A stretch of DNA of 64,000 nucleotides from Thermodesulfobacteriota bacterium (GTDB lineage: Bacteria > Desulfobacterota > Binatia > Bin18). Each line of letters begins with the position of its first letter. The first letter of the stretch is position 1. The stretch lies in the NCBI GenBank assembly GCA_964291405.2, contig OZ219926.1, positions 1,216,001 to 1,280,000 of the forward strand, given 5' to 3'. Shown here piece by piece: positions 1-64,000 of this stretch. The notes beneath the pieces are model-generated. The model had not been told where the DNA came from. It did no database searches and saw only the letters and a list, made by a program, of their open reading frames with translations. Both the position numbers and the translations under genes were made by a program.

Positions 1-102
1 GACGTGGGCTCCCTCTTTGACCAGGCGCTGGGCCATAGCCTCGCCCAGACCGTAGCTCGCTCCAGTAATGACCGCTACGCGATCTTTTAAACCAAGATCC
101 AT
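1..102 (-). CDS. SDR family NAD(P)-dependent oxidoreductase (5' part only, runs off the window)
   Basis: Manual translation from ATG at 102 gives MDLGFKDRVAVITGASYGLGEAMAQRLVKEGAHV with a TGxxxGxG Rossmann motif; AGGAGG-type RBS upstream. Not in the ORF track. Confidence 0.85.
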   Translation of the reverse strand, partial: MDLGLKDRVAVITGASYGLGEAMAQRLVKEGAHV

Positions 103-236
103 GTCTCCCTCCTTTCGACTTTATCGCTTATCAATTCGGGGTTGCGATATCAAATCGTGGGATGACTTTACAATACGGTGGGCAGGTACTAGAAGGTGAG
201 TTGCCATATGAGCAGATAATTCAGAAGGAGGCAACG

Positions 237-1457
237 ATGGCGATGGGACTGGACCAGGTACAACCAGCGGCCCCGCTGGATTTTTTAATGATTGATGCCG
301 ACCACCATTACTATGAGCCAGATGATTGCTTCACGCGTCATATGGAATCAGCCTATGCCAACCGTGCGGTCAATATCCGCAGAGGCGAGGGCAAGTTTGG
401 ACGGGTGTATATCGGCGATGAACGTATGCGATTTTTTAGCGTCATTCCTGGTGACCACACGGGCGGGCCTGGCGCACTGCAGGAATTTCTCAAGAACCAC
501 TCAGGCGAGGGCGATGGCCTGGTCTCGGGCGAGACTGTCTCAGCGCCAACATTTCCCGAATCAACAGACTACAACGTGCGGTTGCAAAAGATGAATGAAC
601 AAGGGATCGAGGCAGCCCTGATGCTTCCGACGCTGGGTGTCGGCATCGCGCATGAGCTCCGCCACGAGCCACAAGCCTTGTTCGCCAATTTGCGTGCGTT
701 TAACCGTTGGCTCGAGGAGGACTGGAGCTTTGGGAAGGATGGCCGTCTCTATGGTATTCCCGTCTTGTCGCTCGTGGATATTGACCTCGCAGTCGCCGAA
801 CTCGAACGGGTCCTCGCCTTAGGCGCGCGAAGTGTGAACTTAACGCCAGGTCCGGTCAATGGGCACTCGCCGGCAGATCCGCTGTATGATCCGTTCTGGG
901 CGCGCTGTCAGGAAGCCGGCATTCCGGTTGTGTTTCACCTGGGCAATGACGGCCTGACCGAAATATACTCTTCACAATGGAGTGAGAACCCCTCCCCTCC
1001 GAGCCACCGGCTCAGTCCGTTCCAACGGGTGATCGCTTCGACGGAACGCGCGACGGCTGACACCCTGAGCGCGCTCGTGTTCCACAATCTGTTTGGTCGA
1101 TTTCCGGGTCTGCAGGTCGTAAGCATTGAGAACGGGGCCACGTGGATTGCACCCTTACTCAAGGCCATGGACCACGCGGCGCGGTTGTCGGGTCCACGAG
1201 ATTGGACATTCGGACATGCTCCGGACCGACCCAGCGAAATTTTCAAGCGACACATTAAAGTCTCTCCCTTTCCGGAAGAGGACATTCCGGCGCTGGTCGA
1301 GGTCCTCGGGCCAGAAAACGTGTTGGCCGGTTCCGACTGGCCGCATCCTGAGGGATGTGCTGAGCCGATTGATTATGTGGAAGGGCTGGAAGGCTTGCCA
1401 CCTGAGGTGGTGCGTGCGGTGATGCGCGATAACACACAGAAGCTCTTTGGCGTCTAA
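237..1457 (+). CDS. Amidohydrolase family protein (Amidohydro_2 type)
   Basis: DADHH, VFH and GSDWPH motifs; start moved to ATG 237 after an AAGGAG RBS. Confidence 0.85.
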   Translation: MAMGLDQVQPAAPLDFLMIDADHHYYEPDDCFTRHMESAYANRAVNIRRGEGKFGRVYIGDERMRFFSVIPGDHTGGPGALQEFLKNHSGEGDGLVSGETVSAPTFPESTDYNVRLQKMNEQGIEAALMLPTLGVGIAHELRHEPQALFANLRAFNRWLEEDWSFGKDGRLYGIPVLSLVDIDLAVAELERVLALGARSVNLTPGPVNGHSPADPLYDPFWARCQEAGIPVVFHLGNDGLTEIYSSQWSENPSPPSHRLSPFQRVIASTERATADTLSALVFHNLFGRFPGLQVVSIENGATWIAPLLKAMDHAARLSGPRDWTFGHAPDRPSEIFKRHIKVSPFPEEDIPALVEVLGPENVLAGSDWPHPEGCAEPIDYVEGLEGLPPEVVRAVMRDNTQKLFGV

Positions 1458-1540
1458 CCCGGCCCCACAGGTCTTTACCTGTCCCACGGGTCAAACTGTG
1501 TGACCAATCCGTGGGGCCGTTCTCCCCAGGAGGGAACATC

Positions 1541-3208
1541 ATGGCACACATGGATCAACACCAGCCGCAAGGCAACGGAGCGGTCGAGCACTATGACGTG
1601 GTGGTCATCGGGGCGGGCTTTGGCGGCCTGTACGCCCTGCACCATCTGCGCGGGATGGGCCTTTCGGTGCGCGTCTACGACGGCGCTGCCGGCGTGGGCG
1701 GCACCTGGTGGTGGAACCGCTATCCCGGTGCACGGGTCGATTTTCCGGGCAGCCCCTTCTACTGCTACACGTTTTCAGAGGAGCTCGTGCGGGAGTGGGA
1801 CTGGCCCGAGACCCAGCCCGCTCAGCCCACGGTGCAGGCCTATTTGGAGTACGTCGCCGACCGATTCGACCTGCGCCGCGACATCCAGTTCGAAACCTGG
1901 ATGCGCAACGCCTGCTACGACGAAGAGGCGCAGCGCTGGATGCTCGAAACCAGCGCCGGCGAGCGCGTCTCGGCCCAGTTTCTGATCTGCGCGGTCGGCA
2001 CCCTCTCGGCGACGCATATGCCAGACATCCCTGGGCTCGACACCTTTACCGGCGAGTGTTACCACACCGGCCGCTGGCCGCATGAGCCCGTCTCCTTTGC
2101 GGGGAAGCGCGTCGGCGTGATCGGGACCGGCTCCTCGGGGGTGCAGGCGATTCCCGAGATCGCCCGCGAGGCGGCACACCTGACGGTGTTTCAGCGCACA
2201 CCGCAGTACAGCATCCCGGTCCGCAACCGTCCTATGGACCCCGAGGTGGTGCGGCAGGCCCGCGAGAACTGGGCTGCAATCCGAGCGAAGATGACCGCCT
2301 CACCCCTGGGCGCGCCGTTCGAGGTCTCCGAGCGATCGGCCTTCGAAGATACGCCCGAGCAGCGCCAGGCGCTCTACGAAGAGCTCTGGCAGCAGGGTGG
2401 CTTCCATATCCTCTTTGGCAGCTATGCCGACATCCTGACCAACAAGGAGGCCAACCGCACGCTGGCCGACTTCGTGCGCGGCAAGATCCGCCAGATCGTA
2501 CGCGACTCCGCGACCGCCGAGAAATTGATGCCCGACTACTACCTGGGCACCAAGCGCCAGCTCCTCGACGACGGCTACTACGAAACCTTTAACCGAGACA
2601 ACGTCGCTCTGGTCGACCTGCGCCAAGACCCGATTCAGGAGATCACGCCCGAAGGCATACGCACCGCCAACAGCGAACACCTGCTCGACATGCTCGTGCT
2701 GGCGACGGGCTTCGACGCCATCACCGGCGCGCTGGTGCGCCTCAACCCGAGGGGACGCGACGGCGTCAGCCTTGAGGAGAAATGGCGCACGCGCTTCGAC
2801 TCTTACCTCGGCATGACGGTAGCCGATTTTCCCAACCTGTTTATGATCCACGGCCCTGGGTCGCCCTCGGTGCTCTTCAATATGCCGCTCGGCGCCGAGC
2901 TCGAGTCGGCCTGGATCGGCGACTGCGTGCGCTACCTGCGTAAACACGGTCTGGGCGCCATCGAGCCGACCCCCGACGCTGAGCAGCGCTGGGACCGGGA
3001 GGTCGCCGCGATCGCCAACGAGACGCTCTATCCCCTCACCGACTCGTGGTACACAGGGGCTAACATCCCAGGCAAACACCGCCAGTTCTGCGTGTACCTG
3101 GGCGGTCCCGACTACTTCCGGCGCCTCTCCGAGGTCGCCTCTCAGGGCTACGAGGGCTTCGTGTTCGAGGAGGAGTCCCGTCAACTGACCGAGAAACTTG
3201 CCAGCTAG
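1541..3208 (+). CDS. Type I Baeyer-Villiger monooxygenase (cyclohexanone monooxygenase-like)
   Basis: GAGFGG FAD motif, GGTWWWNRYPG, BVMO fingerprint FTGECYHTGRWP, GTGSSG NADPH motif, ATGF; RBS before ATG 1541. Confidence 0.92.
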   Translation: MAHMDQHQPQGNGAVEHYDVVVIGAGFGGLYALHHLRGMGLSVRVYDGAAGVGGTWWWNRYPGARVDFPGSPFYCYTFSEELVREWDWPETQPAQPTVQAYLEYVADRFDLRRDIQFETWMRNACYDEEAQRWMLETSAGERVSAQFLICAVGTLSATHMPDIPGLDTFTGECYHTGRWPHEPVSFAGKRVGVIGTGSSGVQAIPEIAREAAHLTVFQRTPQYSIPVRNRPMDPEVVRQARENWAAIRAKMTASPLGAPFEVSERSAFEDTPEQRQALYEELWQQGGFHILFGSYADILTNKEANRTLADFVRGKIRQIVRDSATAEKLMPDYYLGTKRQLLDDGYYETFNRDNVALVDLRQDPIQEITPEGIRTANSEHLLDMLVLATGFDAITGALVRLNPRGRDGVSLEEKWRTRFDSYLGMTVADFPNLFMIHGPGSPSVLFNMPLGAELESAWIGDCVRYLRKHGLGAIEPTPDAEQRWDREVAAIANETLYPLTDSWYTGANIPGKHRQFCVYLGGPDYFRRLSEVASQGYEGFVFEEESRQLTEKLAS

Positions 3209-3360
3209 AGCAGTTTCCACCGTGGTGTAGCGAGGTGCTTTCCAGAGTTCTGTAGGGTGCATCCCATGCACCACCTTTCCCCGGTGCGCAGGGCGCACCC
3301 GACTTATCGGGAAACGCGCGGAGGCCGGTGGACGCTACACTAATGTGAATTTTGCTCTAG
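3205..3360. mobile_element. MITE-like non-coding element with about 28-bp imperfect terminal inverted repeats
   Basis: Left end CTAGAGCAGTTTCCACCGTGGTGTAGCG; reverse complement of right end CTAGAGCAAAATTCACATTAGTGTAGCG; both ends terminate in CTAG. Confidence 0.6.
3251..3303. repeat. GTAG-type REP doublet nested in the MITE-like element
   Basis: GTAGGGTGCATCCCATGCACC followed by the inverted unit GGTGCGCAGGGCGCACCCGAC. Confidence 0.55.
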
Positions 3361-3556
3361 CGGTTTCGTATACCGGAACCGGAGCATACGTTCTCGTACC
3401 ACAAGTCATCGGGCCGTCTATTATCGTTCCCCACTCTGATAACCCGACGGCCCCCCGTTGGTATTTATCGTCGGGGTCGCGTCCAGTACATTATGCGGGG
3501 CATAATGTAATCCCTGCCACTCAAAAACTGCCGGGTAATATTGGAAGGAGCTATGC

Positions 3557-4537
3557 ATGCACGACCCCAAGTTTGGATTACTTCTACCTGCGGACGACTT
3601 TGCCGCTGCCAAGCAGGCAGCCTTACAGGCGGAAAGCGACGGCTTTTACTCAGTATCGATGATCGATCACTTCTTTACTCCGCTCGGAGAACCTCAAACA
3701 CCTATGTTTGAGTGCTATACGACGCTAACGGCTATTGCCGCGGTGACCGAGCGTATCCGTCTCGCGCCATGCGTGACGTCCGTTTCGTTTCGCTCGCCGC
3801 CGATGTTGGCCAAAATTGCGTCTACCCTCGACAACGTCAGCAACGGCCGTCTAACGCTCGGGTTAGGCGCGGGCTGGAAGCCGGATGAATACCACGCTCA
3901 TGGCTATCCCTATCTCTCGAATCGGGAGCGATTGGATCAACTCGCGGAAGCCGTTCAGGTGGTGAAGGCGATGTGGACCCAGGAAGAACCGCGCTTTCAG
4001 GGCAAACATTTCTCGATTCATAACGCCTACAACAATCCCCGGCCCGTCCAGAAACCTCATCCGCCGCTGATGCTGGGTGGCTCGGGCAGCGGTCTGCTCA
4101 AGATCGCCGCCGCAGAAGCGGATATTCTGAATATCAACCCACCGGTCTTTAATGGCAAGGATTATCCGAACGATCCGGCTATGACCTTGAAGTTCAACAC
4201 GCCCTATTTGAAAAAACGGATTGGCATGCTGCACGGCTATATGGAAGAATGCGGGCGTGACCCACAGGAGATAGAGTTGGGTTCTTTAATGGTACTCCAC
4301 CTGACCCGAGACTCCGCAGACGCGGCACTCGCCCAAACCGCGGCTTTTCTCGGCTTCCCCGATGCCGACGCTGCGCTGCGGTCGCCCCTGACCTTGATGG
4401 GTACACCAGACAGAGTCAAACGGGATATCCACACTCGTATTGAGGAGATGGGTCTTACCTACACGATCGTTATCCCGGTCTCCCCAGAGTCTCATGAACT
4501 GTTTGTGCATGAGGTGATGCCTGAGTTTGTGTCGTGA
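3557..4537 (+). CDS. LLM-class (probably F420-dependent) oxidoreductase
   Basis: DHF, RSPPMLAK...LDNVSNGRLTLGLGAGW and PRPVQKPHPPLMLGG motifs. Confidence 0.88.
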   Translation: MHDPKFGLLLPADDFAAAKQAALQAESDGFYSVSMIDHFFTPLGEPQTPMFECYTTLTAIAAVTERIRLAPCVTSVSFRSPPMLAKIASTLDNVSNGRLTLGLGAGWKPDEYHAHGYPYLSNRERLDQLAEAVQVVKAMWTQEEPRFQGKHFSIHNAYNNPRPVQKPHPPLMLGGSGSGLLKIAAAEADILNINPPVFNGKDYPNDPAMTLKFNTPYLKKRIGMLHGYMEECGRDPQEIELGSLMVLHLTRDSADAALAQTAAFLGFPDADAALRSPLTLMGTPDRVKRDIHTRIEEMGLTYTIVIPVSPESHELFVHEVMPEFVS

Positions 4538-4568
4538 GGGGATCAGTCCAGTCGAACGGAGAAAAACA

Positions 4569-5336
4569 GTGAGCGACATCAAGCAATCCATACACGATCA
4601 GTTTGGTCGGGCAGCTGCGCAGTATAAAACCAGCCAGGTCCATGCCACGGGCGAGGATTTGGCCCGGATTGCCGAGCTGGTGCGACAGCAGGAACCGCCG
4701 TACGCCCTGGATGCGGGCTGTGGAGCGGGCCATACCTCGGTGGCCATCGCTCCGCATAGCCGCCGGGTCGTCGCCCTTGACCTCACTCCGCATATGCTGG
4801 AACAGGTCGAGCAGTTGGCCGCCGAACGTGGCTTCTCCCATATCGAAACACGTCAGGGTGATGTCGAACAGATTCCGTTCGCCGATAACAGCTTTGACTT
4901 GGTGGTCTCCCGCTATAGCGCCCATCACTGGCCGAACCCCCTGACGGCGCTCCAGGAATGCCAGCGCGTGCTGAAGCCCGGCGGGCGGTTTATCCTGAGC
5001 GATATTGTGTCGCCTGAAGAGCCGGCGTACGACACCTTCTTACAAACGTTTGAACTCCTGCGTGACGCCTCGCACGTCCGGGACCACACGCTTGCCCAGT
5101 GGCAGGCCATGTTTGAACGCAGCGGGTTTCAGTCACGTGTCGTTTCCACCTGGCGTCTGCCGCTGGACTTCCAGGCCTGGACGGCACGGATGGCGACTCC
5201 GCCGGCACGAGTCGCCATGGTGCAGCATTTGTATGATAGCGCGCCTGAGGAGATCCGAACGGCTTTCGCTATTCAAGACAATTACGATTTTGCCCTGTAC
5301 GGAGCGCTGTTTGAGGCGACCCGTCAGAGCGGCTAG
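4569..5336 (+). CDS. Class I SAM-dependent methyltransferase (UbiE/YafE-like)
   Basis: LDAGCGAGH, FDLVVSRYSAHHW, RVLKPGG; GTG start at 4569. Confidence 0.88.
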   Translation: MSDIKQSIHDQFGRAAAQYKTSQVHATGEDLARIAELVRQQEPPYALDAGCGAGHTSVAIAPHSRRVVALDLTPHMLEQVEQLAAERGFSHIETRQGDVEQIPFADNSFDLVVSRYSAHHWPNPLTALQECQRVLKPGGRFILSDIVSPEEPAYDTFLQTFELLRDASHVRDHTLAQWQAMFERSGFQSRVVSTWRLPLDFQAWTARMATPPARVAMVQHLYDSAPEEIRTAFAIQDNYDFALYGALFEATRQSG

Positions 5337-5348
5337 CGGGAGGCAGCC

Positions 5349-6575
5349 ATGGGCACGATAGTCTTACGCGACGGCGTCATCTTCGACGGCCATAGTCCCG
5401 AGTTGCTCGACGGGGCGGACGTCCTGATCGAAGACGGTGAAATCAAGGAGGTTGCCGAGCGGCCGCTCAAGACCGTCGGCGCCCAGGAAATCCGTCTGGG
5501 TGGGCGTTTTCTCATGCCCGGTCTGATCGACGCCCACTTTCACGCCTATGCCGCCCATGTCAATCTCGCCAGCCTGGACGATTGGCCCATGTCGCTTTTG
5601 AGCCAACACGCCCGCACGCTGCTGGAAGACGCTCTCCAGCGTGGCTTTACCAGCGTGCGAGATGCGGCCGGAGCCGACTTTGGCCTGGCCGCCGCGGTTG
5701 AGCAGGGCTTGATCAAGGGGCCCCGTCTGTTTTTCTCGGGCCGGGCCTTGAGCCAGACCGGCGGGCATGGCGATACGCGGCCGGTCAAACATTTTGAGCC
5801 GTGCGCCTGCGGGTTTCAGGGCTGTCTGTCACAGGTCGCCGACGGGGTGGACGCGGTCCGTCGGGCGGCCCGGGAAGAGCTGCGCAAAGGGGCACATCAG
5901 ATCAAAATCATGGCTACGGGCGGCCTCTCCTCACCGACCGACCCGGTGTGGATGCTGCAATACTCGGACGAGGAAATCCGCGCCGCGGTCGAGGAGGCAG
6001 CCTCGCGGCGCACCTATGTCATGGCCCACGCCTACACCGCGGAAGCCGTTGCCCGCGTCGTCAAGCTGGGGGTGCGCTCAATCGAGCACGCCAACCTGAT
6101 CGACCAACCAACCGCCGAACTGGTCGCCCAGCACGGAGCCTATGTCGTCCCCACCCTGGTGACGTATGAAACCCTCGGAGAGCTGGGCAAGGAGTTGGGC
6201 CTGCCCGAGGGCAATATCGTCAAGCTGAAAGAAATTCAGACCGCGGGGCTGACCTCGCTTGAGCGGTGTCGGGCGGCCGGGATAAAGCTGGGCTACGGAA
6301 CCGATCTGCTGGGGCCCCTACACGCCCAGCAGTGCCGAGAGTTCCTGATTCGACGAGAGGTCCTCAACCCCATCGACATCCTGCGCTCAGCAACGACGAT
6401 CAACGCCGAAATTCTGAACCAGTCGGGAAAACTTGGAACGGTTGCTCCGGGAGCGTACGCCGACTTGGTTGTGTTTGATGGCAGCCCGCTTGAAGACCTC
6501 GGGGTCTTACAGCCCGAGGCTGGCGGGCCGCAGCTGGTGATGAAGGCCGGCGCGATCTACAAGAACTCGTTGTGA
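5349..6575 (+). CDS. Metal-dependent amidohydrolase (Xaa-Pro dipeptidase / imidazolonepropionase-like)
   Basis: PGLIDAHFH, GFTSVRDAAG, QIKIMATGG, AHAY, IEHAN, YGTD. Confidence 0.88.
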   Translation: MGTIVLRDGVIFDGHSPELLDGADVLIEDGEIKEVAERPLKTVGAQEIRLGGRFLMPGLIDAHFHAYAAHVNLASLDDWPMSLLSQHARTLLEDALQRGFTSVRDAAGADFGLAAAVEQGLIKGPRLFFSGRALSQTGGHGDTRPVKHFEPCACGFQGCLSQVADGVDAVRRAAREELRKGAHQIKIMATGGLSSPTDPVWMLQYSDEEIRAAVEEAASRRTYVMAHAYTAEAVARVVKLGVRSIEHANLIDQPTAELVAQHGAYVVPTLVTYETLGELGKELGLPEGNIVKLKEIQTAGLTSLERCRAAGIKLGYGTDLLGPLHAQQCREFLIRREVLNPIDILRSATTINAEILNQSGKLGTVAPGAYADLVVFDGSPLEDLGVLQPEAGGPQLVMKAGAIYKNSL

Positions 6576-6642
6576 CGAGACGGTTTATCCGCAACTAACG
6601 GGAGGCCGTTTGTGCTGAGCGCCCTTCGCCTGGGCTCAGTAA

Positions 6643-6715
6643 GTAGGTCGGATTAGCGTAGCGTAATCCGACAAGGACGAGCTGTCGGCTTACGCCTGCG
6701 GCTAACCCGACCTAC
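6643..6715. repeat. GTAG-type REP doublet
   Basis: GTAGGTCGGATTAGCGTAGCGTAATCCGAC followed by inverted TGTCGGCTTACGCCTGCGGCTAACCCGACCTAC, between convergent genes. Confidence 0.75.
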
Positions 6716-6786
6716 AAGGCTGCTGGCGGATCAAGTCCGGCATGACGAGAGCGTACCGGTACGGCTACAACTTACCGTGAAACGCT

Positions 6787-7281
6787 CTAGCCTTCGACCT
6801 GTTCGGCGAGCCGCTGGGCCGTATCAATCAAGGGTTGGGTCAGCGCCGCCACCTCGGGGTCGGCACACATTATGATCTTGTCCGGGTCCGCAGCGAGGGG
6901 GTCAACGTCCACATGTCGGTGCGCAATGCGCCACTGTCCGTCCTGTTTCACCAAACGGTCCACGTAGCGCCCCTGGCCAAAGATCTTATACCCCCCTGGG
7001 GTCGCCAGCGCGGCCAGGACGCTAACCTGTCCGGTCGCTTCGTTCCCGTTGACCTCATACAGCAAATTACTGGTCATATGCCGACAGCGAATTTCCCGCA
7101 CGTGCACGCGGGCATATTCGCGCAGGGCCGCGTGACCGCGGACCACCCAGGTTGCGACCTGAAAACCTCCGTCGGGGGTGAAGCACTGCACCCAGGCTTC
7201 AGGCTCCAGGTTGTCTATCGCATGGGCATAGCGAGCACATAATTCTTGGATAGCGAGTTTCTCGATCCAGGTCTGTTCCAT
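6787..7281 (-). CDS. SnoaL-like / NTF2 family protein
   Basis: AIQELCARYAHAID...F..DG...CRH...GRYVDRLVKQDGQWRIAHR pattern; start ATG 7281 with GAGGT RBS. Confidence 0.85.
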   Translation of the reverse strand: MEQTWIEKLAIQELCARYAHAIDNLEPEAWVQCFTPDGGFQVATWVVRGHAALREYARVHVREIRCRHMTSNLLYEVNGNEATGQVSVLAALATPGGYKIFGQGRYVDRLVKQDGQWRIAHRHVDVDPLAADPDKIIMCADPEVAALTQPLIDTAQRLAEQVEG

Positions 7282-7457
7282 ACCGCACCTCTCTTTCTTC
7301 CCACTCTCTTTCATGAAGAGAACGCCGGATTCAAGAGTTATTGCGAGCTAAAGAGTAATGGTGCTAGGGATCGAGCAGAGGAACGCTCTCACATGCTCAT
7401 CGATCACCCGAGTGGCAATAACGTATTGATCACTTATCTTGGTCTCCATTCTTCACG

Positions 7458-8468
7458 ATGAATCGCTTCGGCATCTCTATGGGCATCAGTCCCCGCGAGC
7501 CGCTCGTCAAGGTCGGGGAGGTAGCCAAAGCAATTGAGGCGAGGGGGTTTGAGACCTTGTGGTTCATTGATTTTCAGCTCGGTCTGAAGGATGTCTATAC
7601 GGGCATGTCTCTTGCCGCTTTGGCTACCGAAAGGATCGCCATCGGTCCGGCGGTGACGAATGTGATCACCCGGCACCCAACGGTCACTGCCAACGCGATA
7701 ACCGCGCTGGACGAGCTTTCAGAGGAGCGCGCCCTGTTGGGGCTGGGCGTGGGTTGGTCGGCCGTGCAGGGGGCTGGCTATAAACCGTCTGCTGTGAACG
7801 AGGTCCGCGCCGGGATAAGTGCGTTCCGCCAGATGTTTACCGGCGAGGAGGTCGCCCTGTACGGTACGCGCGTTCAACTCGCGACTGCTCGCCGTCAGAT
7901 CCCGATCTACCTTGCAGCGGCCCAACCGCGCATGCTCCGCTTGTGCGGTGAAACCTGCGACGGGCTCATCCTCATGGGGGCCGCCGAGCCGGCCTTTTGC
8001 AACTGGCAGCTCAACTCTCTGTATGAAGGTTTGGAGAAGGCGGGCCGAAAGCGGAGCGAGCTCACCATCGACCTGTTTGTGACGATGAGTATCAACGAGA
8101 ACGAAAACCTGGCTCTCAATGATGTCCGCGCCTGGGCCACCAGTCAGGCGGCAACCTTCTCTACCTGGAAACACCTTCCCCCGACCTGGGAGCGTTTTCG
8201 GCCGGAGTTCGAGCGCGCGGCGCAGCACTACCAGTTGGTTGAGCACTTGTCCTTACGAGCCGGTCACAAAGAAATCGTGAGTGATGAGTTTGTGCAGTCC
8301 GTCGCTATTGCGGGTAATAGGCGCACGTGTATCGATCGACTGCACGAGTTGGCCCGGCTTGATATTGACCGGATTACGTTTGCTCTCCTGTCTGGGGGAC
8401 GGATACGCCGCTTAGACGAGTTGGCAAACCATGTGATGCCCGCCCTTGCCGGGGTCGAGCCGAGCTAG
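7458..8468 (+). CDS. LLM-class flavin-dependent oxidoreductase (Mer-like)
   Basis: GPAVTNVITRHPTVTANAITALDELS...LGLGVG; IPIYLAA. Confidence 0.85.
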   Translation: MNRFGISMGISPREPLVKVGEVAKAIEARGFETLWFIDFQLGLKDVYTGMSLAALATERIAIGPAVTNVITRHPTVTANAITALDELSEERALLGLGVGWSAVQGAGYKPSAVNEVRAGISAFRQMFTGEEVALYGTRVQLATARRQIPIYLAAAQPRMLRLCGETCDGLILMGAAEPAFCNWQLNSLYEGLEKAGRKRSELTIDLFVTMSINENENLALNDVRAWATSQAATFSTWKHLPPTWERFRPEFERAAQHYQLVEHLSLRAGHKEIVSDEFVQSVAIAGNRRTCIDRLHELARLDIDRITFALLSGGRIRRLDELANHVMPALAGVEPS

Positions 8469-8471
8469 GCG

Positions 8472-8810
8472 TCAGGTCAGAGGTATAAAATCGTATTCGC
8501 CGGCCTGCAAAACCAGGAACACGACTGACTCCTCCCCAGCGTTCGTCACAAGGTGAGGACGGCGTGGCCCCACTGCGTATGTCTCACCGGGTGCCAGGTA
8601 GATGTTTTCTTTGGGGTCTTGCATAAAGATACGCAGGCGGCCGTGGAGAACGTAGAAGGTATCCTGGACCTCGGTATGGAAGTGCCAGGGGACTTTCTGG
8701 CTTGGGCTGAGTTGCAGTTCGGCGATCTGAAATCCCGGTCGCTCGGCGTGGTAGACCAGACGCTCGACGTCCAATAGAGAACTCGGATTCTTGATCGGTT
8801 CCGTTTTCAT
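8472..8810 (-). CDS. Cupin domain protein
   Basis: PWHFHTEVQDTFYVLHG...PHLVTN cupin motifs; start ATG 8810. Confidence 0.85.
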   Translation of the reverse strand: MKTEPIKNPSSLLDVERLVYHAERPGFQIAELQLSPSQKVPWHFHTEVQDTFYVLHGRLRIFMQDPKENIYLAPGETYAVGPRRPHLVTNAGEESVVFLVLQAGEYDFIPLT

Positions 8811-9024
8811 TGGCGTGTTCCTCGTTGACTCGATCTCATGCGTAGATAAACCATGAGAGGCGAGTAAGGCAACGCTGGCCACGACTTCGCCGGAGAGAGA
8901 CACGTAGACAATTTTATCTTGTTTCTTGTCGGGGCTGGTGCTAGGCCGGCACTAGAGGGCCTGGAGAGAATCTGTCCGTTTGCTTTGTAGAGCGTTCGTC
9001 TCACAATCTAAGGGAGGGCTGGCC

Positions 9025-10152
9025 ATGTCGCGTATTATTGATGCGGATGCACATTTTGCCGAGCCGCTGGATTTATGGCTCCGGTACATCGAACCGAAGT
9101 ATCGTGACCGTGCGTATCACGTCATGCTGGGGAAGGAAGCGGGGCGGGGGCAGGTGGTTGTCGAGGGAAAAGTTTCTGCGTTGTTTCCACCGGAGTGGTT
9201 TCGTGATGTCGTTCCGCTCACCATGGCCTTCGGGCAAACCGAACGCATCCTGGATCCCGACTTTACGTACTATGATGGAATTCCGGCGGCGTACGATGCG
9301 GGGGAGCGAATCAAGTGGATGGATGCCGAAGGTATTGACATGCAGTTCATCTATCCGACCTGGGGACTGCTGTGGGAAGGGGACATCGAAGACCCGGAGC
9401 TGGCTGCCGCACACTGCCGGGCCTACAACACCTGGCTGTGGGAGACGTGTTCTCCCTACATCGATCGCTTTGTCCCCATTGCTCACATCTCATTACGAGA
9501 TGTGGACTCAGCGGTAGAAGAGTTGCGGCGTGTCGCCAAGCTGGGAATGAAAGGCGTGTTCATCGGTTCCCGCCCACACCAAGGACGCAGTTTTGGGCAC
9601 CCCATCTATGATCCTTTCTGGACTGAACTCCAGGAGCTCGACCTGCCGGTAGGAATCCATATCGTGGTTTTTAAGGATTATATGGGTAGTGACTGGTATC
9701 GCGACGGGGCAACCTCCGAAGTCATGTATTTTTCCTATATGAGTCGGATGGATACCCGCTTGGCATTCAACAGTCTGCTCTACGATGGTGTATTGGAGCG
9801 ATTCCCACAACTCAAAGTCGTGCTCGTCGAGTCGCAGAGTGGCTGGCTGGTGGAGTGGTTGGACGGGATTGATCACCGCTATCAATATCTCGGACGGCTG
9901 TCTGGAATGAAACGGACGGCGAACGAATATTTTCAACGCCAGGTTTGGGTGTCCGTGGATCCGGAAGAACGGACACTGGCTGCCACAACGGAAATCTTGG
10001 GAGCAGATAAATTCTTTTGGGGGTCAGATATCCCGCATGCAGAGGGGTATACGCACCCGGTGGAGGAAGCCAGGAAGCATCTCGGTTCTCTACCCGAAAG
10101 CGCTCAGAGAAAGATTTTGGCAGACAACGTCGCCAAACTGTACGGGCTATGA
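9025..10152 (+). CDS. Amidohydrolase family protein (Amidohydro_2 type)
   Basis: IDADAH, GIH, VFERFP-like segment, WGSDIPH; GGAGG RBS before 9025. Confidence 0.88.
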   Translation: MSRIIDADAHFAEPLDLWLRYIEPKYRDRAYHVMLGKEAGRGQVVVEGKVSALFPPEWFRDVVPLTMAFGQTERILDPDFTYYDGIPAAYDAGERIKWMDAEGIDMQFIYPTWGLLWEGDIEDPELAAAHCRAYNTWLWETCSPYIDRFVPIAHISLRDVDSAVEELRRVAKLGMKGVFIGSRPHQGRSFGHPIYDPFWTELQELDLPVGIHIVVFKDYMGSDWYRDGATSEVMYFSYMSRMDTRLAFNSLLYDGVLERFPQLKVVLVESQSGWLVEWLDGIDHRYQYLGRLSGMKRTANEYFQRQVWVSVDPEERTLAATTEILGADKFFWGSDIPHAEGYTHPVEEARKHLGSLPESAQRKILADNVAKLYGL

Positions 10153-10210
10153 GAAAAATGGCGTCGCGGGCACACAGCTCTTAAGTAGAGCAAAAGAAGG
10201 AGGGGTACGC

Positions 10211-10660
10211 ATGAAAAAAGAAGCGATCAATCCCGACAATGTCTGGAAGCCGGAAGACTACTTCAATATCTACCACTCTCCCGGTTTACCCACGGTCCCG
10301 CCCGAAAAATCGGGCTGGGAACAAGCCGTCAAAAAGGGCAACTGGCTGTTTATCTCGGGCCAGACGCCGACCACGCCCGACGGAAAAACGGTTGCCACCG
10401 ATATGCATGCTCAGCTCCGACAGGCGTTGCAAAACACCCGGAATATTGTCGAGACCGTGGGCGGCACGATGGATGACATTGTCTCGATCCGCTACTACTT
10501 CAAGGCCGGGTATATGGAAGAGGGGCTGGCCGCGCTGCGGGATTTGGGCGGTGAATATTTTCAGAGCCCCTACCCCTCCACGACCTGCGTCGAAGTCGTG
10601 CGGGTGGCCTGGGCCGACCATCATTTGGAGATTGAGGCCATCGCCATGCTCGATGCGTGA
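10211..10660 (+). CDS. RidA/YjgF family protein
   Basis: LFISGQ, YPSTTCVEV, LEIEAIA; Thr appears in place of the usual catalytic Arg. Confidence 0.8.
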   Translation: MKKEAINPDNVWKPEDYFNIYHSPGLPTVPPEKSGWEQAVKKGNWLFISGQTPTTPDGKTVATDMHAQLRQALQNTRNIVETVGGTMDDIVSIRYYFKAGYMEEGLAALRDLGGEYFQSPYPSTTCVEVVRVAWADHHLEIEAIAMLDA

Positions 10661-10679
10661 CGCGAGTTCCCTCCACGTC

Positions 10680-11477
10680 TCAGTCGGTAAAGGTCGCCTC
10701 GACACGTCCGAGCGGACCAAAGTCGCCGAGCACCCGGACACCCGGAGCGATACCAGTCGGCTGGATGCACGTGCCCGTCGTCACGATCTGTCCGGCCTTG
10801 AGACCGTCCGCCCGGACCGTGAGTTCATTGGCCAGCCAGGTGAGGGCAATACGCGGGTCACCGAGCACGTTGGCACCGCGTCCCTCGCCAGCCCGAGCCC
10901 CGTTCAGGCTGAGCCAGACGGGATGGGCGGCAAGGTCGAGCGTTCTCCAGTCAGACGCGGCCGCGCTTCCCCAGACGAACAGCCCGGCGCAGGCACTGTC
11001 CGCGATGAGCTGGGCGGGACCGGCGGTGCTGAAATCCAGGAATCGCGAGTCGGGGACCTCAATGGCCGGATGGAGGCTCGCCACACTGGCCAGGACCTCG
11101 TCCATCGAGTACTCATGACCGCGCGGTGGCAGGTCGCGCGCCAGACGGAAGGCGAACTCCAGCTCCACCACACGCATCCCATTCGCACCGAGCGAGAGCG
11201 TTGCCGGGCTGCGGCTGATCTTCCCTGCCAGGAGCCGTCCCGCCAGCGGCCCGTCCACCCCAATATGCGCCTGTCCGGCCTGACTGGTAGCGGCAATCTT
11301 CCAGCCCGAAACGGGCTGCCCCGAATTGCTGGCCAGCCTGGCCTGAACCGCATACCCATCCTCAATGGTCAGCGGCCGACACGCATCGGGTAATTGTTCG
11401 AGCTTTCGGCCATCCTGCCAGGCGTTCCAGAGTAGCTGGGCAGCCTCTTGTATTTGTGCCTGGTCCATACGTTTCAT
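10680..11477 (-). CDS. 2-keto-4-pentenoate hydratase / fumarylacetoacetate hydrolase family protein
   Basis: GWKIAATS, VELEFAF, AIEVPDSR, VLGDP, GQIVTTGT. Confidence 0.88.
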   Translation of the reverse strand: MKRMDQAQIQEAAQLLWNAWQDGRKLEQLPDACRPLTIEDGYAVQARLASNSGQPVSGWKIAATSQAGQAHIGVDGPLAGRLLAGKISRSPATLSLGANGMRVVELEFAFRLARDLPPRGHEYSMDEVLASVASLHPAIEVPDSRFLDFSTAGPAQLIADSACAGLFVWGSAAASDWRTLDLAAHPVWLSLNGARAGEGRGANVLGDPRIALTWLANELTVRADGLKAGQIVTTGTCIQPTGIAPGVRVLGDFGPLGRVEATFTD

Positions 11478-11524
11478 CCATACTCAATACGGAACGGTCC
11501 TCAGATTGTGCCGGGGTGATATCC

Positions 11525-11998
11525 CTATTGCGCAGCTTTTACTTGCCACTCCTTCGTAATCCGTTCCTCTTCTCCGCCAGGCGTCCAAATCACCAACGCG
11601 TGCACCGGGTCCTTGGACTTTACCGTGTGCCGCGTCGTCGTGTTGGCCGGTACCAGACAAGCCATACCGGCGCTGAGCGTCTGTACCTTTCCCTCACTCG
11701 TTTGTTCCATCTCTCCGGACAGAATATAAAAAGTTTCGGTTGACTGATGGATGTGGTTGGGTACATCCACCCCAGGCGGCACGACCAAGTACCCGAGCGT
11801 GAGCTCGGTCGTTCCCCCGAGGTGTTGATCAATCAAGATGGTCACTTCGGTCTTTGTGACCGGGTCGACGTATGTCGTTGCCTGTTCGGGGCGGACGAAC
11901 CGTGACACCTCCTCGGCCAGGGCTGTTGGTACAATGGATACGAGCCCCGCCAGTATCACAGCAAGACTCGTCCAACGTGAGGGACACAGGGTAGGCAT
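11525..11998 (-). CDS. Cupin domain protein with probable signal peptide
   Basis: Hydrophobic N-terminus ending in ALA; HIHQSTETFYILSG and PANTTTRH...PGGEE motifs. Confidence 0.8.
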   Translation of the reverse strand: MPTLCPSRWTSLAVILAGLVSIVPTALAEEVSRFVRPEQATTYVDPVTKTEVTILIDQHLGGTTELTLGYLVVPPGVDVPNHIHQSTETFYILSGEMEQTSEGKVQTLSAGMACLVPANTTTRHTVKSKDPVHALVIWTPGGEEERITKEWQVKAAQ

Positions 11999-12126
11999 CG
12001 TTGAAATCTCCTTTTGACATTCGCTCCCGTTTGGCAGGATAATACTGACCAGTCAGCACCGGAACGCTCCAGGTCAGCTTAGGACGATCACCCAGGCAAC
12101 GGCAAGAGCCGTGTAGCACAGGAGGG

Positions 12127-13233
12127 ATGCTTATGGCCGGTAAAGACAGCAGCGATCGCAGCCTGCGTATCGCCTCGATGACAACCATGCTGGATTATCA
12201 CTGGATGTTTCTACGCACCCTCTCGTCTGCGGTCCGGGAGTATTTGGGCGAGGCCGGCCTGGCGGCGCTTGAGCGTGGCTTCCGGCGGGCGGGGTATTAT
12301 CGCGGCCAACGCATTCGTGACCGCCCGGAGACCTTTGCCGAAGGGCGTGACGCCCTGGCGCTGATCCGTCACTGGGATATGGGCGAGCACGCCATGGCCG
12401 CAGAGACGGGTCCGTTCGAGGTCAGCGGCTCAGCCGCCCAGGCGACCCTGACCTTTCCCCACGTCCCGGGCGCGGATTACTTCAGCACCCATCCAGGGGG
12501 CGAGATACTCGAACCCTATTGGCGTAACACCCTGGCGGGGATTGCTGAAGGCTATGATGCGTCAGCCGGGGTCGAGTGTTCTGCCGTGACAGTGGACCTG
12601 AACACGCCCTGGCGGCTCACCTGGACCTACCGAGGTGAATCCGAAGAGGTCACGGCCGGGCCACCCGAGGATGTTTTTGCCCAGCCGGCCAGGGCCATCC
12701 AGCTCACCCGCAGTACCTTCGCCGTGTTTGCCGTCATGCAGATGTATGTCGGCTTCGAGCTGATTGATCGGTTTGACGCCTCGGGCGAGCGGGCGCTGCG
12801 TGAGGCCCTGTATCAGTTCGGGGTCGAGCGCGGCCAAGGCATGCGCGAACAGGCGCTGAGCCAGGGGCGACCGCTGGACTTTCAGTCCTGGTTCGAGGTG
12901 CTCCAGGAACGCGACCCGGCCGAATCGGTTTTCGTTTTTCGCGGCGATACCCGTATCTCCCCCGGCGTCATGCAGGCCGAGTGTACCTATTGCCCGCTGG
13001 CCGAGGTCTGGTCGGAAGAAGGCGAGCGGGGGCTGAAGCTGGGCTATATGTACGATGTCGAGGTCCACCGGGGTCTGGTGGAATCCTATCATCCGGGTGG
13101 GCGGATTGGCTGGAATACGGTCAAGACCCGTGGGGATCGGACGTGCAAATTCCATTTCTCAATCCCGGACCTGGTGACGGCCGATGATCCCGATTGGGCC
13201 CAGCCCCGCCGAACAAAACCGGGCCAGGCTTAA
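12127..13233 (+). CDS. L-2-amino-thiazoline-4-carboxylate hydrolase-like protein (V4R-related), two tandem domains
   Basis: Two repeated units (GEAGLAALERG...RG and GERALREA...GVERG); C-terminal YCPLAEVW and GDRTCKFHF. Confidence 0.65.
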   Translation: MLMAGKDSSDRSLRIASMTTMLDYHWMFLRTLSSAVREYLGEAGLAALERGFRRAGYYRGQRIRDRPETFAEGRDALALIRHWDMGEHAMAAETGPFEVSGSAAQATLTFPHVPGADYFSTHPGGEILEPYWRNTLAGIAEGYDASAGVECSAVTVDLNTPWRLTWTYRGESEEVTAGPPEDVFAQPARAIQLTRSTFAVFAVMQMYVGFELIDRFDASGERALREALYQFGVERGQGMREQALSQGRPLDFQSWFEVLQERDPAESVFVFRGDTRISPGVMQAECTYCPLAEVWSEEGERGLKLGYMYDVEVHRGLVESYHPGGRIGWNTVKTRGDRTCKFHFSIPDLVTADDPDWAQPRRTKPGQA

Positions 13234-13281
13234 CCAAAAAGCTGAACGACGTGGTTCATGACCGCGTAGAGGAGGCGCATC

Positions 13282-14220
13282 ATGCTCGATATGCTCGACA
13301 ACCCTGTTCCGTGGCCCGACGGCGCGCGCTGCGCAGCATCCATCACGTTCGACATGGATACGGACAGCGCCCTGCACCTGTCGCATGCCGACGCCTACAA
13401 ACGAGTGGCCGCCCTGTCGTGGTTACGCTACGACGAGGTCGCGGTGCCGCGGATCGTGAAGCTGTTTAACCACTATAATATCAAGGGCACCTTTTTCGTA
13501 CCGGGCTGGTGCGTTGAACGCTATCCGGCCACGGTCGAGCCGATTGTCGCCAGCGGCCACGAACTGGCCTATCACGGCTATCTGCACGAGAACCCCATGG
13601 ACCAGACCCGCGAGGGCGAGCGCTACTGGCTGGAGCGCAGCATTGAGGCGATCGAACGATGCAGCGGCAAACGACCGGCAGGCGGCCGGGCGCCGTATTA
13701 CAACTACTCGCCTCACTCCACCGGGCTGCTGGCCCAGGCCGGCTTTGTGTACGATTCGAGCCTCATGGCTGACAGCCAGCCCTACGTCATGCGCGCGCCC
13801 GAGGGCGAGGTCATCGAATTGCCGACCGACTGGGCCATGGACGACTGGCCGCAATATGCGCACAGTCCGGACTTTCGGTATCTGATGCCCACCCGCGCGC
13901 CGGACAAAGCCATGGAAATTTTCATGGCGGAGTTCGAGGCGGCTTATGAATTCGGCGGCCTGTGGGTCACGGTCTGGCATCCGTTTGTGACCGGGCGGCT
14001 GGCCCGCCTCGCCGAAGTGGCCAAGATGATAGAGGCGATACAAAACCGGGGCGACGTATGGTTTGCCACCATGGAGGACATCGCCCTGCACGTGCGGCGC
14101 TGTATCGCCGACGGGAGCTATACACCCCGCATTGTGTCCATGCCCTATTATGAGGAACCAATCCCGGAATTGACCGAGGGATTTCCCGCGGGCCTGGAGC
14201 TCAGAAAGCCGAGCGGTTAG
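13282..14220 (+). CDS. Polysaccharide deacetylase family protein (PuuE-like)
   Basis: TFDMD, TFFVPG, HELAYHGYLHE, YDSS, WHPF..GR. Confidence 0.88.
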   Translation: MLDMLDNPVPWPDGARCAASITFDMDTDSALHLSHADAYKRVAALSWLRYDEVAVPRIVKLFNHYNIKGTFFVPGWCVERYPATVEPIVASGHELAYHGYLHENPMDQTREGERYWLERSIEAIERCSGKRPAGGRAPYYNYSPHSTGLLAQAGFVYDSSLMADSQPYVMRAPEGEVIELPTDWAMDDWPQYAHSPDFRYLMPTRAPDKAMEIFMAEFEAAYEFGGLWVTVWHPFVTGRLARLAEVAKMIEAIQNRGDVWFATMEDIALHVRRCIADGSYTPRIVSMPYYEEPIPELTEGFPAGLELRKPSG

Positions 14221-15626
14221 GTCGGACGCCGTGTATGCCAGGTCGTGCTCTGCTCGTAGGCATACGCCAGGCGCAGGACCGTCGCTTCCTCAAATGGCCG
14301 TCCGACAATTTGGAGCCCGACCGGCAGACCGTCTTGTGTAAACCCGCACGGCACTGAAATGGCGGGCAGGCCGGTCATATTGAACGGTCGAGTTGCCCGA
14401 GCGATATGGGCGGCAACGGGGAATTCCTTGTCGCCTATGGTGACGGTCGGCTGGTCTATCCTGCTAGCCGCCAGGACGGTTGTCGGCGTCACCAACGCGT
14501 TGACCTGGCCGAGCAGGTCAAGCATCTCCTGGCGTAACAGCGACCGGAAGCGTTGGGCCTTGAGATATTGCGCGGCCTGCACGCAAGCGCCGAGCAACAG
14601 CCGGGTGCGCACGTCAGCGCCATAGTCCTGGCTGCGAGTTTGCGCAGTCCGGGCATGAATCTCGTACGCCTCCGCCGCAATGATAGCGGTCGAGCTGGCA
14701 ATCACATGCTGAATGCTGGGGATGGAGACGGCTTCGACTGTCGCCCCCAAGTCAGACAGATGCTGTATGGCGGCCTGCACGCTCTCCCGGACTGCCGGCT
14801 CAATATCGTCAAAAAAATACTCCTGCGGCACACCGAGACGGAGCCCTCGGATGTCCTCCTTCAGGGCCGCCGTATAATCCGGCACCGCCGCCGTGCTGGC
14901 GGTCGGGTCGTTGGGGTCGGGGCCGGCGATGGCGTGCAGAAGTATGGCAGCATCGGCAACCGTTCTGACCATAGGGCCGACATGATCGCACGAATGGCTC
15001 AGCGGATAGACCCCGAACCGACTCACCCGCCCATACGTCGGTTTGAGACCCACGATGCCGCTGAGCGAGGCCGGGATACGGACCGAACCACCCGTATCTG
15101 TCCCGAGCGTCCCCATGGCCAGTCCGGCCGCCATGGCCACCGCCGAGCCGCCGCTCGATCCACCGGGAAGACGCGTGTGGTCCCACGGGTTGCGGGGGGT
15201 GCCGTAGTGCGGGTTGAGCGAGGTCCCGCCCCAGGCGAACTCGTGCATATTGAGTTTCCCCAGCAGAACCGTGCCGGCCTGCCTGAGTCGGGTAACAACC
15301 GTGGCATCGCTGTCCGCGATATGGTCGGCCATGATTTTTGAGCCGCAGGTCATGCGCACGCCCTTGACCGCAAACAGGTCCTTGAGCGCGATGGGAATGC
15401 CGTGGAGCGGACCTCGATATTGCCCGTGCGTAATTTCCTGTTCCGCGCTACGCGCCGCGGCCAGCGCTCCATCGCCGAGGATAGTAAGATATGCCAGGTA
15501 TTCGTCGTTCAGCCGCTCAATCCGGTCAAGATAAGCCTGGGCTACTTCTACGGGTGAGACTTCTTTCTTTTGGATGAGAGGCGCTAACTCGGCAATGCTC
15601 GTAAAGGCCAACGCTTCAGTCTTCAT
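14217..15626 (-). CDS. Amidase-signature family enzyme (GatA/AtzE-like)
   Basis: GPLHGIPIALKD, GGSSGGS, GTDTGGSVRIPA (Lys-cisSer-Ser triad). Confidence 0.92.
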   Translation of the reverse strand: MKTEALAFTSIAELAPLIQKKEVSPVEVAQAYLDRIERLNDEYLAYLTILGDGALAAARSAEQEITHGQYRGPLHGIPIALKDLFAVKGVRMTCGSKIMADHIADSDATVVTRLRQAGTVLLGKLNMHEFAWGGTSLNPHYGTPRNPWDHTRLPGGSSGGSAVAMAAGLAMGTLGTDTGGSVRIPASLSGIVGLKPTYGRVSRFGVYPLSHSCDHVGPMVRTVADAAILLHAIAGPDPNDPTASTAAVPDYTAALKEDIRGLRLGVPQEYFFDDIEPAVRESVQAAIQHLSDLGATVEAVSIPSIQHVIASSTAIIAAEAYEIHARTAQTRSQDYGADVRTRLLLGACVQAAQYLKAQRFRSLLRQEMLDLLGQVNALVTPTTVLAASRIDQPTVTIGDKEFPVAAHIARATRPFNMTGLPAISVPCGFTQDGLPVGLQIVGRPFEEATVLRLAYAYEQSTTWHTRRPT

Positions 15627-15819
15627 GGCGTTCGCCCTCCGACATGACAAAACGTACCGCCGGCTCTATGTGGCTGAGGTTCAGCGCGTCCAGTGCGTCC
15701 AGGCCCGCGGACAATTGCACATACAGCGTGGTCAGCTCTTCCAGAGCATCTTCGCTCAGCGGTTCCGCGAGTTTGTCTCGGAGAAGAGCAGCTACGAGTT
15801 CCCGATCTCTCATGTCCAT
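15616..15819 (-). CDS. Small 67-aa protein, GatC/AtzG-like amidase partner
   Basis: AGGAGG RBS before ATG 15819; helical acidic protein ending L..IEPAVRF; overlaps the amidase start. Confidence 0.65.
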   Translation of the reverse strand: MDMRDRELVAALLRDKLAEPLSEDALEELTTLYVQLSAGLDALDALNLSHIEPAVRFVMSEGERHED

Positions 15820-16025
15820 GTTTGCCTCCTTCGGAAGCTGTTCATATACCACGTCTATCACGTACGACGCTTGATCAGACCTTGTCCCTTGACTTCTCAA
15901 GAGCGGCAGCACTAGAAGAGGGGACACGGAGAATTTGCAAAATACCGCCTTCGCCACTCTGCCCGCAAGACAAGTCAGATCCGAGAGGGAGAACTGGGAT
16001 TCTTTCAAAAGGGAGGGCAAAACGT

Positions 16026-17153
16026 ATGGCAACAGCAGCAACGGACTATGCGCCTCTCAGAGTCCCCTTACCCCAAGCGCGTCACCTTCCCGGATATTTC
16101 TATACCTCACCCGAAATCTACGCCTTGGAGAAAGAAAAAATCTTTCGCAAAGAATGGCTGTGTGTGGGTAGAGAGGAGGAGATCGAGCGACCCGGAGACT
16201 ATCTGACGTTTCGGGTTGCCGATGAGCCCCTGCTTGTCTGTCGGGACGAGCATGGCCAGCTCAACGCCTTCTACAACGTGTGTCGCCACCGCGGGACCGA
16301 GGTCGCTTGTGGACGGGGAAATGCCAAGAGTTTCAGTTGTCCCTATCACGCCTGGACCTATAACCTGAAAGGCCGCTTGGTCGGTGCCCCGCATACCAAG
16401 GAGATCGAGAATTTTCAGTTCTCCGATTTCAGCCTCGTGCCGTTACGCATCGACACCTGGGCCGGGTTCGTGTTTGTCAGTTTTGAGTCGCACCCGATCA
16501 GTTTGACCGAGTTTTTAGGTGACTTTCCTGAAGTGTACGCACCCTACCGATTTGAAGAATTACAGGTGGCTGACACGATTGTTTCAGAACTCGATTGCAA
16601 CTGGAAGTTCGCGGTTGAAAACCTGGTCGATACCTATCATGTGGCAGCGCTTCACGGGGAGTCGTTCGGCGCCTATCAACCACTGGACACCTATGAGTTT
16701 CAACTGACCAAGGGCGGCTATCATAGTCAATTTAAGGGCGGGACGATCACACCTGACGGCAAATCGCTCTTCGGACCTTTCCCCTGGCTTCCAAAGGAAT
16801 ATCTCCATGGCGGGTATTCGAGTCACCTGCGACCGAATCTGGCCTTTTTTCCGCGATTCGACTTCCACTCTTTTATTACGTGTTGGCCACTTGAGACCGA
16901 GCGATGTGTGTCCATCACCTATCTGCTGTTCCCAAAACAGCACTTTGAGTTGCCCGACTTTCAAAACCGTTGTCAGGTGTATGTCGATTTCTATAAGGCC
17001 ATTCTGGACGAGGACAAGAGCATGATTCTGTCTCTCCAGAAGGGGATGAAGTCCCGGGCGTTTCAGCCCGGACCGATGTCCAGATTTGAAACAGCCATTC
17101 ACAACGTAGCAAACCATTACCTGGATTGCCTGTACGGCGATGCCGAGCACTAA
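16026..17153 (+). CDS. Rieske non-heme iron oxygenase alpha subunit (choline/carnitine oxygenase-like)
   Basis: CRHRG...CPYHAW Rieske motif; NWK..VEN..DTYH...LH and ED iron site. Confidence 0.92.
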   Translation: MATAATDYAPLRVPLPQARHLPGYFYTSPEIYALEKEKIFRKEWLCVGREEEIERPGDYLTFRVADEPLLVCRDEHGQLNAFYNVCRHRGTEVACGRGNAKSFSCPYHAWTYNLKGRLVGAPHTKEIENFQFSDFSLVPLRIDTWAGFVFVSFESHPISLTEFLGDFPEVYAPYRFEELQVADTIVSELDCNWKFAVENLVDTYHVAALHGESFGAYQPLDTYEFQLTKGGYHSQFKGGTITPDGKSLFGPFPWLPKEYLHGGYSSHLRPNLAFFPRFDFHSFITCWPLETERCVSITYLLFPKQHFELPDFQNRCQVYVDFYKAILDEDKSMILSLQKGMKSRAFQPGPMSRFETAIHNVANHYLDCLYGDAEH

Positions 17154-17164
17154 GGAGGTGGGCT

Positions 17165-18187
17165 ATGCTATCCAATCTGGGTCCGGAGTTGGCCCATGCG
17201 GCAGAGGTCATGACCAGAGATGTCCTGCTCATAAAGCCGGGCGAGACCGTGCTGATTACGGCAGATACCGCCTCGGATATGAACGCGGTCGACGCGATTC
17301 AAAACGCCGCGCATCGACTCGATGCAAAAGTCGCTGTTCTCATCTCACCGCAGTTGCCTTTGCACGGCGGCTTTGCCGAGCCGTATATTACCGAGCCGGT
17401 GAGATCGGCGATAAAAAGCTGCGACGTGTGGATCGAGCTCAACTGGCCCTATATGGCGGGCTCTCAGGCATACGATGAGGCGATGGAAGGCGGACGGGTC
17501 CGCTACTACCTCTCGGTCGGTCTGACCGGAGAGGCCCTGGTGAGGCTGTTCGGGAAATCGGATTTGGATACCGTCTTCGCAGTCACGGACGCTTTCCACG
17601 CCCAGTTGGAGAAGGGGAAACAGTGTCGGATGACCAACTCGCTTGGGTCCGATGTGACCTTCACGATTGGAGATCCCATCACGATCGGCTTGTGTCGAGC
17701 CGATGGGGTCGGTTGCTTTGGCCTGCCGGGAGCAGTGGCCATCATGCCCCAGGAGGAGTCGGTTCAGGGCGTGATCAAACTGGACGCGATCTTTCACGAA
17801 TACTATGCGCTCACCCAGTCGGAGCCTATCACCCTGACCGTGGACGGGAAGATCAGAGAGGTCAGCGGTGGATCGTCTGAGGTCCGCATTCTCGACCGAG
17901 CTCTCAGGCGGGCCGGTGGCGGCGAATATGGCTATGTCATCCACTTTACCTGCGGCATCCATCCAGCCGCCCGATTCACCGGCAACTGCTTTGTCGAGGA
18001 TCAGCGGGTGATGGGAAACAACGCCATCGGCTTGGGCTTGCCTTTCTGGGTACCGGGAGGCGGAGAAAACCATCCCGACGCGGTCATGGCCAAACAGTCC
18101 ATCTGGCTGGAGGGTGAACAGATTGTGAAAGATGGTCTGATAGTCGGACCGCCCTCTCTGGCAGAGGTGGCGGTGGACCTCGCGTAA
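17165..18187 (+). CDS. M29-fold metalloprotein, NicX-like (2,5-dihydroxypyridine 5,6-dioxygenase-like)
   Basis: KPGETVLITAD N-terminus, LPG, IHFTCG and NHPD; the Glu/His ligands typical of M29 aminopeptidases appear replaced. Confidence 0.6.
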   Translation: MLSNLGPELAHAAEVMTRDVLLIKPGETVLITADTASDMNAVDAIQNAAHRLDAKVAVLISPQLPLHGGFAEPYITEPVRSAIKSCDVWIELNWPYMAGSQAYDEAMEGGRVRYYLSVGLTGEALVRLFGKSDLDTVFAVTDAFHAQLEKGKQCRMTNSLGSDVTFTIGDPITIGLCRADGVGCFGLPGAVAIMPQEESVQGVIKLDAIFHEYYALTQSEPITLTVDGKIREVSGGSSEVRILDRALRRAGGGEYGYVIHFTCGIHPAARFTGNCFVEDQRVMGNNAIGLGLPFWVPGGGENHPDAVMAKQSIWLEGEQIVKDGLIVGPPSLAEVAVDLA

Positions 18188-18255
18188 AACTTTGGCCCAA
18201 CAGCGAAACAGGCTCACCGGTCTTCGAGGCCGAACAAAATGAGGAGGAAACATAT

Positions 18256-19056
18256 ATGCCGCGTGCACGGGTAAACGGAGTCGAGCTCGCGTATAATTTG
18301 GAAGGATCCGGAGAGGCCCTGGTCTTGCTCCACGGCGGACAAACAGACCAAAGCGTCTATGCCGGCATCCTGCCCACACTCACAAGCCGATTTCGGGTGC
18401 TGAACTTCGACCAACGAGGCTCGGGAGAGAGCGAAAAGCCGGACATCCCCTACAGCATGGCTCTACTGGCGGACGATACCGCCGCGTTGATGGATCATGT
18501 CGGCCTTTCTTCAGCGCATATTGTTGGCACGTCCATGGGCGGCATGCTGGCGCAAGAATTTGGGCTGCGTCATCCAAGCAAGACGCGCTCTCTGGTTATC
18601 GGCTGCGCGGTCGCGGGCGGGCCGTATCCGGTGAGTCTGGGGAGTGAGGAGTCAGAAAAGGCGTTTTCCACCGAAGCCCTCTCCGCGGAAGAGCGGGCGA
18701 GAGCGCTGGCCGAGTCGATTTTCACCCAGGGTTATATAGAGACCCACCCGGAAATCATCCCCGCACTCATTGAGGCTCGGCGCAACAAGCCTATTGACCC
18801 TGTGGCGCTGGGTCATCGTCTCGACGCTGCCTACGCCCATGATACCTACGACCGCTTACCGCATATCTCGTGCCCGACTCTCGTCATTGTTGGCAAGGAT
18901 GATGCAATTATTCCTTGGGAGAACTCTCGGATTATTGCCGAGCGCATCCCTGGCGCAGAACTGGTTGTCTTGGAACCCGCCGGACATGGTTTCTGGCTGG
19001 AGCGACCAGACGAGACGTGTCAAACGATTCTAGAGTTCTTAGGGGAAGGCGGGTGA
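18256..19056 (+). CDS. Alpha/beta hydrolase (enol-lactonase / deformylase-like)
   Basis: LLHG, DQRGSGES, GTSMGG nucleophile elbow, D and GH triad residues. Confidence 0.88.
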   Translation: MPRARVNGVELAYNLEGSGEALVLLHGGQTDQSVYAGILPTLTSRFRVLNFDQRGSGESEKPDIPYSMALLADDTAALMDHVGLSSAHIVGTSMGGMLAQEFGLRHPSKTRSLVIGCAVAGGPYPVSLGSEESEKAFSTEALSAEERARALAESIFTQGYIETHPEIIPALIEARRNKPIDPVALGHRLDAAYAHDTYDRLPHISCPTLVIVGKDDAIIPWENSRIIAERIPGAELVVLEPAGHGFWLERPDETCQTILEFLGEGG

Positions 19057-19072
19057 CATCGAGAGCCGTGTA

Positions 19073-19417
19073 TCAAAACCTCGGTTCGTGTCTCGGCACA
19101 AACCGAGTGGACTCAAAACCGTCAACCACCTCCGGCTGCCCGAACAATTCTACTGCTGGCGCAATCTCCGCCAAGGATAATGTCAGAAAAAATAGCCGCC
19201 GCACTTCCCCAGGCATTGCATCAGGGGGAAATTGCTTCAGATATTCAAGGATGACCTCCATGCGGGGAAAGATCGCATCATAAAAGGTCTGGAGCTCTTC
19301 CCTGGTGCTTGACAGACGCCTTCTATTGCGCGCTCTTTCTTCCGCCAGAGCCCACGCACTGACAAAAGGCTCGAGGTCGGTAAACTGACTCGGCAACAAA
19401 CCGTTAGGCATGGGCAC
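19073..19417 (-). CDS. Small hypothetical protein coupled to a Rieske oxygenase
   Basis: 3 bp downstream of the Rieske gene; LP..F.DLEPF...W.L..E..R...RL.S...ELQ.FYDA pattern. Confidence 0.7.
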   Translation of the reverse strand: MPMPNGLLPSQFTDLEPFVSAWALAEERARNRRRLSSTREELQTFYDAIFPRMEVILEYLKQFPPDAMPGEVRRLFFLTLSLAEIAPAVELFGQPEVVDGFESTRFVPRHEPRF

Positions 19418-19420
19418 CCC

Positions 19421-20638
19421 CTATTGTCCGCTACCGCCTATAAAGTCTTCCGCCACCTTATTCGCGTGTCTGATCATGACCTCCTGATCTTGCAGGGGAG
19501 AGTGCGTTATTGCCCCGGAAGTGAGCCCTCTTTGCACGTTTTCCAGGGTGCTGCCGTCTTCCAGCCACACGTCACGAGTGACGCATCTCGTATATTCCTG
19601 GCTAAACCATTGGGCGGTGTCTTCTGCCTTGGGTAAATACAACCGGGCCTCCCAAAGCGACCGATCGACCGTTATCGGCCACATATAGTGGGTGAGGCAG
19701 AACCCACCAAACAGTAAGAAGTGGAAATTCGGGAAGATATAATAGAGATCAAAAGACCAATTCGGACTTCTGGTCGGATTGAGCACCTGCGGGGGCAGTC
19801 GCTCAAGAAAGGAGCCGGTTGCCTCCGCACTGAGCATCGCCCCGAATCGGGCAGCGAGGGCTTCTACGGGCGTGGGCGTATGGTTCTGATTGCCGTAGCC
19901 CGAGAGCATGCTGTGGCGGTCATAGAGTTTGACGTCGAGGGTATGAACCGCGGGATTTTCTCTATTGGTGAAAAAATCCGGAATCGTATGCGCGTGCAGG
20001 CTCTTGGCGTGATACGCCTCGAGCTGGGAGTCTCGTGCAACTCTCCAGTTGCACTGCAGCTCTGCCTTATAGGAGTAACAGGCCGGTAGCTCCGCAAAGG
20101 GAAATTCTCTCAATACCGTCGCCACCTCGCCCAGATACTGCTGCAAGGTTTCCTGTGGGTTGGGATCCAGATGGATGAAGATAAACCCGCCACAGATGTC
20201 CGTGGTAACCGGAGTCAGAGCATATTCTTTTTTCTCGAAATCAAAGAACATCTCCTCTTCCGGCACCCCGACCAGCTGGCCGTCTGGCGCATAGGTCCAG
20301 CCGTGGAATTTGCACGTCAATTTCTGACACGAACCCGAGCCATGCCAAACTAGCTTATTCCCTCGATGTTTACACACATTATGGAAAGCCCGCACGACTC
20401 CGTCCTGTCCGCGAACCACAAGAATCGAGGTGCTGCCCACGGCAAGGTCCTGAACAAAGTAGTCTCCGGCCTGCGGAATTTCTTCTACTCTTCCGACGTT
20501 GAGCCACACCCGCCGAAAGATCCGCTCACGTTCCAACTCAAAATATTCCGGCGAAATATAGGGCTCAATCGGCGCTGGGCCGGTTCCCAGCTCAGGATAC
20601 TGTGCTGTCCAGCGTGGATTGTTGGTTACAGGCTCCAT
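19421..20638 (-). CDS. Rieske aromatic ring-hydroxylating oxygenase alpha subunit
   Basis: CKHRG...CKFHGW; NW.....QLEAYH...LH; IFPNF; ED. Confidence 0.92.
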   Translation of the reverse strand: MEPVTNNPRWTAQYPELGTGPAPIEPYISPEYFELERERIFRRVWLNVGRVEEIPQAGDYFVQDLAVGSTSILVVRGQDGVVRAFHNVCKHRGNKLVWHGSGSCQKLTCKFHGWTYAPDGQLVGVPEEEMFFDFEKKEYALTPVTTDICGGFIFIHLDPNPQETLQQYLGEVATVLREFPFAELPACYSYKAELQCNWRVARDSQLEAYHAKSLHAHTIPDFFTNRENPAVHTLDVKLYDRHSMLSGYGNQNHTPTPVEALAARFGAMLSAEATGSFLERLPPQVLNPTRSPNWSFDLYYIFPNFHFLLFGGFCLTHYMWPITVDRSLWEARLYLPKAEDTAQWFSQEYTRCVTRDVWLEDGSTLENVQRGLTSGAITHSPLQDQEVMIRHANKVAEDFIGGSGQ

Positions 20639-20686
20639 GCTCTCCCTCCTTATCTGAACGTGTTTTGAGGGGAACCTATGGCCAGG

Positions 20687-21082
20687 CTAGAGCAGGTCTG
20701 CCCCGGCCTGAGCACATTCCTCGTCCTGCTGACCCGTCCCCCCACCAACACCGCACCCGCCCTCAAGGACTCCACCGCGCATGATCGCAACGCCCCCCTG
20801 GCTGGCGATCATGTGGCCTCCTTCTGCGGCAACAATCCCGCGCACAATCGGGCTGTCGGCCATCTGTTGGAGGGCGCCACTGGGCCGGGCAAAGCCGGCT
20901 GAAGCGACGGCCTTCCCCTGAGAGCCGTAGACACCGGCCCATAGGGCATCGTCCATACGGTTGAAGGCCATGAGGCGCCCCCCAGCGTCACACACGGCCA
21001 CGCTGATCTTGATGTTAAGCTCCTGAGCCTTGGCTATGGCCCCGGCAACAATGCGGTTCGCTTCCTCTAATGTCAGTGCCAT
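20687..21082 (-). CDS. GlcG/HbpS family heme-binding protein
   Basis: VAVCDAGG, RMD, KA, GG...GGCGVGGG....DEECA. Confidence 0.88.
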   Translation of the reverse strand: MALTLEEANRIVAGAIAKAQELNIKISVAVCDAGGRLMAFNRMDDALWAGVYGSQGKAVASAGFARPSGALQQMADSPIVRGIVAAEGGHMIASQGGVAIMRGGVLEGGCGVGGGTGQQDEECAQAGADLL

Positions 21083-21204
21083 ACGGTAAACCCTCCTCTC
21101 TCAGTATAAAATTGAACTTGCAAATTCCGGGTAATTTTGCAAACGATGCAGAGGAAAAAGATAGCAGTGTTTGGCCGAGCAACCTACAGGAAAGGAGCAG
21201 TCAC

Positions 21205-21918
21205 ATGAGGGCAGAGAGTCTGGAATATAAAGACGGGGATGTCACGCTCAAGGGATTTGTGGCGCTGGATGACCAGAGCAACCATAAGCGACCCGGCATT
21301 CTGGTGATGCCCGAGGCGTTTGGATTGGGCAAGCAGGCCAAGGACCGTGCTCTGCGGCTGGCCTCACTCGGCTATGCCGCACTGGCGGGCGACCCGTATG
21401 GCAACGGCCTGGAGGTCAGCGATCTTCAGGAAGCGATTAAACACGCAGGGGCCATACGTGAGGATAACACCAAGTTTCGCCAGCGCATCCGCGCCGGACT
21501 CGACGCGCTGACGGCGCTGCCCCAGGTTGATACCGACCGGCTTGTGGTCATGGGCTATTGCATGGGAGGGTCCTGTTCTCTGGAGATGGCGCGGGACGGC
21601 GCACCACTCAAGGGCGTGGTCTCATTCCACGGCGCCTTGGAAACGCAGAGTCCAGCAGAGCCGGGTAAGGTCCAGGCAAAGGTCCTGGTGTGCCACGGCG
21701 CGGATGATCCCTTTGTTCCGGTCGAACATGTCACTGCCTTTGAAGAGGAGATGACCAAGGCCGGGGTGGACTGGCAGGTCATCAGCTACGGCGGCACGGT
21801 GCATAGCTTTACGAACCCGGAGGCCGACGGCTCCATAGAAGGCATTTGCTACAATAAACAGGCGGATGCGCGCTCGTGGCAGGCGATGCAGGCCTTCTTT
21901 GACGAGATTTTCGCCTAG
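21205..21918 (+). CDS. Dienelactone hydrolase family protein
   Basis: GYCMGG, SFHG, HGADD, HSFTNP; AAGGAG RBS. Confidence 0.9.
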   Translation: MRAESLEYKDGDVTLKGFVALDDQSNHKRPGILVMPEAFGLGKQAKDRALRLASLGYAALAGDPYGNGLEVSDLQEAIKHAGAIREDNTKFRQRIRAGLDALTALPQVDTDRLVVMGYCMGGSCSLEMARDGAPLKGVVSFHGALETQSPAEPGKVQAKVLVCHGADDPFVPVEHVTAFEEEMTKAGVDWQVISYGGTVHSFTNPEADGSIEGICYNKQADARSWQAMQAFFDEIFA

Positions 21919-21921
21919 CCG

Positions 21922-22590
21922 CTATCCTGACCGGCCCGACCGGATTGCATACACATCGACCTCTTCACGTCCAGCCATCCAGTCCGTCTCGCGGTGCTGG
22001 ACCTGGACGTGAAAGCGGGCGGCCGCAAGTTGCTCTAAAAATTTTTCGACGCCCTCCCGTCGCGGGTCGCCGAAAAAGGCCATACCTCCCGTTTTGAGCG
22101 TGGCCGCCAGGAGTTGATACATCCAGCCGCCGTCGACCGCCTCGTACAAGACGTCAGCTCCGACAAGCACATCGTACTGGCCAAGCTGCCGCACGCTGCT
22201 CTCATCCAGCCAGCAGCGGCACTGTTCCTGGACACGGGGGACGGTGTTGAGCTCGCAGTTCCGCTGGACCAGCCGCAGAGACTCGGGAATATGATCAAGC
22301 GCAGTGACACGCGCGCCCAGTGAGGCCAGCACCACACTCTCCAGCCCGACCCCGCAGCCAACCACCAAGGCATGTTTGTCGCGCCACCACTCCGCGGGAT
22401 AGGTCGAGGCGAGATGCTGCGACAGAGCGAGGCTCGCCGGCCAGGCCAGATGCCAGTAGTCGTTCGCACCGCAGTACGGACAGCGGGAAAAATCGGGCTG
22501 GACGTTGCGGAGTTCAATCAGACGCACGACGAGCTGCGGCGTGACCCGATACGGGAGAATGCTTTCCTCAAACAGTGGGCGCTCGCTCAT
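21922..22590 (-). CDS. Class I SAM methyltransferase (lysine methyltransferase-like)
   Basis: YW..WPAS, VGCGVG, GADVLYE, DPRR. Confidence 0.8.
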   Translation of the reverse strand: MSERPLFEESILPYRVTPQLVVRLIELRNVQPDFSRCPYCGANDYWHLAWPASLALSQHLASTYPAEWWRDKHALVVGCGVGLESVVLASLGARVTALDHIPESLRLVQRNCELNTVPRVQEQCRCWLDESSVRQLGQYDVLVGADVLYEAVDGGWMYQLLAATLKTGGMAFFGDPRREGVEKFLEQLAAARFHVQVQHRETDWMAGREEVDVYAIRSGRSG

Positions 22591-22762
22591 ACCTCGGCGA
22601 TCCTTTCGAAAGACATGCCACCATTATCAGGAAAAAGGCGGATGGGGAGACCCATTTTCGCTTGACAGCGACCATTCCGGTGCACTAGGACGGGGACACG
22701 GGGAAATCACGGAGAGCACGCACTATTTCTTTCAGTCAACGTTGAGCGAGAGGAGGGACACT

Positions 22763-23359
22763 ATGGCACGGCTCAGTCTCGTTGATCACAAGCAGATGAG
22801 TCCGCAGTATGCGCAACTGGTGGAACGGGTAAAGAGTGCGGACGGCTATGTCAATTTTTTGAGCATGATGGCCCACCGCCAGGAGGTGGTTGAGCCCATG
22901 TGGCGGGCCTATGTCGATATGTTCGAGGGCGGCGTTGTCGAGCCACCGCTCAAGGAGTTGGTGCGCATCAAAATTGCCTATCTGAACGGGTGTTTATTTT
23001 GACAGGGCTTTCGCTACGCATCGGTGATGCGCAAAGGCCTGACCGAGGAAAAAATCGCCCAGCTTGAGGATTATGAAAACAGCCCGGCCTTTACTCCGCG
23101 CGAGAAAAGCGCCCTCAGATTTGCCGAGAAGCTGGCCATTGACTATGACTCGATTGATAACGACGAGTTCTTTATCGGGCTCCAGCAACATTTTACCGAC
23201 GCCGAGATCGTCGAGCTCGGTATCGTGATCGGATATGACATCGCTTTTGGCCGGCTGCTGCGCGTGTTTGACGCCGACCCGAAGGTGTGTGAGGTTCCAG
23301 AGCATCGCGAGGTTGGCGTAGACGTGACCCAATCCTCCGCTCTGTCCACAGCAAAATAA
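22763..23359 (+). CDS. AhpD / carboxymuconolactone decarboxylase-like selenoprotein (CxxU; TGA 23000-23002 read as Sec)
   Basis: ORFs 22505-23002 and 23024-23359 are in the same frame. Joined protein reads LKELVRIKIAYLNGCLF-U-QGFRY...FTPREKSALRFAEK...HFTDAEIVEL. A SECIS-like hairpin follows the TGA. Confidence 0.85.
23003..23041 (+). promoter_or_regulatory. Putative bacterial SECIS element
   Basis: CAGGGCTTT-CGCTA-CGCATC-GGT-GATGCG-C-AAAGGCCTG: two-part stem with a G-containing apical loop, immediately after the in-frame TGA. Confidence 0.7.
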
Positions 23360-23368
23360 TGAATGCCA

Positions 23369-23401
23369 CGGGTGGGTCAGACCGGCCCACCCGCTTCTTT
23401 T
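23369..23401 (+). terminator. Rho-independent terminator
   Basis: CGGGTGGGTC-AGACC-GGCCCACCCG stem followed by CTTCTTTT. Confidence 0.7.
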
Positions 23402-23446
23402 GGATAGCCTACCGGAACGGCTCGGCGCTGTCGTCAAACAGCGCCC

Positions 23447-24676
23447 TCATATCCGTTCGATAATCGTGGCAATGCCCATACCGCCACCGATGCACATAGT
23501 GACCAGCCCGGTGGTTTTATCCTGACGTTCGAGTTCGTCGAGAACGGTGCCCATGAGCATGCTGCCAGTTGCGCCGAGCGGATGACCGAGGGCGATCGCC
23601 CCACCGTTGACGTTGACCGTGTCCGGGTCTATGTCACAGTCGCGCATGGTTTTCAGGGGGACGACCGCGAATGCCTCGTTGATCTCAATCAGGTCAATAT
23701 CCTTGATCGTCATGCCGGCTTTTTTGAGCACCTTTTTGGTCGCCGGAACCGGGGCGGTCAACATGATAATGGGCTCATCCCCCGCGGTTGCGGTGGCGAC
23801 AATCCGAGCGCGCGGCTTCATACCGTGGCTGCGGGCATACTCCGGAGAGGCGAGCAGCAGGGCTCCCGCACCGTCAACAATACCCGACGAATTACCGGCG
23901 TGATGTACGTGGTCGATCTCTTGCACGTCCGTGTAGCGCGACCGCGCCTTTTCGTCGAAACTCAGTGTGTCGCCCTTTTGCACATACTTCCCCAGTTCCG
24001 CAAAGGACGGCGGCAGTTGACCAAGCCCCTTAAGCGTCGTGTTTGGTCGGGGATACTCGTCGTGTTCCAGGATGAGCGTACCGTCAGCATCGCGCACGGG
24101 AATCAGGCTCTTTTTCAAGCGGCCCTCTTCATGAGCCCGGGCGTAGCGCTGCTGGCTCGATAGCGCGAATGTGTCACAATCCTCGCGGCTGAACCCTTCT
24201 CGGGTGGCAATCAAATCGCCGGAGATGCCTTGCTGGACAAGCGGGTGGAGTTGACGCAGATGCCGATTATGGCCGTCAATCCCGCCACGGTCCGCATTCA
24301 TCGGCACGCGAGACATGGACTCCACACCCCCGGCAACCACCAGGTCCTGCTCACCAGCCTTGATACCCATGGCCGCAAAATTGACCGCCTGCTGTCCCGA
24401 GCCGCAGAACCGGTTAATCGTCACCCCGGTCGAATCGTTCGGCCACTCGGCTGCCAGCACGGACATCCGGGCGATGCACATGGCCTGTTCACCATAGGCC
24501 GTCACGCAGCCGACCACCACGTCATCAACATCGCGCGGGTCCAGGTCGTTTCGTTCTTTTGTGGCATTCAGGGCTTGCGCCATGAGTTCCTGGGGATGGA
24601 TCCCTGCCAGCGCACCATCCTTCTTTCCCCGTCCGCGCGGGGTTCGAACGGCATCAATAATCCAGGCTTCACCCAT
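23447..24676 (-). CDS. Acetyl-CoA C-acyltransferase (thiolase)
   Basis: [27 protein letters not shown]. Confidence 0.95.
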
Positions 24677-24751
24677 GACTTCCTCCATCCTTTCCTGTCA
24701 GCTAATTCAGTGAGGCGAGACGGTGCTGCCGACACCGCTGTCACGGCCGGC

Positions 24752-25405
24752 TCAGTGCGGCGAGATGGCCATCGCCATCATGACCGACCGCTCAATTTCG
24801 GCGATCACGCTACCGACTTCGTGACCGATCAGGTCCATCTTGCGCAACTGCTCAATACGGGGAGTGGCCCGTTCGAGTTCCCCGGCGGTGAAGATGTCGC
24901 GCAGGAAACCGGCAGCGTCGACCAAACAGATCATGGCCACATCCCTGGGGTCGGGGATATCATCGGACAGCAACACATCCGAAATCCGCAGTCTGACCTC
25001 GCGTTCGACGCGCCCGTCAATCGTCGGATAGCGTCGCGCCCGGAAGACCCACAGGAATTTCTTGTCCTGGGACTCCAGAATGCCACGTTCAATCAAACTG
25101 GCCAGGGCCTGCTGCCGGATTTCGGTCGTATCCTGGCCGGCCAGGGTTTCTATCCAGCCCCTGGTATCCTTGGGCTGACTGGAGTTCGTAATATGTGCCA
25201 GAGCCTGATCGAGAATCGGATTTCCGGTCGGTGTCGTGTCGAGACAGGTGAGGTGCTCGAGGTCGGTATCAATGCGGTTGGCAAAGGCCAGGTCCATCAG
25301 CACCGCACCGGCGAGGATGTATTCCATCGCCCCGCCCCGGGTTGGCAGGAATGACCCGTCGTCGTCCAGTATCAGCAGCATGATCTCTTCGGCAAAGGTC
25401 AGCAT
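24752..25405 (-). CDS. GPP34 / GOLPH3-like protein
   Basis: LTFAEEIMLLILDD, GAVLMDLAFANRI, PTG.PILD, L.ERGIL...KFLWVF...RYP. Confidence 0.8.
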   Translation of the reverse strand: MLTFAEEIMLLILDDDGSFLPTRGGAMEYILAGAVLMDLAFANRIDTDLEHLTCLDTTPTGNPILDQALAHITNSSQPKDTRGWIETLAGQDTTEIRQQALASLIERGILESQDKKFLWVFRARRYPTIDGRVEREVRLRISDVLLSDDIPDPRDVAMICLVDAAGFLRDIFTAGELERATPRIEQLRKMDLIGHEVGSVIAEIERSVMMAMAISPH

Positions 25406-25414
25406 AACATATCC

Positions 25415-25750
25415 TCAGGACTGGGCCGTCAGGGCGCTCTCACGCGTGTCGTAGTAGTCGAGCATGGTCAGAAAGCCGCTGCTCTCCATGACGGATTTGC
25501 AGGTCGCCCGGAGCGTGCAGAGCATCAGCTTACCGCCACCCTGTTGGCATTTTCTGGCGCCCACAAGCATGATACGCAGACCGGCGCTGCCGATGTAATT
25601 CATATTGCTGCAATCGAGCAATATCCGGGTATTACCGCGGTCAACGACACCCGAGATATACTTCTCCAGGTCCGGTGCGGTAGAACCGTCAACACGCCCG
25701 TCCAGCGAGACAATAACCACAGAGTCTATCGTTTGCTCTTCAATCTTCAA
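25415..25750 (-). CDS. STAS-domain anti-anti-sigma factor, copy 2 (TTG start)
   Basis: GRVD, LLDCSNMNYIGSAGLR; near-identical to the upstream copy. Confidence 0.85.
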   Translation of the reverse strand: MKIEEQTIDSVVIVSLDGRVDGSTAPDLEKYISGVVDRGNTRILLDCSNMNYIGSAGLRIMLVGARKCQQGGGKLMLCTLRATCKSVMESSGFLTMLDYYDTRESALTAQS

Positions 25751-25760
25751 CGGCGCGTCC

Positions 25761-26096
25761 TCAGGATTGTGCGGCCAGGGCACCCTCACGGGTGTCGTAG
25801 TAGTCGAGCATGGTCAGGAAGCCGCTGACCTCCATGACGGATTTACAGGTCGCCCGGAGCGTGCAGAGCATCAGCTTGCCGCCACCCTGTTGGCATTTTT
25901 TGGCGCCCACAAGCACAACGCGCAGACCGGCGCTGCTGATGTAATCCATATTGCTGCAATCGAGCAATATCCGGGTATTACCGCGTTCAACCACATCCGA
26001 AATATGCTTCTCCAGGTCCGGTGCGGTGGAACCGTCAACACGCCCGTCCAGTGAGACAATAACCACAGAGTCTACCGTTTGCTCTTCAATCTTCAT
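25761..26096 (-). CDS. STAS-domain anti-anti-sigma factor, copy 1
   Basis: GRVD, LLDCSNMDYISSAGLR; ATG at 26096. Confidence 0.88.
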   Translation of the reverse strand: MKIEEQTVDSVVIVSLDGRVDGSTAPDLEKHISDVVERGNTRILLDCSNMDYISSAGLRVVLVGAKKCQQGGGKLMLCTLRATCKSVMEVSGFLTMLDYYDTREGALAAQS

Positions 26097-26303
26097 TGGC
26101 CAGCCTTTCTCTTCGATCTCAACCGACTCGTCGCATTTAACCGTTTGGCTGAGGCAGGGATAGCACAGTGACCGGTAGGCGGCAACCCATTTTTTGGCCA
26201 CCGGCAGAGCCCGCCCGGGGCAATCGGCACCCTTGGCGAGGCGGACGATTGCTGGCAGAATACCCCGAAGTCAAGGGGCTGGACACTACAATCGAACAGG
26301 GAG

Positions 26304-27530
26304 ATGCGTATGGACAACGGAATTCTATCAGGACTGCGTGTGATTGACTGCGGGACCTATGTTGCCGGGCCGGCCTCGACGACCATCATGTCGGATTTCG
26401 GTGCCGAGGTATTGAAGATCGAGCGCCCGCAGGGCGGAGACCTCTATCGCTCCATGTCGGATTTACCGGGATTTGCCAAGGCAGACCTCAACTGGGGCTG
26501 GATTCTGACCAGTCGGAATAAGAAGAGCGTCGCTCTCGACCTGGCTTCACCCCAGGGCAGAGAAGTGCTCATTCGGCTGATCAAGACCGCGGACGTGTTT
26601 GTCTCCAACTACCAGCATCCGCTGCTCGAAAAGTTCCGGCTGACCTGGAAAGACCTTCAGCCGGAAAACGATCGGCTCATCTATGCCCATCTGAGCGGCT
26701 ACGGAGATGAAGGCGAAGATGCCGACGCGCCCACGTATGACGCGCTGGCCTATTGGGCGCGCTCGGGCCTGATGATGAGCGTTGTGGGCATGGACGGCAC
26801 ACCGGGCGGCCCGCGTCCGGGCATGGGCGACCACCCGACCTCGGTATCCCTGTTTAGCGCGATTATGCTCGGCCTGTATCAGCGCGAACGTACCGGACGG
26901 GGATTGAAAGTCGGGACTTCGTTACTGGCTAGCGGGGCCTGGGCCAACGCCTGCGACCTCCAGGCAAAATTCTGTAACGCCACCTTTCCGGAACGCGACG
27001 AAGACGGCACACCGCCAAACCCGTTAGCCGCCGGCTATCGGAGTCGTGACGGCAAAGCCTTCCTGGCCATCCTGCTCGACCCCGACAAGGAACTCCCCAA
27101 TCTGTGCAAGGCCCTCGGCCAGGCCGAACTGGCTACCAACCCGCTGTTTGCCACCAACGAGGCCAGGGCGGAGAACGCGGCGGCCCTCTTTGCCATTTTA
27201 CAGGGCCAGTTTGAAACGCGGGACCTCGATGAGTGGCGAGTGCTGTTCAAGCAGGCCGACATCAAATGGGCGCCTCTACCCGTGCGGGACGAAGTGGTCG
27301 AAGACCCCCAGATGCGGGCCGCCGGCGCATTCGTGGACATGGAGTACCCTGGGCACGGCAAGCTGACGACCGTCAACAGCCCCATTTTCACGACTGACGG
27401 TGAAAAGCGAACGCCAACCCCGGCCCCGCAGTTGGGCGACCATACCAGCGAAATCCTGCGCGACCTAGGGTATGACGAAGCGGCCATAGCCGCGCTGGTA
27501 CGTGACGGCATAGCGGCAGTGGGCGGGTGA
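26304..27530 (+). CDS. CaiB/BaiF family III CoA transferase
   Basis: LSGLRVID, GP, GAEVLKIE, RNKKSVALDL, YD, GDH, APQLGDHT. Confidence 0.92.
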   Translation: MRMDNGILSGLRVIDCGTYVAGPASTTIMSDFGAEVLKIERPQGGDLYRSMSDLPGFAKADLNWGWILTSRNKKSVALDLASPQGREVLIRLIKTADVFVSNYQHPLLEKFRLTWKDLQPENDRLIYAHLSGYGDEGEDADAPTYDALAYWARSGLMMSVVGMDGTPGGPRPGMGDHPTSVSLFSAIMLGLYQRERTGRGLKVGTSLLASGAWANACDLQAKFCNATFPERDEDGTPPNPLAAGYRSRDGKAFLAILLDPDKELPNLCKALGQAELATNPLFATNEARAENAAALFAILQGQFETRDLDEWRVLFKQADIKWAPLPVRDEVVEDPQMRAAGAFVDMEYPGHGKLTTVNSPIFTTDGEKRTPTPAPQLGDHTSEILRDLGYDEAAIAALVRDGIAAVGG

Positions 27531-27544
27531 CTTCGGCCGGTAGC

Positions 27545-27577
27545 TGTCGGATTACGCCTGTGGCTCATCCGGCCTAC
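27545..27577. repeat. GTAG-type REP copy (island left edge)
   Basis: TGTCGGATTACGCCTGTGGCTCATCCGGCCTAC; same family as the unit at 6683-6715. Confidence 0.7.
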
Positions 27578-27597
27578 GGGACTGGGGGGGAGGAATC

Positions 27598-27864
27598 GTG
27601 CAATACGTCTATCCATGCGACCTCACCCCTGATGTCGAAGAGGGCGAAGGATACGTCGTGACCTTCCCGGACGTTCCCGAGGCCATCACCGGCGCACGAA
27701 CCAAAGAGGAGTCTCTTATTCTGGCCGAGGATGCCCTAGCTGTCGCGCTCGGCGCATACGTCGAGAACCGTGAAGACATTCCAATCCCAAGCACGGCCGT
27801 AGACGGCCAAGTTTTGGTCGCCCTCCCATCCATCGTTGCCGCCAATTCTCCGGTCAGTCGGTAA
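27598..27864 (+). pseudogene. hicB: HicB family antitoxin, C-terminally truncated, no hicA nearby
   Basis: YVVTFPDVPEAITGA.T.EE....AEDAL...IP.PS; ends just after VAA, where the HTH domain normally begins. Confidence 0.7.
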
Positions 27865-27884
27865 GCCGCAGGCGGACAACGTCA

Positions 27885-30800
27885 ATGCCTGGAACGAACA
27901 CAAAACTGACAACCGCAGTCGAAGACTACCTGACCGACCTCCGCCGGATACGGGCCTCGGGCGGGGCGACCGGCGAGCGGTCGTACTATCCGGCGCTGTC
28001 CGCCCTGCTCAACGCCGTGGGTACAACCCTGAAACCCAAGACGTTCTGCGTGGCCGAACTCGCAGCCCAAGGGGCGGGCCATCCCGACTTCGGGCTCTAC
28101 ACGGCCAAGCAAGTGCAGAAAGGCCAGCCGAAAGAAGGCCAAGTCCCGGAACGCGGTGTGGTCGAAGTAAAATCCGCCAGTGATAATGCCTGGCTGACCT
28201 CAGAGTCGGCCCAAGTCAGCCGCTATTGGGACCGCTACCGTCTCGTGCTGGTCACGAACACGCGCGACTTCGTCCTGTTGGGTGAAGACCCTGCCGGACA
28301 GCCGGCCACGCTCGAAACCTTTCGGCTGGCTGACAATGCCGAAGACTTCGCTCGGCGTCTGGAGCACTCCCGCACCTTTGCCCGCGATATCGGCGCTGGG
28401 CTCGGAGAATATCTCTGCCGCGCCCTGTCCCACCGGGCCGCCCTGACCGAGCCCAAAGACTTGGCATGGTTGCTGGCCTCGTATGCCCGTGACGCCTTAG
28501 CCCGGATTGCGACTGCCGACGACGCCCCACAACTCACCGCCCTGCGTACAGCCCTGGAGGAAGCGCTCGGAGTCCAATTCAAGGGCGACAAGGGCACGCG
28601 CTTTTTCTATTCAACTCTCGTCCAGACCTTATTCTACGGCGTCTTCTCCGCCTGGGTGTTGTGGGCGCGGCAAGTCCCGTCGCCACGGGGCACGTTCAAC
28701 TGGCATGAAGCCGTCTGGCATCTCCGCGCACCAGTACTACGCGCCTTGTTCCAACAGATTTCCGACCCCGGGCGTCTACAACCACTCGGTCTGGTCGAAG
28801 TCCTGGACTGGACCGCGGCGGCCCTCAACCGCGTGGACCGCGTGGCCTTCTTCGCCCGTTTCAACGAGGGCGAAGCCGTGCCCTATTTCTACGAACCCTT
28901 CCTCGAAGCCTTTGACCCCGACCTGCGCAAACAACTCGGCGTCTGGTACACCCCCGCCGAAGTCGTCCGCTACATGGTCGCCCGCGTGGATAAGGCGTTG
29001 AAGGATGACCTGAACATCCCGGACGGGTTGGCTGCGGACAATGTTTACGTCCTGGACCCGTGTTGCGGTACCGGGGCGTATCTGGCCGAAGTGTTACGCC
29101 GGATTGCTGAGAACCTTACCGGCAAAGGCATGGGCGCGCTCGCTGGCGCGCGGGTCAAACAGGCGGCCATCAACCGGGTGTTCGGCTTCGAGATCATGCC
29201 TGCCCCGTTTGTGGTGGCCCACCTGCAAGTCGGCCTGACCATGCAGGACTTGGACGCCCCCCTGGCGGACGACGGCAATGAGCGCCCCGGTGTCTTCCTC
29301 ACCAACGCCCTGACCGGCTGGGAGCCCCACACCACCAAACCCCTCCCCTTCCCCGAACTCGAAGAAGAACGCGACCGGGCCGAGCGGGTCAAGCAGAACA
29401 CCCCGATTCTGGTGATTCTGGGTAACCCGCCCTACAACGGCTTTGCCGGCATGGCCGTAGACGAAGAGCGGGTATTGTCGGAAGCCTACCGCGTGACCAA
29501 GCGGGTACGGCGGCCTGAAGGCCAGGGGTTGAACGATCTGTACGTGCGTTTCTTCCGTATGGCGGAACGCCGGATTGCCGAGAAGACCGGGCAAGGGGTG
29601 GTGTGTTTCATCTCCAACTATTCGTGGTTGGATGGGTTGTCGTTTACCGGGATGAGAGAGCGGTATCTGGAAGTGTTTAACGCCATTCGGATTGATTGTC
29701 TCAACGGCGATAAATACAAGACCGGCAAGGTTGCACCGGACGGGACACCCGACCCGAGTATTTTTTCCACGCCCAGTGACCCGGTAGGGATACAGGTGGG
29801 GACGGCTATTGCGACGCTGGTACGCAAGGCCAACCATGCCCCGGCTGAAACTATTGGCTTTCGGCATCTGTGGGGGCAGACGAAACGGGAGGAACTGTTA
29901 GAGACAGCGGAGGCAGAGCCAGCGACGCTCTACGACGCTATCGAGCCCGTACTGCCGCTGGGGTTGCCATTGGTCCGAACGGCGGTCAGTAAGGACTATT
30001 TCGACTGGCCAGCGCTGCCTGAACTGTTCCCAGCCTCATTTCCTGGAGTGCAGACTGGTCGTGATACGTTTCTCGTTGATATCGATCTTGACCGGCTCAA
30101 GGAGCGTGTCAACGATTACTTCAATACATCGTTGTGGCATGAAGAGATCGCGCGGCGCTATCCGCGTGTGATGACGGACACGGCACGGTTCGATGCACGG
30201 AGAGTGCGCGACACGCTGCTCACGCGTGGCGGTCCAGACGAGGCTGGCTTCGTCCGCTACGCCTATCGACCGTTCGATAATCGGTGGCTGTATTGGGAAG
30301 CAGAAACGAAGCTGCTACGCGAGAAAAGTCCCCGCTACCCGCGGCAAGTGTTCGAGGGGAATAAGTTTATTGAAGCACGCGAGCGGGAAACCAAAGAAGA
30401 CTTTTCACGGGGAACTCTGGTTCGAGGCTTGGCTGATAATTTTGGCAATGGGTTTTCGAGCTTCTTCCCTATGTGGCTCTACGACGACGGGATCAGAAGC
30501 AACGGCGACAGCACACGCCGCGTCAATCTTTCGGGAAAGGCCCAACGATGGCTCAATCATCTTGGCATGGGCGTGGAGGACTTGTTCCATCATATCTTAG
30601 CCGTCCTGCACGACCCCAATTACCGTGAAGCCAACGCCGACGCTCTGCGCATGGACTGGCCGCGTATCCCACTCCCCGGCTGGCCCCTTCCTGGGAGCGC
30701 GGGCATCTTGCCCGCCTCCGACGCAACGAATGCACTCGCCCAATCCGTAGCGCGTGGACGTGAGCTCGCCGCCCTGCTTGACCCGGATACGCCCGTGCCC

Positions 30801-31229
30801 GGCGTGACAACCGGAACCCTCCGCCCGAAGGTCGCTGCTATTGCCGTACCCGCTACGGTGGACGGACGGAACATGATCGGAGACGATTTCGCACTGACCG
30901 CTGGGTGGGGACACTACGGCACGGGTGATGCCGTTATGCCCGGCCAAGGGCGGGTGGTCGAACGCGATTACACGGCGGACGAACGCACTGCTTTGGGGGA
31001 TGCTCCCGGCGTGCTTGGTCAGACCACGTTCGACATTTACCTGAACGGCAACGCCTACTGGCGCAATGTTCCGGCTGCTGTCTGGCGCTACAAGCTGGGC
31101 GGCTATCAGGTGCTCAAGAAATGGTTGTCATATCGGGAACGGGCCGTGCTGGGGCGGGCGCTGTTGCCGGAGGAGGTGTGGTATTTTGCGGAGGTGGCGC
31201 GGCGGATTGGGGCGATATTGGATCGATAA
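27885..31229 (+). CDS. Single-chain restriction-modification enzyme (Type IIG-like, N6-adenine methyltransferase, Type ISP-like C-terminus)
   Basis: N-terminal HPDF...VEVK nuclease motif, YYTP-like WYTP, LDPCCGTG, GNPPY, YRPFD, GGYQVLKKWLSYR. Confidence 0.85.
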   Translation: MPGTNTKLTTAVEDYLTDLRRIRASGGATGERSYYPALSALLNAVGTTLKPKTFCVAELAAQGAGHPDFGLYTAKQVQKGQPKEGQVPERGVVEVKSASDNAWLTSESAQVSRYWDRYRLVLVTNTRDFVLLGEDPAGQPATLETFRLADNAEDFARRLEHSRTFARDIGAGLGEYLCRALSHRAALTEPKDLAWLLASYARDALARIATADDAPQLTALRTALEEALGVQFKGDKGTRFFYSTLVQTLFYGVFSAWVLWARQVPSPRGTFNWHEAVWHLRAPVLRALFQQISDPGRLQPLGLVEVLDWTAAALNRVDRVAFFARFNEGEAVPYFYEPFLEAFDPDLRKQLGVWYTPAEVVRYMVARVDKALKDDLNIPDGLAADNVYVLDPCCGTGAYLAEVLRRIAENLTGKGMGALAGARVKQAAINRVFGFEIMPAPFVVAHLQVGLTMQDLDAPLADDGNERPGVFLTNALTGWEPHTTKPLPFPELEEERDRAERVKQNTPILVILGNPPYNGFAGMAVDEERVLSEAYRVTKRVRRPEGQGLNDLYVRFFRMAERRIAEKTGQGVVCFISNYSWLDGLSFTGMRERYLEVFNAIRIDCLNGDKYKTGKVAPDGTPDPSIFSTPSDPVGIQVGTAIATLVRKANHAPAETIGFRHLWGQTKREELLETAEAEPATLYDAIEPVLPLGLPLVRTAVSKDYFDWPALPELFPASFPGVQTGRDTFLVDIDLDRLKERVNDYFNTSLWHEEIARRYPRVMTDTARFDARRVRDTLLTRGGPDEAGFVRYAYRPFDNRWLYWEAETKLLREKSPRYPRQVFEGNKFIEARERETKEDFSRGTLVRGLADNFGNGFSSFFPMWLYDDGIRSNGDSTRRVNLSGKAQRWLNHLGMGVEDLFHHILAVLHDPNYREANADALRMDWPRIPLPGWPLPGSAGILPASDATNALAQSVARGRELAALLDPDTPVPGVTTGTLRPKVAAIAVPATVDGRNMIGDDFALTAGWGHYGTGDAVMPGQGRVVERDYTADERTALGDAPGVLGQTTFDIYLNGNAYWRNVPAAVWRYKLGGYQVLKKWLSYRERAVLGRALLPEEVWYFAEVARRIGAILDR

Positions 31230-31247
31230 CAAGCTATATCGTTCTTA

Positions 31248-32120
31248 TTAACGAAACGACTCGGGTCTTACGATCTCGCACATAAAGCGAATAGCGTCTT
31301 CGACGCGAGTTTTTATCGAGGCCAATTGCTGTGGCGAGAATATTCCGGCAGGACCATGCGCGCCAGAATTTAGTTCTTTGAAGAGGATAACGACGTTATC
31401 AATGTTAGCGTTAATGAAGTCTTCAAGTTCGTTATTTGCACTATCGTTTCGATCAAGGCAGTAATGGATTTTGGCGCGGCGGGTGGGAGTCCCTTTATCT
31501 GTGGTTTGGCAGTTAGGAAAGCGAGCAAAAACATCGTCATCTGGTGCCTTGGTATCAAGAATCTCCGTAATGATCTCTCGGGTACTGATACAAAAATGGC
31601 GGGCAGCATCGGGATTCTCAGGATTGAGTGCGTAGATAGCACCATGCCAGCGGCGGTCCAAATCCGGGGAGATGTGTGCTAACCCATCGGCGATCAGAGT
31701 GTTCTTGAGATCATCATCAGAAACTTGGGAATCAGCAGTATCGTCTAGGAGGTCGTTGAGGACGGTTACGCCGTTGGTCGCTTCCTGTTCGGCAAGATCC
31801 GAAAGGAAGGGGTTGGCTCCAGCAGTGTCCAACCGCTTGTACGCAGTGGAGAGTGTGGATACTGATTTGGAGAGCGCGGTATAGCGGACGGTGTTGGTCT
31901 GCTGAGCGAAGCGTTGTAGTGCAGATTGTAGGCGGGTTCGGTTAGCTCGTACGCGTGCATTGTGGGTGCGTACATCCCGGTTGTAAGCGTCAATCGCCTG
32001 TTTCCTCTTGGTGTTGTATTGTCGGATCTCGTTATTGAGCTTTTGAACATTCTGGCGCTGCTTAGCCTGCGCCTGTCGCAGCATGGAACGGTATTGGGAC
32101 GGGGTTACGCGGCGGGCCAT
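31248..32120 (-). CDS. Coiled-coil protein with a putative pPIWI-associating-type (HEPN-like) nuclease domain
   Basis: NPDAARHFCISTREI...APD...PTRRAKIHY...LNSGAH pattern; AT-richer than the flanks; family assignment from memory. Confidence 0.55.
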   Translation of the reverse strand: MARRVTPSQYRSMLRQAQAKQRQNVQKLNNEIRQYNTKRKQAIDAYNRDVRTHNARVRANRTRLQSALQRFAQQTNTVRYTALSKSVSTLSTAYKRLDTAGANPFLSDLAEQEATNGVTVLNDLLDDTADSQVSDDDLKNTLIADGLAHISPDLDRRWHGAIYALNPENPDAARHFCISTREIITEILDTKAPDDDVFARFPNCQTTDKGTPTRRAKIHYCLDRNDSANNELEDFINANIDNVVILFKELNSGAHGPAGIFSPQQLASIKTRVEDAIRFMCEIVRPESFR

Positions 32121-32213
32121 AATAATATCCCTCGCAGATAATATAAGCTTGCTAAATGTAATATATTGTATTCCTAGACTCAAGACACACAGTATATAGT
32201 ATCAGTGTTGCCC

Positions 32214-32257
32214 AGCCCGTAGGTCGGCTTACGCTGCGCTAAGCTGACCTACGGGCT
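32214..32257. repeat. GTAG-type REP hairpin (may also act as a terminator)
   Basis: AGCCCGTAGGTCGGCTTA-CGCTGCGC-TAAGCTGACCTACGGGCT; 18-bp stem with one G-T pair. Confidence 0.75.
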
Positions 32258-32262
32258 ATCGA

Positions 32263-32700
32263 TTATCCCAAATGGACAATTTCGACATCGCCCCATTGCC
32301 TTTCGAGATATTCTGCAACCAGCCGGCGGTGGCAGTGCTCGGGCTTGTCCTCACTGCATAACAGGCATCCATTGGAGATTGTCCTTTTTATGCCCTTCTT
32401 ACTAATACGCCTCTTGTCCATAAGGGCCAAAAACTGGCGCTCATATGTTTCCCAGTCCTTGTGCTCTTTACGATAGGCGTCCAGCATCTCTTTGGTAGGG
32501 GCAAGGTCCGGCAGATGAACGTACTTCATCCGGCAGATTTTTTTCAGAAAATATGCAAGGTCATCTCTTTTGGCGAATCCCGCCAGTTGGGAGATATTGT
32601 TCAGTCGGACATCAACCAAACGTTTTGCGCCGGACTCGCGGAGGAGTTCAAAGAAAGTGGCAGCGGATTTTTTCGTGAAACCAATAGTATATACTTTCAA
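32263..32700 (-). CDS. DUF488 family protein (short)
   Basis: YTIGFT, LVDVR, LLCSEDKPEHCHR; TTG start overlapping the upstream stop by 4 bp. Confidence 0.88.
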   Translation of the reverse strand: MKVYTIGFTKKSAATFFELLRESGAKRLVDVRLNNISQLAGFAKRDDLAYFLKKICRMKYVHLPDLAPTKEMLDAYRKEHKDWETYERQFLALMDKRRISKKGIKRTISNGCLLCSEDKPEHCHRRLVAEYLERQWGDVEIVHLG

Positions 32701-33332
32701 AGCACACTCTCCCGCTGGTTGGCACTGGCCTGGGATTTTTCGTCAGTATAGGCCACTTTCTGCGCCTGACGGGTAAGAGCGTCAGCGATGACCTCTGCTC
32801 TGGAGGTGAACATATCGCCATCATGGGGCAGTTTGAACAGGTCCAACAGCCGGTCCATAGCAGCGGAGTGATTTTCTATTCTGCCGTCGGCCAGGATATG
32901 CTCAACTGCAACGCCGCGTTCTGAAAGTATCCGGGCAACCAACAGCGTACGGTGGCATTCCAAGGGTTCTTTCTCGGTACACATCAGGGCAATGCGGCGT
33001 TCATTGGCGTCTCGCATGACACGTCTGAGACCGTCATCAAACAGGGCCGTATTCGCTACCCGGTCGTACCGGACTCTCCCCTTAGTATCGTAGCACGAGC
33101 GGTCGGAAGGTCGTCCGCCCAGTTCGCGACCCAGAAACACATACCCGATTCCCATGCCCTCCAGCATTCTGTTCAGACTTTCGGAGTTGAAGTACGAAAT
33201 ATGTCGGCTGTACGGGGTCGAGCGAACATCAACGACTTCAGCCACGTCGTGCCGTAGCAGCAGTTGGATGAACGTTTCCGGCGAATGGTTGGAGTGGCCG
33301 ACCGTGAACACCGTATATTGGGTTGCGCTCAT
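32697..33332 (-). CDS. DUF488 family protein (long)
   Basis: FTVGHS, VDVRSTP, ELGGR, LMCTEKEPLECHR. Confidence 0.88.
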   Translation of the reverse strand: MSATQYTVFTVGHSNHSPETFIQLLLRHDVAEVVDVRSTPYSRHISYFNSESLNRMLEGMGIGYVFLGRELGGRPSDRSCYDTKGRVRYDRVANTALFDDGLRRVMRDANERRIALMCTEKEPLECHRTLLVARILSERGVAVEHILADGRIENHSAAMDRLLDLFKLPHDGDMFTSRAEVIADALTRQAQKVAYTDEKSQASANQRESVL

Positions 33333-33347
33333 TGTGTTATTCCTCCG

Positions 33348-34025
33348 TCAAGGCTCGATAATGGCGGCAATGAGTTTGTAAGCATAGCCGTGAAAGGGCT
33401 CGCCAAGGCTGACCGTGAGAAACCTCTCTCCAATTTGATAACTACCATCAGGTTGTCGCAGATACTGCCGCGTACAAGTAGGATCTGTAACCCGAAGCCA
33501 ATAAGCTATTCCATTATACCTAAACCGGCCTTGCACGCTTCGTCGGTAGCTACCCAGTCGGGAAACATATAATTCTAGCCTGTCAACCTTGATGAGGCGT
33601 AGCGAGTGATTCAGCGATCTAGCGTCACGGATTGGAACTCTGTCGTTCATTCCGTTTGCGGAACTACGTCCGTTAATCCAAAGCGGCGCTACTGGGTCAG
33701 TGAATTGCGACAGTTCATTCGGAGTGACACTGCGAATCTTTTGCCAGTAATATTCTGGATCAAGCAACCAATTCTCTTGTTGGTAATCTTCTGGTTGCGC
33801 ATTGAGAATAGGCACGTCAATAACGTCAAGAACGCGAGGATCACTCCCGTCCTCATACTGCCGCTCCTCCTCCGATACTTCCTGACTCTCCCGATCGCTT
33901 ACAGGGCGAATCCAATCTCTAACCTGCCCATCCTCTCGAATCTCTTTGCCTGCTATACAGCGGCCACTCATCTTGCGGGAGTTTGCAAGGCACACGATAC
34001 GCTTGATGATCTTAGTAGCCATCAT
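33348..34025 (-). CDS. Dual OB-fold-type protein associated with DUF488
   Basis: IVCLANSRK.SGRCIAG, WIRPVS, QENW, VTDP, TVSLGEPF..YAYKLIAAII; family assignment from memory. Confidence 0.6.
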   Translation of the reverse strand: MMATKIIKRIVCLANSRKMSGRCIAGKEIREDGQVRDWIRPVSDRESQEVSEEERQYEDGSDPRVLDVIDVPILNAQPEDYQQENWLLDPEYYWQKIRSVTPNELSQFTDPVAPLWINGRSSANGMNDRVPIRDARSLNHSLRLIKVDRLELYVSRLGSYRRSVQGRFRYNGIAYWLRVTDPTCTRQYLRQPDGSYQIGERFLTVSLGEPFHGYAYKLIAAIIEP

Positions 34026-34092
34026 TTTCCTTCTGTAAGATGATCTGACACTATTATACAAGCGATTCTACAGACACAACTCCGCTAGCCCC

Positions 34093-34122
34093 GTAGGTCG
34101 GATTAGCGGAGGATAATCCAAC
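34093..34122. repeat. GTAG-type REP copy
   Basis: GTAGGTCGGATTAGCGGAGGATAATCCAAC; matches the unit at 6643-6672. Confidence 0.7.
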
Positions 34123-34176
34123 ATTTCCGTTGCTTTTGTACTTGTCTGTCGGACACTTTTATTTGCACGGTCAAAG

Positions 34177-35430
34177 TCAGCGTCGGCGTGAAGTTCCCGG
34201 CAGTAATAGCTGTTGGGGAAATGCAATCCGGTCTGTGGGACTGACCCGTCTCAGCATCCGCGAGCGTACCGTGCCATCTGGACGGAGAATATCAATTTCC
34301 CTTTCTCGAAAAAGTTCGAGGACGACGGAATCAAGGTCTGAGAAGCGAGCGGCGGTTCTATTCGCAAACATATGCCGCATCGTATCTATGGTGACAGGCT
34401 CTTCAGACGCCAAACTGAAAAGCTCGTCGGGCATTGAGTTGAGCAGTTGCCTGCGCATAGCCTCGGCGTCCAGTTCTTCAAAATGGAACAGTGGAAGTGT
34501 TTCTGAGTTCAAAGCGTCCCATCCCAGCATGTCGAAGCCACCGGGACCATAGTGCTCGAATTTATTGTAATTGTTCCAGTGACATTGGATCATCACATCA
34601 CGTGCTGTGGGGTGTCTCGAAAGATGAAGAAACCACAGGGCGCGCCGCGACTGTCTGGGCCGAATAAAGAACGGCGTATCATAGGTCGCTTTCGTTGCGT
34701 TACGAATGTGTCCCCGGAGTACTCTTTGAACGAGTGCTCTTCCGCCATCACCATTACGGAGTTGGATCAAGTCGGATATTCGTTGTTCTGTCAGTTCGAG
34801 TGGAGTGACCATTCGGACAAATTCCGGCGTCTCCGCAAGAAAGTTGGTGAGGGCGTCTGCCGCAAACGTCAGAATAATCTCCGCAGCAGGTAGCTCACTG
34901 AAAATCCGAGCGATGAGGCTGATTTCCACCTGTGAAAAGCCGCACTGGTCCAGCAGAAAAAGTGAGCGGCCAGCTCTTGGTTGGCGACGGCGAATTTCGG
35001 TGATAATCCCGTCCACCACATCTTCAAACGGACTGTTACGGACAACGATCTTTTCGTTATCCACCTGATAGCCGCGTTCGTCCAAGACTTTTTGGAGGTG
35101 GTTTGTGTGAGCAGCTTCTACATCAACAAAATAATATTTGAAGTCGAAATGAAGGGTTTTGGTACGATCCTGGCTCAGCCTCTCTATCGCGGCTTCAGAT
35201 TCCTCAAGCATGATTAAAGGCGTGCCGGACACGATCTCGTCGCCATCCAGAAACGTCCCTCCGCCTGCGAAGCCATCAATAAGATCGAGCTTGAATTGAT
35301 CGCGAGAAGGGTTGATGCTCAGCCTGTCGAAATAAGCACGAAGATAACTGCGTAAGACATCAAGTTTCGCCTTGCTGTGTTCTTCTATCGAAGGCGGGGG
35401 TTCATCAGGATGCCATTTGAAGTCTGCCAT
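34177..35430 (-). CDS. tcmP: Three-Cys-motif partner protein (methyltransferase-like fold)
   Basis: EHSKAKLDVLRSYL, IDGFAGGG, SGTP, LLDQCG; overlaps the DUF5131 gene by 26 bp. Confidence 0.8.
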   Translation of the reverse strand: MADFKWHPDEPPPSIEEHSKAKLDVLRSYLRAYFDRLSINPSRDQFKLDLIDGFAGGGTFLDGDEIVSGTPLIMLEESEAAIERLSQDRTKTLHFDFKYYFVDVEAAHTNHLQKVLDERGYQVDNEKIVVRNSPFEDVVDGIITEIRRRQPRAGRSLFLLDQCGFSQVEISLIARIFSELPAAEIILTFAADALTNFLAETPEFVRMVTPLELTEQRISDLIQLRNGDGGRALVQRVLRGHIRNATKATYDTPFFIRPRQSRRALWFLHLSRHPTARDVMIQCHWNNYNKFEHYGPGGFDMLGWDALNSETLPLFHFEELDAEAMRRQLLNSMPDELFSLASEEPVTIDTMRHMFANRTAARFSDLDSVVLELFREREIDILRPDGTVRSRMLRRVSPTDRIAFPQQLLLPGTSRRR

Positions 35431-36166
35431 CTTCCCCCGCCTCCAAATACCTGGGCACCCCGTTGTACTCGATTCCCTCTAGTATGCGTCCCTTTGCTTT
35501 CGGCGTCGGTCCACCCCACTGCTTGAAAAAGAAGGGCACGCCCTCCTGCTCGCAGCGATCCCGTACCTCAATGACCCACTCGGGCCGCATGGGCCGGGCC
35601 TTGGGGCCGCTTTCTCCGCCGACGATGACCCAGGCGATCCCCTGGAGGTCTAGATCCCCTATGGGGCCGAGCAATGGCTCGATGGAAAGAAAGCGCGTGG
35701 AGATGGGAGCCTGCTGAAGATGCCGGACCCTGGCGGTCGCCGTGTGGTCTTCAACCGACACTCCGCACCAAATATGCCGTGGGGTAGGACGCGATTGATA
35801 GCGGCGCTGGACATATCTTTTCATGAGCGTACTCCGCTTCGTCAATATCTGGAAAATATGCCGATCAGCCGCTTCCATGATGTCGAACACTTGGTCGATA
35901 AATGTTGTGGGAACCCGCTTGTGGAAGAGATCACTCATGGAATTTACAAAGATCATGCGTGGGCGTTTCCACGTCAGTGGTTGGCTCAGGCGCTCAGGCC
36001 GTAGCGTTAAATCGAACCCGTGTTCAAAGGGGTGTCCGGGAACGCCCCGAAAGCGCTCGGAGAAGCGCTCAGCGTAACAGTGGTCACAGCCCCGCGTGAT
36101 CTTGGTACAGCCTGTCACCGGGTTCCAGGTTGCGTCCGTCCACTCGATTGTAGATTTATAGCTCAT
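35405..36166 (-). CDS. DUF5131 / phage Gp37-Gp68 family protein (radical-SAM-like)
   Basis: IEWTDATWNPVTGCTKITRGCDHCYA (Cx6Cx2C), VNSMSDLFH, QILTKR, EPLL, GGESG, FFFKQWGG. Confidence 0.92.
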   Translation of the reverse strand: MSYKSTIEWTDATWNPVTGCTKITRGCDHCYAERFSERFRGVPGHPFEHGFDLTLRPERLSQPLTWKRPRMIFVNSMSDLFHKRVPTTFIDQVFDIMEAADRHIFQILTKRSTLMKRYVQRRYQSRPTPRHIWCGVSVEDHTATARVRHLQQAPISTRFLSIEPLLGPIGDLDLQGIAWVIVGGESGPKARPMRPEWVIEVRDRCEQEGVPFFFKQWGGPTPKAKGRILEGIEYNGVPRYLEAGEDGRLQMAS

Positions 36167-36182
36167 GGTGACACTACGTTAC

Positions 36183-36205
36183 GTTATGCGCACGGCGTGC
36201 GCTAC
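36183..36205. repeat. Short GTAG-type REP-like palindrome (second family)
   Basis: Reverse complement reads GTAGCGCACGCCGTGCGCATAAC. Confidence 0.45.
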
Positions 36206-36338
36206 TTGGTTGTCTCAGCATCGGTATCAACTCATAGGCGAATATAAAGCGAAAGTAAAGCTCGAACCTGATGTGAATAACGTCCCAGCCTCGGCAGGGC
36301 GAATCGCGACGATATTGGTGACAACCGATACGCCAGCA

Positions 36339-36371
36339 GTATCGGATTATGCCTCCGGCTCACCGATCTAC
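36339..36371. repeat. Degenerate GTAG-type REP copy
   Basis: GTATCGGATTATGCCTCCGGCTCACCGATCTAC; aligns with 27545-27577 and 6683-6715. Confidence 0.65.
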
Positions 36372-36492
36372 AGGACTAATCCATTTTGTTGCAGCTCAGC
36401 GTCGATTTGAGCCTGATTGTATGTTTCAGTAAACTCACGGACAAAATAGGTTTACTCTCTGCTCGGAGGACGAGCAAGAAAGGAGCGCAACC

Positions 36493-37044
36493 TTGGAACG
36501 AAGAATCCGTATACTCGCCCTGAGTCTGATCCTCCTATTCTGTCTCGGTCTCGTCAATCTCTCCTTCTCTGATGACGCGATTCGTCTGGAAAGCTGGCGG
36601 CATAGACCGAATGAGGGCAACTTTGCCCAAGGGATTGCCGGAGTCTACCTCATCCGCCACCTCACAGACGAGGGCACGACGAATTCCTTCCGATTGATTT
36701 CCTTAACTGCAGAGGGGAACTGGGCCAGCACCCATTCCGGTCAGCACGACATCTTTGGCTCCGCCCGATTCAGCGACCAGCACGGGGTGTGGGCGCGGTC
36801 GGGCTGGCGGGAAATTACCGCGGAGGTGGTCGATTTCAACCTAGACGCCTTGACCGGAGCGCATACCGATATCGTGCGCGTCCGCTATGTGGTGCAATTC
36901 AGCAAAGATTTACAGTCCGTCACCGGTACGCAGAGGGGGCGGGTCTTTCCGCTTGATCAAGACCCGCTGGACCCGGAGGCGGTACCGGCCATGGAGTTTG
37001 ACTCGATATTCTCAGGACAGCGCGTGACAGTCGAGTCCGAGTAG
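36493..37044 (+). CDS. Hypothetical exported protein
   Basis: AAGGAG RBS, TTG start, basic plus hydrophobic signal peptide, beta-rich mature region. Confidence 0.7.
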   Translation: MERRIRILALSLILLFCLGLVNLSFSDDAIRLESWRHRPNEGNFAQGIAGVYLIRHLTDEGTTNSFRLISLTAEGNWASTHSGQHDIFGSARFSDQHGVWARSGWREITAEVVDFNLDALTGAHTDIVRVRYVVQFSKDLQSVTGTQRGRVFPLDQDPLDPEAVPAMEFDSIFSGQRVTVESE

Positions 37045-37196
37045 CAACGGCGTGTGTGACGCCGAAGGGATCTGTCGTAAGCGGTGTGTCGATACCGTCT
37101 AGAGCTCGGGTGCAGGAATAGCCTATTCGGCGCTCATCGAGTTCTCCCCGGATCGGTATGGACGGTCGTAGCTCCTGACGATTATGTTGTTCTGGT

Positions 37197-37527
37197 TCAG
37201 TGCTGAGGCAAGCTCCGCAAACGATAGCGATGGGGTTCCACGACACAATAGCATTGCTTGAGATATTCTTCCGTATGTTCTCTCAAGGGGCGTTGTAGCT
37301 GTTGATGGACATCCTCAAAATCGGTGGAGATTATGTGGCATAGGCCACACAGGCTTTCACATCAGGTCAATATCAAGGTCAGGGTAATACTTTTCACTAA
37401 TCTCCTTAAAGGGAATGCCTTCTTGGGCCAGTTCCAGGACATGCTCAACTAATATCCGTGTCCCTCTGATATACGGTTTTCCGAAATGGACCTGTGAGTC
37501 TACACTGAGACGGTCACGATACTTCAT
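37197..37527 (-). pseudogene. Decayed DUF433 antitoxin plus remnant of a DUF5615/PIN-like toxin
   Basis: ATG 37527 with AGGAGG RBS: MKYRDRLSVDSQVHFGKPYIRGTRILVEHVLEL...YYPDLDID, frameshift to DVKACVAYAT; downstream fragment LREHTEEYLKQCYCVVEPHRYRLRS. Confidence 0.75.
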
Positions 37528-37617
37528 AGAATGTGTATCCTCCTGGGCGTCAGTCTGAGATACCTGAGCACATCTTTGAAATAAACACTTACTTCACCAC
37601 TTCTCATTCAACCACAC

Positions 37618-38502
37618 TTAACGGGGGTCGTTGGGAAGCGCGCGCTGGGTAAATCCCACTACCATGCCAAAGGCTTGCTCCGGCCCGAGAATGACGGTGT
37701 CTGCGCCGTCCGGTTCGGGTCGGAGTTGCTTGTCTCTCAGAAAATCCCGGGCCTGGCCGAGGTCCGCGGTCTTGAATATCAGGGAGTAAATGCCCTCGCC
37801 GTTTTGCTCCAACTCACGGCCTTCCGGGCTGATCGTGGAAAGGGGCTGGGCCAGTTCTACGACCGTGTCTTCTCCAACAGCCACAAAGGCACTCTGCTTG
37901 CGATCCTCAGTGTGCTCCTCGTGGAGCAGGGTCCCGTCCAGAATGTCGCAATACAGCCGCTTGGCCGCGGACAGGTCCCTGACGACGACACCGATGTGCG
38001 AGGCACGCTGGATGCCGAGCGGATGCTGGCGCCAAGGGTCGCTTGACCAGCCCGGTTCCAGCCGCGGGTCGGCGATGTAGTCGCCGGACAGGGCAAACTC
38101 CAGTTGGCCGGGTGTCTGTCTCGGATGCGTCCAAATGGCCGCCGTATCGTACGGCGGCTTTACCTCTTTGCCGACAAGGTTATAGAGCCGCAGGCCGGCT
38201 GTATCGAGCCGGGCAGAGATGGCCGCAACATCGTCTACATACCAGGCAATGGAGTGGAAGTGCTGCCCGAAACGATCGTGAAATTTTTTCACCGACGGGT
38301 TTTTGAGGTTCTCCACGCGGGCGGGCATCATCGGTTCCATGATGACGTCTCCGATGGCAATCAGGGAGGCGTTACGGCCGGCCAGCTCTTCATAGCCGTT
38401 ATAGAAGCGCGTGACCGAGAACACGTCGTCATACCACCGGTCAACGGCTTCGAGGTCGTCCACAACATGGGTGAGATGAAACAGTTTGCCTATGGTGAAC
38501 AT
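37618..38502 (-). CDS. VOC / glyoxalase family protein (two domains)
   Basis: FHLTHVVDDL, FHSIAWYVDD, SHIGVVVRDL, VELAQP. Confidence 0.85.
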   Translation of the reverse strand: MFTIGKLFHLTHVVDDLEAVDRWYDDVFSVTRFYNGYEELAGRNASLIAIGDVIMEPMMPARVENLKNPSVKKFHDRFGQHFHSIAWYVDDVAAISARLDTAGLRLYNLVGKEVKPPYDTAAIWTHPRQTPGQLEFALSGDYIADPRLEPGWSSDPWRQHPLGIQRASHIGVVVRDLSAAKRLYCDILDGTLLHEEHTEDRKQSAFVAVGEDTVVELAQPLSTISPEGRELEQNGEGIYSLIFKTADLGQARDFLRDKQLRPEPDGADTVILGPEQAFGMVVGFTQRALPNDPR

Positions 38503-38553
38503 GCGTGTCTCTCCTTGCTTTGCACGTGCGAGCTGGTCACGGCCTTGCGCCGT

Positions 38554-39012
38554 TCAGTCGTTGTTGGCCCAGCTCTCTTCGTAGTTCGTGTGCATACGCC
38601 CACGCGCGCGGAGGTGCTGTATCTTCCACTCTCCGTTCACTTTGACGTAATCGTCCTCATAGCGCGCCGCCAGCCACTTGGCCTGATTGTTCTTGTAGAA
38701 CGTGAACGGCCCAAAGAAGTACCAGATACCGGTGGCCCGGTCGCCGTCGATTTTGATGATCGGGTTCATTACCTGGTGCTGGGAGAAGCTGATCAGCGTC
38801 TGAAATTTTTTGAACAGCTCACGAATGGCCTCATGGCCCTGGGCTTTGCCGAAACCAGCACCTTCCCAGATACCGTCTTGGGCAAAAATCGTAGTGATGC
38901 GCTCCGGGTTGTGGTCATCATCGCAAATATCGCAGTAGGTTGCCTTGAGTTGTTTGATGGCCTCAAGGTCCTCAATACGCGTGATACGTTGTTCCAGCTC
39001 GGTCATATCCAT
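38554..39012 (-). CDS. SnoaL-like / NTF2 family protein
   Basis: LEAIKQLKATYC...D, H..MNPII, YEDDYVKVNGEWKI. Confidence 0.88.
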   Translation of the reverse strand: MDMTELEQRITRIEDLEAIKQLKATYCDICDDDHNPERITTIFAQDGIWEGAGFGKAQGHEAIRELFKKFQTLISFSQHQVMNPIIKIDGDRATGIWYFFGPFTFYKNNQAKWLAARYEDDYVKVNGEWKIQHLRARGRMHTNYEESWANND

Positions 39013-39041
39013 TGGTGTACGCTCCTTCCTTCGTTTCGGGC

Positions 39042-40739
39042 TTATTGCTCATGAGTGCGGAGCACCTGCCCCGGCAGGCCGCCGACATATTCTCCCTCTT
39101 CGTACAGTACGTGTCCGTTCACAATCGTATGGGTGATCCCTTCCGACTGCGTGACGAGCCGACGGCCGCCGCCGGGTAGATCATGCCGAACCTCCGGGCG
39201 TTCCGGAGAGCGCACGGTGTTCAGGTCGAAAATGGTGATGTCCGCCGCCATGCCGGGCCGCAGCAAGCCGCGCTGAGGCAGGCCGAAATACTGTGCCGGC
39301 TCGGAGGTGATGCGCTTCACCGCATGTTCCAGCGTAATCGCCTGTTTGTCGCGCACGAAGGTGCCCAACAGATAGGTTGGATAGCCGGCGTTACACAGCA
39401 TATCGACGTGCGCACCACCGTCAGAGATGCCGATCAGCGTGCGTGGGTCACTGAACTTCTTTGCTACCCGTTCCTCATTGATATCGAGCCGCGGCAGCAT
39501 ATAGTCGAGCCTGAGCCCATCTTCAAGCGAGAGGTCAAAGAAGGCGTCGAGCGGCGCCACGCCACGCTCCTGAGCGATCTGGGCGATCGTTTTCCACTCG
39601 AGCGCCTTGAGGGCGGGCTGCGTCGCTTCCTTCACCTGCGTATTCTTCCAGATGTCACGCAAAAGCGGACGGTGTTCCAGGTCGGCGGCAAACGCGCGAC
39701 GAAACTCCGCGTCCGCATAGGTCCGCTTTTGATCTTCGAGCGAGGCATCACCGAATACCGGCTTCATGGAGCGCAGACTGGCGAACAGGAACGGGTTGCG
39801 CAGATTAAACTCAACCGTCAGTGGCCGCACGGCAACCTGAGGGCGACAACCGCGGTCCAGTAGCGGCGCAACCTGGTCCAGAGTGTCGGTCCAGGCTGTT
39901 GGCGCATCGTCCCGGTCACGCAGATTGAGCCAGGTGACGGGCCGGCCGCTCTCGGCCGCGAGCAACTCAAGCAGCGCGTATTCTTTTGCGGAAACCGTGC
40001 TCGGCTGTTTCGTCAGCGCGATTTCAATTGTGCCGCGGCCGCGTTCCGCGAGGAGCCTGGAATAGGTACGCAGTTCATCCCGGCTCGCCAGACGGCAGGC
40101 CAGCGGTTTGGCTTTGTAGCCGATATGCTGTGGCAGGACCGTGAGCGAGAAGCCGAGTGCGCCGGCGTCAAGCGCTTCGCCCAGCAGCGCGCTGATCTTC
40201 GCCGTTTCATCCTCTGTGGCCTCACGCTCCATAGCGTCGTTCCCCATGACGAACTGACGGAACGGAGACAGGGCGGCCAGAAATCCGACGTTGATACCAA
40301 CCCCGCGCTGAGCCGCCGCGGCCATATACTGTGGGAAGCTTTCCCAGTCCCACGGGAGGCCCTGGTTGAGGACTTCGTAGGGAATCGCCTCAACGTGGAC
40401 AAGGTTCGAGGTCGCAATATCGCGCTCTTCGGGCCTACAGGGAGCCAGACCGACACCGCAGTTGCCCATGATGACGCTGGTCACGCCATGCCAGGATGAA
40501 CAGGTGACCAGCGGGTCCCAACAGATTTGGGCATCATAATGGGTATGTGGATCAATAAAGCCCGGCGCAACAATGAGATCGGCGGCGTCGATGACACGCG
40601 TGGCTCCAGCCGTGATTCTGTCCGAGCCCTTGCCTATCTCAACGATACGACCGGCCCGGACTGCCAGGTCGGCCCGAAAAGCGGGCTGCCCGCTGCCATC
40701 GACGAGGGTTCCGTTTTTTATGAGTAGATCGTAGACCAT
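39042..40739 (-). CDS. N-acyl-D-amino-acid deacylase family amidohydrolase
   Basis: PGFIDPHTHYD, HGVTSVIMGNCG, SDGGAH. Confidence 0.9.
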   Translation of the reverse strand: MVYDLLIKNGTLVDGSGQPAFRADLAVRAGRIVEIGKGSDRITAGATRVIDAADLIVAPGFIDPHTHYDAQICWDPLVTCSSWHGVTSVIMGNCGVGLAPCRPEERDIATSNLVHVEAIPYEVLNQGLPWDWESFPQYMAAAAQRGVGINVGFLAALSPFRQFVMGNDAMEREATEDETAKISALLGEALDAGALGFSLTVLPQHIGYKAKPLACRLASRDELRTYSRLLAERGRGTIEIALTKQPSTVSAKEYALLELLAAESGRPVTWLNLRDRDDAPTAWTDTLDQVAPLLDRGCRPQVAVRPLTVEFNLRNPFLFASLRSMKPVFGDASLEDQKRTYADAEFRRAFAADLEHRPLLRDIWKNTQVKEATQPALKALEWKTIAQIAQERGVAPLDAFFDLSLEDGLRLDYMLPRLDINEERVAKKFSDPRTLIGISDGGAHVDMLCNAGYPTYLLGTFVRDKQAITLEHAVKRITSEPAQYFGLPQRGLLRPGMAADITIFDLNTVRSPERPEVRHDLPGGGRRLVTQSEGITHTIVNGHVLYEEGEYVGGLPGQVLRTHEQ

Positions 40740-40774
40740 TATCATTACCCCCTTTATTGGGCTCCGGTGCGTGA

Positions 40775-42562
<1,788 letters not shown>

Positions 42563-42570
42563 ACGCCTCC

Positions 42571-43701
42571 TTATGCGTCCAAATGGTATATTCTGGCGGT
42601 ATTGCCACCGACAATCTTGGCCCGTTCCTCCTCGCTGCACTCGCTCAGAATCTCGTCGAGAATCTGCTGTGACCGGGGAAAGGTACATTCGGGGTGAGGA
42701 TAGTCCGACCCCCACAGGAGATTGTCCACGCCAATAAGCTGCCGGTCTCTGATGCCCAAGGCATCTTCCTGAAAGCTGATAAAGACGTTGCGGTGGAAAT
42801 AGTCGCTGGGCAGCATATCTTCCGTAAACCGATACGCGCCGTGCTGCGGCCTTTGGGTATAAGTATAGTCCAGACGTTCGAGGAAATGAGACGCCCAGGA
42901 GACCTCCTGCTCGATTGAGCCCACCTGGAGTTTCGGATAGCGCTCGAAGACCCCACTCAAAATCAGGCGGGCGAGCGACATGCGCACCCAGTGGTCTACA
43001 TTCACCAGGGCCGGGTAGTCAATGGTCTCAAGGGTCCCCTCATCGATATAGCCCGAACCCGGCCGATTGGTCGCCAGGTGGAGGCTGAGCGGCAGGTCCA
43101 AATCCTGGGCCGCGGCCCACAAGGGTTCGTATATCGGTCGGTCGTACGACTTCTGCTCGGTCGGATAGACCGAGATCATCGCCCCGACCAGCCCCAGTTT
43201 GGCGCAGCGCTTCATCTCACGGATACCCGACTGAACATCGTCAATGTCGAGCATGGCGATGCCTTTCAGACGGTCGGGGAAGGCGCTACAGAATTCGGCC
43301 AGCCAGCTATTATACGCGTAGCATAAGGCGGTCAGCAGTTCGCTATCCGGATGGCCGTACAGCAACAGCCCCTGGCTGGGATAGAGGAGCGCGACATCAA
43401 TGCCATCCGCGTCCATATCGGTAATACGCGCCTCGGGGATATAGGCTCCAGGCCGGACATTGTCCATGCGATCGGCAAAGCTCATCTTTTCCGGGTTTTC
43501 AAACCGCATCCCCATCTGCGATCCGCCCGACCCGCCACTGGCTCCGATGAGTCCGTCGCACATCCACCAGTCGGTGTCGTCCTCCGCGCGGTGGACAACG
43601 TGGGGAGCGCGGTCCCTGAACTTCGCCTCAACCCGACTCGTCCACAAATCGGCCGGCTCAAAAACATGGTCGTCCGACGATATGACTCTCCGGCTCGCCA
43701 T
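42571..43701 (-). CDS. Amidohydrolase family protein (Amidohydro_2 type)
   Basis: SSDDHVFEP, SLH, GVFERYP, WGSDYPH; start ATG 43701. Confidence 0.88.
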   Translation of the reverse strand: MASRRVISSDDHVFEPADLWTSRVEAKFRDRAPHVVHRAEDDTDWWMCDGLIGASGGSGGSQMGMRFENPEKMSFADRMDNVRPGAYIPEARITDMDADGIDVALLYPSQGLLLYGHPDSELLTALCYAYNSWLAEFCSAFPDRLKGIAMLDIDDVQSGIREMKRCAKLGLVGAMISVYPTEQKSYDRPIYEPLWAAAQDLDLPLSLHLATNRPGSGYIDEGTLETIDYPALVNVDHWVRMSLARLILSGVFERYPKLQVGSIEQEVSWASHFLERLDYTYTQRPQHGAYRFTEDMLPSDYFHRNVFISFQEDALGIRDRQLIGVDNLLWGSDYPHPECTFPRSQQILDEILSECSEEERAKIVGGNTARIYHLDA

Positions 43702-43714
43702 GGTAATCCCTCCT

Positions 43715-45457
43715 TTATACGGCCGCTCCGTGGCGGAGCAGTTTGCCCGGGGTCGCCTGCGTACACTGCCCGTCTTCGAAGATAGTGACCCCGTTGACCA
43801 GAATGTGCCGATACCCTTCGGCTTTCTGCACACGGCGCCACTCGTTGGTCGGCAGGTCGTGCACCACTTCCTCCGGCAGCGAGCGCAGTTGCTCCAGTTC
43901 ATACACCACAATGTCCGCCGCCATGCCAACGCGCAGGCTACCTCGATCTTTGAAGCCCGCTGCCCAGGCCGGCATCCCGCTCAACCGGAAATGCGCCTCC
44001 TCCAGACTGATGATCCCGGCATCCCGGACCAGCCAGGATAAGACCTCCGTCGGATAGATGGCCGGGGTGATGAATTTGACGTGGGCACCCCCATCGGAGA
44101 GGCCCGGCATGGTGTAGGGCGAGTTCATGACATCCCGGTAGCCCTCGATATTGGCATTGGTGGTCGGCCCCGCCCATTCGGTCCGCAAATCGTCCGCCAC
44201 CGACAGGTCGAGCATGGCGTCAACCACATGCTTGTGCTCCCGCTCGGCAATCTGGGCCACCGACAGCCCCTCGTACGTAGTTTTGAGTTCAGGATTGCGG
44301 ACCTTGCGAGCGATATAGCGCGTCAACGCTCCAAAGGCGAGATCCAGGGTTTCAAAGCCGCCCTGGTCATAGTCCTGTCGCATGGCCTGGCGCAGTTCGG
44401 GATTGGACAGTTTCGCTTTCTTTTCTTCCACGGTTCCGAGCGTTGCCTCGCGCCACAGCGGGGAGCCGTCGAACATATTCCAGTGTTCGAGAGTCATCCG
44501 AACCGGTGCCCGGGCGGTTACTGCCTGGCCAAACACGCGACGGCCGCGGTCGTTCGCCTCGGCGATCCATTTGAGTTGCGACTGGTGCGACTCCGGATGG
44601 GCATCAAAGATCTCCACCGAGTTGTACAACAGCGGGCGGCCACTCTCCGCCGCCAATTTTTCCAGAAAGATAAAATCCGCCTCAACTCCGAGCAGGCTTT
44701 CACCTGCCCCGGATTGAGAAAACTGGATACAGCCCTCTCCGCGTTCAGCCAGCGCTCGTCCCAGAGCCAGGTAGAATTCGTCCGGTAAAATGTCGGTAAT
44801 CATCGGCGTGCCGTCATAGTCGCGCTGGACCGAAATCCGGCTCTCCGGCACAAAACGCTGGGCCGACCAGCCCACCGCCCCGGCGTCCAGGGCCGTGTGC
44901 AGATGACGGATAATGGCCTGCGTCTCCTGTTCATTCGGAAAGCGCTGCTTGGCCGCGTCAAAGCCACCCATCTCATAGGCGACGGCCGGGGCCACTGGAA
45001 ACAGATGCGAGATATTGATCCCCAGCGGCATCCGGGCGAGCGCGGCCATATATTGTGGAAAGGTCTCCCAATCGGCCTGTATCGAGACTTTCATGGGCTC
45101 AAGCGGAATGGCCTCGTTGCGCGACAGGGCCAGCATGGCCCGCTCGGCATCTTGGGCGTGGAGCGGCGCAAAGCCAAAGCCACAGTTCCCGATCGTCACG
45201 GAAGTTACCCCATGCCAACTGCTGATCGTACAATAGGCGTCCCAGTGAATCTGCGCATCGTAATGGGTGTGCAGGTCAATAAAGCCCGGCGCTACGATGT
45301 ACCCACTGGCGTCAATCACGCTGGCCGCCTGACTGGTCTTGAGGTTGCCGATGGCTGCGATCAGGCCGCTCTTGATGCCGATATCGGCTCGGTAGCGCGG
45401 TACCCGGGTGCCGTCGATGACGGTCCCGTTTTTGATGATCGTATCAAATTGCGGCAT
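43715..45457 (-). CDS. N-acyl-D-amino-acid deacylase family amidohydrolase
   Basis: PGFIDLHTHYD, HGVTSVTIGNCG, SDGGAH. Confidence 0.9.
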   Translation of the reverse strand: MPQFDTIIKNGTVIDGTRVPRYRADIGIKSGLIAAIGNLKTSQAASVIDASGYIVAPGFIDLHTHYDAQIHWDAYCTISSWHGVTSVTIGNCGFGFAPLHAQDAERAMLALSRNEAIPLEPMKVSIQADWETFPQYMAALARMPLGINISHLFPVAPAVAYEMGGFDAAKQRFPNEQETQAIIRHLHTALDAGAVGWSAQRFVPESRISVQRDYDGTPMITDILPDEFYLALGRALAERGEGCIQFSQSGAGESLLGVEADFIFLEKLAAESGRPLLYNSVEIFDAHPESHQSQLKWIAEANDRGRRVFGQAVTARAPVRMTLEHWNMFDGSPLWREATLGTVEEKKAKLSNPELRQAMRQDYDQGGFETLDLAFGALTRYIARKVRNPELKTTYEGLSVAQIAEREHKHVVDAMLDLSVADDLRTEWAGPTTNANIEGYRDVMNSPYTMPGLSDGGAHVKFITPAIYPTEVLSWLVRDAGIISLEEAHFRLSGMPAWAAGFKDRGSLRVGMAADIVVYELEQLRSLPEEVVHDLPTNEWRRVQKAEGYRHILVNGVTIFEDGQCTQATPGKLLRHGAAV

Positions 45458-45471
45458 AGCGCCCTCCTTGA

Positions 45472-46380
45472 TTACGTGTTTTCTGAGTGGCCCGAACTTG
45501 ACGCCGGGCGATAATCGGCGTGCAGGTCAGCCGCACAGACCCAATCGTGCTCGCCTCGGCCGCTGGCAACTCCAGCCTCAAAGAGCCGTGTCAGGGCATC
45601 AAACATACCGGGGTCAATGTCCGCGTCTCGACTGTAGTTGGCAATCAGCCGGCTAATGGCAACCATGACACTGACGCTGCTTTCAATCTTGTCGGGGTTG
45701 GTTGCGAAATCCTCTTGCCGAGCTTTGTCCAGGATATCCGTCACCATCAACGGAATAGTCTTTTTGATAAAGGCTTCATACTGATCCAGGGGAACGCCCT
45801 CGTTCCGGCAGATCTTGACCGCCTGGAGCAAACCGACCACCAGGGGCGCGACGGGGATGATGCAGGACAGGTCGAAGGCGGATGCAGCTCCAGGGTTATC
45901 GCCTAGAAAGAGGACGCCACCGAGCCGCTCCAGCATGGACCGGCAGGTTGAGAAAGCCGCCGGGTCCCCGCTACACAGAATCTGGAGTTGAGGGGTTCCC
46001 ACCAGATTGGGATAGCCAATGACCGCCCCGTCCAGATAGCGTCCGCCGGCCGTGGTGATGTGGTCTCCCAGCCGGCGTGCTTCGTTTGGCGTGCCGGTCG
46101 TCAATTCAATAATGATTTTTCCTCTCAGTCGGCGCTGTTCGTTTTCAAGCAGGGTCAGGCAGTCGGCGCAGTTCGCGATATTGAAAATCGTCCACGGACT
46201 GGCCTCAAGGGCCGCCCCAACAGAGTCGGCGACGGTCACCCCGGTCACGCCGGACCGGACAATCGCCTCGGCTTTCTGTCGGGTACGATTCCAGATTGTG
46301 AGTGTGGACCCGCCTTTTGCCAGCGTGCGGACCAGGGCCGAGCCCATTAGCCCACACCCAATGATGCTGATCTCACTCAT
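45472..46380 (-). CDS. NAD(P)-dependent oxidoreductase (imine reductase / beta-hydroxyacid dehydrogenase-like)
   Basis: GCGLMGS, WNRT..KA, LTTGTP, YLDGA...P, FD. Confidence 0.82.
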   Translation of the reverse strand: MSEISIIGCGLMGSALVRTLAKGGSTLTIWNRTRQKAEAIVRSGVTGVTVADSVGAALEASPWTIFNIANCADCLTLLENEQRRLRGKIIIELTTGTPNEARRLGDHITTAGGRYLDGAVIGYPNLVGTPQLQILCSGDPAAFSTCRSMLERLGGVLFLGDNPGAASAFDLSCIIPVAPLVVGLLQAVKICRNEGVPLDQYEAFIKKTIPLMVTDILDKARQEDFATNPDKIESSVSVMVAISRLIANYSRDADIDPGMFDALTRLFEAGVASGRGEHDWVCAADLHADYRPASSSGHSENT

Positions 46381-46461
46381 AGCCCCCCCTCGCCTTCGTC
46401 ACTTACCATATTCTTGCGGAGAAAAGGAGTTGGTAGTTTTCCCTTTTCACCGCAGAACAAA
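46353..46461. repeat. Direct repeat copy A (leader plus first codons of the oxidoreductase gene)
   Basis: Aligns nearly end to end with 47504-47611. Confidence 0.85.
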
Positions 46462-46583
46462 GAAGCTGAAAGCGGGCGGCCAACCCCCATCATCGTTCGC
46501 ACCTCAGCAGCGTTGAGGCGGCCCTGCGCGCCCTTGGACGCGACTTGACCTATGCGGAAAAGGTCACCTCGGCCAGAGATGCT

Positions 46584-47474
46584 CTATCCTCCGAACATAT
46601 ACTTCATGGTGAACATCACCGAGTATTGATGCGGGCTGCTGAAATGTTCGTTGGAGCGAAAGTCAGGGTTCTCTCGATGAACCGGATGATCGCGGTAGCC
46701 TGCTTTGGCTTCGAGATCGTCCATAATGGAATACGTCAGTTTCACACCTGCCAGAATCTTGTCAGTCAGGTGGTAATCGGTGCCAATGTAGAAATTTCCA
46801 ACTACGACCGTATCCCACATATCGGCATCCTTATGGGAGTTATAGAATGACAGATCCCTCGAAGGGTCGGCCAAATCTTCGTAGTTGGTGGAATAATGCA
46901 CGTCGGACATCTCGCCGAATGCGACACCCAGGCCGACACCCAGGTAAGGCGTAACCTTTGGGTGGAATACGTCCAGGAAATCGTAATACACGTTTAATGA
47001 CAGGGTGCGCGTCGTGAGATCGTCAATCCTGGACACACTGTTGGAGACAACCTTGTTGTGTGCGGGCGGTTGATATGGAGCCCTGTCATCCAGATAGGTG
47101 CTGCCGGTGAACGTCTGGTCAATATCGTTCTTACGTTGTGCGGCCGAAATTTCCAGGCGCCACCGGTTGAACGTGCGGCCGAGCGAAATCTCGAACGCGC
47201 TGCCGAGATCCAGATCAAGATCGTAATTCCAGCGGTACCCCGGAATGGAAATTCCTTCGATGTTCTCGCTCAGACCCGGCTCATCACAGATACGAGGAGA
47301 GCAGTATGTATCCCGATTCCAGCCCTTCTCTTCTATGTCGTGAACCCAATTGGCCCCAATCCCACCACCAATATACCACTGGGACCGTTGTGGTTCCGCA
47401 CCCGCTTCACCTGATATGGAACAAACCAGCACCATTGTACTGACAGCAACCCACCGTATTAGTGAGCGTTTCAT
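46584..47474 (-). CDS. Outer-membrane beta-barrel protein (OmpA/Opa/Msp2-like)
   Basis: Signal peptide, WYIGGGIG, WRLE, LNVYYDF, TPYLGVGLG, C-terminal KYMF; start ATG 47474. Confidence 0.82.
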   Translation of the reverse strand: MKRSLIRWVAVSTMVLVCSISGEAGAEPQRSQWYIGGGIGANWVHDIEEKGWNRDTYCSPRICDEPGLSENIEGISIPGYRWNYDLDLDLGSAFEISLGRTFNRWRLEISAAQRKNDIDQTFTGSTYLDDRAPYQPPAHNKVVSNSVSRIDDLTTRTLSLNVYYDFLDVFHPKVTPYLGVGLGVAFGEMSDVHYSTNYEDLADPSRDLSFYNSHKDADMWDTVVVGNFYIGTDYHLTDKILAGVKLTYSIMDDLEAKAGYRDHPVHRENPDFRSNEHFSSPHQYSVMFTMKYMFGG

Positions 47475-47503
47475 CGGGGATTCCTTTTGCCGGCGTCTTC
47501 GTT

Positions 47504-47611
47504 CACAACCAATGATGTTGATCTCACTTATAGTTCTCCTCGCCTTCATCACCTACCACATTTCTACGGAGAAAAGGAGTTGGCAGTTTTCTCTTTTAAC
47601 CGTAGAACAAA
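47504..47611. repeat. Direct repeat copy B (upstream of the outer-membrane protein gene)
   Basis: Aligns with 46353-46461; the ATG of copy A is ATA here. Confidence 0.85.
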
Positions 47612-47695
47612 TCGGCTAGGACAGGTGCTGAAACCTCGCTCAGCGGGACACGGACTACCCGGTACGCCCTGCCGCGTAGGAGAAGGGGGAACAGC

Positions 47696-48565
47696 ATGAC
47701 AGCCAACCGAACGTATGAGATTGATGTAGAAGACGTTGAGTATCTCCGTCACGGGGACAAGCCCTTACTGGCACGTATGTTCAAGCCGCGCGGGCCGGGG
47801 CCGTTTCCGGCCATAATCGAACTCCACGGCGGAGCCTGGTGTTTAGGCGACCGATTGATGGACGTTACCATCAACGAGCCCCTGGCAAAAAGCGGGGTGG
47901 TCGTGGCAGCGCTCGATTTCCGCGTGCCGCCCGAAGCCTCGTACCCCGGCTCTCTGGCTGACATCAACTACGCCATCCGGTGGTTCAAGACACAAGCCAC
48001 GGAGTTTGGGAGCCACCCGGACCTCGTGGGCGCGTTGGGTAGCTCTAGTGGTGCCCACCAGGCAATACTGGCGGGCATGCGACCGTTCGATGCCAGGTAC
48101 GCGGCCCTCCCATTACCTGCCGGCGCGTCGGATGTTGATGCACGTCTGCGCTGTGCCGTCCTGTGCTGGCCGGTTATCGATCCCCTGGCGCGCTATCACT
48201 ATGCCAAGAAGCTGAAGGCGAGCGGTCAGCCCTACCCCGATTTAGTGGACCTCGTGCTGCCCCTGCACGACAAGTACTGGAAAACCGAGGAGGCCATGGC
48301 CGAGGGCAATCCGGTCCTCGCCCTGGAACGCGGAGAGCAGGTCGAACTACCGCCCGCGCTCTACATCCAAGGCACCCGCGACAGGGCCCATCCCCGTCCC
48401 GACCTCGACCGTTTTGTCGAACACTACCGCCAGGCCGGCGGTCAGGTCGCCCTGGAGATGTACGAGGACGAGGCGGAAGGGTTTATTATCAGGAATCCGT
48501 CTTCACCAGCTTCCGAGCAGGCCCTTCAGAAAATCATCGAATTCGTCCACGCACAGCTTCAGTGA
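47696..48565 (+). CDS. Alpha/beta hydrolase (HSL-type esterase)
   Basis: HGGAW, GSSSG, QGTRD; the catalytic His is not obvious. Confidence 0.8.
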   Translation: MTANRTYEIDVEDVEYLRHGDKPLLARMFKPRGPGPFPAIIELHGGAWCLGDRLMDVTINEPLAKSGVVVAALDFRVPPEASYPGSLADINYAIRWFKTQATEFGSHPDLVGALGSSSGAHQAILAGMRPFDARYAALPLPAGASDVDARLRCAVLCWPVIDPLARYHYAKKLKASGQPYPDLVDLVLPLHDKYWKTEEAMAEGNPVLALERGEQVELPPALYIQGTRDRAHPRPDLDRFVEHYRQAGGQVALEMYEDEAEGFIIRNPSSPASEQALQKIIEFVHAQLQ

Positions 48566-48586
48566 AGATAGAGTGGGCTGCTCCAT

Positions 48587-49984
48587 ATGACCGTCGCTGA
48601 TTTCACGCGGTTGGGCATTTCTGATGTTGTCGGCCTGATTCGGACGGGCCAGCTCTCGCCGGTAGAACTCGTTCAGTCCTGCATCGACCGCATCGAGTCG
48701 CTCAATCCTGGGTTGAATGTCTACCTCACCGTCCTGGCGGACGAGGCGCTGGTTGCGGCCAAAGCGGCGGAACAAGTGGTAACGACGGGAGATGCACTCG
48801 GGCCGCTGCATGGCGTTCCCGTTGCGCTGAAGGACAACTGTGAAGTTGCGGGAGTCCGGCTGACCGGGGGGACACCGTTCTTGAGGGACAACGTTGCGAC
48901 CGCCGACGCCGAAATCGTCTCACGCCTGCGCCGGGCGGGTGCCATTATTCTGGGCAAGCTCAATATGCACGAATGGGCCATTGGCGGCACGACACGCAAT
49001 CCGCATTATGGCCCGTGTCATAATCCCTGGGATCGAGACCGCATTCCCGGCGGTTCCAGCGGGGGCTCGGGCGCAGCCGTTGCTGCGGGTATGGCACTCA
49101 TAACAGTCGGTACGGATACGGGTGGGTCGGTACGTATTCCGGCGGCGCTGAATGGGGTCTGCGGTCTTCGACCTACGATGGGTCGCATCAGCAATCGGGG
49201 CGTTATTCCGGTCAGTTGGACCTTTGACACGGTGGGTCCGCTGGCCCGACGGGCGGAAGATATCGCGCATGTGTTGCAAGTCCTGGCCGGCTATGATTCG
49301 CACGATTTGACCTCCCTCGATCAGCCGGTTGGAGATTATTTGACCGGACTCAACGACGGCGTCAAGGATTGGCGCATAGGACTGCTCGGTGGACATTTTC
49401 AGACAGAGCCCCAACCGGCGGTGGTGACGCTCATCAAGCAAGCGGCCCGCGTTTTTGAAGAGCTGGGTGCCCGCGTAGAAGAGATAGAGTTGGTTGACGC
49501 GAAAGAAACGATTGAGCGCGCGAGTGAGATGCTTCTGGCTGACGCCGCCGCATTTCATCAAGCCCGGCTTGCGGAACGGGCGGAAGGTTTCGGACCGGAC
49601 GTCCGGACACGGTTACAGATTGGCGCACAGGTCAGCGGCAGCCAGTATGCCCTCGCCCGCCAGGAGCAGCGCCGCTGGCAACGCCAGCTCAAGCAGACCT
49701 TTGAGCGCTACGATCTCCTCCTGGCACCGACCTGCGGCATTCCGGCTCCACTCATTGAAGAAAGCGAGGGCGTCCAGACAACCCGACTCCTGACCCGTTT
49801 CACCTATCCGTTTAGCTTGGCCCAAGTGCCAGTGCTGAGCGTCCCGTGCGGATTTACCCAAGGCCCGCTTCCGGTCGGCATGCAGCTCATCGCCCCAGCC
49901 TGGGCAGAGGCCGCTATCCTGCGTGCGGCACAGGCGTATCAGCAGGTCACCGACTGGCATATGCAACGGCCTAACGCGGGATAA
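48587..49984 (+). CDS. Amidase-signature family enzyme
   Basis: GPLHGVPVALKD, GGSSGGS, GTDTGGSVRIPA. Confidence 0.92.
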   Translation: MTVADFTRLGISDVVGLIRTGQLSPVELVQSCIDRIESLNPGLNVYLTVLADEALVAAKAAEQVVTTGDALGPLHGVPVALKDNCEVAGVRLTGGTPFLRDNVATADAEIVSRLRRAGAIILGKLNMHEWAIGGTTRNPHYGPCHNPWDRDRIPGGSSGGSGAAVAAGMALITVGTDTGGSVRIPAALNGVCGLRPTMGRISNRGVIPVSWTFDTVGPLARRAEDIAHVLQVLAGYDSHDLTSLDQPVGDYLTGLNDGVKDWRIGLLGGHFQTEPQPAVVTLIKQAARVFEELGARVEEIELVDAKETIERASEMLLADAAAFHQARLAERAEGFGPDVRTRLQIGAQVSGSQYALARQEQRRWQRQLKQTFERYDLLLAPTCGIPAPLIEESEGVQTTRLLTRFTYPFSLAQVPVLSVPCGFTQGPLPVGMQLIAPAWAEAAILRAAQAYQQVTDWHMQRPNAG

Positions 49985-51713
49985 GAGGCAATACGATATG
50001 GGAGGGGCGGCTCTCATCATGAAACACGCGCTGCAAGGCTGGTTCTAGCCGCCGCGCCTCGGCGGCAGCTTCTCCGGTCTGCGGATTGCGATCAAAGCGT
50101 GGGAAATTCGAGCTGGCAATCTCGACCCGTATGCGGTGGCCGGCTTTGAAGACATTGCTGGTGGCCCATAAGTCTATGGAGTATTCGTAGACCTCTCCCG
50201 GGGTGAGCAGTTCCGCCGCTGCGCGCGATTTCCGATAACGCCCGCGCAGAATGCCGTCCGTGAGATTACACGCATAGCCGTCCGGCTGTACGTCTACCAG
50301 CTTGGCGGTAAAATCCGTATCCACAGCGCTGGTTGCCGCATACAAACTGAGCGTGACAGGACCGGTCACCTCCAGGTCTCGCTCCAAGACTGGCGTGGTG
50401 TAGACCAATACATCCTGCCGTTCCTCGATTGCGCGTTGATCGAATGCTCCGCCCGGCATAGCTGCCGGCCAGCCGGTTACCCCGCCGCCTCTGGTTGGTA
50501 CGGGGTTCCGGGGGTCGGAGACATACACATCCGCCGGTTCGGTACGCGGCGGCTCGGGACTCAACCGGCCATCGCCGCGCAGGCTCTTCGCGTTGCCGTT
50601 ACTGTGCAGGTAATATTTTGTGTATTGGGTGCGGGCGAGCGGCCATTCATTCTCCATCCGCCACACATTCTCGCCCATGACAAAGATACGCACTGGCGGC
50701 TCTTCTAAGAGCCCGTTCTGTTTTCCTTTGAGCCAGTAGTCAAACCATTTGATATGGAGGCCGTCCAGGTCGGTGACGAAGGCATGACTGGAAAAGCCGT
50801 AATCCACCTCTCCGACTACGTTGCCGAGGGGCAGGGTGTGATACCAAGGGCCAATAACGAGTTTTTGGCCCTGCCGGGATTCCTGAGTCGCCCCATGCTC
50901 ACGCATGCCGAGATAATTCCGGAGCGTGCCGCCCAGAAAAATATCGTACCAGCCGCCCACATTGCAGACCGGCACCCCGACCGCGCTATGTCGGGATTCA
51001 ATATTCCAGCGTGCCCAGTACTCGTCGTCGTCAGGGTGGGCAAGCCAGTCATAAAAATACGGAGCAGACTCGTTCAGGAGCGGGAAATCGTTCAGCGGCA
51101 GATGCTGAAACCATGCGCGCAGGTCATCAATCGCGCCGATCAACTGCCTGAGTCGGTCCGCAGGCGCACCATCTTTCCGGATCAGGCGCATCAACGTATC
51201 CGGCGCAAGGCGAGCCAACGTCCAACTGACGTTAAACCCGAGGGCAAAGGCTCCGCCCTGATACGCCCAGCCTTCGTGATAGTGGGAGGCGGTAATCAGT
51301 GGAAAAATGGCTTTGAGATGGGGGGGCGTACTGATCGCGGCGAGCCACTGGGTCGCACCGACATAGGACGCCCCATACATGCCAACGTTACCATCAGACC
51401 AGGCTTGAGCCGCACACCACTCCACCGAATCATAGCCGTCCAGGATGTCATCTCGGAAGGCATAAAACTCCCCATCGGACGCGTACCGCCCGCGGGTGTC
51501 CTGGATGACCACGGCATACCCCTCGCTAGCCGTCCGTATGACGTCAAGCATCAGGATTACTCCAGCGAGCAGATTTTTATTATACGGCGTGCGTTGGAGG
51601 ATAACGGGATATTTCCCAGGTGTGGCCGGGCGGTACACGTCGGCTCGCAACACGGTCCCATCCCGCATTGGGACAGGGACGTCTTTTTCAATGCTGAGAC
51701 TTGATTCTCCCAT
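49971..51713 (-). CDS. CocE/NonD family hydrolase
   Basis: MRDG, RTPY, QDTRGR, GASY, GGWYD, GPWYH, SSNFPRFDRN. Confidence 0.92.
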   Translation of the reverse strand: MGESSLSIEKDVPVPMRDGTVLRADVYRPATPGKYPVILQRTPYNKNLLAGVILMLDVIRTASEGYAVVIQDTRGRYASDGEFYAFRDDILDGYDSVEWCAAQAWSDGNVGMYGASYVGATQWLAAISTPPHLKAIFPLITASHYHEGWAYQGGAFALGFNVSWTLARLAPDTLMRLIRKDGAPADRLRQLIGAIDDLRAWFQHLPLNDFPLLNESAPYFYDWLAHPDDDEYWARWNIESRHSAVGVPVCNVGGWYDIFLGGTLRNYLGMREHGATQESRQGQKLVIGPWYHTLPLGNVVGEVDYGFSSHAFVTDLDGLHIKWFDYWLKGKQNGLLEEPPVRIFVMGENVWRMENEWPLARTQYTKYYLHSNGNAKSLRGDGRLSPEPPRTEPADVYVSDPRNPVPTRGGGVTGWPAAMPGGAFDQRAIEERQDVLVYTTPVLERDLEVTGPVTLSLYAATSAVDTDFTAKLVDVQPDGYACNLTDGILRGRYRKSRAAAELLTPGEVYEYSIDLWATSNVFKAGHRIRVEIASSNFPRFDRNPQTGEAAAEARRLEPALQRVFHDESRPSHIVLPLIPR

Positions 51714-51907
51714 AACGTTGCTCCCGACCGGTCATACTAACCACGCTTGCAAACTGTCCCTGATACGATTCGGCACCTAGCCGACCAGCGGCTCGAATGT
51801 CAAGGCGAGCACCCATCCCACGAGCAATAAAGCGGGGGGTCCTTGGCCCACCCCAGCTAGCCTGTAATGGCAAATGGTTTTTCCTACTTTCTATCTGATC
51901 TGTGAGC

Positions 51908-52096
51908 ATGATACCGTCCTGTCCCAGATGTCTGGTGGAACTGCCTCGGGAGGGATATTGGCGCGCCTGCCAGATGTTTAACCCGAACAACACAAAGCGG
52001 GTGTGTGGTCAGTGTGGGGCTACACATCCGCCAGTTGATTTCACAGGCGTTCACTGGCCAGAGATTGCGGCTGCAATCAGGAGTGAACAGGACTAA
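51908..52096 (+). CDS. Small putative zinc-ribbon protein
   Basis: CPRC...CGQCG in 62 aa; ends 10 bp before the cupin start. Confidence 0.45.
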   Translation: MIPSCPRCLVELPREGYWRACQMFNPNNTKRVCGQCGATHPPVDFTGVHWPEIAAAIRSEQD

Positions 52097-52106
52097 GGGG
52101 GCCGGT

Positions 52107-53210
52107 ATGGACACGCAGAATGGAAAATTTGTCGATTGCTCGGGCGCGTCAGCACCAAAGCTGAACCTCTGGCCGTCCGTCCTCATTTCCAAGGAAGACA
52201 TTGAGGCCGAAGTCGCCCGCCTCGCAGATGGCTCCACTCCGGCGAATGGCCGGCGTGCCTCCCTGATCGTCCATCCAAACGCTCGTGAACCAGGTCTCGG
52301 GCTTGCGCCTGGCATCCGCGTGACGCTGAACGTACTGCGGCCCGGCGAGCAGACCCAGCCGATTCGCCATAACTCCACCCAGGTGGATTTTTGCATCCGT
52401 GGTGCGGGCTCCGTTATGGTGCACGGCAGGCGTATCGACTTCGGGCAGTATGATGTGTGGAATACTCCATCAATGGCCCCATATTGGTACATGAATGACG
52501 GTGATGAGCTGCAAGTGCGACTCACGTATAGTAACGCCGCTCTGCTCGAAAAGATGAACGTGCATATTGTGGATGACGACCCACCGCTGACAGAAGGGCC
52601 TGAGGAAGCGCCGGAAGCAGAGGCAAGCGCGCAGGGTGAAGGCGAAAGTCCCTTTGGCACCTTCCAATTAAACGAGGACGGCGCGTTCTTAATGCCCTAT
52701 GAGCGCCTTATTAATCCGACAGCAGTCGCGTCCGCCCCGCTGCACTGGCCCTGGCAGCGAGTCAAGGCGGAACTCGATAAATTAGCCGCGCTGGGCAAGG
52801 ACTACGTCGGACGACGGTTGTATCTGCTGTACAATCCAGCCACCGGCAGAACAAACGGCACCACCCAGAATTTCTTTGCGACCATGACGGTACGGCCGCC
52901 TCGAATAGTTGACCGTCCACACCGCCATACGTCGGCGGCAATCAATTATTATTTTGCCGGTAGTGGGCGCAGCACGGTCGAGGGGAAAATCCACGAGTGG
53001 AAGGCGGGCGACCTGATGCTGTCAGCACCGGGTTGGGGCGTTCACAACCATGCATCGTATGATGAGCCGGTGTACGAACTGACGATTCAAGACCAGCCCC
53101 TCAATATCGCCATGGAGTCGCTGTTGTGGCAGGAGAGTTTACAGCAATCCATGAAAGTACTTGGTGCGCAAGCCGGGTTCGCCACCAACCGGAAGGTTGG
53201 GAGGAATTAA
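52107..53210 (+). CDS. Gentisate 1,2-dioxygenase-like bicupin
   Basis: RRASLIVHP, RRLYLLYNP, PHRHTS, WKAGD...PGWGVHNH, IQDQPL. Confidence 0.82.
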   Translation: MDTQNGKFVDCSGASAPKLNLWPSVLISKEDIEAEVARLADGSTPANGRRASLIVHPNAREPGLGLAPGIRVTLNVLRPGEQTQPIRHNSTQVDFCIRGAGSVMVHGRRIDFGQYDVWNTPSMAPYWYMNDGDELQVRLTYSNAALLEKMNVHIVDDDPPLTEGPEEAPEAEASAQGEGESPFGTFQLNEDGAFLMPYERLINPTAVASAPLHWPWQRVKAELDKLAALGKDYVGRRLYLLYNPATGRTNGTTQNFFATMTVRPPRIVDRPHRHTSAAINYYFAGSGRSTVEGKIHEWKAGDLMLSAPGWGVHNHASYDEPVYELTIQDQPLNIAMESLLWQESLQQSMKVLGAQAGFATNRKVGRN

Positions 53211-53328
53211 GGGGTCCTCAGCGGTCTAAAATCCGGCACGGCCTGTTGCTATATAACGACTTCATCTCAACCGAACCTCGCAAATTTGGTTACTGACGGA
53301 GTTTTACGGTCCAATAAAGGAGATCACG

Positions 53329-54309
53329 ATGAAAATCGGATTCAACATGCCACAGCTCACGACGTTCGCCAGCCGGCGGGCCGTCCATGAATTTGCAGTC
53401 CGTGCCGACCAGTTGGGCTATGACTCACTGTGGGTCCAGGATCACTTGCTGTATCCAGAACGCCCTGCCCAGAGTCATCCCATACACCAAGCTGTCCTTG
53501 GGCCGGACAAACTCGTGCAATGGCCCGAGGCGTACGAAAACTTACTCGCGCCTTTGGAATCACTCGCCTATGTCGCTGGGATAACCCAGCATATCCGCGT
53601 CGGGACTTCCGTTCTGGTCTTTGGCTATCATCGGCCCGTGGCGCTCGCCAAACAAATCGCAACTATTGACCTGCTCTCGGGCGGACGGTTCGATCTTGGT
53701 ATTGGCCTAGGCTGGTCACGCGAAGAATACGCACAGATGGAGACGCCATTTGAGAAACTGGGCGCTCGTTGTAGCGACTTTATTCGCGCCTTACGCGCGG
53801 CGTGGAAGACGAATCCAACCCAGCATGACGGTCCATTTTACACTATTCCACGGGGATCAACCTCACCCAAACCGACGCAACGTGACGCCCACGGTAACCC
53901 AGCCGTACCGATTCTTGGTGGCTTTCTGAGCGACGCAGGCTTGTCACGGGTAGCTGAGTTGTGTGATGCCTGGCATCCGGCTGGTCATACCGTCGAGCTT
54001 GCGATCACGCGCATGCAACATATTAACCGGATGGCAAAAGAGGAGTTTGGCCGCGGTCCGCTTCAACTCGTCCATCGTGTGTTTGCCGCCCCTGCCTTAC
54101 CCAGTATTGAGAAAATCGGTGACCAACTCATGCAGCCAAACTGGATCGGCACGCCTGACGAGATGCTGCCACAGCTCAAAGAATGTAAGGAGGCCGGCAT
54201 CGATGAAGTCGTTATTGACACGAGCTTCTTCCAAGAAATGACAAGTGAAGACGACTGGATCGCCCAACCCGACTTTTTTAAGCCGTTGTTGGACGAAGCG
54301 CATCGGTAA
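53329..54309 (+). CDS. LLM-class F420-dependent oxidoreductase
   Basis: SLWVQDH, GTSVLV, LAKQIATIDLLSGGR..LGIGLGWS.EEY, PKPTQ. Confidence 0.88.
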   Translation: MKIGFNMPQLTTFASRRAVHEFAVRADQLGYDSLWVQDHLLYPERPAQSHPIHQAVLGPDKLVQWPEAYENLLAPLESLAYVAGITQHIRVGTSVLVFGYHRPVALAKQIATIDLLSGGRFDLGIGLGWSREEYAQMETPFEKLGARCSDFIRALRAAWKTNPTQHDGPFYTIPRGSTSPKPTQRDAHGNPAVPILGGFLSDAGLSRVAELCDAWHPAGHTVELAITRMQHINRMAKEEFGRGPLQLVHRVFAAPALPSIEKIGDQLMQPNWIGTPDEMLPQLKECKEAGIDEVVIDTSFFQEMTSEDDWIAQPDFFKPLLDEAHR

Positions 54310-54330
54310 TTGCACAAGAGGAGGACACCC

Positions 54331-55461
54331 ATGCCAGCCCGTCTGACCGACGGCTATGTCTCAGCTGACGGCCATGTCGTTGAGCCGGCCGATTTATGGA
54401 CGACACGCATGGACCGGCGCTTCCGAGACCGGGCGCCCCACATCGAGACCCGCAAGTCGGTCGATTTCTATGTGATCGACGGGCTCGACCCGGTGGCGGT
54501 CGGTCTTGATGGCGCGGCCCTGGAAAGCAAGATTGCCGGCAAGGTCGAGTCGCCGGTGGCCCGTCACGCGGATACCCGTCCGGGAGCCTGGGACCCGCAG
54601 GAACGGCTCAAAGACCAGACGCTCGACAACCTACGGGCCGAGGTGATCTACCCTGGTCAGTGGAGTCTCATGTTCTACCGTATTGCGGATGCCGAGTATC
54701 AACGCGCGGCCGTCCGGGTGTATAACGACTGGCTGAGCGAGTTCTGCGCCTATGCGCCGAGTCGTTTGCTTGGTGCGGCCATCCTACCCATGCAGGGACC
54801 GCTCGAATGGGCTGCCGAGGAAGCCGAACGCGCCGCCAAGATAGGCCTCAAGGCGGTCATGATCCCGGCAGCCGTCCCGGCCCGACCGTATATTCATCCC
54901 GACTATGAACCGTTGTGGACGCGTTTGGAAGAGATCGGGCTGCCAGCGGTCTCCCACTCGGGGACCGCCGCCGATATTGGGGCCTCAACCCACGAGAAAG
55001 CCCGTCGGGTCGGGCCGGGTATGGCGTTTATGGATGAAAAGGCATTCCAACCTATGAACGCCATGACCGAGTTGATCTGGAGCGGCGCGCCCCAGCGGTA
55101 TCCCAAGCTGAAGTTTATCATCTCCGAGGGCGGGATCGGCTGGATTGCCTGTCTGCTGCGCCTGATGGATCACTGGTGGGAAGATCATCGCCACTGGATG
55201 CAACCGCAGCTCAATGAGCCGCCCAGCACGTATTTCAAGCGCCAGTTCTGGGCTACGTTTGAAGACGACCGGGCCGGGATTCTGACCCGCGAACTCATTG
55301 GCGTGGAGCGCCTCATGTGGGGGGCCGACTATCCCCACACCGAGGGCACCTTTCCCAAGTCCCAACAGCAAATTGCCAAGGATTTTGTCGGCGTCCCGGA
55401 CGACGAAGTGTATCAAATGGTGGTCGGTAACGCAGCGCAGCTCTTCGGGATACCGCTCTGA
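54331..55461 (+). CDS. Amidohydrolase family protein (Amidohydro_2 type)
   Basis: SADGHVVEP, SH, EGGIGW, WGADYPH; GAGGAGG RBS. Confidence 0.88.
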   Translation: MPARLTDGYVSADGHVVEPADLWTTRMDRRFRDRAPHIETRKSVDFYVIDGLDPVAVGLDGAALESKIAGKVESPVARHADTRPGAWDPQERLKDQTLDNLRAEVIYPGQWSLMFYRIADAEYQRAAVRVYNDWLSEFCAYAPSRLLGAAILPMQGPLEWAAEEAERAAKIGLKAVMIPAAVPARPYIHPDYEPLWTRLEEIGLPAVSHSGTAADIGASTHEKARRVGPGMAFMDEKAFQPMNAMTELIWSGAPQRYPKLKFIISEGGIGWIACLLRLMDHWWEDHRHWMQPQLNEPPSTYFKRQFWATFEDDRAGILTRELIGVERLMWGADYPHTEGTFPKSQQQIAKDFVGVPDDEVYQMVVGNAAQLFGIPL

Positions 55462-55478
55462 ACAGAAGGAGAACACGC

Positions 55479-56546
55479 ATGATCGAACCGTATAATGCCG
55501 TTGGTTTAGTTCCGACGTTTTGGGGTATCCGCACGCGGGCGGATATGCAGAAAAATATCGAGCATATCCGCAGTTTGACCAAAGCTGCTTTCTGGCTCTC
55601 CAATCTTGATATTCCGGTCCGTCTGCTCGCCATCCCGGAGGGCGCTCTGCAAGGTTTTAATGACGAAGTCCTGGACGTCGATCACACCGAGTTTGCACAG
55701 ACGTGTGCGATTGACATCCCGGGCCCGGAGACCGACCAGCTCGGCGAACTCGCGCGTGAGTACGGAGTTTTCATCATGGCCCAGGCCAAGGCGCGGCATG
55801 AAGACTGGCCAAACCTGTTCTTCAATGTTGGCTTTATTCTCGATCCGGACGGTCAGCTCATTCTCAAACACTATAAGATCTCCGCCTTGTTGCCGTGCGA
55901 GCGTTCGGTGTCGCCCCACGATCTTTTTGACTGGTGGATTGAAAAATACGGACGCAGCCTGGAGGCCTTTTGGCCCGTGGCCGACACCGAGATTGGCCGT
56001 CTCGGCATTATGATGGCCATGGAGGGTAACTACCCGGAGAATGGCCGGGGGCTGGCGATGAACGGCGCGGAAGTCGTCTACCGCGCCTCCCTGCCCGGCC
56101 CGTTCACCCAGAACGATATGTTTGAGATCTCCAATCGGGCCCGGGCGCTGGAAAATAACATGTATATTGTTGCCCCCAATATCGGCGGCTACCACCTCTA
56201 CCCGGACAGCGAGACGCCGATTGACGCCGGCAGCGGCCAGTCCATGGTCGTGGATTACAAGGGAACGATAGTCGGCAAGCAGCGCGACACCAACGGGTCG
56301 ACCTACGTCAGGGGCGTGATCGACATCGAAGCCTTACGCCACCACCGGTCCAACGCCCAGGTCACGAACTGGATGAAGGACGTGCGTGCAGAAATGGCGC
56401 AGCTCATCTATGAAAAACCGATCTATCCCAAGAATCGCTATATCGACAACATCCCCGGCAACCACGCGCAGTACAAAGAAGAAGTCATCGACCAACAGAT
56501 TGCCCTGATGCAGGCCCGCGATATCTGGAAGAAGCCGGCGAAGTGA
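55479..56546 (+). CDS. Nitrilase-superfamily (carbon-nitrogen hydrolase) protein lacking the canonical Cys
   Basis: PEG, FFN, HYK, TEIGRLG, GAEV, RARALEN, GQSMVVD; MAME where ICYD is expected. Confidence 0.8.
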   Translation: MIEPYNAVGLVPTFWGIRTRADMQKNIEHIRSLTKAAFWLSNLDIPVRLLAIPEGALQGFNDEVLDVDHTEFAQTCAIDIPGPETDQLGELAREYGVFIMAQAKARHEDWPNLFFNVGFILDPDGQLILKHYKISALLPCERSVSPHDLFDWWIEKYGRSLEAFWPVADTEIGRLGIMMAMEGNYPENGRGLAMNGAEVVYRASLPGPFTQNDMFEISNRARALENNMYIVAPNIGGYHLYPDSETPIDAGSGQSMVVDYKGTIVGKQRDTNGSTYVRGVIDIEALRHHRSNAQVTNWMKDVRAEMAQLIYEKPIYPKNRYIDNIPGNHAQYKEEVIDQQIALMQARDIWKKPAK

Positions 56547-56577
56547 GGAGATAGGGAATAGGCACGGGAGAGAGAAT

Positions 56578-57441
56578 ATGTCACGGGAACAGGACAATTT
56601 ACTGCCCTTAGTGAGAAAGCTTCGCAGGCGGATTAAGATTCATCGTCCTGCACTTAGCCAGAGCGAGATGCAGACCCGCTACGCACTGATTGATCCTCTG
56701 CTACGAGAGTTGGATTGGGACCCCGAAAACCCTGCCTTTGTGAGACCCGAGTTCAGAGGGAAGGATGGTAGGCCAGATTATGCCCTACTCATTGACGGCA
56801 AACCTGTCGTGATAGGGGAGGCTAAGAGGCTGAAGGCGGAGAATCTGGAAGACGCCCGCAAGCAAGGATTTGGTTACTGCAAAAAAGAGGCGACTCGATA
56901 CCTCTTTGCTACTAATGGCAAGCAGTGGGAAATCTATGACACCTACAGAAATGTATCCACCCCAATAGTATGGTTCAACTTGGAGAAGCATACGGCTGCT
57001 GAAGTATGCAAGAAAGTGAAGGCGTTGCAGAGAAAGAACGTGCTGAGGAAGCATAGACAGCCCATATCCATATTGAGATGGAATCCACCACCAAAATCTC
57101 GTCCAATAAAAATTCAGTTCCCCGACAATTCGGATGTCTCAGTTAAGACGTGGAGATCACTCTTAGTCAAGGTCACACGTTGGCTCATAAATGGCAATCA
57201 CCTCAAAACAAGCCACTGTCCTATCCTGTGTAAGTTGAAAGGAAGAACACACTACGCGGTATCTACCGAACCTTTTCATTTGGGTGGGAAGCCATTTGGA
57301 TCTTCCGTCAAAATAAGATCATTCTATGTTGAGGCGGGCGGTGGCAGCGAATATGTCTCTATCGCCTGTCGAACCATCATTGAACACGTAGGCCAAAACC
57401 CGGCGAAATTCAAAGTCTGGTTTTCTTCACCAAGGACTTAA
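56578..57441 (+). CDS. Restriction-endonuclease-like protein (HsdR N-terminal-like PD-(D/E)xK domain)
   Basis: E..TR..LIDPLLRELDWD, RPDYAL, EAK, Q...Y, TNGKQWEIY; AT-richer than the flanks. Confidence 0.72.
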   Translation: MSREQDNLLPLVRKLRRRIKIHRPALSQSEMQTRYALIDPLLRELDWDPENPAFVRPEFRGKDGRPDYALLIDGKPVVIGEAKRLKAENLEDARKQGFGYCKKEATRYLFATNGKQWEIYDTYRNVSTPIVWFNLEKHTAAEVCKKVKALQRKNVLRKHRQPISILRWNPPPKSRPIKIQFPDNSDVSVKTWRSLLVKVTRWLINGNHLKTSHCPILCKLKGRTHYAVSTEPFHLGGKPFGSSVKIRSFYVEAGGGSEYVSIACRTIIEHVGQNPAKFKVWFSSPRT

Positions 57442-57550
57442 TCTGCTCCTTCATAAGGAAACCACATTCTCTCACGGTCTCAAGAAAAGGGCTGCAGCGA
57501 GCTTCAAACCCTTTGAACGAAATCGGGTATAGGGAAACCTGACGCTTTGT

Positions 57551-58604
57551 CTAATAATGCGCAATAATTTCCCGCGCAAACTCAACAATGCTCTCCTCAA
57601 CATAGCCCCATGGCGGAGAGATCACCATTTGGGTCAGACCGGCGGCTTCTAATTCTTTGAGGCGCGTGATCACTTCCTCTCGGGTTCCGGTCACGCTCAT
57701 GGCTCGAATCACCTCCGGGGTAATGAACTCCTCTTCGCCTGGCTGTAGAAACCGTGAGTGGGTCACATGAATGTCATCCCAGCGTTCGTCCAGATACGCT
57801 CGGTATCGTGGCGTGAGAAACGGTTCAAAATAGGCGGGCGCTTTCCTGCCCTGTCGAACGACCTCATACGCATAGTGCAGCCCAACGGCAATGCGTGGCC
57901 CTACTCGGGTGAGGACCCGAGGGCTATCGAGCGTTTCGCCCGGACGCAGTACGCACGCGACACCGACAGTGACGACCGGATACTCCTTGTGGTCGCCCCG
58001 ATGATTGCTGCCTGCCCCTGGCCGCTTTCTCCAATGTCGCCGTCAGTGCGTCGGGGGTAATGGTACTCACGGTAATCAATCCATCACCGAGTTCTCCGGC
58101 TAGGGCCAGCGCCTTGGGATATGAAGCAGCAAGATAAATCGGGACGGGATCGTTGACGTTGATATATCCGCGCTCGCGGTCGAGGAAACGGATCCGACTG
58201 TGACGCCCGCGTTCATGGTATTCAACGGCTTCTCCGCGCAGCAGTTTTCGACACACGTCGATAGTATGCCGGAACGTATCCAGGCGGACGGGCGGCATGC
58301 CCATGGTGCGCCAGGCAGTGTGGCCAGTCCCGAGGCCCAGAATGGTCCGGCCTGGTGCGAGTTGGTTCACCGTGGCGATCGAGTGGGCAGTGACCGGGGC
58401 AATACGGGTGCCGGCGATGGCCACGGCTGTCCCAAGCTGGATGGTGCTCGTATGCTCAGCCGCCAGGGTCATACACGCATACACGTCTGAGGCCAGCATC
58501 TGGGTATCGACAAACCACGCGTTGCTGAAGCCCATCTGTTCGGCCAGCACGGCATGCTTCCAACTATTTTGAATATGCGACTGAAAACTCACACCAAAGT
58601 TCAT
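57551..58604 (-). pseudogene. LLM-class oxidoreductase split by a single frameshift near 57990-58010
   Basis: ORF 57924-58604 gives the N-terminus; a shifted frame continues KEYPVVTVGVACVLRPGETLDSPRV... without stops into ORF 57551-57766. Confidence 0.8.
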
Positions 58605-58613
58605 GGCATGCCC

Positions 58614-58964
58614 CTACCCGATCTCAACGTCTTCGACAATAAACATGCGGGAGTTGGCGAAGTCCACAAACCTTGCCTCATCCGGGCGGATAATTTCGAG
58701 ATAGCGGGGATGGGTAAACGCCTTGCCAATATCCTCCACACTGTCAAACCACAGCTCGGCGATGCCATCGAATGGCTCATAATCTGACGGCGGGAACCCC
58801 GGCACGGAAGCGCTGAGCGTATGACCCTGGACATATTTGCGGACGTACTGCCAGAACTCGGGCACACTTTTGACCAGTGGGCCGTGGTTGTTCTTCCAGT
58901 AGTCCTGAAACTCGGCCACACTCATCCCGGCCTTGCGGCGCGCGCACCCAATGAATTTCACCAT
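58614..58964 (-). CDS. EthD domain protein
   Basis: RKAGMSVAEFQDYW...HGPLV, YVQ.H, FDGIAELWFD, DE.RFVD. Confidence 0.9.
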   Translation of the reverse strand: MVKFIGCARRKAGMSVAEFQDYWKNNHGPLVKSVPEFWQYVRKYVQGHTLSASVPGFPPSDYEPFDGIAELWFDSVEDIGKAFTHPRYLEIIRPDEARFVDFANSRMFIVEDVEIG

Positions 58965-59060
58965 ACGTTACCCCCTCCATCGAAAGTCGGACAAAAATAA
59001 TCGTTGGCATGGTCGGGTAAATCCGTGTACGAGTCAAGTTGTGATCCCGAAGGAGGACGT

Positions 59061-59882
59061 ATGCCCTACGCGAACGATAACGGAGTCAAGTTATGGTACG
59101 ACGTGAATGGAACCGGCGAGCCGCTGGTTGTCAGCGGAGGATTCGGCCTTTTACACGACCAATTCGCGTATATCCGAGATCTGCTCACACCCCACCTCCA
59201 AGTGATCGATTGGCATTACCGGGGCGCCGGCTTGTCGGACCGCGCGTGGCCCGGCGGTTATCCTTTTGATCGCTGGGTCGATGACTTAGAGGTGATTCTG
59301 GATCAGGCGGGTCTCGATGCGGTCCATCTGTGGGGGACTTCGACCGGCGCACCGCTGAATGTCCGGTTTGCTGCCCGGCATCCCGAGCGTGTCAAAAGCC
59401 TTATCACCTATCCTGGGATTTCTTTTAGCCCCGAGAGCCGCCGCATGTTTCAGGTCTTTCAAGACGTGACCGAAGCGTTCGGATACGAGGCGTTAGGGCG
59501 CCTGACCCAATGGATAGGCAGCGCCGAGCACAACGTGTTCGGCGACAGGGCCAATGAGATCGCCCTTTTTGAAATCGAGTCTTTCAAGCGGAATTTTTCC
59601 ATCCCGTCTCTGGCAAAGACGCTGGAAACTTTTTCCCATTGTGACCTGTCTGCCGATGTCGCCAGGCTCACCATGCCGGTCCTGGTGTTCATGGGGAACT
59701 CCGGCCATCTGGGAGCGGCCACACCAGGACAAACCGCGGCAATCGAAGCTTTTACAGCCCTGTGCCCCCATGCCGAGGTGAGGCTCGTTGAGAACGGCGG
59801 CGGGACCTATCACATGATCGAGCAGCCCGAACCGACGGCTGCTATTGTCATTGATTTTGTGAACGCCCATGCCGGAGCCTGA
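59061..59882 (+). CDS. Alpha/beta hydrolase
   Basis: RGAGLSD, GTSTG, C-terminal H; AGGAGG RBS before 59061. Confidence 0.82.
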   Translation: MPYANDNGVKLWYDVNGTGEPLVVSGGFGLLHDQFAYIRDLLTPHLQVIDWHYRGAGLSDRAWPGGYPFDRWVDDLEVILDQAGLDAVHLWGTSTGAPLNVRFAARHPERVKSLITYPGISFSPESRRMFQVFQDVTEAFGYEALGRLTQWIGSAEHNVFGDRANEIALFEIESFKRNFSIPSLAKTLETFSHCDLSADVARLTMPVLVFMGNSGHLGAATPGQTAAIEAFTALCPHAEVRLVENGGGTYHMIEQPEPTAAIVIDFVNAHAGA

Positions 59883-59942
59883 GCGAAGCCGGAAAGGAGG
59901 AAAGAGTTTGATTATGTGTTGCGTTTGTGTCACATTCTACGC

Positions 59943-60203
59943 ATGAATAAGTCAGCGGTCATACACGCGCGGATAGAGCCCCAAATAAAAAATCAAGCCG
60001 AGGGCGTTCTCCAGAAGCTTGGACTCAGTCCCACGGAAGCGATTCGGCTCTTCTACCGCCAGATTTGTCTACGCGGAGGTCTCCCGTTTCCAGTCCTTAT
60101 CCCTAACAAATTGACGGCCAAGACGCTGAAGAAAAGCCAGCGGGGGGAGGACGTCGACACATTCGACTCACTGGAGGATATGCTTGAGAGCTGGGAGAAA
60201 TGA
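59943..60203 (+). CDS. dinJ: RelB/DinJ family antitoxin
   Basis: ARI....K..AE.VL..LGLS...AIRLF..QI....GLPF....PN..T. Confidence 0.88.
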   Translation: MNKSAVIHARIEPQIKNQAEGVLQKLGLSPTEAIRLFYRQICLRGGLPFPVLIPNKLTAKTLKKSQRGEDVDTFDSLEDMLESWEK

Positions 60204-60469
60204 AAAAGCTCTCCCAGACAAAGCAATTCGTGCGGGATGTCAGACGGATGCGCCGCCGCGGTAAAGATATTGGCAAGCTCAAGACCGTAGTGGGCCAGTT
60301 GGCACAGGGAAGGGCTCTTGATGCAAAACACCGCGATCATGCACTGACAGGGATGTGGAAGAATTACCGCGACTGCCATATCGAGCCGGATTGGGTCTTG
60401 ATCTATTCGATGGACAGGAACAATCTTCGACTTGAGCGTACAGGCTCACACAGCGACCTTTTCGAATAG
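60200..60469 (+). CDS. yafQ: YafQ family mRNA interferase toxin
   Basis: RDHALTG.W...RDCHIEPDWVLIY, RTGSHSDLF; ATGA overlap with the antitoxin gene. Confidence 0.92.
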   Translation: MKKLSQTKQFVRDVRRMRRRGKDIGKLKTVVGQLAQGRALDAKHRDHALTGMWKNYRDCHIEPDWVLIYSMDRNNLRLERTGSHSDLFE

Positions 60470-60601
60470 CCGTGTCTAAGCGAGATCGTGGGAATTCGTG
60501 TAGGAGTCAAAATGTAATTCCCGAAGGAGGACCCTGCCAAACCTTGACGGCAGGTCGAGCGCTTTGCGATAAGAAGGTATCCAGTCTAAAGGAGGGGTCC
60601 T

Positions 60602-62041
60602 ATGCTCGATTGCATTATCAAAGGTGGACAGGTCGTTACTCCCCAGGCAGTCGGGGAAATGGATGTCGGCATCCAGGGCGAAAAGATCGTCGCCGTAGGC
60701 TGGTCAGGCACGCTGTCTGAACAAGCCACCCAGGTGATTGACGCCAGCGGTAAAATTGTCATCCCGGGCGGTATCGAGCCGCACGCGCATATCGGTATTC
60801 CCGTGCCGAGTGAGTGGTCGGGTCAGCCGGATATCATGACCCAGCCACCCCAGGACGCCAGCCGGGCCGCGGCGTTCGGTGGTGTCACGACTATCGTCGA
60901 TTTCGCCGGGGATCTGAGTTTTGCAGAGGTCGAAGACGCAACACCCAAATCCATCATGAGTGTCGTGGAGGAACGCCGCAGTGTGTTTCGCACGCACTCC
61001 TATACTGACTATACGTTTCATTACATTCTGGCGGGCGAGGTCGCGCCGGAGACGATCGGCGAGATTGGCGAGGCCATACAGGAAGGGGTCGCCAGTTTCA
61101 AAATCTTTACCACCTTCCATCCCATCCGGGTCCCCTACGGACATCTGTGGACGATCTTTGCCGAGGTGGCCAAGCACGGCGGCATTATGGCGGTCCACGC
61201 CGAAGAAGACGAAGTCGTGCGCTATATGACCGAAAAGCTCAAGCGTGAGGGCCGCGACCAGGGGTATAACCTCCACCTCGTTCACAACAACATCTCTGAA
61301 GATTTGGCCTTCCGTCATATCATCCGTCTGGCCCAACATACTGAGGCGGGCATTTATTTTGTGCATACGACCGCCAAAGAAGGCGTGGCAGCAATCGCTG
61401 AGGCGCGCGCCGCGGGTCAGCCGGTGTATGGCGAGGCGCTCCACAACTATCTCCAGTTTACCTGCGATGATTACAAAAAACCCGGCGGAACCGCGATTCA
61501 TACCTATCCGGCCATTAAGTTCGCGGATGACCGAGACGCGCTGATCTCCGGCTTGATGGACGGTCGTCTGGCGACCACGGCCACAGATGAATACACGACC
61601 CATAAAGGCCCGAAGCTGTGGGGCGATACCATTGAGACCGTCTGTGGCGGGCATAACGGCATTGAGACCCGCATGCCGGTCGCCTTCACCAAGTTTGTGG
61701 CAGAGCGCAATGTGTCTCTGCAACGCTTTGTTGATATTACCTCAGCCAACGCCGCCAAACTCCTCGGGCTCTACCCCCAGAAGGGGGCGATTCAGCCGGG
61801 GAGCGATGCCGATATCGTCCTGATTGATCCCGACATGCAAAAAACCCTCACCATGGACGATCTGCATGCCGACTCTGACTACAGCATCTGGGAGGGCTTC
61901 ACCTGCCTGGGCTATCCGGTGTTGACCATGCTGCGCGGCAAGGTGATTGTTGAGCAGGGCAACCTGGTCGGGAGTTCGACTGACGGCCAATGGCTCAAAC
62001 GGCGGGTGTCGGGGGATATCATCTCCCGACCAGTGGTATAG
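60602..62041 (+). CDS. Dihydropyrimidinase / hydantoinase-like cyclic amidohydrolase
   Basis: PGGIEPHAH, AAFGGVTT, SFKIF, VHAE, VH, NAAKLLGLYPQKG.I.PGSDAD. Confidence 0.85.
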   Translation: MLDCIIKGGQVVTPQAVGEMDVGIQGEKIVAVGWSGTLSEQATQVIDASGKIVIPGGIEPHAHIGIPVPSEWSGQPDIMTQPPQDASRAAAFGGVTTIVDFAGDLSFAEVEDATPKSIMSVVEERRSVFRTHSYTDYTFHYILAGEVAPETIGEIGEAIQEGVASFKIFTTFHPIRVPYGHLWTIFAEVAKHGGIMAVHAEEDEVVRYMTEKLKREGRDQGYNLHLVHNNISEDLAFRHIIRLAQHTEAGIYFVHTTAKEGVAAIAEARAAGQPVYGEALHNYLQFTCDDYKKPGGTAIHTYPAIKFADDRDALISGLMDGRLATTATDEYTTHKGPKLWGDTIETVCGGHNGIETRMPVAFTKFVAERNVSLQRFVDITSANAAKLLGLYPQKGAIQPGSDADIVLIDPDMQKTLTMDDLHADSDYSIWEGFTCLGYPVLTMLRGKVIVEQGNLVGSSTDGQWLKRRVSGDIISRPVV

Positions 62042-62065
62042 AGCCCTGAGGACCGGGAGGGTTGC

Positions 62066-62668
62066 ATGAAAAAAGTAGGCGGAGTGCTGGCCTGGCATCC
62101 CGAAGTGGCCATGACCCAGGAAGAGATCGACGATTTTCTGTCCGGGCGCTGGGTTGTGCGCCTGGCAACACTTGCGCGGGACGGATATCCGCACGTGACT
62201 CCGCTGTGGTACTACTGGGACGGTCAGTGTCTCTATCTCGCCCTGACCCGGAATCGACTCGCCTTCAAACACCTCAACCGCGACCCGCGCTGCTCGGCCG
62301 CCATTGATATGGATGACCGCCCGCTTATGGGTATGCGGACCAATCTGGCCAAGGCGGTGGTGATCAAAGGCAAGGCGGAAATGGTGGCGGTTGGCTCAGG
62401 GAAAACCGTGCAGATCGAGGCCGGTCCGTGGCAGGGTGAGCATACCCCGGAACACCTGCTGACCTTGCTTGCCAGACGCTATAGCCTCTCCGCACACGAT
62501 GGGGCGCTCGGCTTTAGTCACGAGGAGTTTGGCGAGCTCTTCGCTCGGCCCGAGGGACGGGACAGCCAGCTCTTTAAGGACAACGAAGGCCGCGTCATCA
62601 CAAAAATTCGACCGCAAAAGATCCAAGCCTGGGACTTCTCAAAGGCACCTATGGGCTATGTAGAGTGA
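62066..62668 (+). CDS. Pyridoxamine 5'-phosphate oxidase-like (split-barrel flavin/F420) protein
   Basis: RLATL..DGYPHVTPLWY, RDPR, I..WDF. Confidence 0.82.
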   Translation: MKKVGGVLAWHPEVAMTQEEIDDFLSGRWVVRLATLARDGYPHVTPLWYYWDGQCLYLALTRNRLAFKHLNRDPRCSAAIDMDDRPLMGMRTNLAKAVVIKGKAEMVAVGSGKTVQIEAGPWQGEHTPEHLLTLLARRYSLSAHDGALGFSHEEFGELFARPEGRDSQLFKDNEGRVITKIRPQKIQAWDFSKAPMGYVE

Positions 62669-62686
62669 CGCGCAAGGAGACATGGC

Positions 62687-63595
62687 ATGACACGTTCTTT
62701 CACAGTGGCCGCGGCCCAGCTCGGGCCGAGTTCCGACACCAAGGCCCAGACCGTCGAACGCATGGTCGCGCTGATTCAGGAAGCCGGACGGCGAGACGTC
62801 GAATTACTGACCTTTTCCGAGCTTTCCCTGACCCCGTATTTTGCCACACGGGTACGCGAAGACTGGCAGGATTTCCCTGAAGACGGCCTGCCTTCGCCGC
62901 TGACCCAGCCGCTTTTTGAGGCCGCGCGTCAGGCTGGACTGCACTGGGTCTTTCCCTTTGCCGAGCGCGAAAATGGCCGTGTCTATAATACCGCAGTTCT
63001 CATTGATCCGACCGGAGCCATTGTCCAGAAATACCGAAAGGCTCATATTCCCGGTGTGGTCGAGCCGCGGTGGGAGGGCCTCGATATTTTTGAAAAGCGC
63101 TATTTTACCGAGGGGAATCTGGGCTTTCCGGTGACAGCGTTACGGACCGGCGAGTCAGCCAAGCTGGGCATGCTCATCTGTTATGACCGGCGGTTCTCAG
63201 AGGCCTACCGGGCACTCGCGCTCGGCGGGGCTGAGCTGCTCTGCATTCCATACAATACACCCACGTTTGGCCGCCCCCGAGAAGAAGGGCATGAAACCGC
63301 CGAAATTCTCCTGCGCGCCGCAGCCATAGAGAACCAACTCTTTATTGTCGCAGCCGGAAAAGCCGGCGTTGAAGATGGCGTCGAGTATATCGGGGGCAGC
63401 GAGGTCATCTCGCCCGAGGGGAAGGTATTAGCCAAGGCCCAGACCGACGGGGATGAACTGGTCATCGCAACGATCGACCTGGATGCGATTACCCAACTCA
63501 AAGCCAAGTGGGATTTCATGCCGGACCGCCGGCCGGAGCTATACCAGCCCCTCTCAGACGAGGACGGTACACCCACAGAGTCAGCGGGAAAGTGA
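62687..63595 (+). CDS. Carbon-nitrogen hydrolase (N-carbamoyl-amino acid hydrolase-like)
   Basis: FSEL..TPYF, YRKAHIPG, EKRYF..G..GFPV, ICYDRRF, DRRPELY. Confidence 0.88.
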   Translation: MTRSFTVAAAQLGPSSDTKAQTVERMVALIQEAGRRDVELLTFSELSLTPYFATRVREDWQDFPEDGLPSPLTQPLFEAARQAGLHWVFPFAERENGRVYNTAVLIDPTGAIVQKYRKAHIPGVVEPRWEGLDIFEKRYFTEGNLGFPVTALRTGESAKLGMLICYDRRFSEAYRALALGGAELLCIPYNTPTFGRPREEGHETAEILLRAAAIENQLFIVAAGKAGVEDGVEYIGGSEVISPEGKVLAKAQTDGDELVIATIDLDAITQLKAKWDFMPDRRPELYQPLSDEDGTPTESAGK

Positions 63596-63633
63596 GAGCA
63601 GCATTCGCGACTGCGCGTAAGACTGTGGAAGAA

Positions 63634-64000
63634 ATGACGATGAAAGCCGAGCACGACGCATCTGAACGTCGAGCGCGCTGTAGCGTGTCGGACGAAGAAA
63701 TCCCGATCCTTGATTTGGGCCCGTTTCTCGCGGGACAGGACGGGGCGGCCGAAAAGACTGCGGCGGAACTGCGCTCCGCGCTCGAGCAGATTGGTTTCTT
63801 CTATATTCTGAACCACGGTGTTGCCAGAACGCTGCGCGACCGCCTGCTTGAGCAGACCGCGGCGTTCTACCGCCTGCCGCTTGAGCGGAAGCTGCCGCTC
63901 AAGATGGACGCCTACGGGGTCGGCTATGTACCCAGGCGGGGCGAGTTGCTCAAAACCTCACCGTATTACACCGGCACGAAAAAACCCGATGTGTGTGAAG
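63634..64000 (+). CDS. 2-oxoglutarate/Fe(II) oxygenase, isopenicillin N synthase family (5' part only)
   Basis: Manual translation ...EEIPILDLGPFL...AELRSALEQIGFFYILNHGV...FYRLPLERK; runs off the window end; not in the ORF track. Confidence 0.88.
   Translation, partial: MTMKAEHDASERRARCSVSDEEIPILDLGPFLAGQDGAAEKTAAELRSALEQIGFFYILNHGVARTLRDRLLEQTAAFYRLPLERKLPLKMDAYGVGYVPRRGELLKTSPYYTGTKKPDVCE

Follow-up and report, generated by a model that had tools for sequence, protein, structure and literature searches.

The five co-oriented genes analysed here, all on the minus strand of a 64,000-nt stretch of DNA (the window, whose positions are used throughout), were judged, at about even probability, to be two mobile modules, separable from each other, that came to lie next to one another within a low-GC island of about 10 kb between metabolic genes. 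Module A consists of DUF5131 and TcmP, and module B of DuOB followed by a long and a short DUF488 paralog (the trio). Both are already catalogued candidates: PADLOC lists PDC-M30/M41 and PDC-M45 separately, and all five proteins matched its candidate-system models. The first-pass annotation had taken the cluster as unnamed and expected no named PADLOC match, which proved incorrect; in the window, PDC-M45 is joined to PDC-M30/M41. Its broader description, of uncharacterised modules directed at nucleic acids and sited next to a restriction gene within a small island of low GC, was supported, and literature searches found no demonstrated function for either module. The features are listed in Table 1.

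Table 1. Features of the five-gene block and its surroundings (window positions).
Feature	Position	Strand	Evidence or remark
DUF5131 (phage Gp37/Gp68 family), radical-SAM-like, module A gene 1	35405..36166	-	Pfam PF07505, E 3.8e-95
TcmP (three-Cys-motif partner protein), module A gene 2	34177..35430	-	TIGR04474, E 1.5e-56, over cutoff
Short hairpin, half copy of REP-like motif CCGACCTACGGG	34080..34110	-	In 154-nt TcmP-DuOB spacer
DuOB (dual OB-fold), 224 aa, module B gene 1	33348..34022	-	Pfam PF22557, E 4.8e-73
Long DUF488 paralog, 211 aa, module B gene 2	32697..33332	-	PF04343, E 6.4e-22
Short DUF488 paralog, 145 aa, DUF488-N3a 'active' subclade, module B gene 3	32263..32700	-	PF04343, E 1.3e-25
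REP-like 18+18-nt palindrome closing module B	32214..32257	.	Inverted repeat I4, 94% complementary
pP_pnuc_1 'predicted pPIWI-associating nuclease' domain orphan, outside both modules	31248..32183	-	PF18165, E 5.5e-41
Type IIG / type ISP-like restriction-methylase, convergent	27885..31229	+	Type_ISP_C, E 1.1e-40

The five open reading frames were recovered as first described (the third spanning 33348–34061), with a 26-nt overlap (35405–35430) between the DUF5131 and TcmP genes and a 4-nt overlap (32697–32700) between the DUF488 genes, the TTG start of the short paralog overlapping the stop of the long one. The start of DuOB was placed at the ATG at 34022 and not at the TTG at 34061, giving a product identical to the database protein P0001. 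A REP had been reported between the two sub-modules; the spacer does hold a half copy (34090–34105) in its short hairpin, the fold of the whole spacer not being significant (z −1.7), but the full 44-nt palindrome lies instead beyond the short DUF488 gene and folds at −32.6 kcal/mol (z −4.47).

A caveat that the sub-modules may be independent was borne out by a five-gene co-occurrence count over the best 80 of the genome loci (at least 550) that encode DuOB relatives. Among these best 80 loci, the long DUF488 gene lies directly downstream of DuOB in all 80, and 76 hold the complete trio, while TcmP was found in one (phmmer and a 44-sequence family profile) and DUF5131 in two (L001 and L045). 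The trio is therefore self-sufficient, and a single five-gene system does not hold as a general rule, 79 of the 80 closest DuOB loci being without TcmP and 78 without DUF5131. The spread over mobile elements also differs: of 50,697 phage records, 181 hold DUF5131 and none DuOB; of 72,556 plasmids, 438 hold DUF5131 and 19 DuOB.

The independence of the modules is not complete: the one five-gene locus among the 80 (L001) carries a 4,023-bp copy 84.8% identical to the block in the window. The shared segment (window 32253–36261, L001 7763–11782) has its edges at the ends of the outermost genes, is flanked by unrelated DNA, and includes the outer stem of the spacer hairpin; the five genes are rarely juxtaposed, and their block was transferred together. 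Between the two copies dS was 0.29 for DUF5131, 1.27 for TcmP, 0.65 for DuOB, and 0.26 and 0.33 for the DUF488 genes, with every dN/dS within 0.05–0.21. Since dS spreads more than 4-fold along the block, its parts have different histories. In L045, a solo DUF5131 gene directly follows the trio. The longest contigs in the DuOB and TcmP match lists are of equal size (26,813; 8,886; 6,503), which may hint at more five-gene blocks.

Like the catalogued PDC-M30 and PDC-M41, the module A pair consists of two overlapping genes, TcmP and DUF5131, and the PADLOC B models matched DUF5131 at E about 1e-101 (PDC-M30B, 3.5e-102; PDC-M41B, 7.1e-101). TcmP passed the NCBIfam family cutoff; its matches to the PADLOC A models were modest (E 4.1e-18 for PDC-M30A, and 3.5e-13), so that the pair may belong to M30 or to M41. 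The Cx6Cx2C motif described in DUF5131 was located as CTKITRGCDHC at residues 20–30. The NCBIfam model rSAM_mob_pairA scored 76.9 bits, under its cutoff of 355, and a Pfam search gave no Radical_SAM or SPL match to DUF5131. The RadicalSAM.org tables place DUF5131 and spore photoproduct lyase in one megacluster (5-2 versus 5-3); the lyase and other DNA-acting radical SAM enzymes have CX3CX2C, whereas DUF5131 has Cx6Cx2C and, unlike the lyase, is partnered with TcmP.

PDB and Pfam searches did not verify from sequence the methyltransferase fold proposed for TcmP, although a motif-I-like DGFAGGG is present. The PDB search with the single protein and the profile gave no meaningful match (sole row a Rho GTPase-activating protein, E 0.46), and a weak Pfam methyltransferase match appeared in only 1 of 44 TcmP family members; homologues in Gordonia phages are labelled 'methyltransferase'. 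TcmP carries a C-terminal GMT-like wHTH, and GMT-wHTH matches 39 of the 44 family members. Natural DUF5131-TcmP fusions of 662 aa were found (3 among the 120 TcmP relatives listed), and in Gordonia phage ThankyouJordi the pair has the integrase on one side and the immunity repressor on the other.

Module B matched the PADLOC models PDC-M45A (DuOB, E 2e-92), PDC-M45B (long DUF488, E 4.5e-80) and PDC-M45C (short DUF488, E 1.1e-74; also PF22751, E 2.3e-12) nearly end to end and in the same order. PDC-M45 is a catalogue entry only, with a three-gene order identical to that in the window; a literature search found no mention of it in the main text of papers, and in the available part of a cold-seep study it is not among the eight candidates tested. 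In the favoured reading the trio is a self-contained, translationally coupled cassette, and its stop/start overlaps speak for its acting as a unit.

The AF2 model of DuOB (pLDDT 89.9) is all-beta, and its best PDB fold matches, all weak, are the tandem-OB DNA binders HIN-200, RPA, CST and TEBP, no fold match of any model reaching E ≤ 1e-3. HIN-200, RPA and CST share two consecutive beta-barrels with the model (E 5e-3, TM about 0.33) but no sequence similarity with DuOB (7–14% identity). Invariant polar residues were found at S15, K17, C22, W37, R39, Q81, E83, N84, D109, W115, D127, T179, E208, Y215 and K216; the conservation of this set suggests a specific pocket or catalysis, unlike the tandem-OB DNA binders. 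Identity across phyla is 53–75%, which is unusually conserved for defence genes. Among 44 longer DuOB proteins there were 27 fusions to RecQ helicase, 5 to DUF488, 2 to ABC/SMC ATPases and 2 to spore-photoproduct-lyase-like (SPL-like) radical SAM domains. Through the last of these, DuOB is linked to the megacluster of radical SAM enzymes that includes DUF5131.

The two DUF488 paralogs were matched to each other by hhalign with a probability of 98.2%, and both keep the C.E.....CHR motif that had been read from them (CTEKEPLECHR in the long and CSEDKPEHCHR in the short paralog), and its Cys, Glu, Cys, His and Arg never vary among the 60 and 65 homologues aligned, respectively. The top fold match of the short paralog model (pLDDT 89.2) was a DUF442 putative phosphatase (probability 0.96, TM 0.43, E > 1e-3), followed by other weak matches to diphthine synthase and protein tyrosine phosphatases. 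The abasic-site crosslinking analogy of the first-pass annotation was not sustained, the fold likeness pointing weakly instead to Cys-phosphatase or rhodanese-phosphatase chemistry, and SRAP-like crosslinking was set aside since these weak matches favour chemistry on phosphates. Cys-dependent DNA-end processing by DUF488-type enzymes has reportedly been predicted in computational work on conflict systems, from which the Pfam families DuOB and DUF488-N3a/N3i presumably stem; the weak DUF488 fold matches agree with that prediction. In enterobacterial and Acinetobacter plasmids, mSLOG+DUF4326 replaces the long DUF488. In the available part of PMC9503650, DUF4326 is assigned to the rhodanese-phosphatase superfamily and predicted to process terminal ribose phosphates.

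The putative nuclease noted downstream of the five genes carries the pP_pnuc_1 domain and is absent from all 80 related loci (best 80 of at least 550). The facing restriction-modification gene is the type IIG / type ISP-like restriction-methylase (PADLOC REase_MTase_IIG, E 9.1e-94); in another locus (L004) the trio has a type IIG gene in the same convergent position, 71% identical in amino acids to that of the window, and this gene is co-inherited with the trio there. In the same survey (best 80 of at least 550 loci), Hma components accompany the trio in 10 loci, in two of which (L017 and L066) it lies directly between HmaB and HmaC, and a SLFN_AlbA_2/HATPase_c_4 gene is immediately upstream in 20. 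The trio also adjoins genes for type I restriction components and OLD-type ATPases, as well as TA genes. In the available part of the source (bioRxiv 10.1101/2024.09.26.614923), PDCs are defined as candidates found again and again inside known defence loci, and the Hma embedding fits that definition. Nevertheless, the defence role of the trio is uncertain, because many immediate neighbours are housekeeping genes (aconitase, adenylate kinase, UvrA, transporters) and the proteins are unusually conserved.

Three other readings were weighed. That the five genes form one restriction-modification-like system, in which DUF5131-TcmP would mark self DNA by a radical-SAM-dependent modification, DuOB would sense whether the mark is there and unmarked DNA would be disabled by the DUF488 enzymes, is distinctly improbable. 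Transfer as a single block between unrelated flanks, the hairpin retained in both copies, the trio followed by a solo DUF5131, the SPL-like fusions and the further blocks that equal contig sizes may suggest all fit such a system, and coupling within the window's own lineage is possible because the 4-kb block co-moves and DuOB fusions to radical-SAM-lyase-like domains exist; the near absence of TcmP and DUF5131 from the closest DuOB loci, the phage records with DUF5131 and none with DuOB, the separate PADLOC models and the uneven dS speak against it.

The trio could also be a DNA repair cassette, end-healing or lesion-processing and not antiviral, which mobile elements and genomes would carry to mend damaged or restricted DNA. 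We consider this unlikely, given its embedding between HmaB and HmaC, the adjoining restriction, TA and OLD-type genes, and a patchy occurrence across phyla and a low-GC island in the window that are typical of accessory, horizontally moved genes; the RecQ and SPL-like fusions, the adjoining UvrA and housekeeping genes, the strong purifying selection and high cross-phylum identity, the small plasmids that carry the trio near partition and transfer genes, and the lack of phage copies of DuOB argue for it. Finally, the displacement of the long DUF488 by mSLOG+DUF4326 in plasmid versions would suit DUF488 enzymes whose substrate is a signal or toxin, either a free nucleotide or a molecule derived from ADP-ribose, with DuOB as the sensor, but this is very improbable: the fusion partners of DuOB are overwhelmingly DNA enzymes (RecQ, SPL-like, SMC/ABC ATPases), and neither the window nor the immediate neighbours scanned showed a gene for an ADP-ribosyltransferase, Macro, NADAR or cyclase protein beside the trio.

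The best reading of the locus thus sets a cassette that would process DNA ends or lesions next to a radical-SAM/partner pair that would modify DNA. Gene content, family membership, linkage statistics, the fusions and the joint transfer of the block were observed, and from these we infer every biochemical step and the defence role. In module A, the winged-helix partner TcmP would target DNA, where the radical-SAM-like DUF5131 may install or remove a base or backbone modification. In module B, the tandem OB-fold of DuOB would bind single-stranded DNA, a DNA end or a lesion and present it to both DUF488 enzymes. These putatively Rossmann-like enzymes with a Cys/Arg motif, akin to Cys-dependent phosphatases of the rhodanese-phosphatase superfamily, would then attach a terminal phosphate or sugar-phosphate group, or take one off, via a cysteinyl intermediate. 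As an accessory to, or a stand-alone partner of, restriction-type defence, the trio may put cut or incoming DNA ends beyond repair or, in the opposite sense, heal the ends of the host.

The locus is an instance of two catalogued candidate kinds of system, and what is new in it is a co-transferred five-gene block together with the fusion partners of DuOB. As the first-pass annotation had described, five co-oriented genes were found as minus-strand ORFs at 32263–36166 of the window (see the table), with the overlaps it had noted between DUF5131 and TcmP (26 nt) and between the two DUF488 genes (4 nt). The pair DUF5131–TcmP is referred to as module A, and the trio of DuOB, long DUF488 and short DUF488 as module B. 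The mechanical DuOB ORF begins at a TTG at 34061; the real start was placed at 34022, because the identical database protein P0001 is 224 aa long. The Cx6Cx2C motif was present in DUF5131 as CTKITRGCDHC, and the motif C.E.....CHR was found in both DUF488 paralogs and was invariant in 60 and 65 homologues. The long and short DUF488 proteins are themselves homologous (hhalign probability 98.2%, 25% identity).

Coordinates and family assignments of the five genes
Gene	Position in window	Strand	Product and best family match
DUF5131	35405–36166	minus	253 aa; PF07505, E 3.8e-95
TcmP	34177–35430	minus	417 aa; TIGR04474, E 1.5e-56, above cutoff
DuOB	33348–34022	minus	224 aa; PF22557, E 4.8e-73
Long DUF488	32697–33332	minus	211 aa; PF04343, E 6.4e-22
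Short DUF488	32263–32700	minus	145 aa; PF04343, E 1.3e-25; DUF488-N3a, E 2.3e-12

The cluster had been taken as uncharacterised in the sense of unnamed, with no named PADLOC match expected; this did not hold, all five proteins matching candidate-system models of PADLOC-DB 2.0. The PDC-M45 A, B and C models matched DuOB (E 2e-92), long DUF488 (4.5e-80) and short DUF488 (1.1e-74) with near full-length coverage, and the three matching genes are contiguous, as PDC-M45 membership demands. DUF5131 matched PDC-M30B (E 3.5e-102) and PDC-M41B (E 7.1e-101), and TcmP matched PDC-M30A (E 4.1e-18) and PDC-M41A (E 3.5e-13). The TcmP-like (A) and DUF5131 (B) genes are adjacent and overlapping, the arrangement of both candidates, and on sequence comparison module A may be either PDC-M30 or PDC-M41. 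Two separate models being matched, PADLOC therefore already handles the five genes as two different candidates. According to the available part of bioRxiv 10.1101/2024.09.26.614923, such candidates are predicted from genes found repeatedly embedded in loci of known defence systems (Hma, RM, BREX, DISARM), and M30, M41 and M45 are not among the eight tested there. No mention of PDC-M45, PDC-M30 or PDC-M41 was found in the main texts of the literature; PADLOC-related and cold-seep supplementary tables may list PDC-M45 or M30. In the accessible portions of the literature the sole mention of DUF5131 found was a table in RadicalSAM.org, and the mentions found of DUF488 included none on function; for TcmP or "three-Cys-motif partner" the gene was merely listed. 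In agreement with the earlier statement that neither the DUF5131/TcmP nor the DUF488-linked modules have a demonstrated function, none was found in the literature.

A DuOB alignment profile scanned against one genome per species gave at least 550 stretches encoding a relative. The best 80 of these, all from MAGs (Chloroflexota/Dehalococcoidia, Binatia, Latescibacterota, Alpha- and Gammaproteobacteria, Acidobacteriota and others), were analysed with 10-kb flanks by phmmer comparison of the window's proteins with all six-frame ORFs. Among these best 80 of at least 550 loci, DuOB was found in 80 and the full trio in 76, and long DUF488 lay directly 3′ of DuOB in every case, being fragmentary in L031 (at a contig end), L037, L048 and L078. 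DUF5131 was found in two of the same best 80 loci (L001 and L045) and TcmP in one (L001), the 44-sequence TcmP profile likewise giving 1/80. Screening of 50,697 phage records detected DUF5131 in 181, TcmP in six (tblastn) and DuOB in none, and 72,556 plasmids contained DUF5131 in 438 cases and DuOB in 19. Phages and plasmids are thus split in the manner of the loci, and therefore the trio needs no DUF5131–TcmP, nor the pair the trio. The caveat of the first-pass annotation that the sub-modules may be independent was borne out by these counts; its proposal of one general five-gene system, for which it had asked for co-occurrence statistics, was not supported, the pair being rare beside the trio in these 80 loci. 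At E ≤ 1e-5, 1,257 relatives of TcmP and 4,432 of DuOB were detected, each representing a 90%-identity cluster.

L001, a locus from a Binatia MAG, has counterparts of all five genes in unchanged order. Positions 32253–36261 of the window and 7763–11782 of L001 were aligned over 4,023 bp with 84.8% identity, and the flanks are unrelated. Protein identity and dS were 96% and 0.29 for DUF5131, 77% and 1.27 for TcmP, 75% and 0.65 for DuOB, 93% and 0.26 for long DUF488, and 95% and 0.33 for short DUF488, with dN/dS of 0.05–0.21 for all five genes. The spread of dS and the low dN/dS thus indicate that the block is a mosaic under purifying selection, its centre older in history than its ends. Judged from these alignments, the five genes are a 4-kb block co-transferred within a narrow lineage. 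In L045 (Rhodothermales) a solo DUF5131 (64.5% identical) lies immediately 3′ of the trio, and here the juxtaposition arose independently. The DuOB and TcmP match lists have equal-sized longest contigs in common (26,813, 8,886 and 6,503 nt), which may represent further five-gene blocks.

The AF2 model of DuOB is all-beta (pLDDT 89.9). Its best fold matches in the PDB were tandem-OB DNA binders (the HIN domains of p202, AIM2 and IFI16, CST, RPA and TEBP), none reaching E ≤ 1e-3; BFVD gave weak LEF-3 and SSB-like matches only, and the ESM Atlas gave matches below 0.9 to unnamed clusters only. The ARPP domain was considered as the identity of DuOB and rejected, since the fold described for it in the available part of PMC9503650 differs. 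DuOB residues that stay unchanged in homologues with as little as 30% identity include S15, K17, C22, W37, R39, Q81, E83, N84, D109, W115, D127, T179, E208, Y215 and K216. A census of fusions comprised 44 longer DuOB-containing proteins (P0244–P0282), of which 27 are full RecQ helicase fusions with DuOB at the C-terminus and one more carries HRDC only. Five are DUF488 fusions (one also with AlbA_2), two are fusions with ABC/SMC ATPases, and two (P0274 and P0276) with a spore-photoproduct-lyase-like radical SAM domain; the rest are one Sipho_Gp157 fusion, five proteins with unknown extensions and one probable artefact.

The short DUF488 was modelled by AF2 as a small Rossmann-like alpha/beta domain (pLDDT 89.2), in which the first motif Cys ends strand 110–114 and CHR starts helix 123–135 (model numbering without Met1). 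Fold comparison with the PDB gave weak matches throughout, the best being to a putative phosphatase of type DUF442 (E 0.03, probability 0.96, TM 0.43), to diphthine synthase and to protein tyrosine phosphatases. These agree with the rhodanese-phosphatase clade in which Burroughs and Aravind reportedly placed DUF488 and DUF4326 in 2023, with a predicted role in DNA-end processing in conflict systems. The Cys-to-Arg spacing of the DUF488 motif is longer than CX5R. Complex prediction for long and short DUF488 with DuOB as partner gave a score of 0.01, which speaks neither for nor against binding. PDB sequence searches with short DUF488, DuOB, DUF5131 and TcmP as single proteins gave no match at E ≤ 1, and PDB profile searches gave chance-level rows only (a LacI regulator, E 0.14; for TcmP a RhoGAP, a Rho GTPase-activating protein, E 0.46).

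For module A, the three cysteines expected of a [4Fe-4S] cluster motif are present in DUF5131 with non-canonical spacing, and they are kept in P0177, a 76% identical DUF5131–TcmP fusion of 662 aa. Such natural fusions account for three of the 120 TcmP relatives listed, P0177 being the one inspected. Among curated radical SAM models, PF04055 did not match DUF5131, and TIGR04471 (rSAM_mob_pairA) scored 76.9 bits, its cutoff being 355. The placement of DUF5131 in the radical SAM superfamily comes from the table of RadicalSAM.org, the available part of which lists it as a subgroup beside spore photoproduct lyase. In TcmP, whose methyltransferase fold is putative, the motif-I-like DGFAGGG shows little or no variation (D52, G53, F54, G56–G58), a weak match to Pfam Methyltransf_31 (E 0.0033) was found in one of 44 members only, and a C-terminal GMT-like wHTH was found in 39 of the 44. 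A phage homologue of TcmP carries the annotators' label "methyltransferase". In Gordonia phage ThankyouJordi (L084, 3492–5359), DUF5131 and a TcmP-like "methyltransferase" gene are convergent and lie between integrase/metalloprotease and immunity repressor genes; the TcmP-like gene points in the same direction as the repressor gene and may therefore be expressed in lysogens. Mycobacterium phage Cracklewink has DUF5131 among its early genes, and none of the neighbours is annotated as methyltransferase or TcmP.

Elsewhere, Hma components were found within 10 kb of the trio in 10 of the best 80 of at least 550 loci, and in L017 and L066 the trio lies directly between HmaB (DUF1156 methylase) and HmaC (HEPN_Swt1 and DUF499 ATPase). 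In 20 of the same best 80 loci, a co-oriented gene for a SLFN_AlbA_2 and HATPase_c_4 protein of about 410 aa lies directly upstream of DuOB (e.g., L045 8739–9968; L020 8384–9598). This protein may be a fourth component of a trio subtype; in P0252 it is fused with DuOB and DUF488. Tandem DuOB duplicates precede the DUF488 pair in seven of the 80 loci (L022, L030, L035, L036, L055, L067 and L070). Housekeeping genes (aconitase, adenylate kinase, UvrA, transporters) are numerous among 108 other non-redundant immediate neighbours surveyed, and the set also includes TA antitoxins, OLD-type AAA_15/21 ATPases, a type I S subunit and transposases. A Rhodovastum plasmid carries the same trio as the window. 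Small Klebsiella and Acinetobacter plasmids (L081 4998–6661; L082 5001–6689) carry a variant, DuOB–DUF488-N3a–mSLOG+DUF4326, in which short DUF488 is 54–56% and DuOB merely 30–32% identical to those of the window, and which in the Klebsiella plasmid adjoins ParA and a NotI-family restriction-modification system. DUF4326 has been placed in the rhodanese-phosphatase superfamily and is predicted to act on terminal ribose phosphates (PMC9503650, available part).

The locus is a small accessory island without tRNA: the G+C content is 0.49–0.58 across most of 31000–37500 and about 0.57–0.64 in the flanks, metabolic genes lie outside 27.6–37.6 kb, and a scan of the whole window gave no tRNA. The nuclease claimed to follow the cluster is an orphan pP_pnuc_1-domain gene at 31248–32183 (minus), whose 311-aa product has an Arg/Gln-rich low-complexity N-terminus and a C-terminal "pPIWI-associating nuclease" domain (E 5.5e-41); a scan of neighbouring ORFs across 19.4–42.7 kb brought up no Argonaute. 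It was rejected as a part of the system, being missing from all 80 related loci and separated by a REP palindrome. The facing R-M gene was likewise recovered as a convergent type IIG/type ISP-like restriction-methylase at 27885–31229 (plus). In L004 a gene 71% identical to it (12004–15621, minus) directly follows the trio in convergent orientation, as in the window, and L001 retains a 59-bp remnant of a restriction-methylase 3′ end (11779–11835). The shared position and the remnant suggest, at the level of sequence, an older block of trio and restriction-methylase into which the pP_pnuc_1 gene was inserted later.

The REP-like motif CCGACCTACGGG gave four matches at ≤1 mismatch against 0.41 expected. 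The REP reported between the sub-modules proved to be a half copy with a modest hairpin in the 154-nt TcmP–DuOB spacer; the full 18+18 palindrome lies 3′ of short DUF488 (32214–32257; −32.6 kcal/mol, z −4.47). The copies at 27569–27580, 32214–32257 and 34090–34105 are at junctions between island modules. An Rfam search of 27000–38000 gave no matches, and promoter and terminator counts were not above those of shuffles. Also seen in the window were a 183-aa ORF without family match at 36493–37044 (plus), whose N-terminus is hydrophobic and by eye resembles a signal peptide, a 56-aa DUF433 ORF without obvious toxin partner at 37357–37527 (minus), and an ORF of the bacterial GPP34 (Golgi phosphoprotein 3) family at 24752–25405 (minus).

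The observations of the first-pass annotation were thus largely correct and its interpretation was supported in part. The preferred reading, which as a whole we hold to be evenly balanced between right and wrong, is that a cassette complete in itself, which processes DNA ends or lesions, lies beside a DNA-modifying pair of radical-SAM enzyme and partner, both modules being mobile; confidence is higher for the two-module anatomy and lower for the chemistry. DuOB would recognise DNA, on which the two Cys-phosphatase-like DUF488 enzymes would then act, and DUF5131 with its partner TcmP would be a radical-SAM pair modifying DNA. Each of the two modules is a candidate for a part in DNA conflict. 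That the trio serves repair rather than defence, as the RecQ fusions and neighbours such as UvrA might suggest, is unlikely beside its occurrence next to Hma components and restriction genes. Action of the trio on free ADPr or nucleotide derivatives would be in keeping with the DUF4326 variant and is the least probable of the alternatives, the fusion partners of DuOB being overwhelmingly DNA enzymes.

A true five-gene restriction-modification-like system, which the block shared with L001 brings to mind, is improbable: in classical restriction-modification a modification enzyme and its cognate nuclease always co-occur, which is not so for these five genes in the 80 loci, and Pfam, NCBIfam and PADLOC models revealed no recognisable nuclease domain in the five proteins. 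It is likewise very doubtful that, in this lineage, host DNA receives an unusual mark from the radical-SAM enzyme under the guidance of the winged-helix protein, with DuOB sorting marked from unmarked DNA and passing unmarked ends to the two Cys-phosphatase-like DUF488 proteins for capping or stripping. If true, the five-gene reading would be a new kind of restriction-modification-like system, leaving invading DNA capped or stripped and so beyond repair or replication.

For now, the locus is an unexceptional example of two catalogued candidates. DUF5131/TcmP and DuOB/DUF488 are widespread, and the window and L001 offer both modules in a compact 4-kb natural construct. Together with the RecQ, spore-photoproduct-lyase-like and DUF488 fusions, the block leads to testable hypotheses of Cys-phosphatase-like chemistry at DNA ends and of radical-SAM chemistry on DNA, and either chemistry, if shown, would be a new enzymatic activity in the prokaryotic repertoire of DNA conflict and repair.
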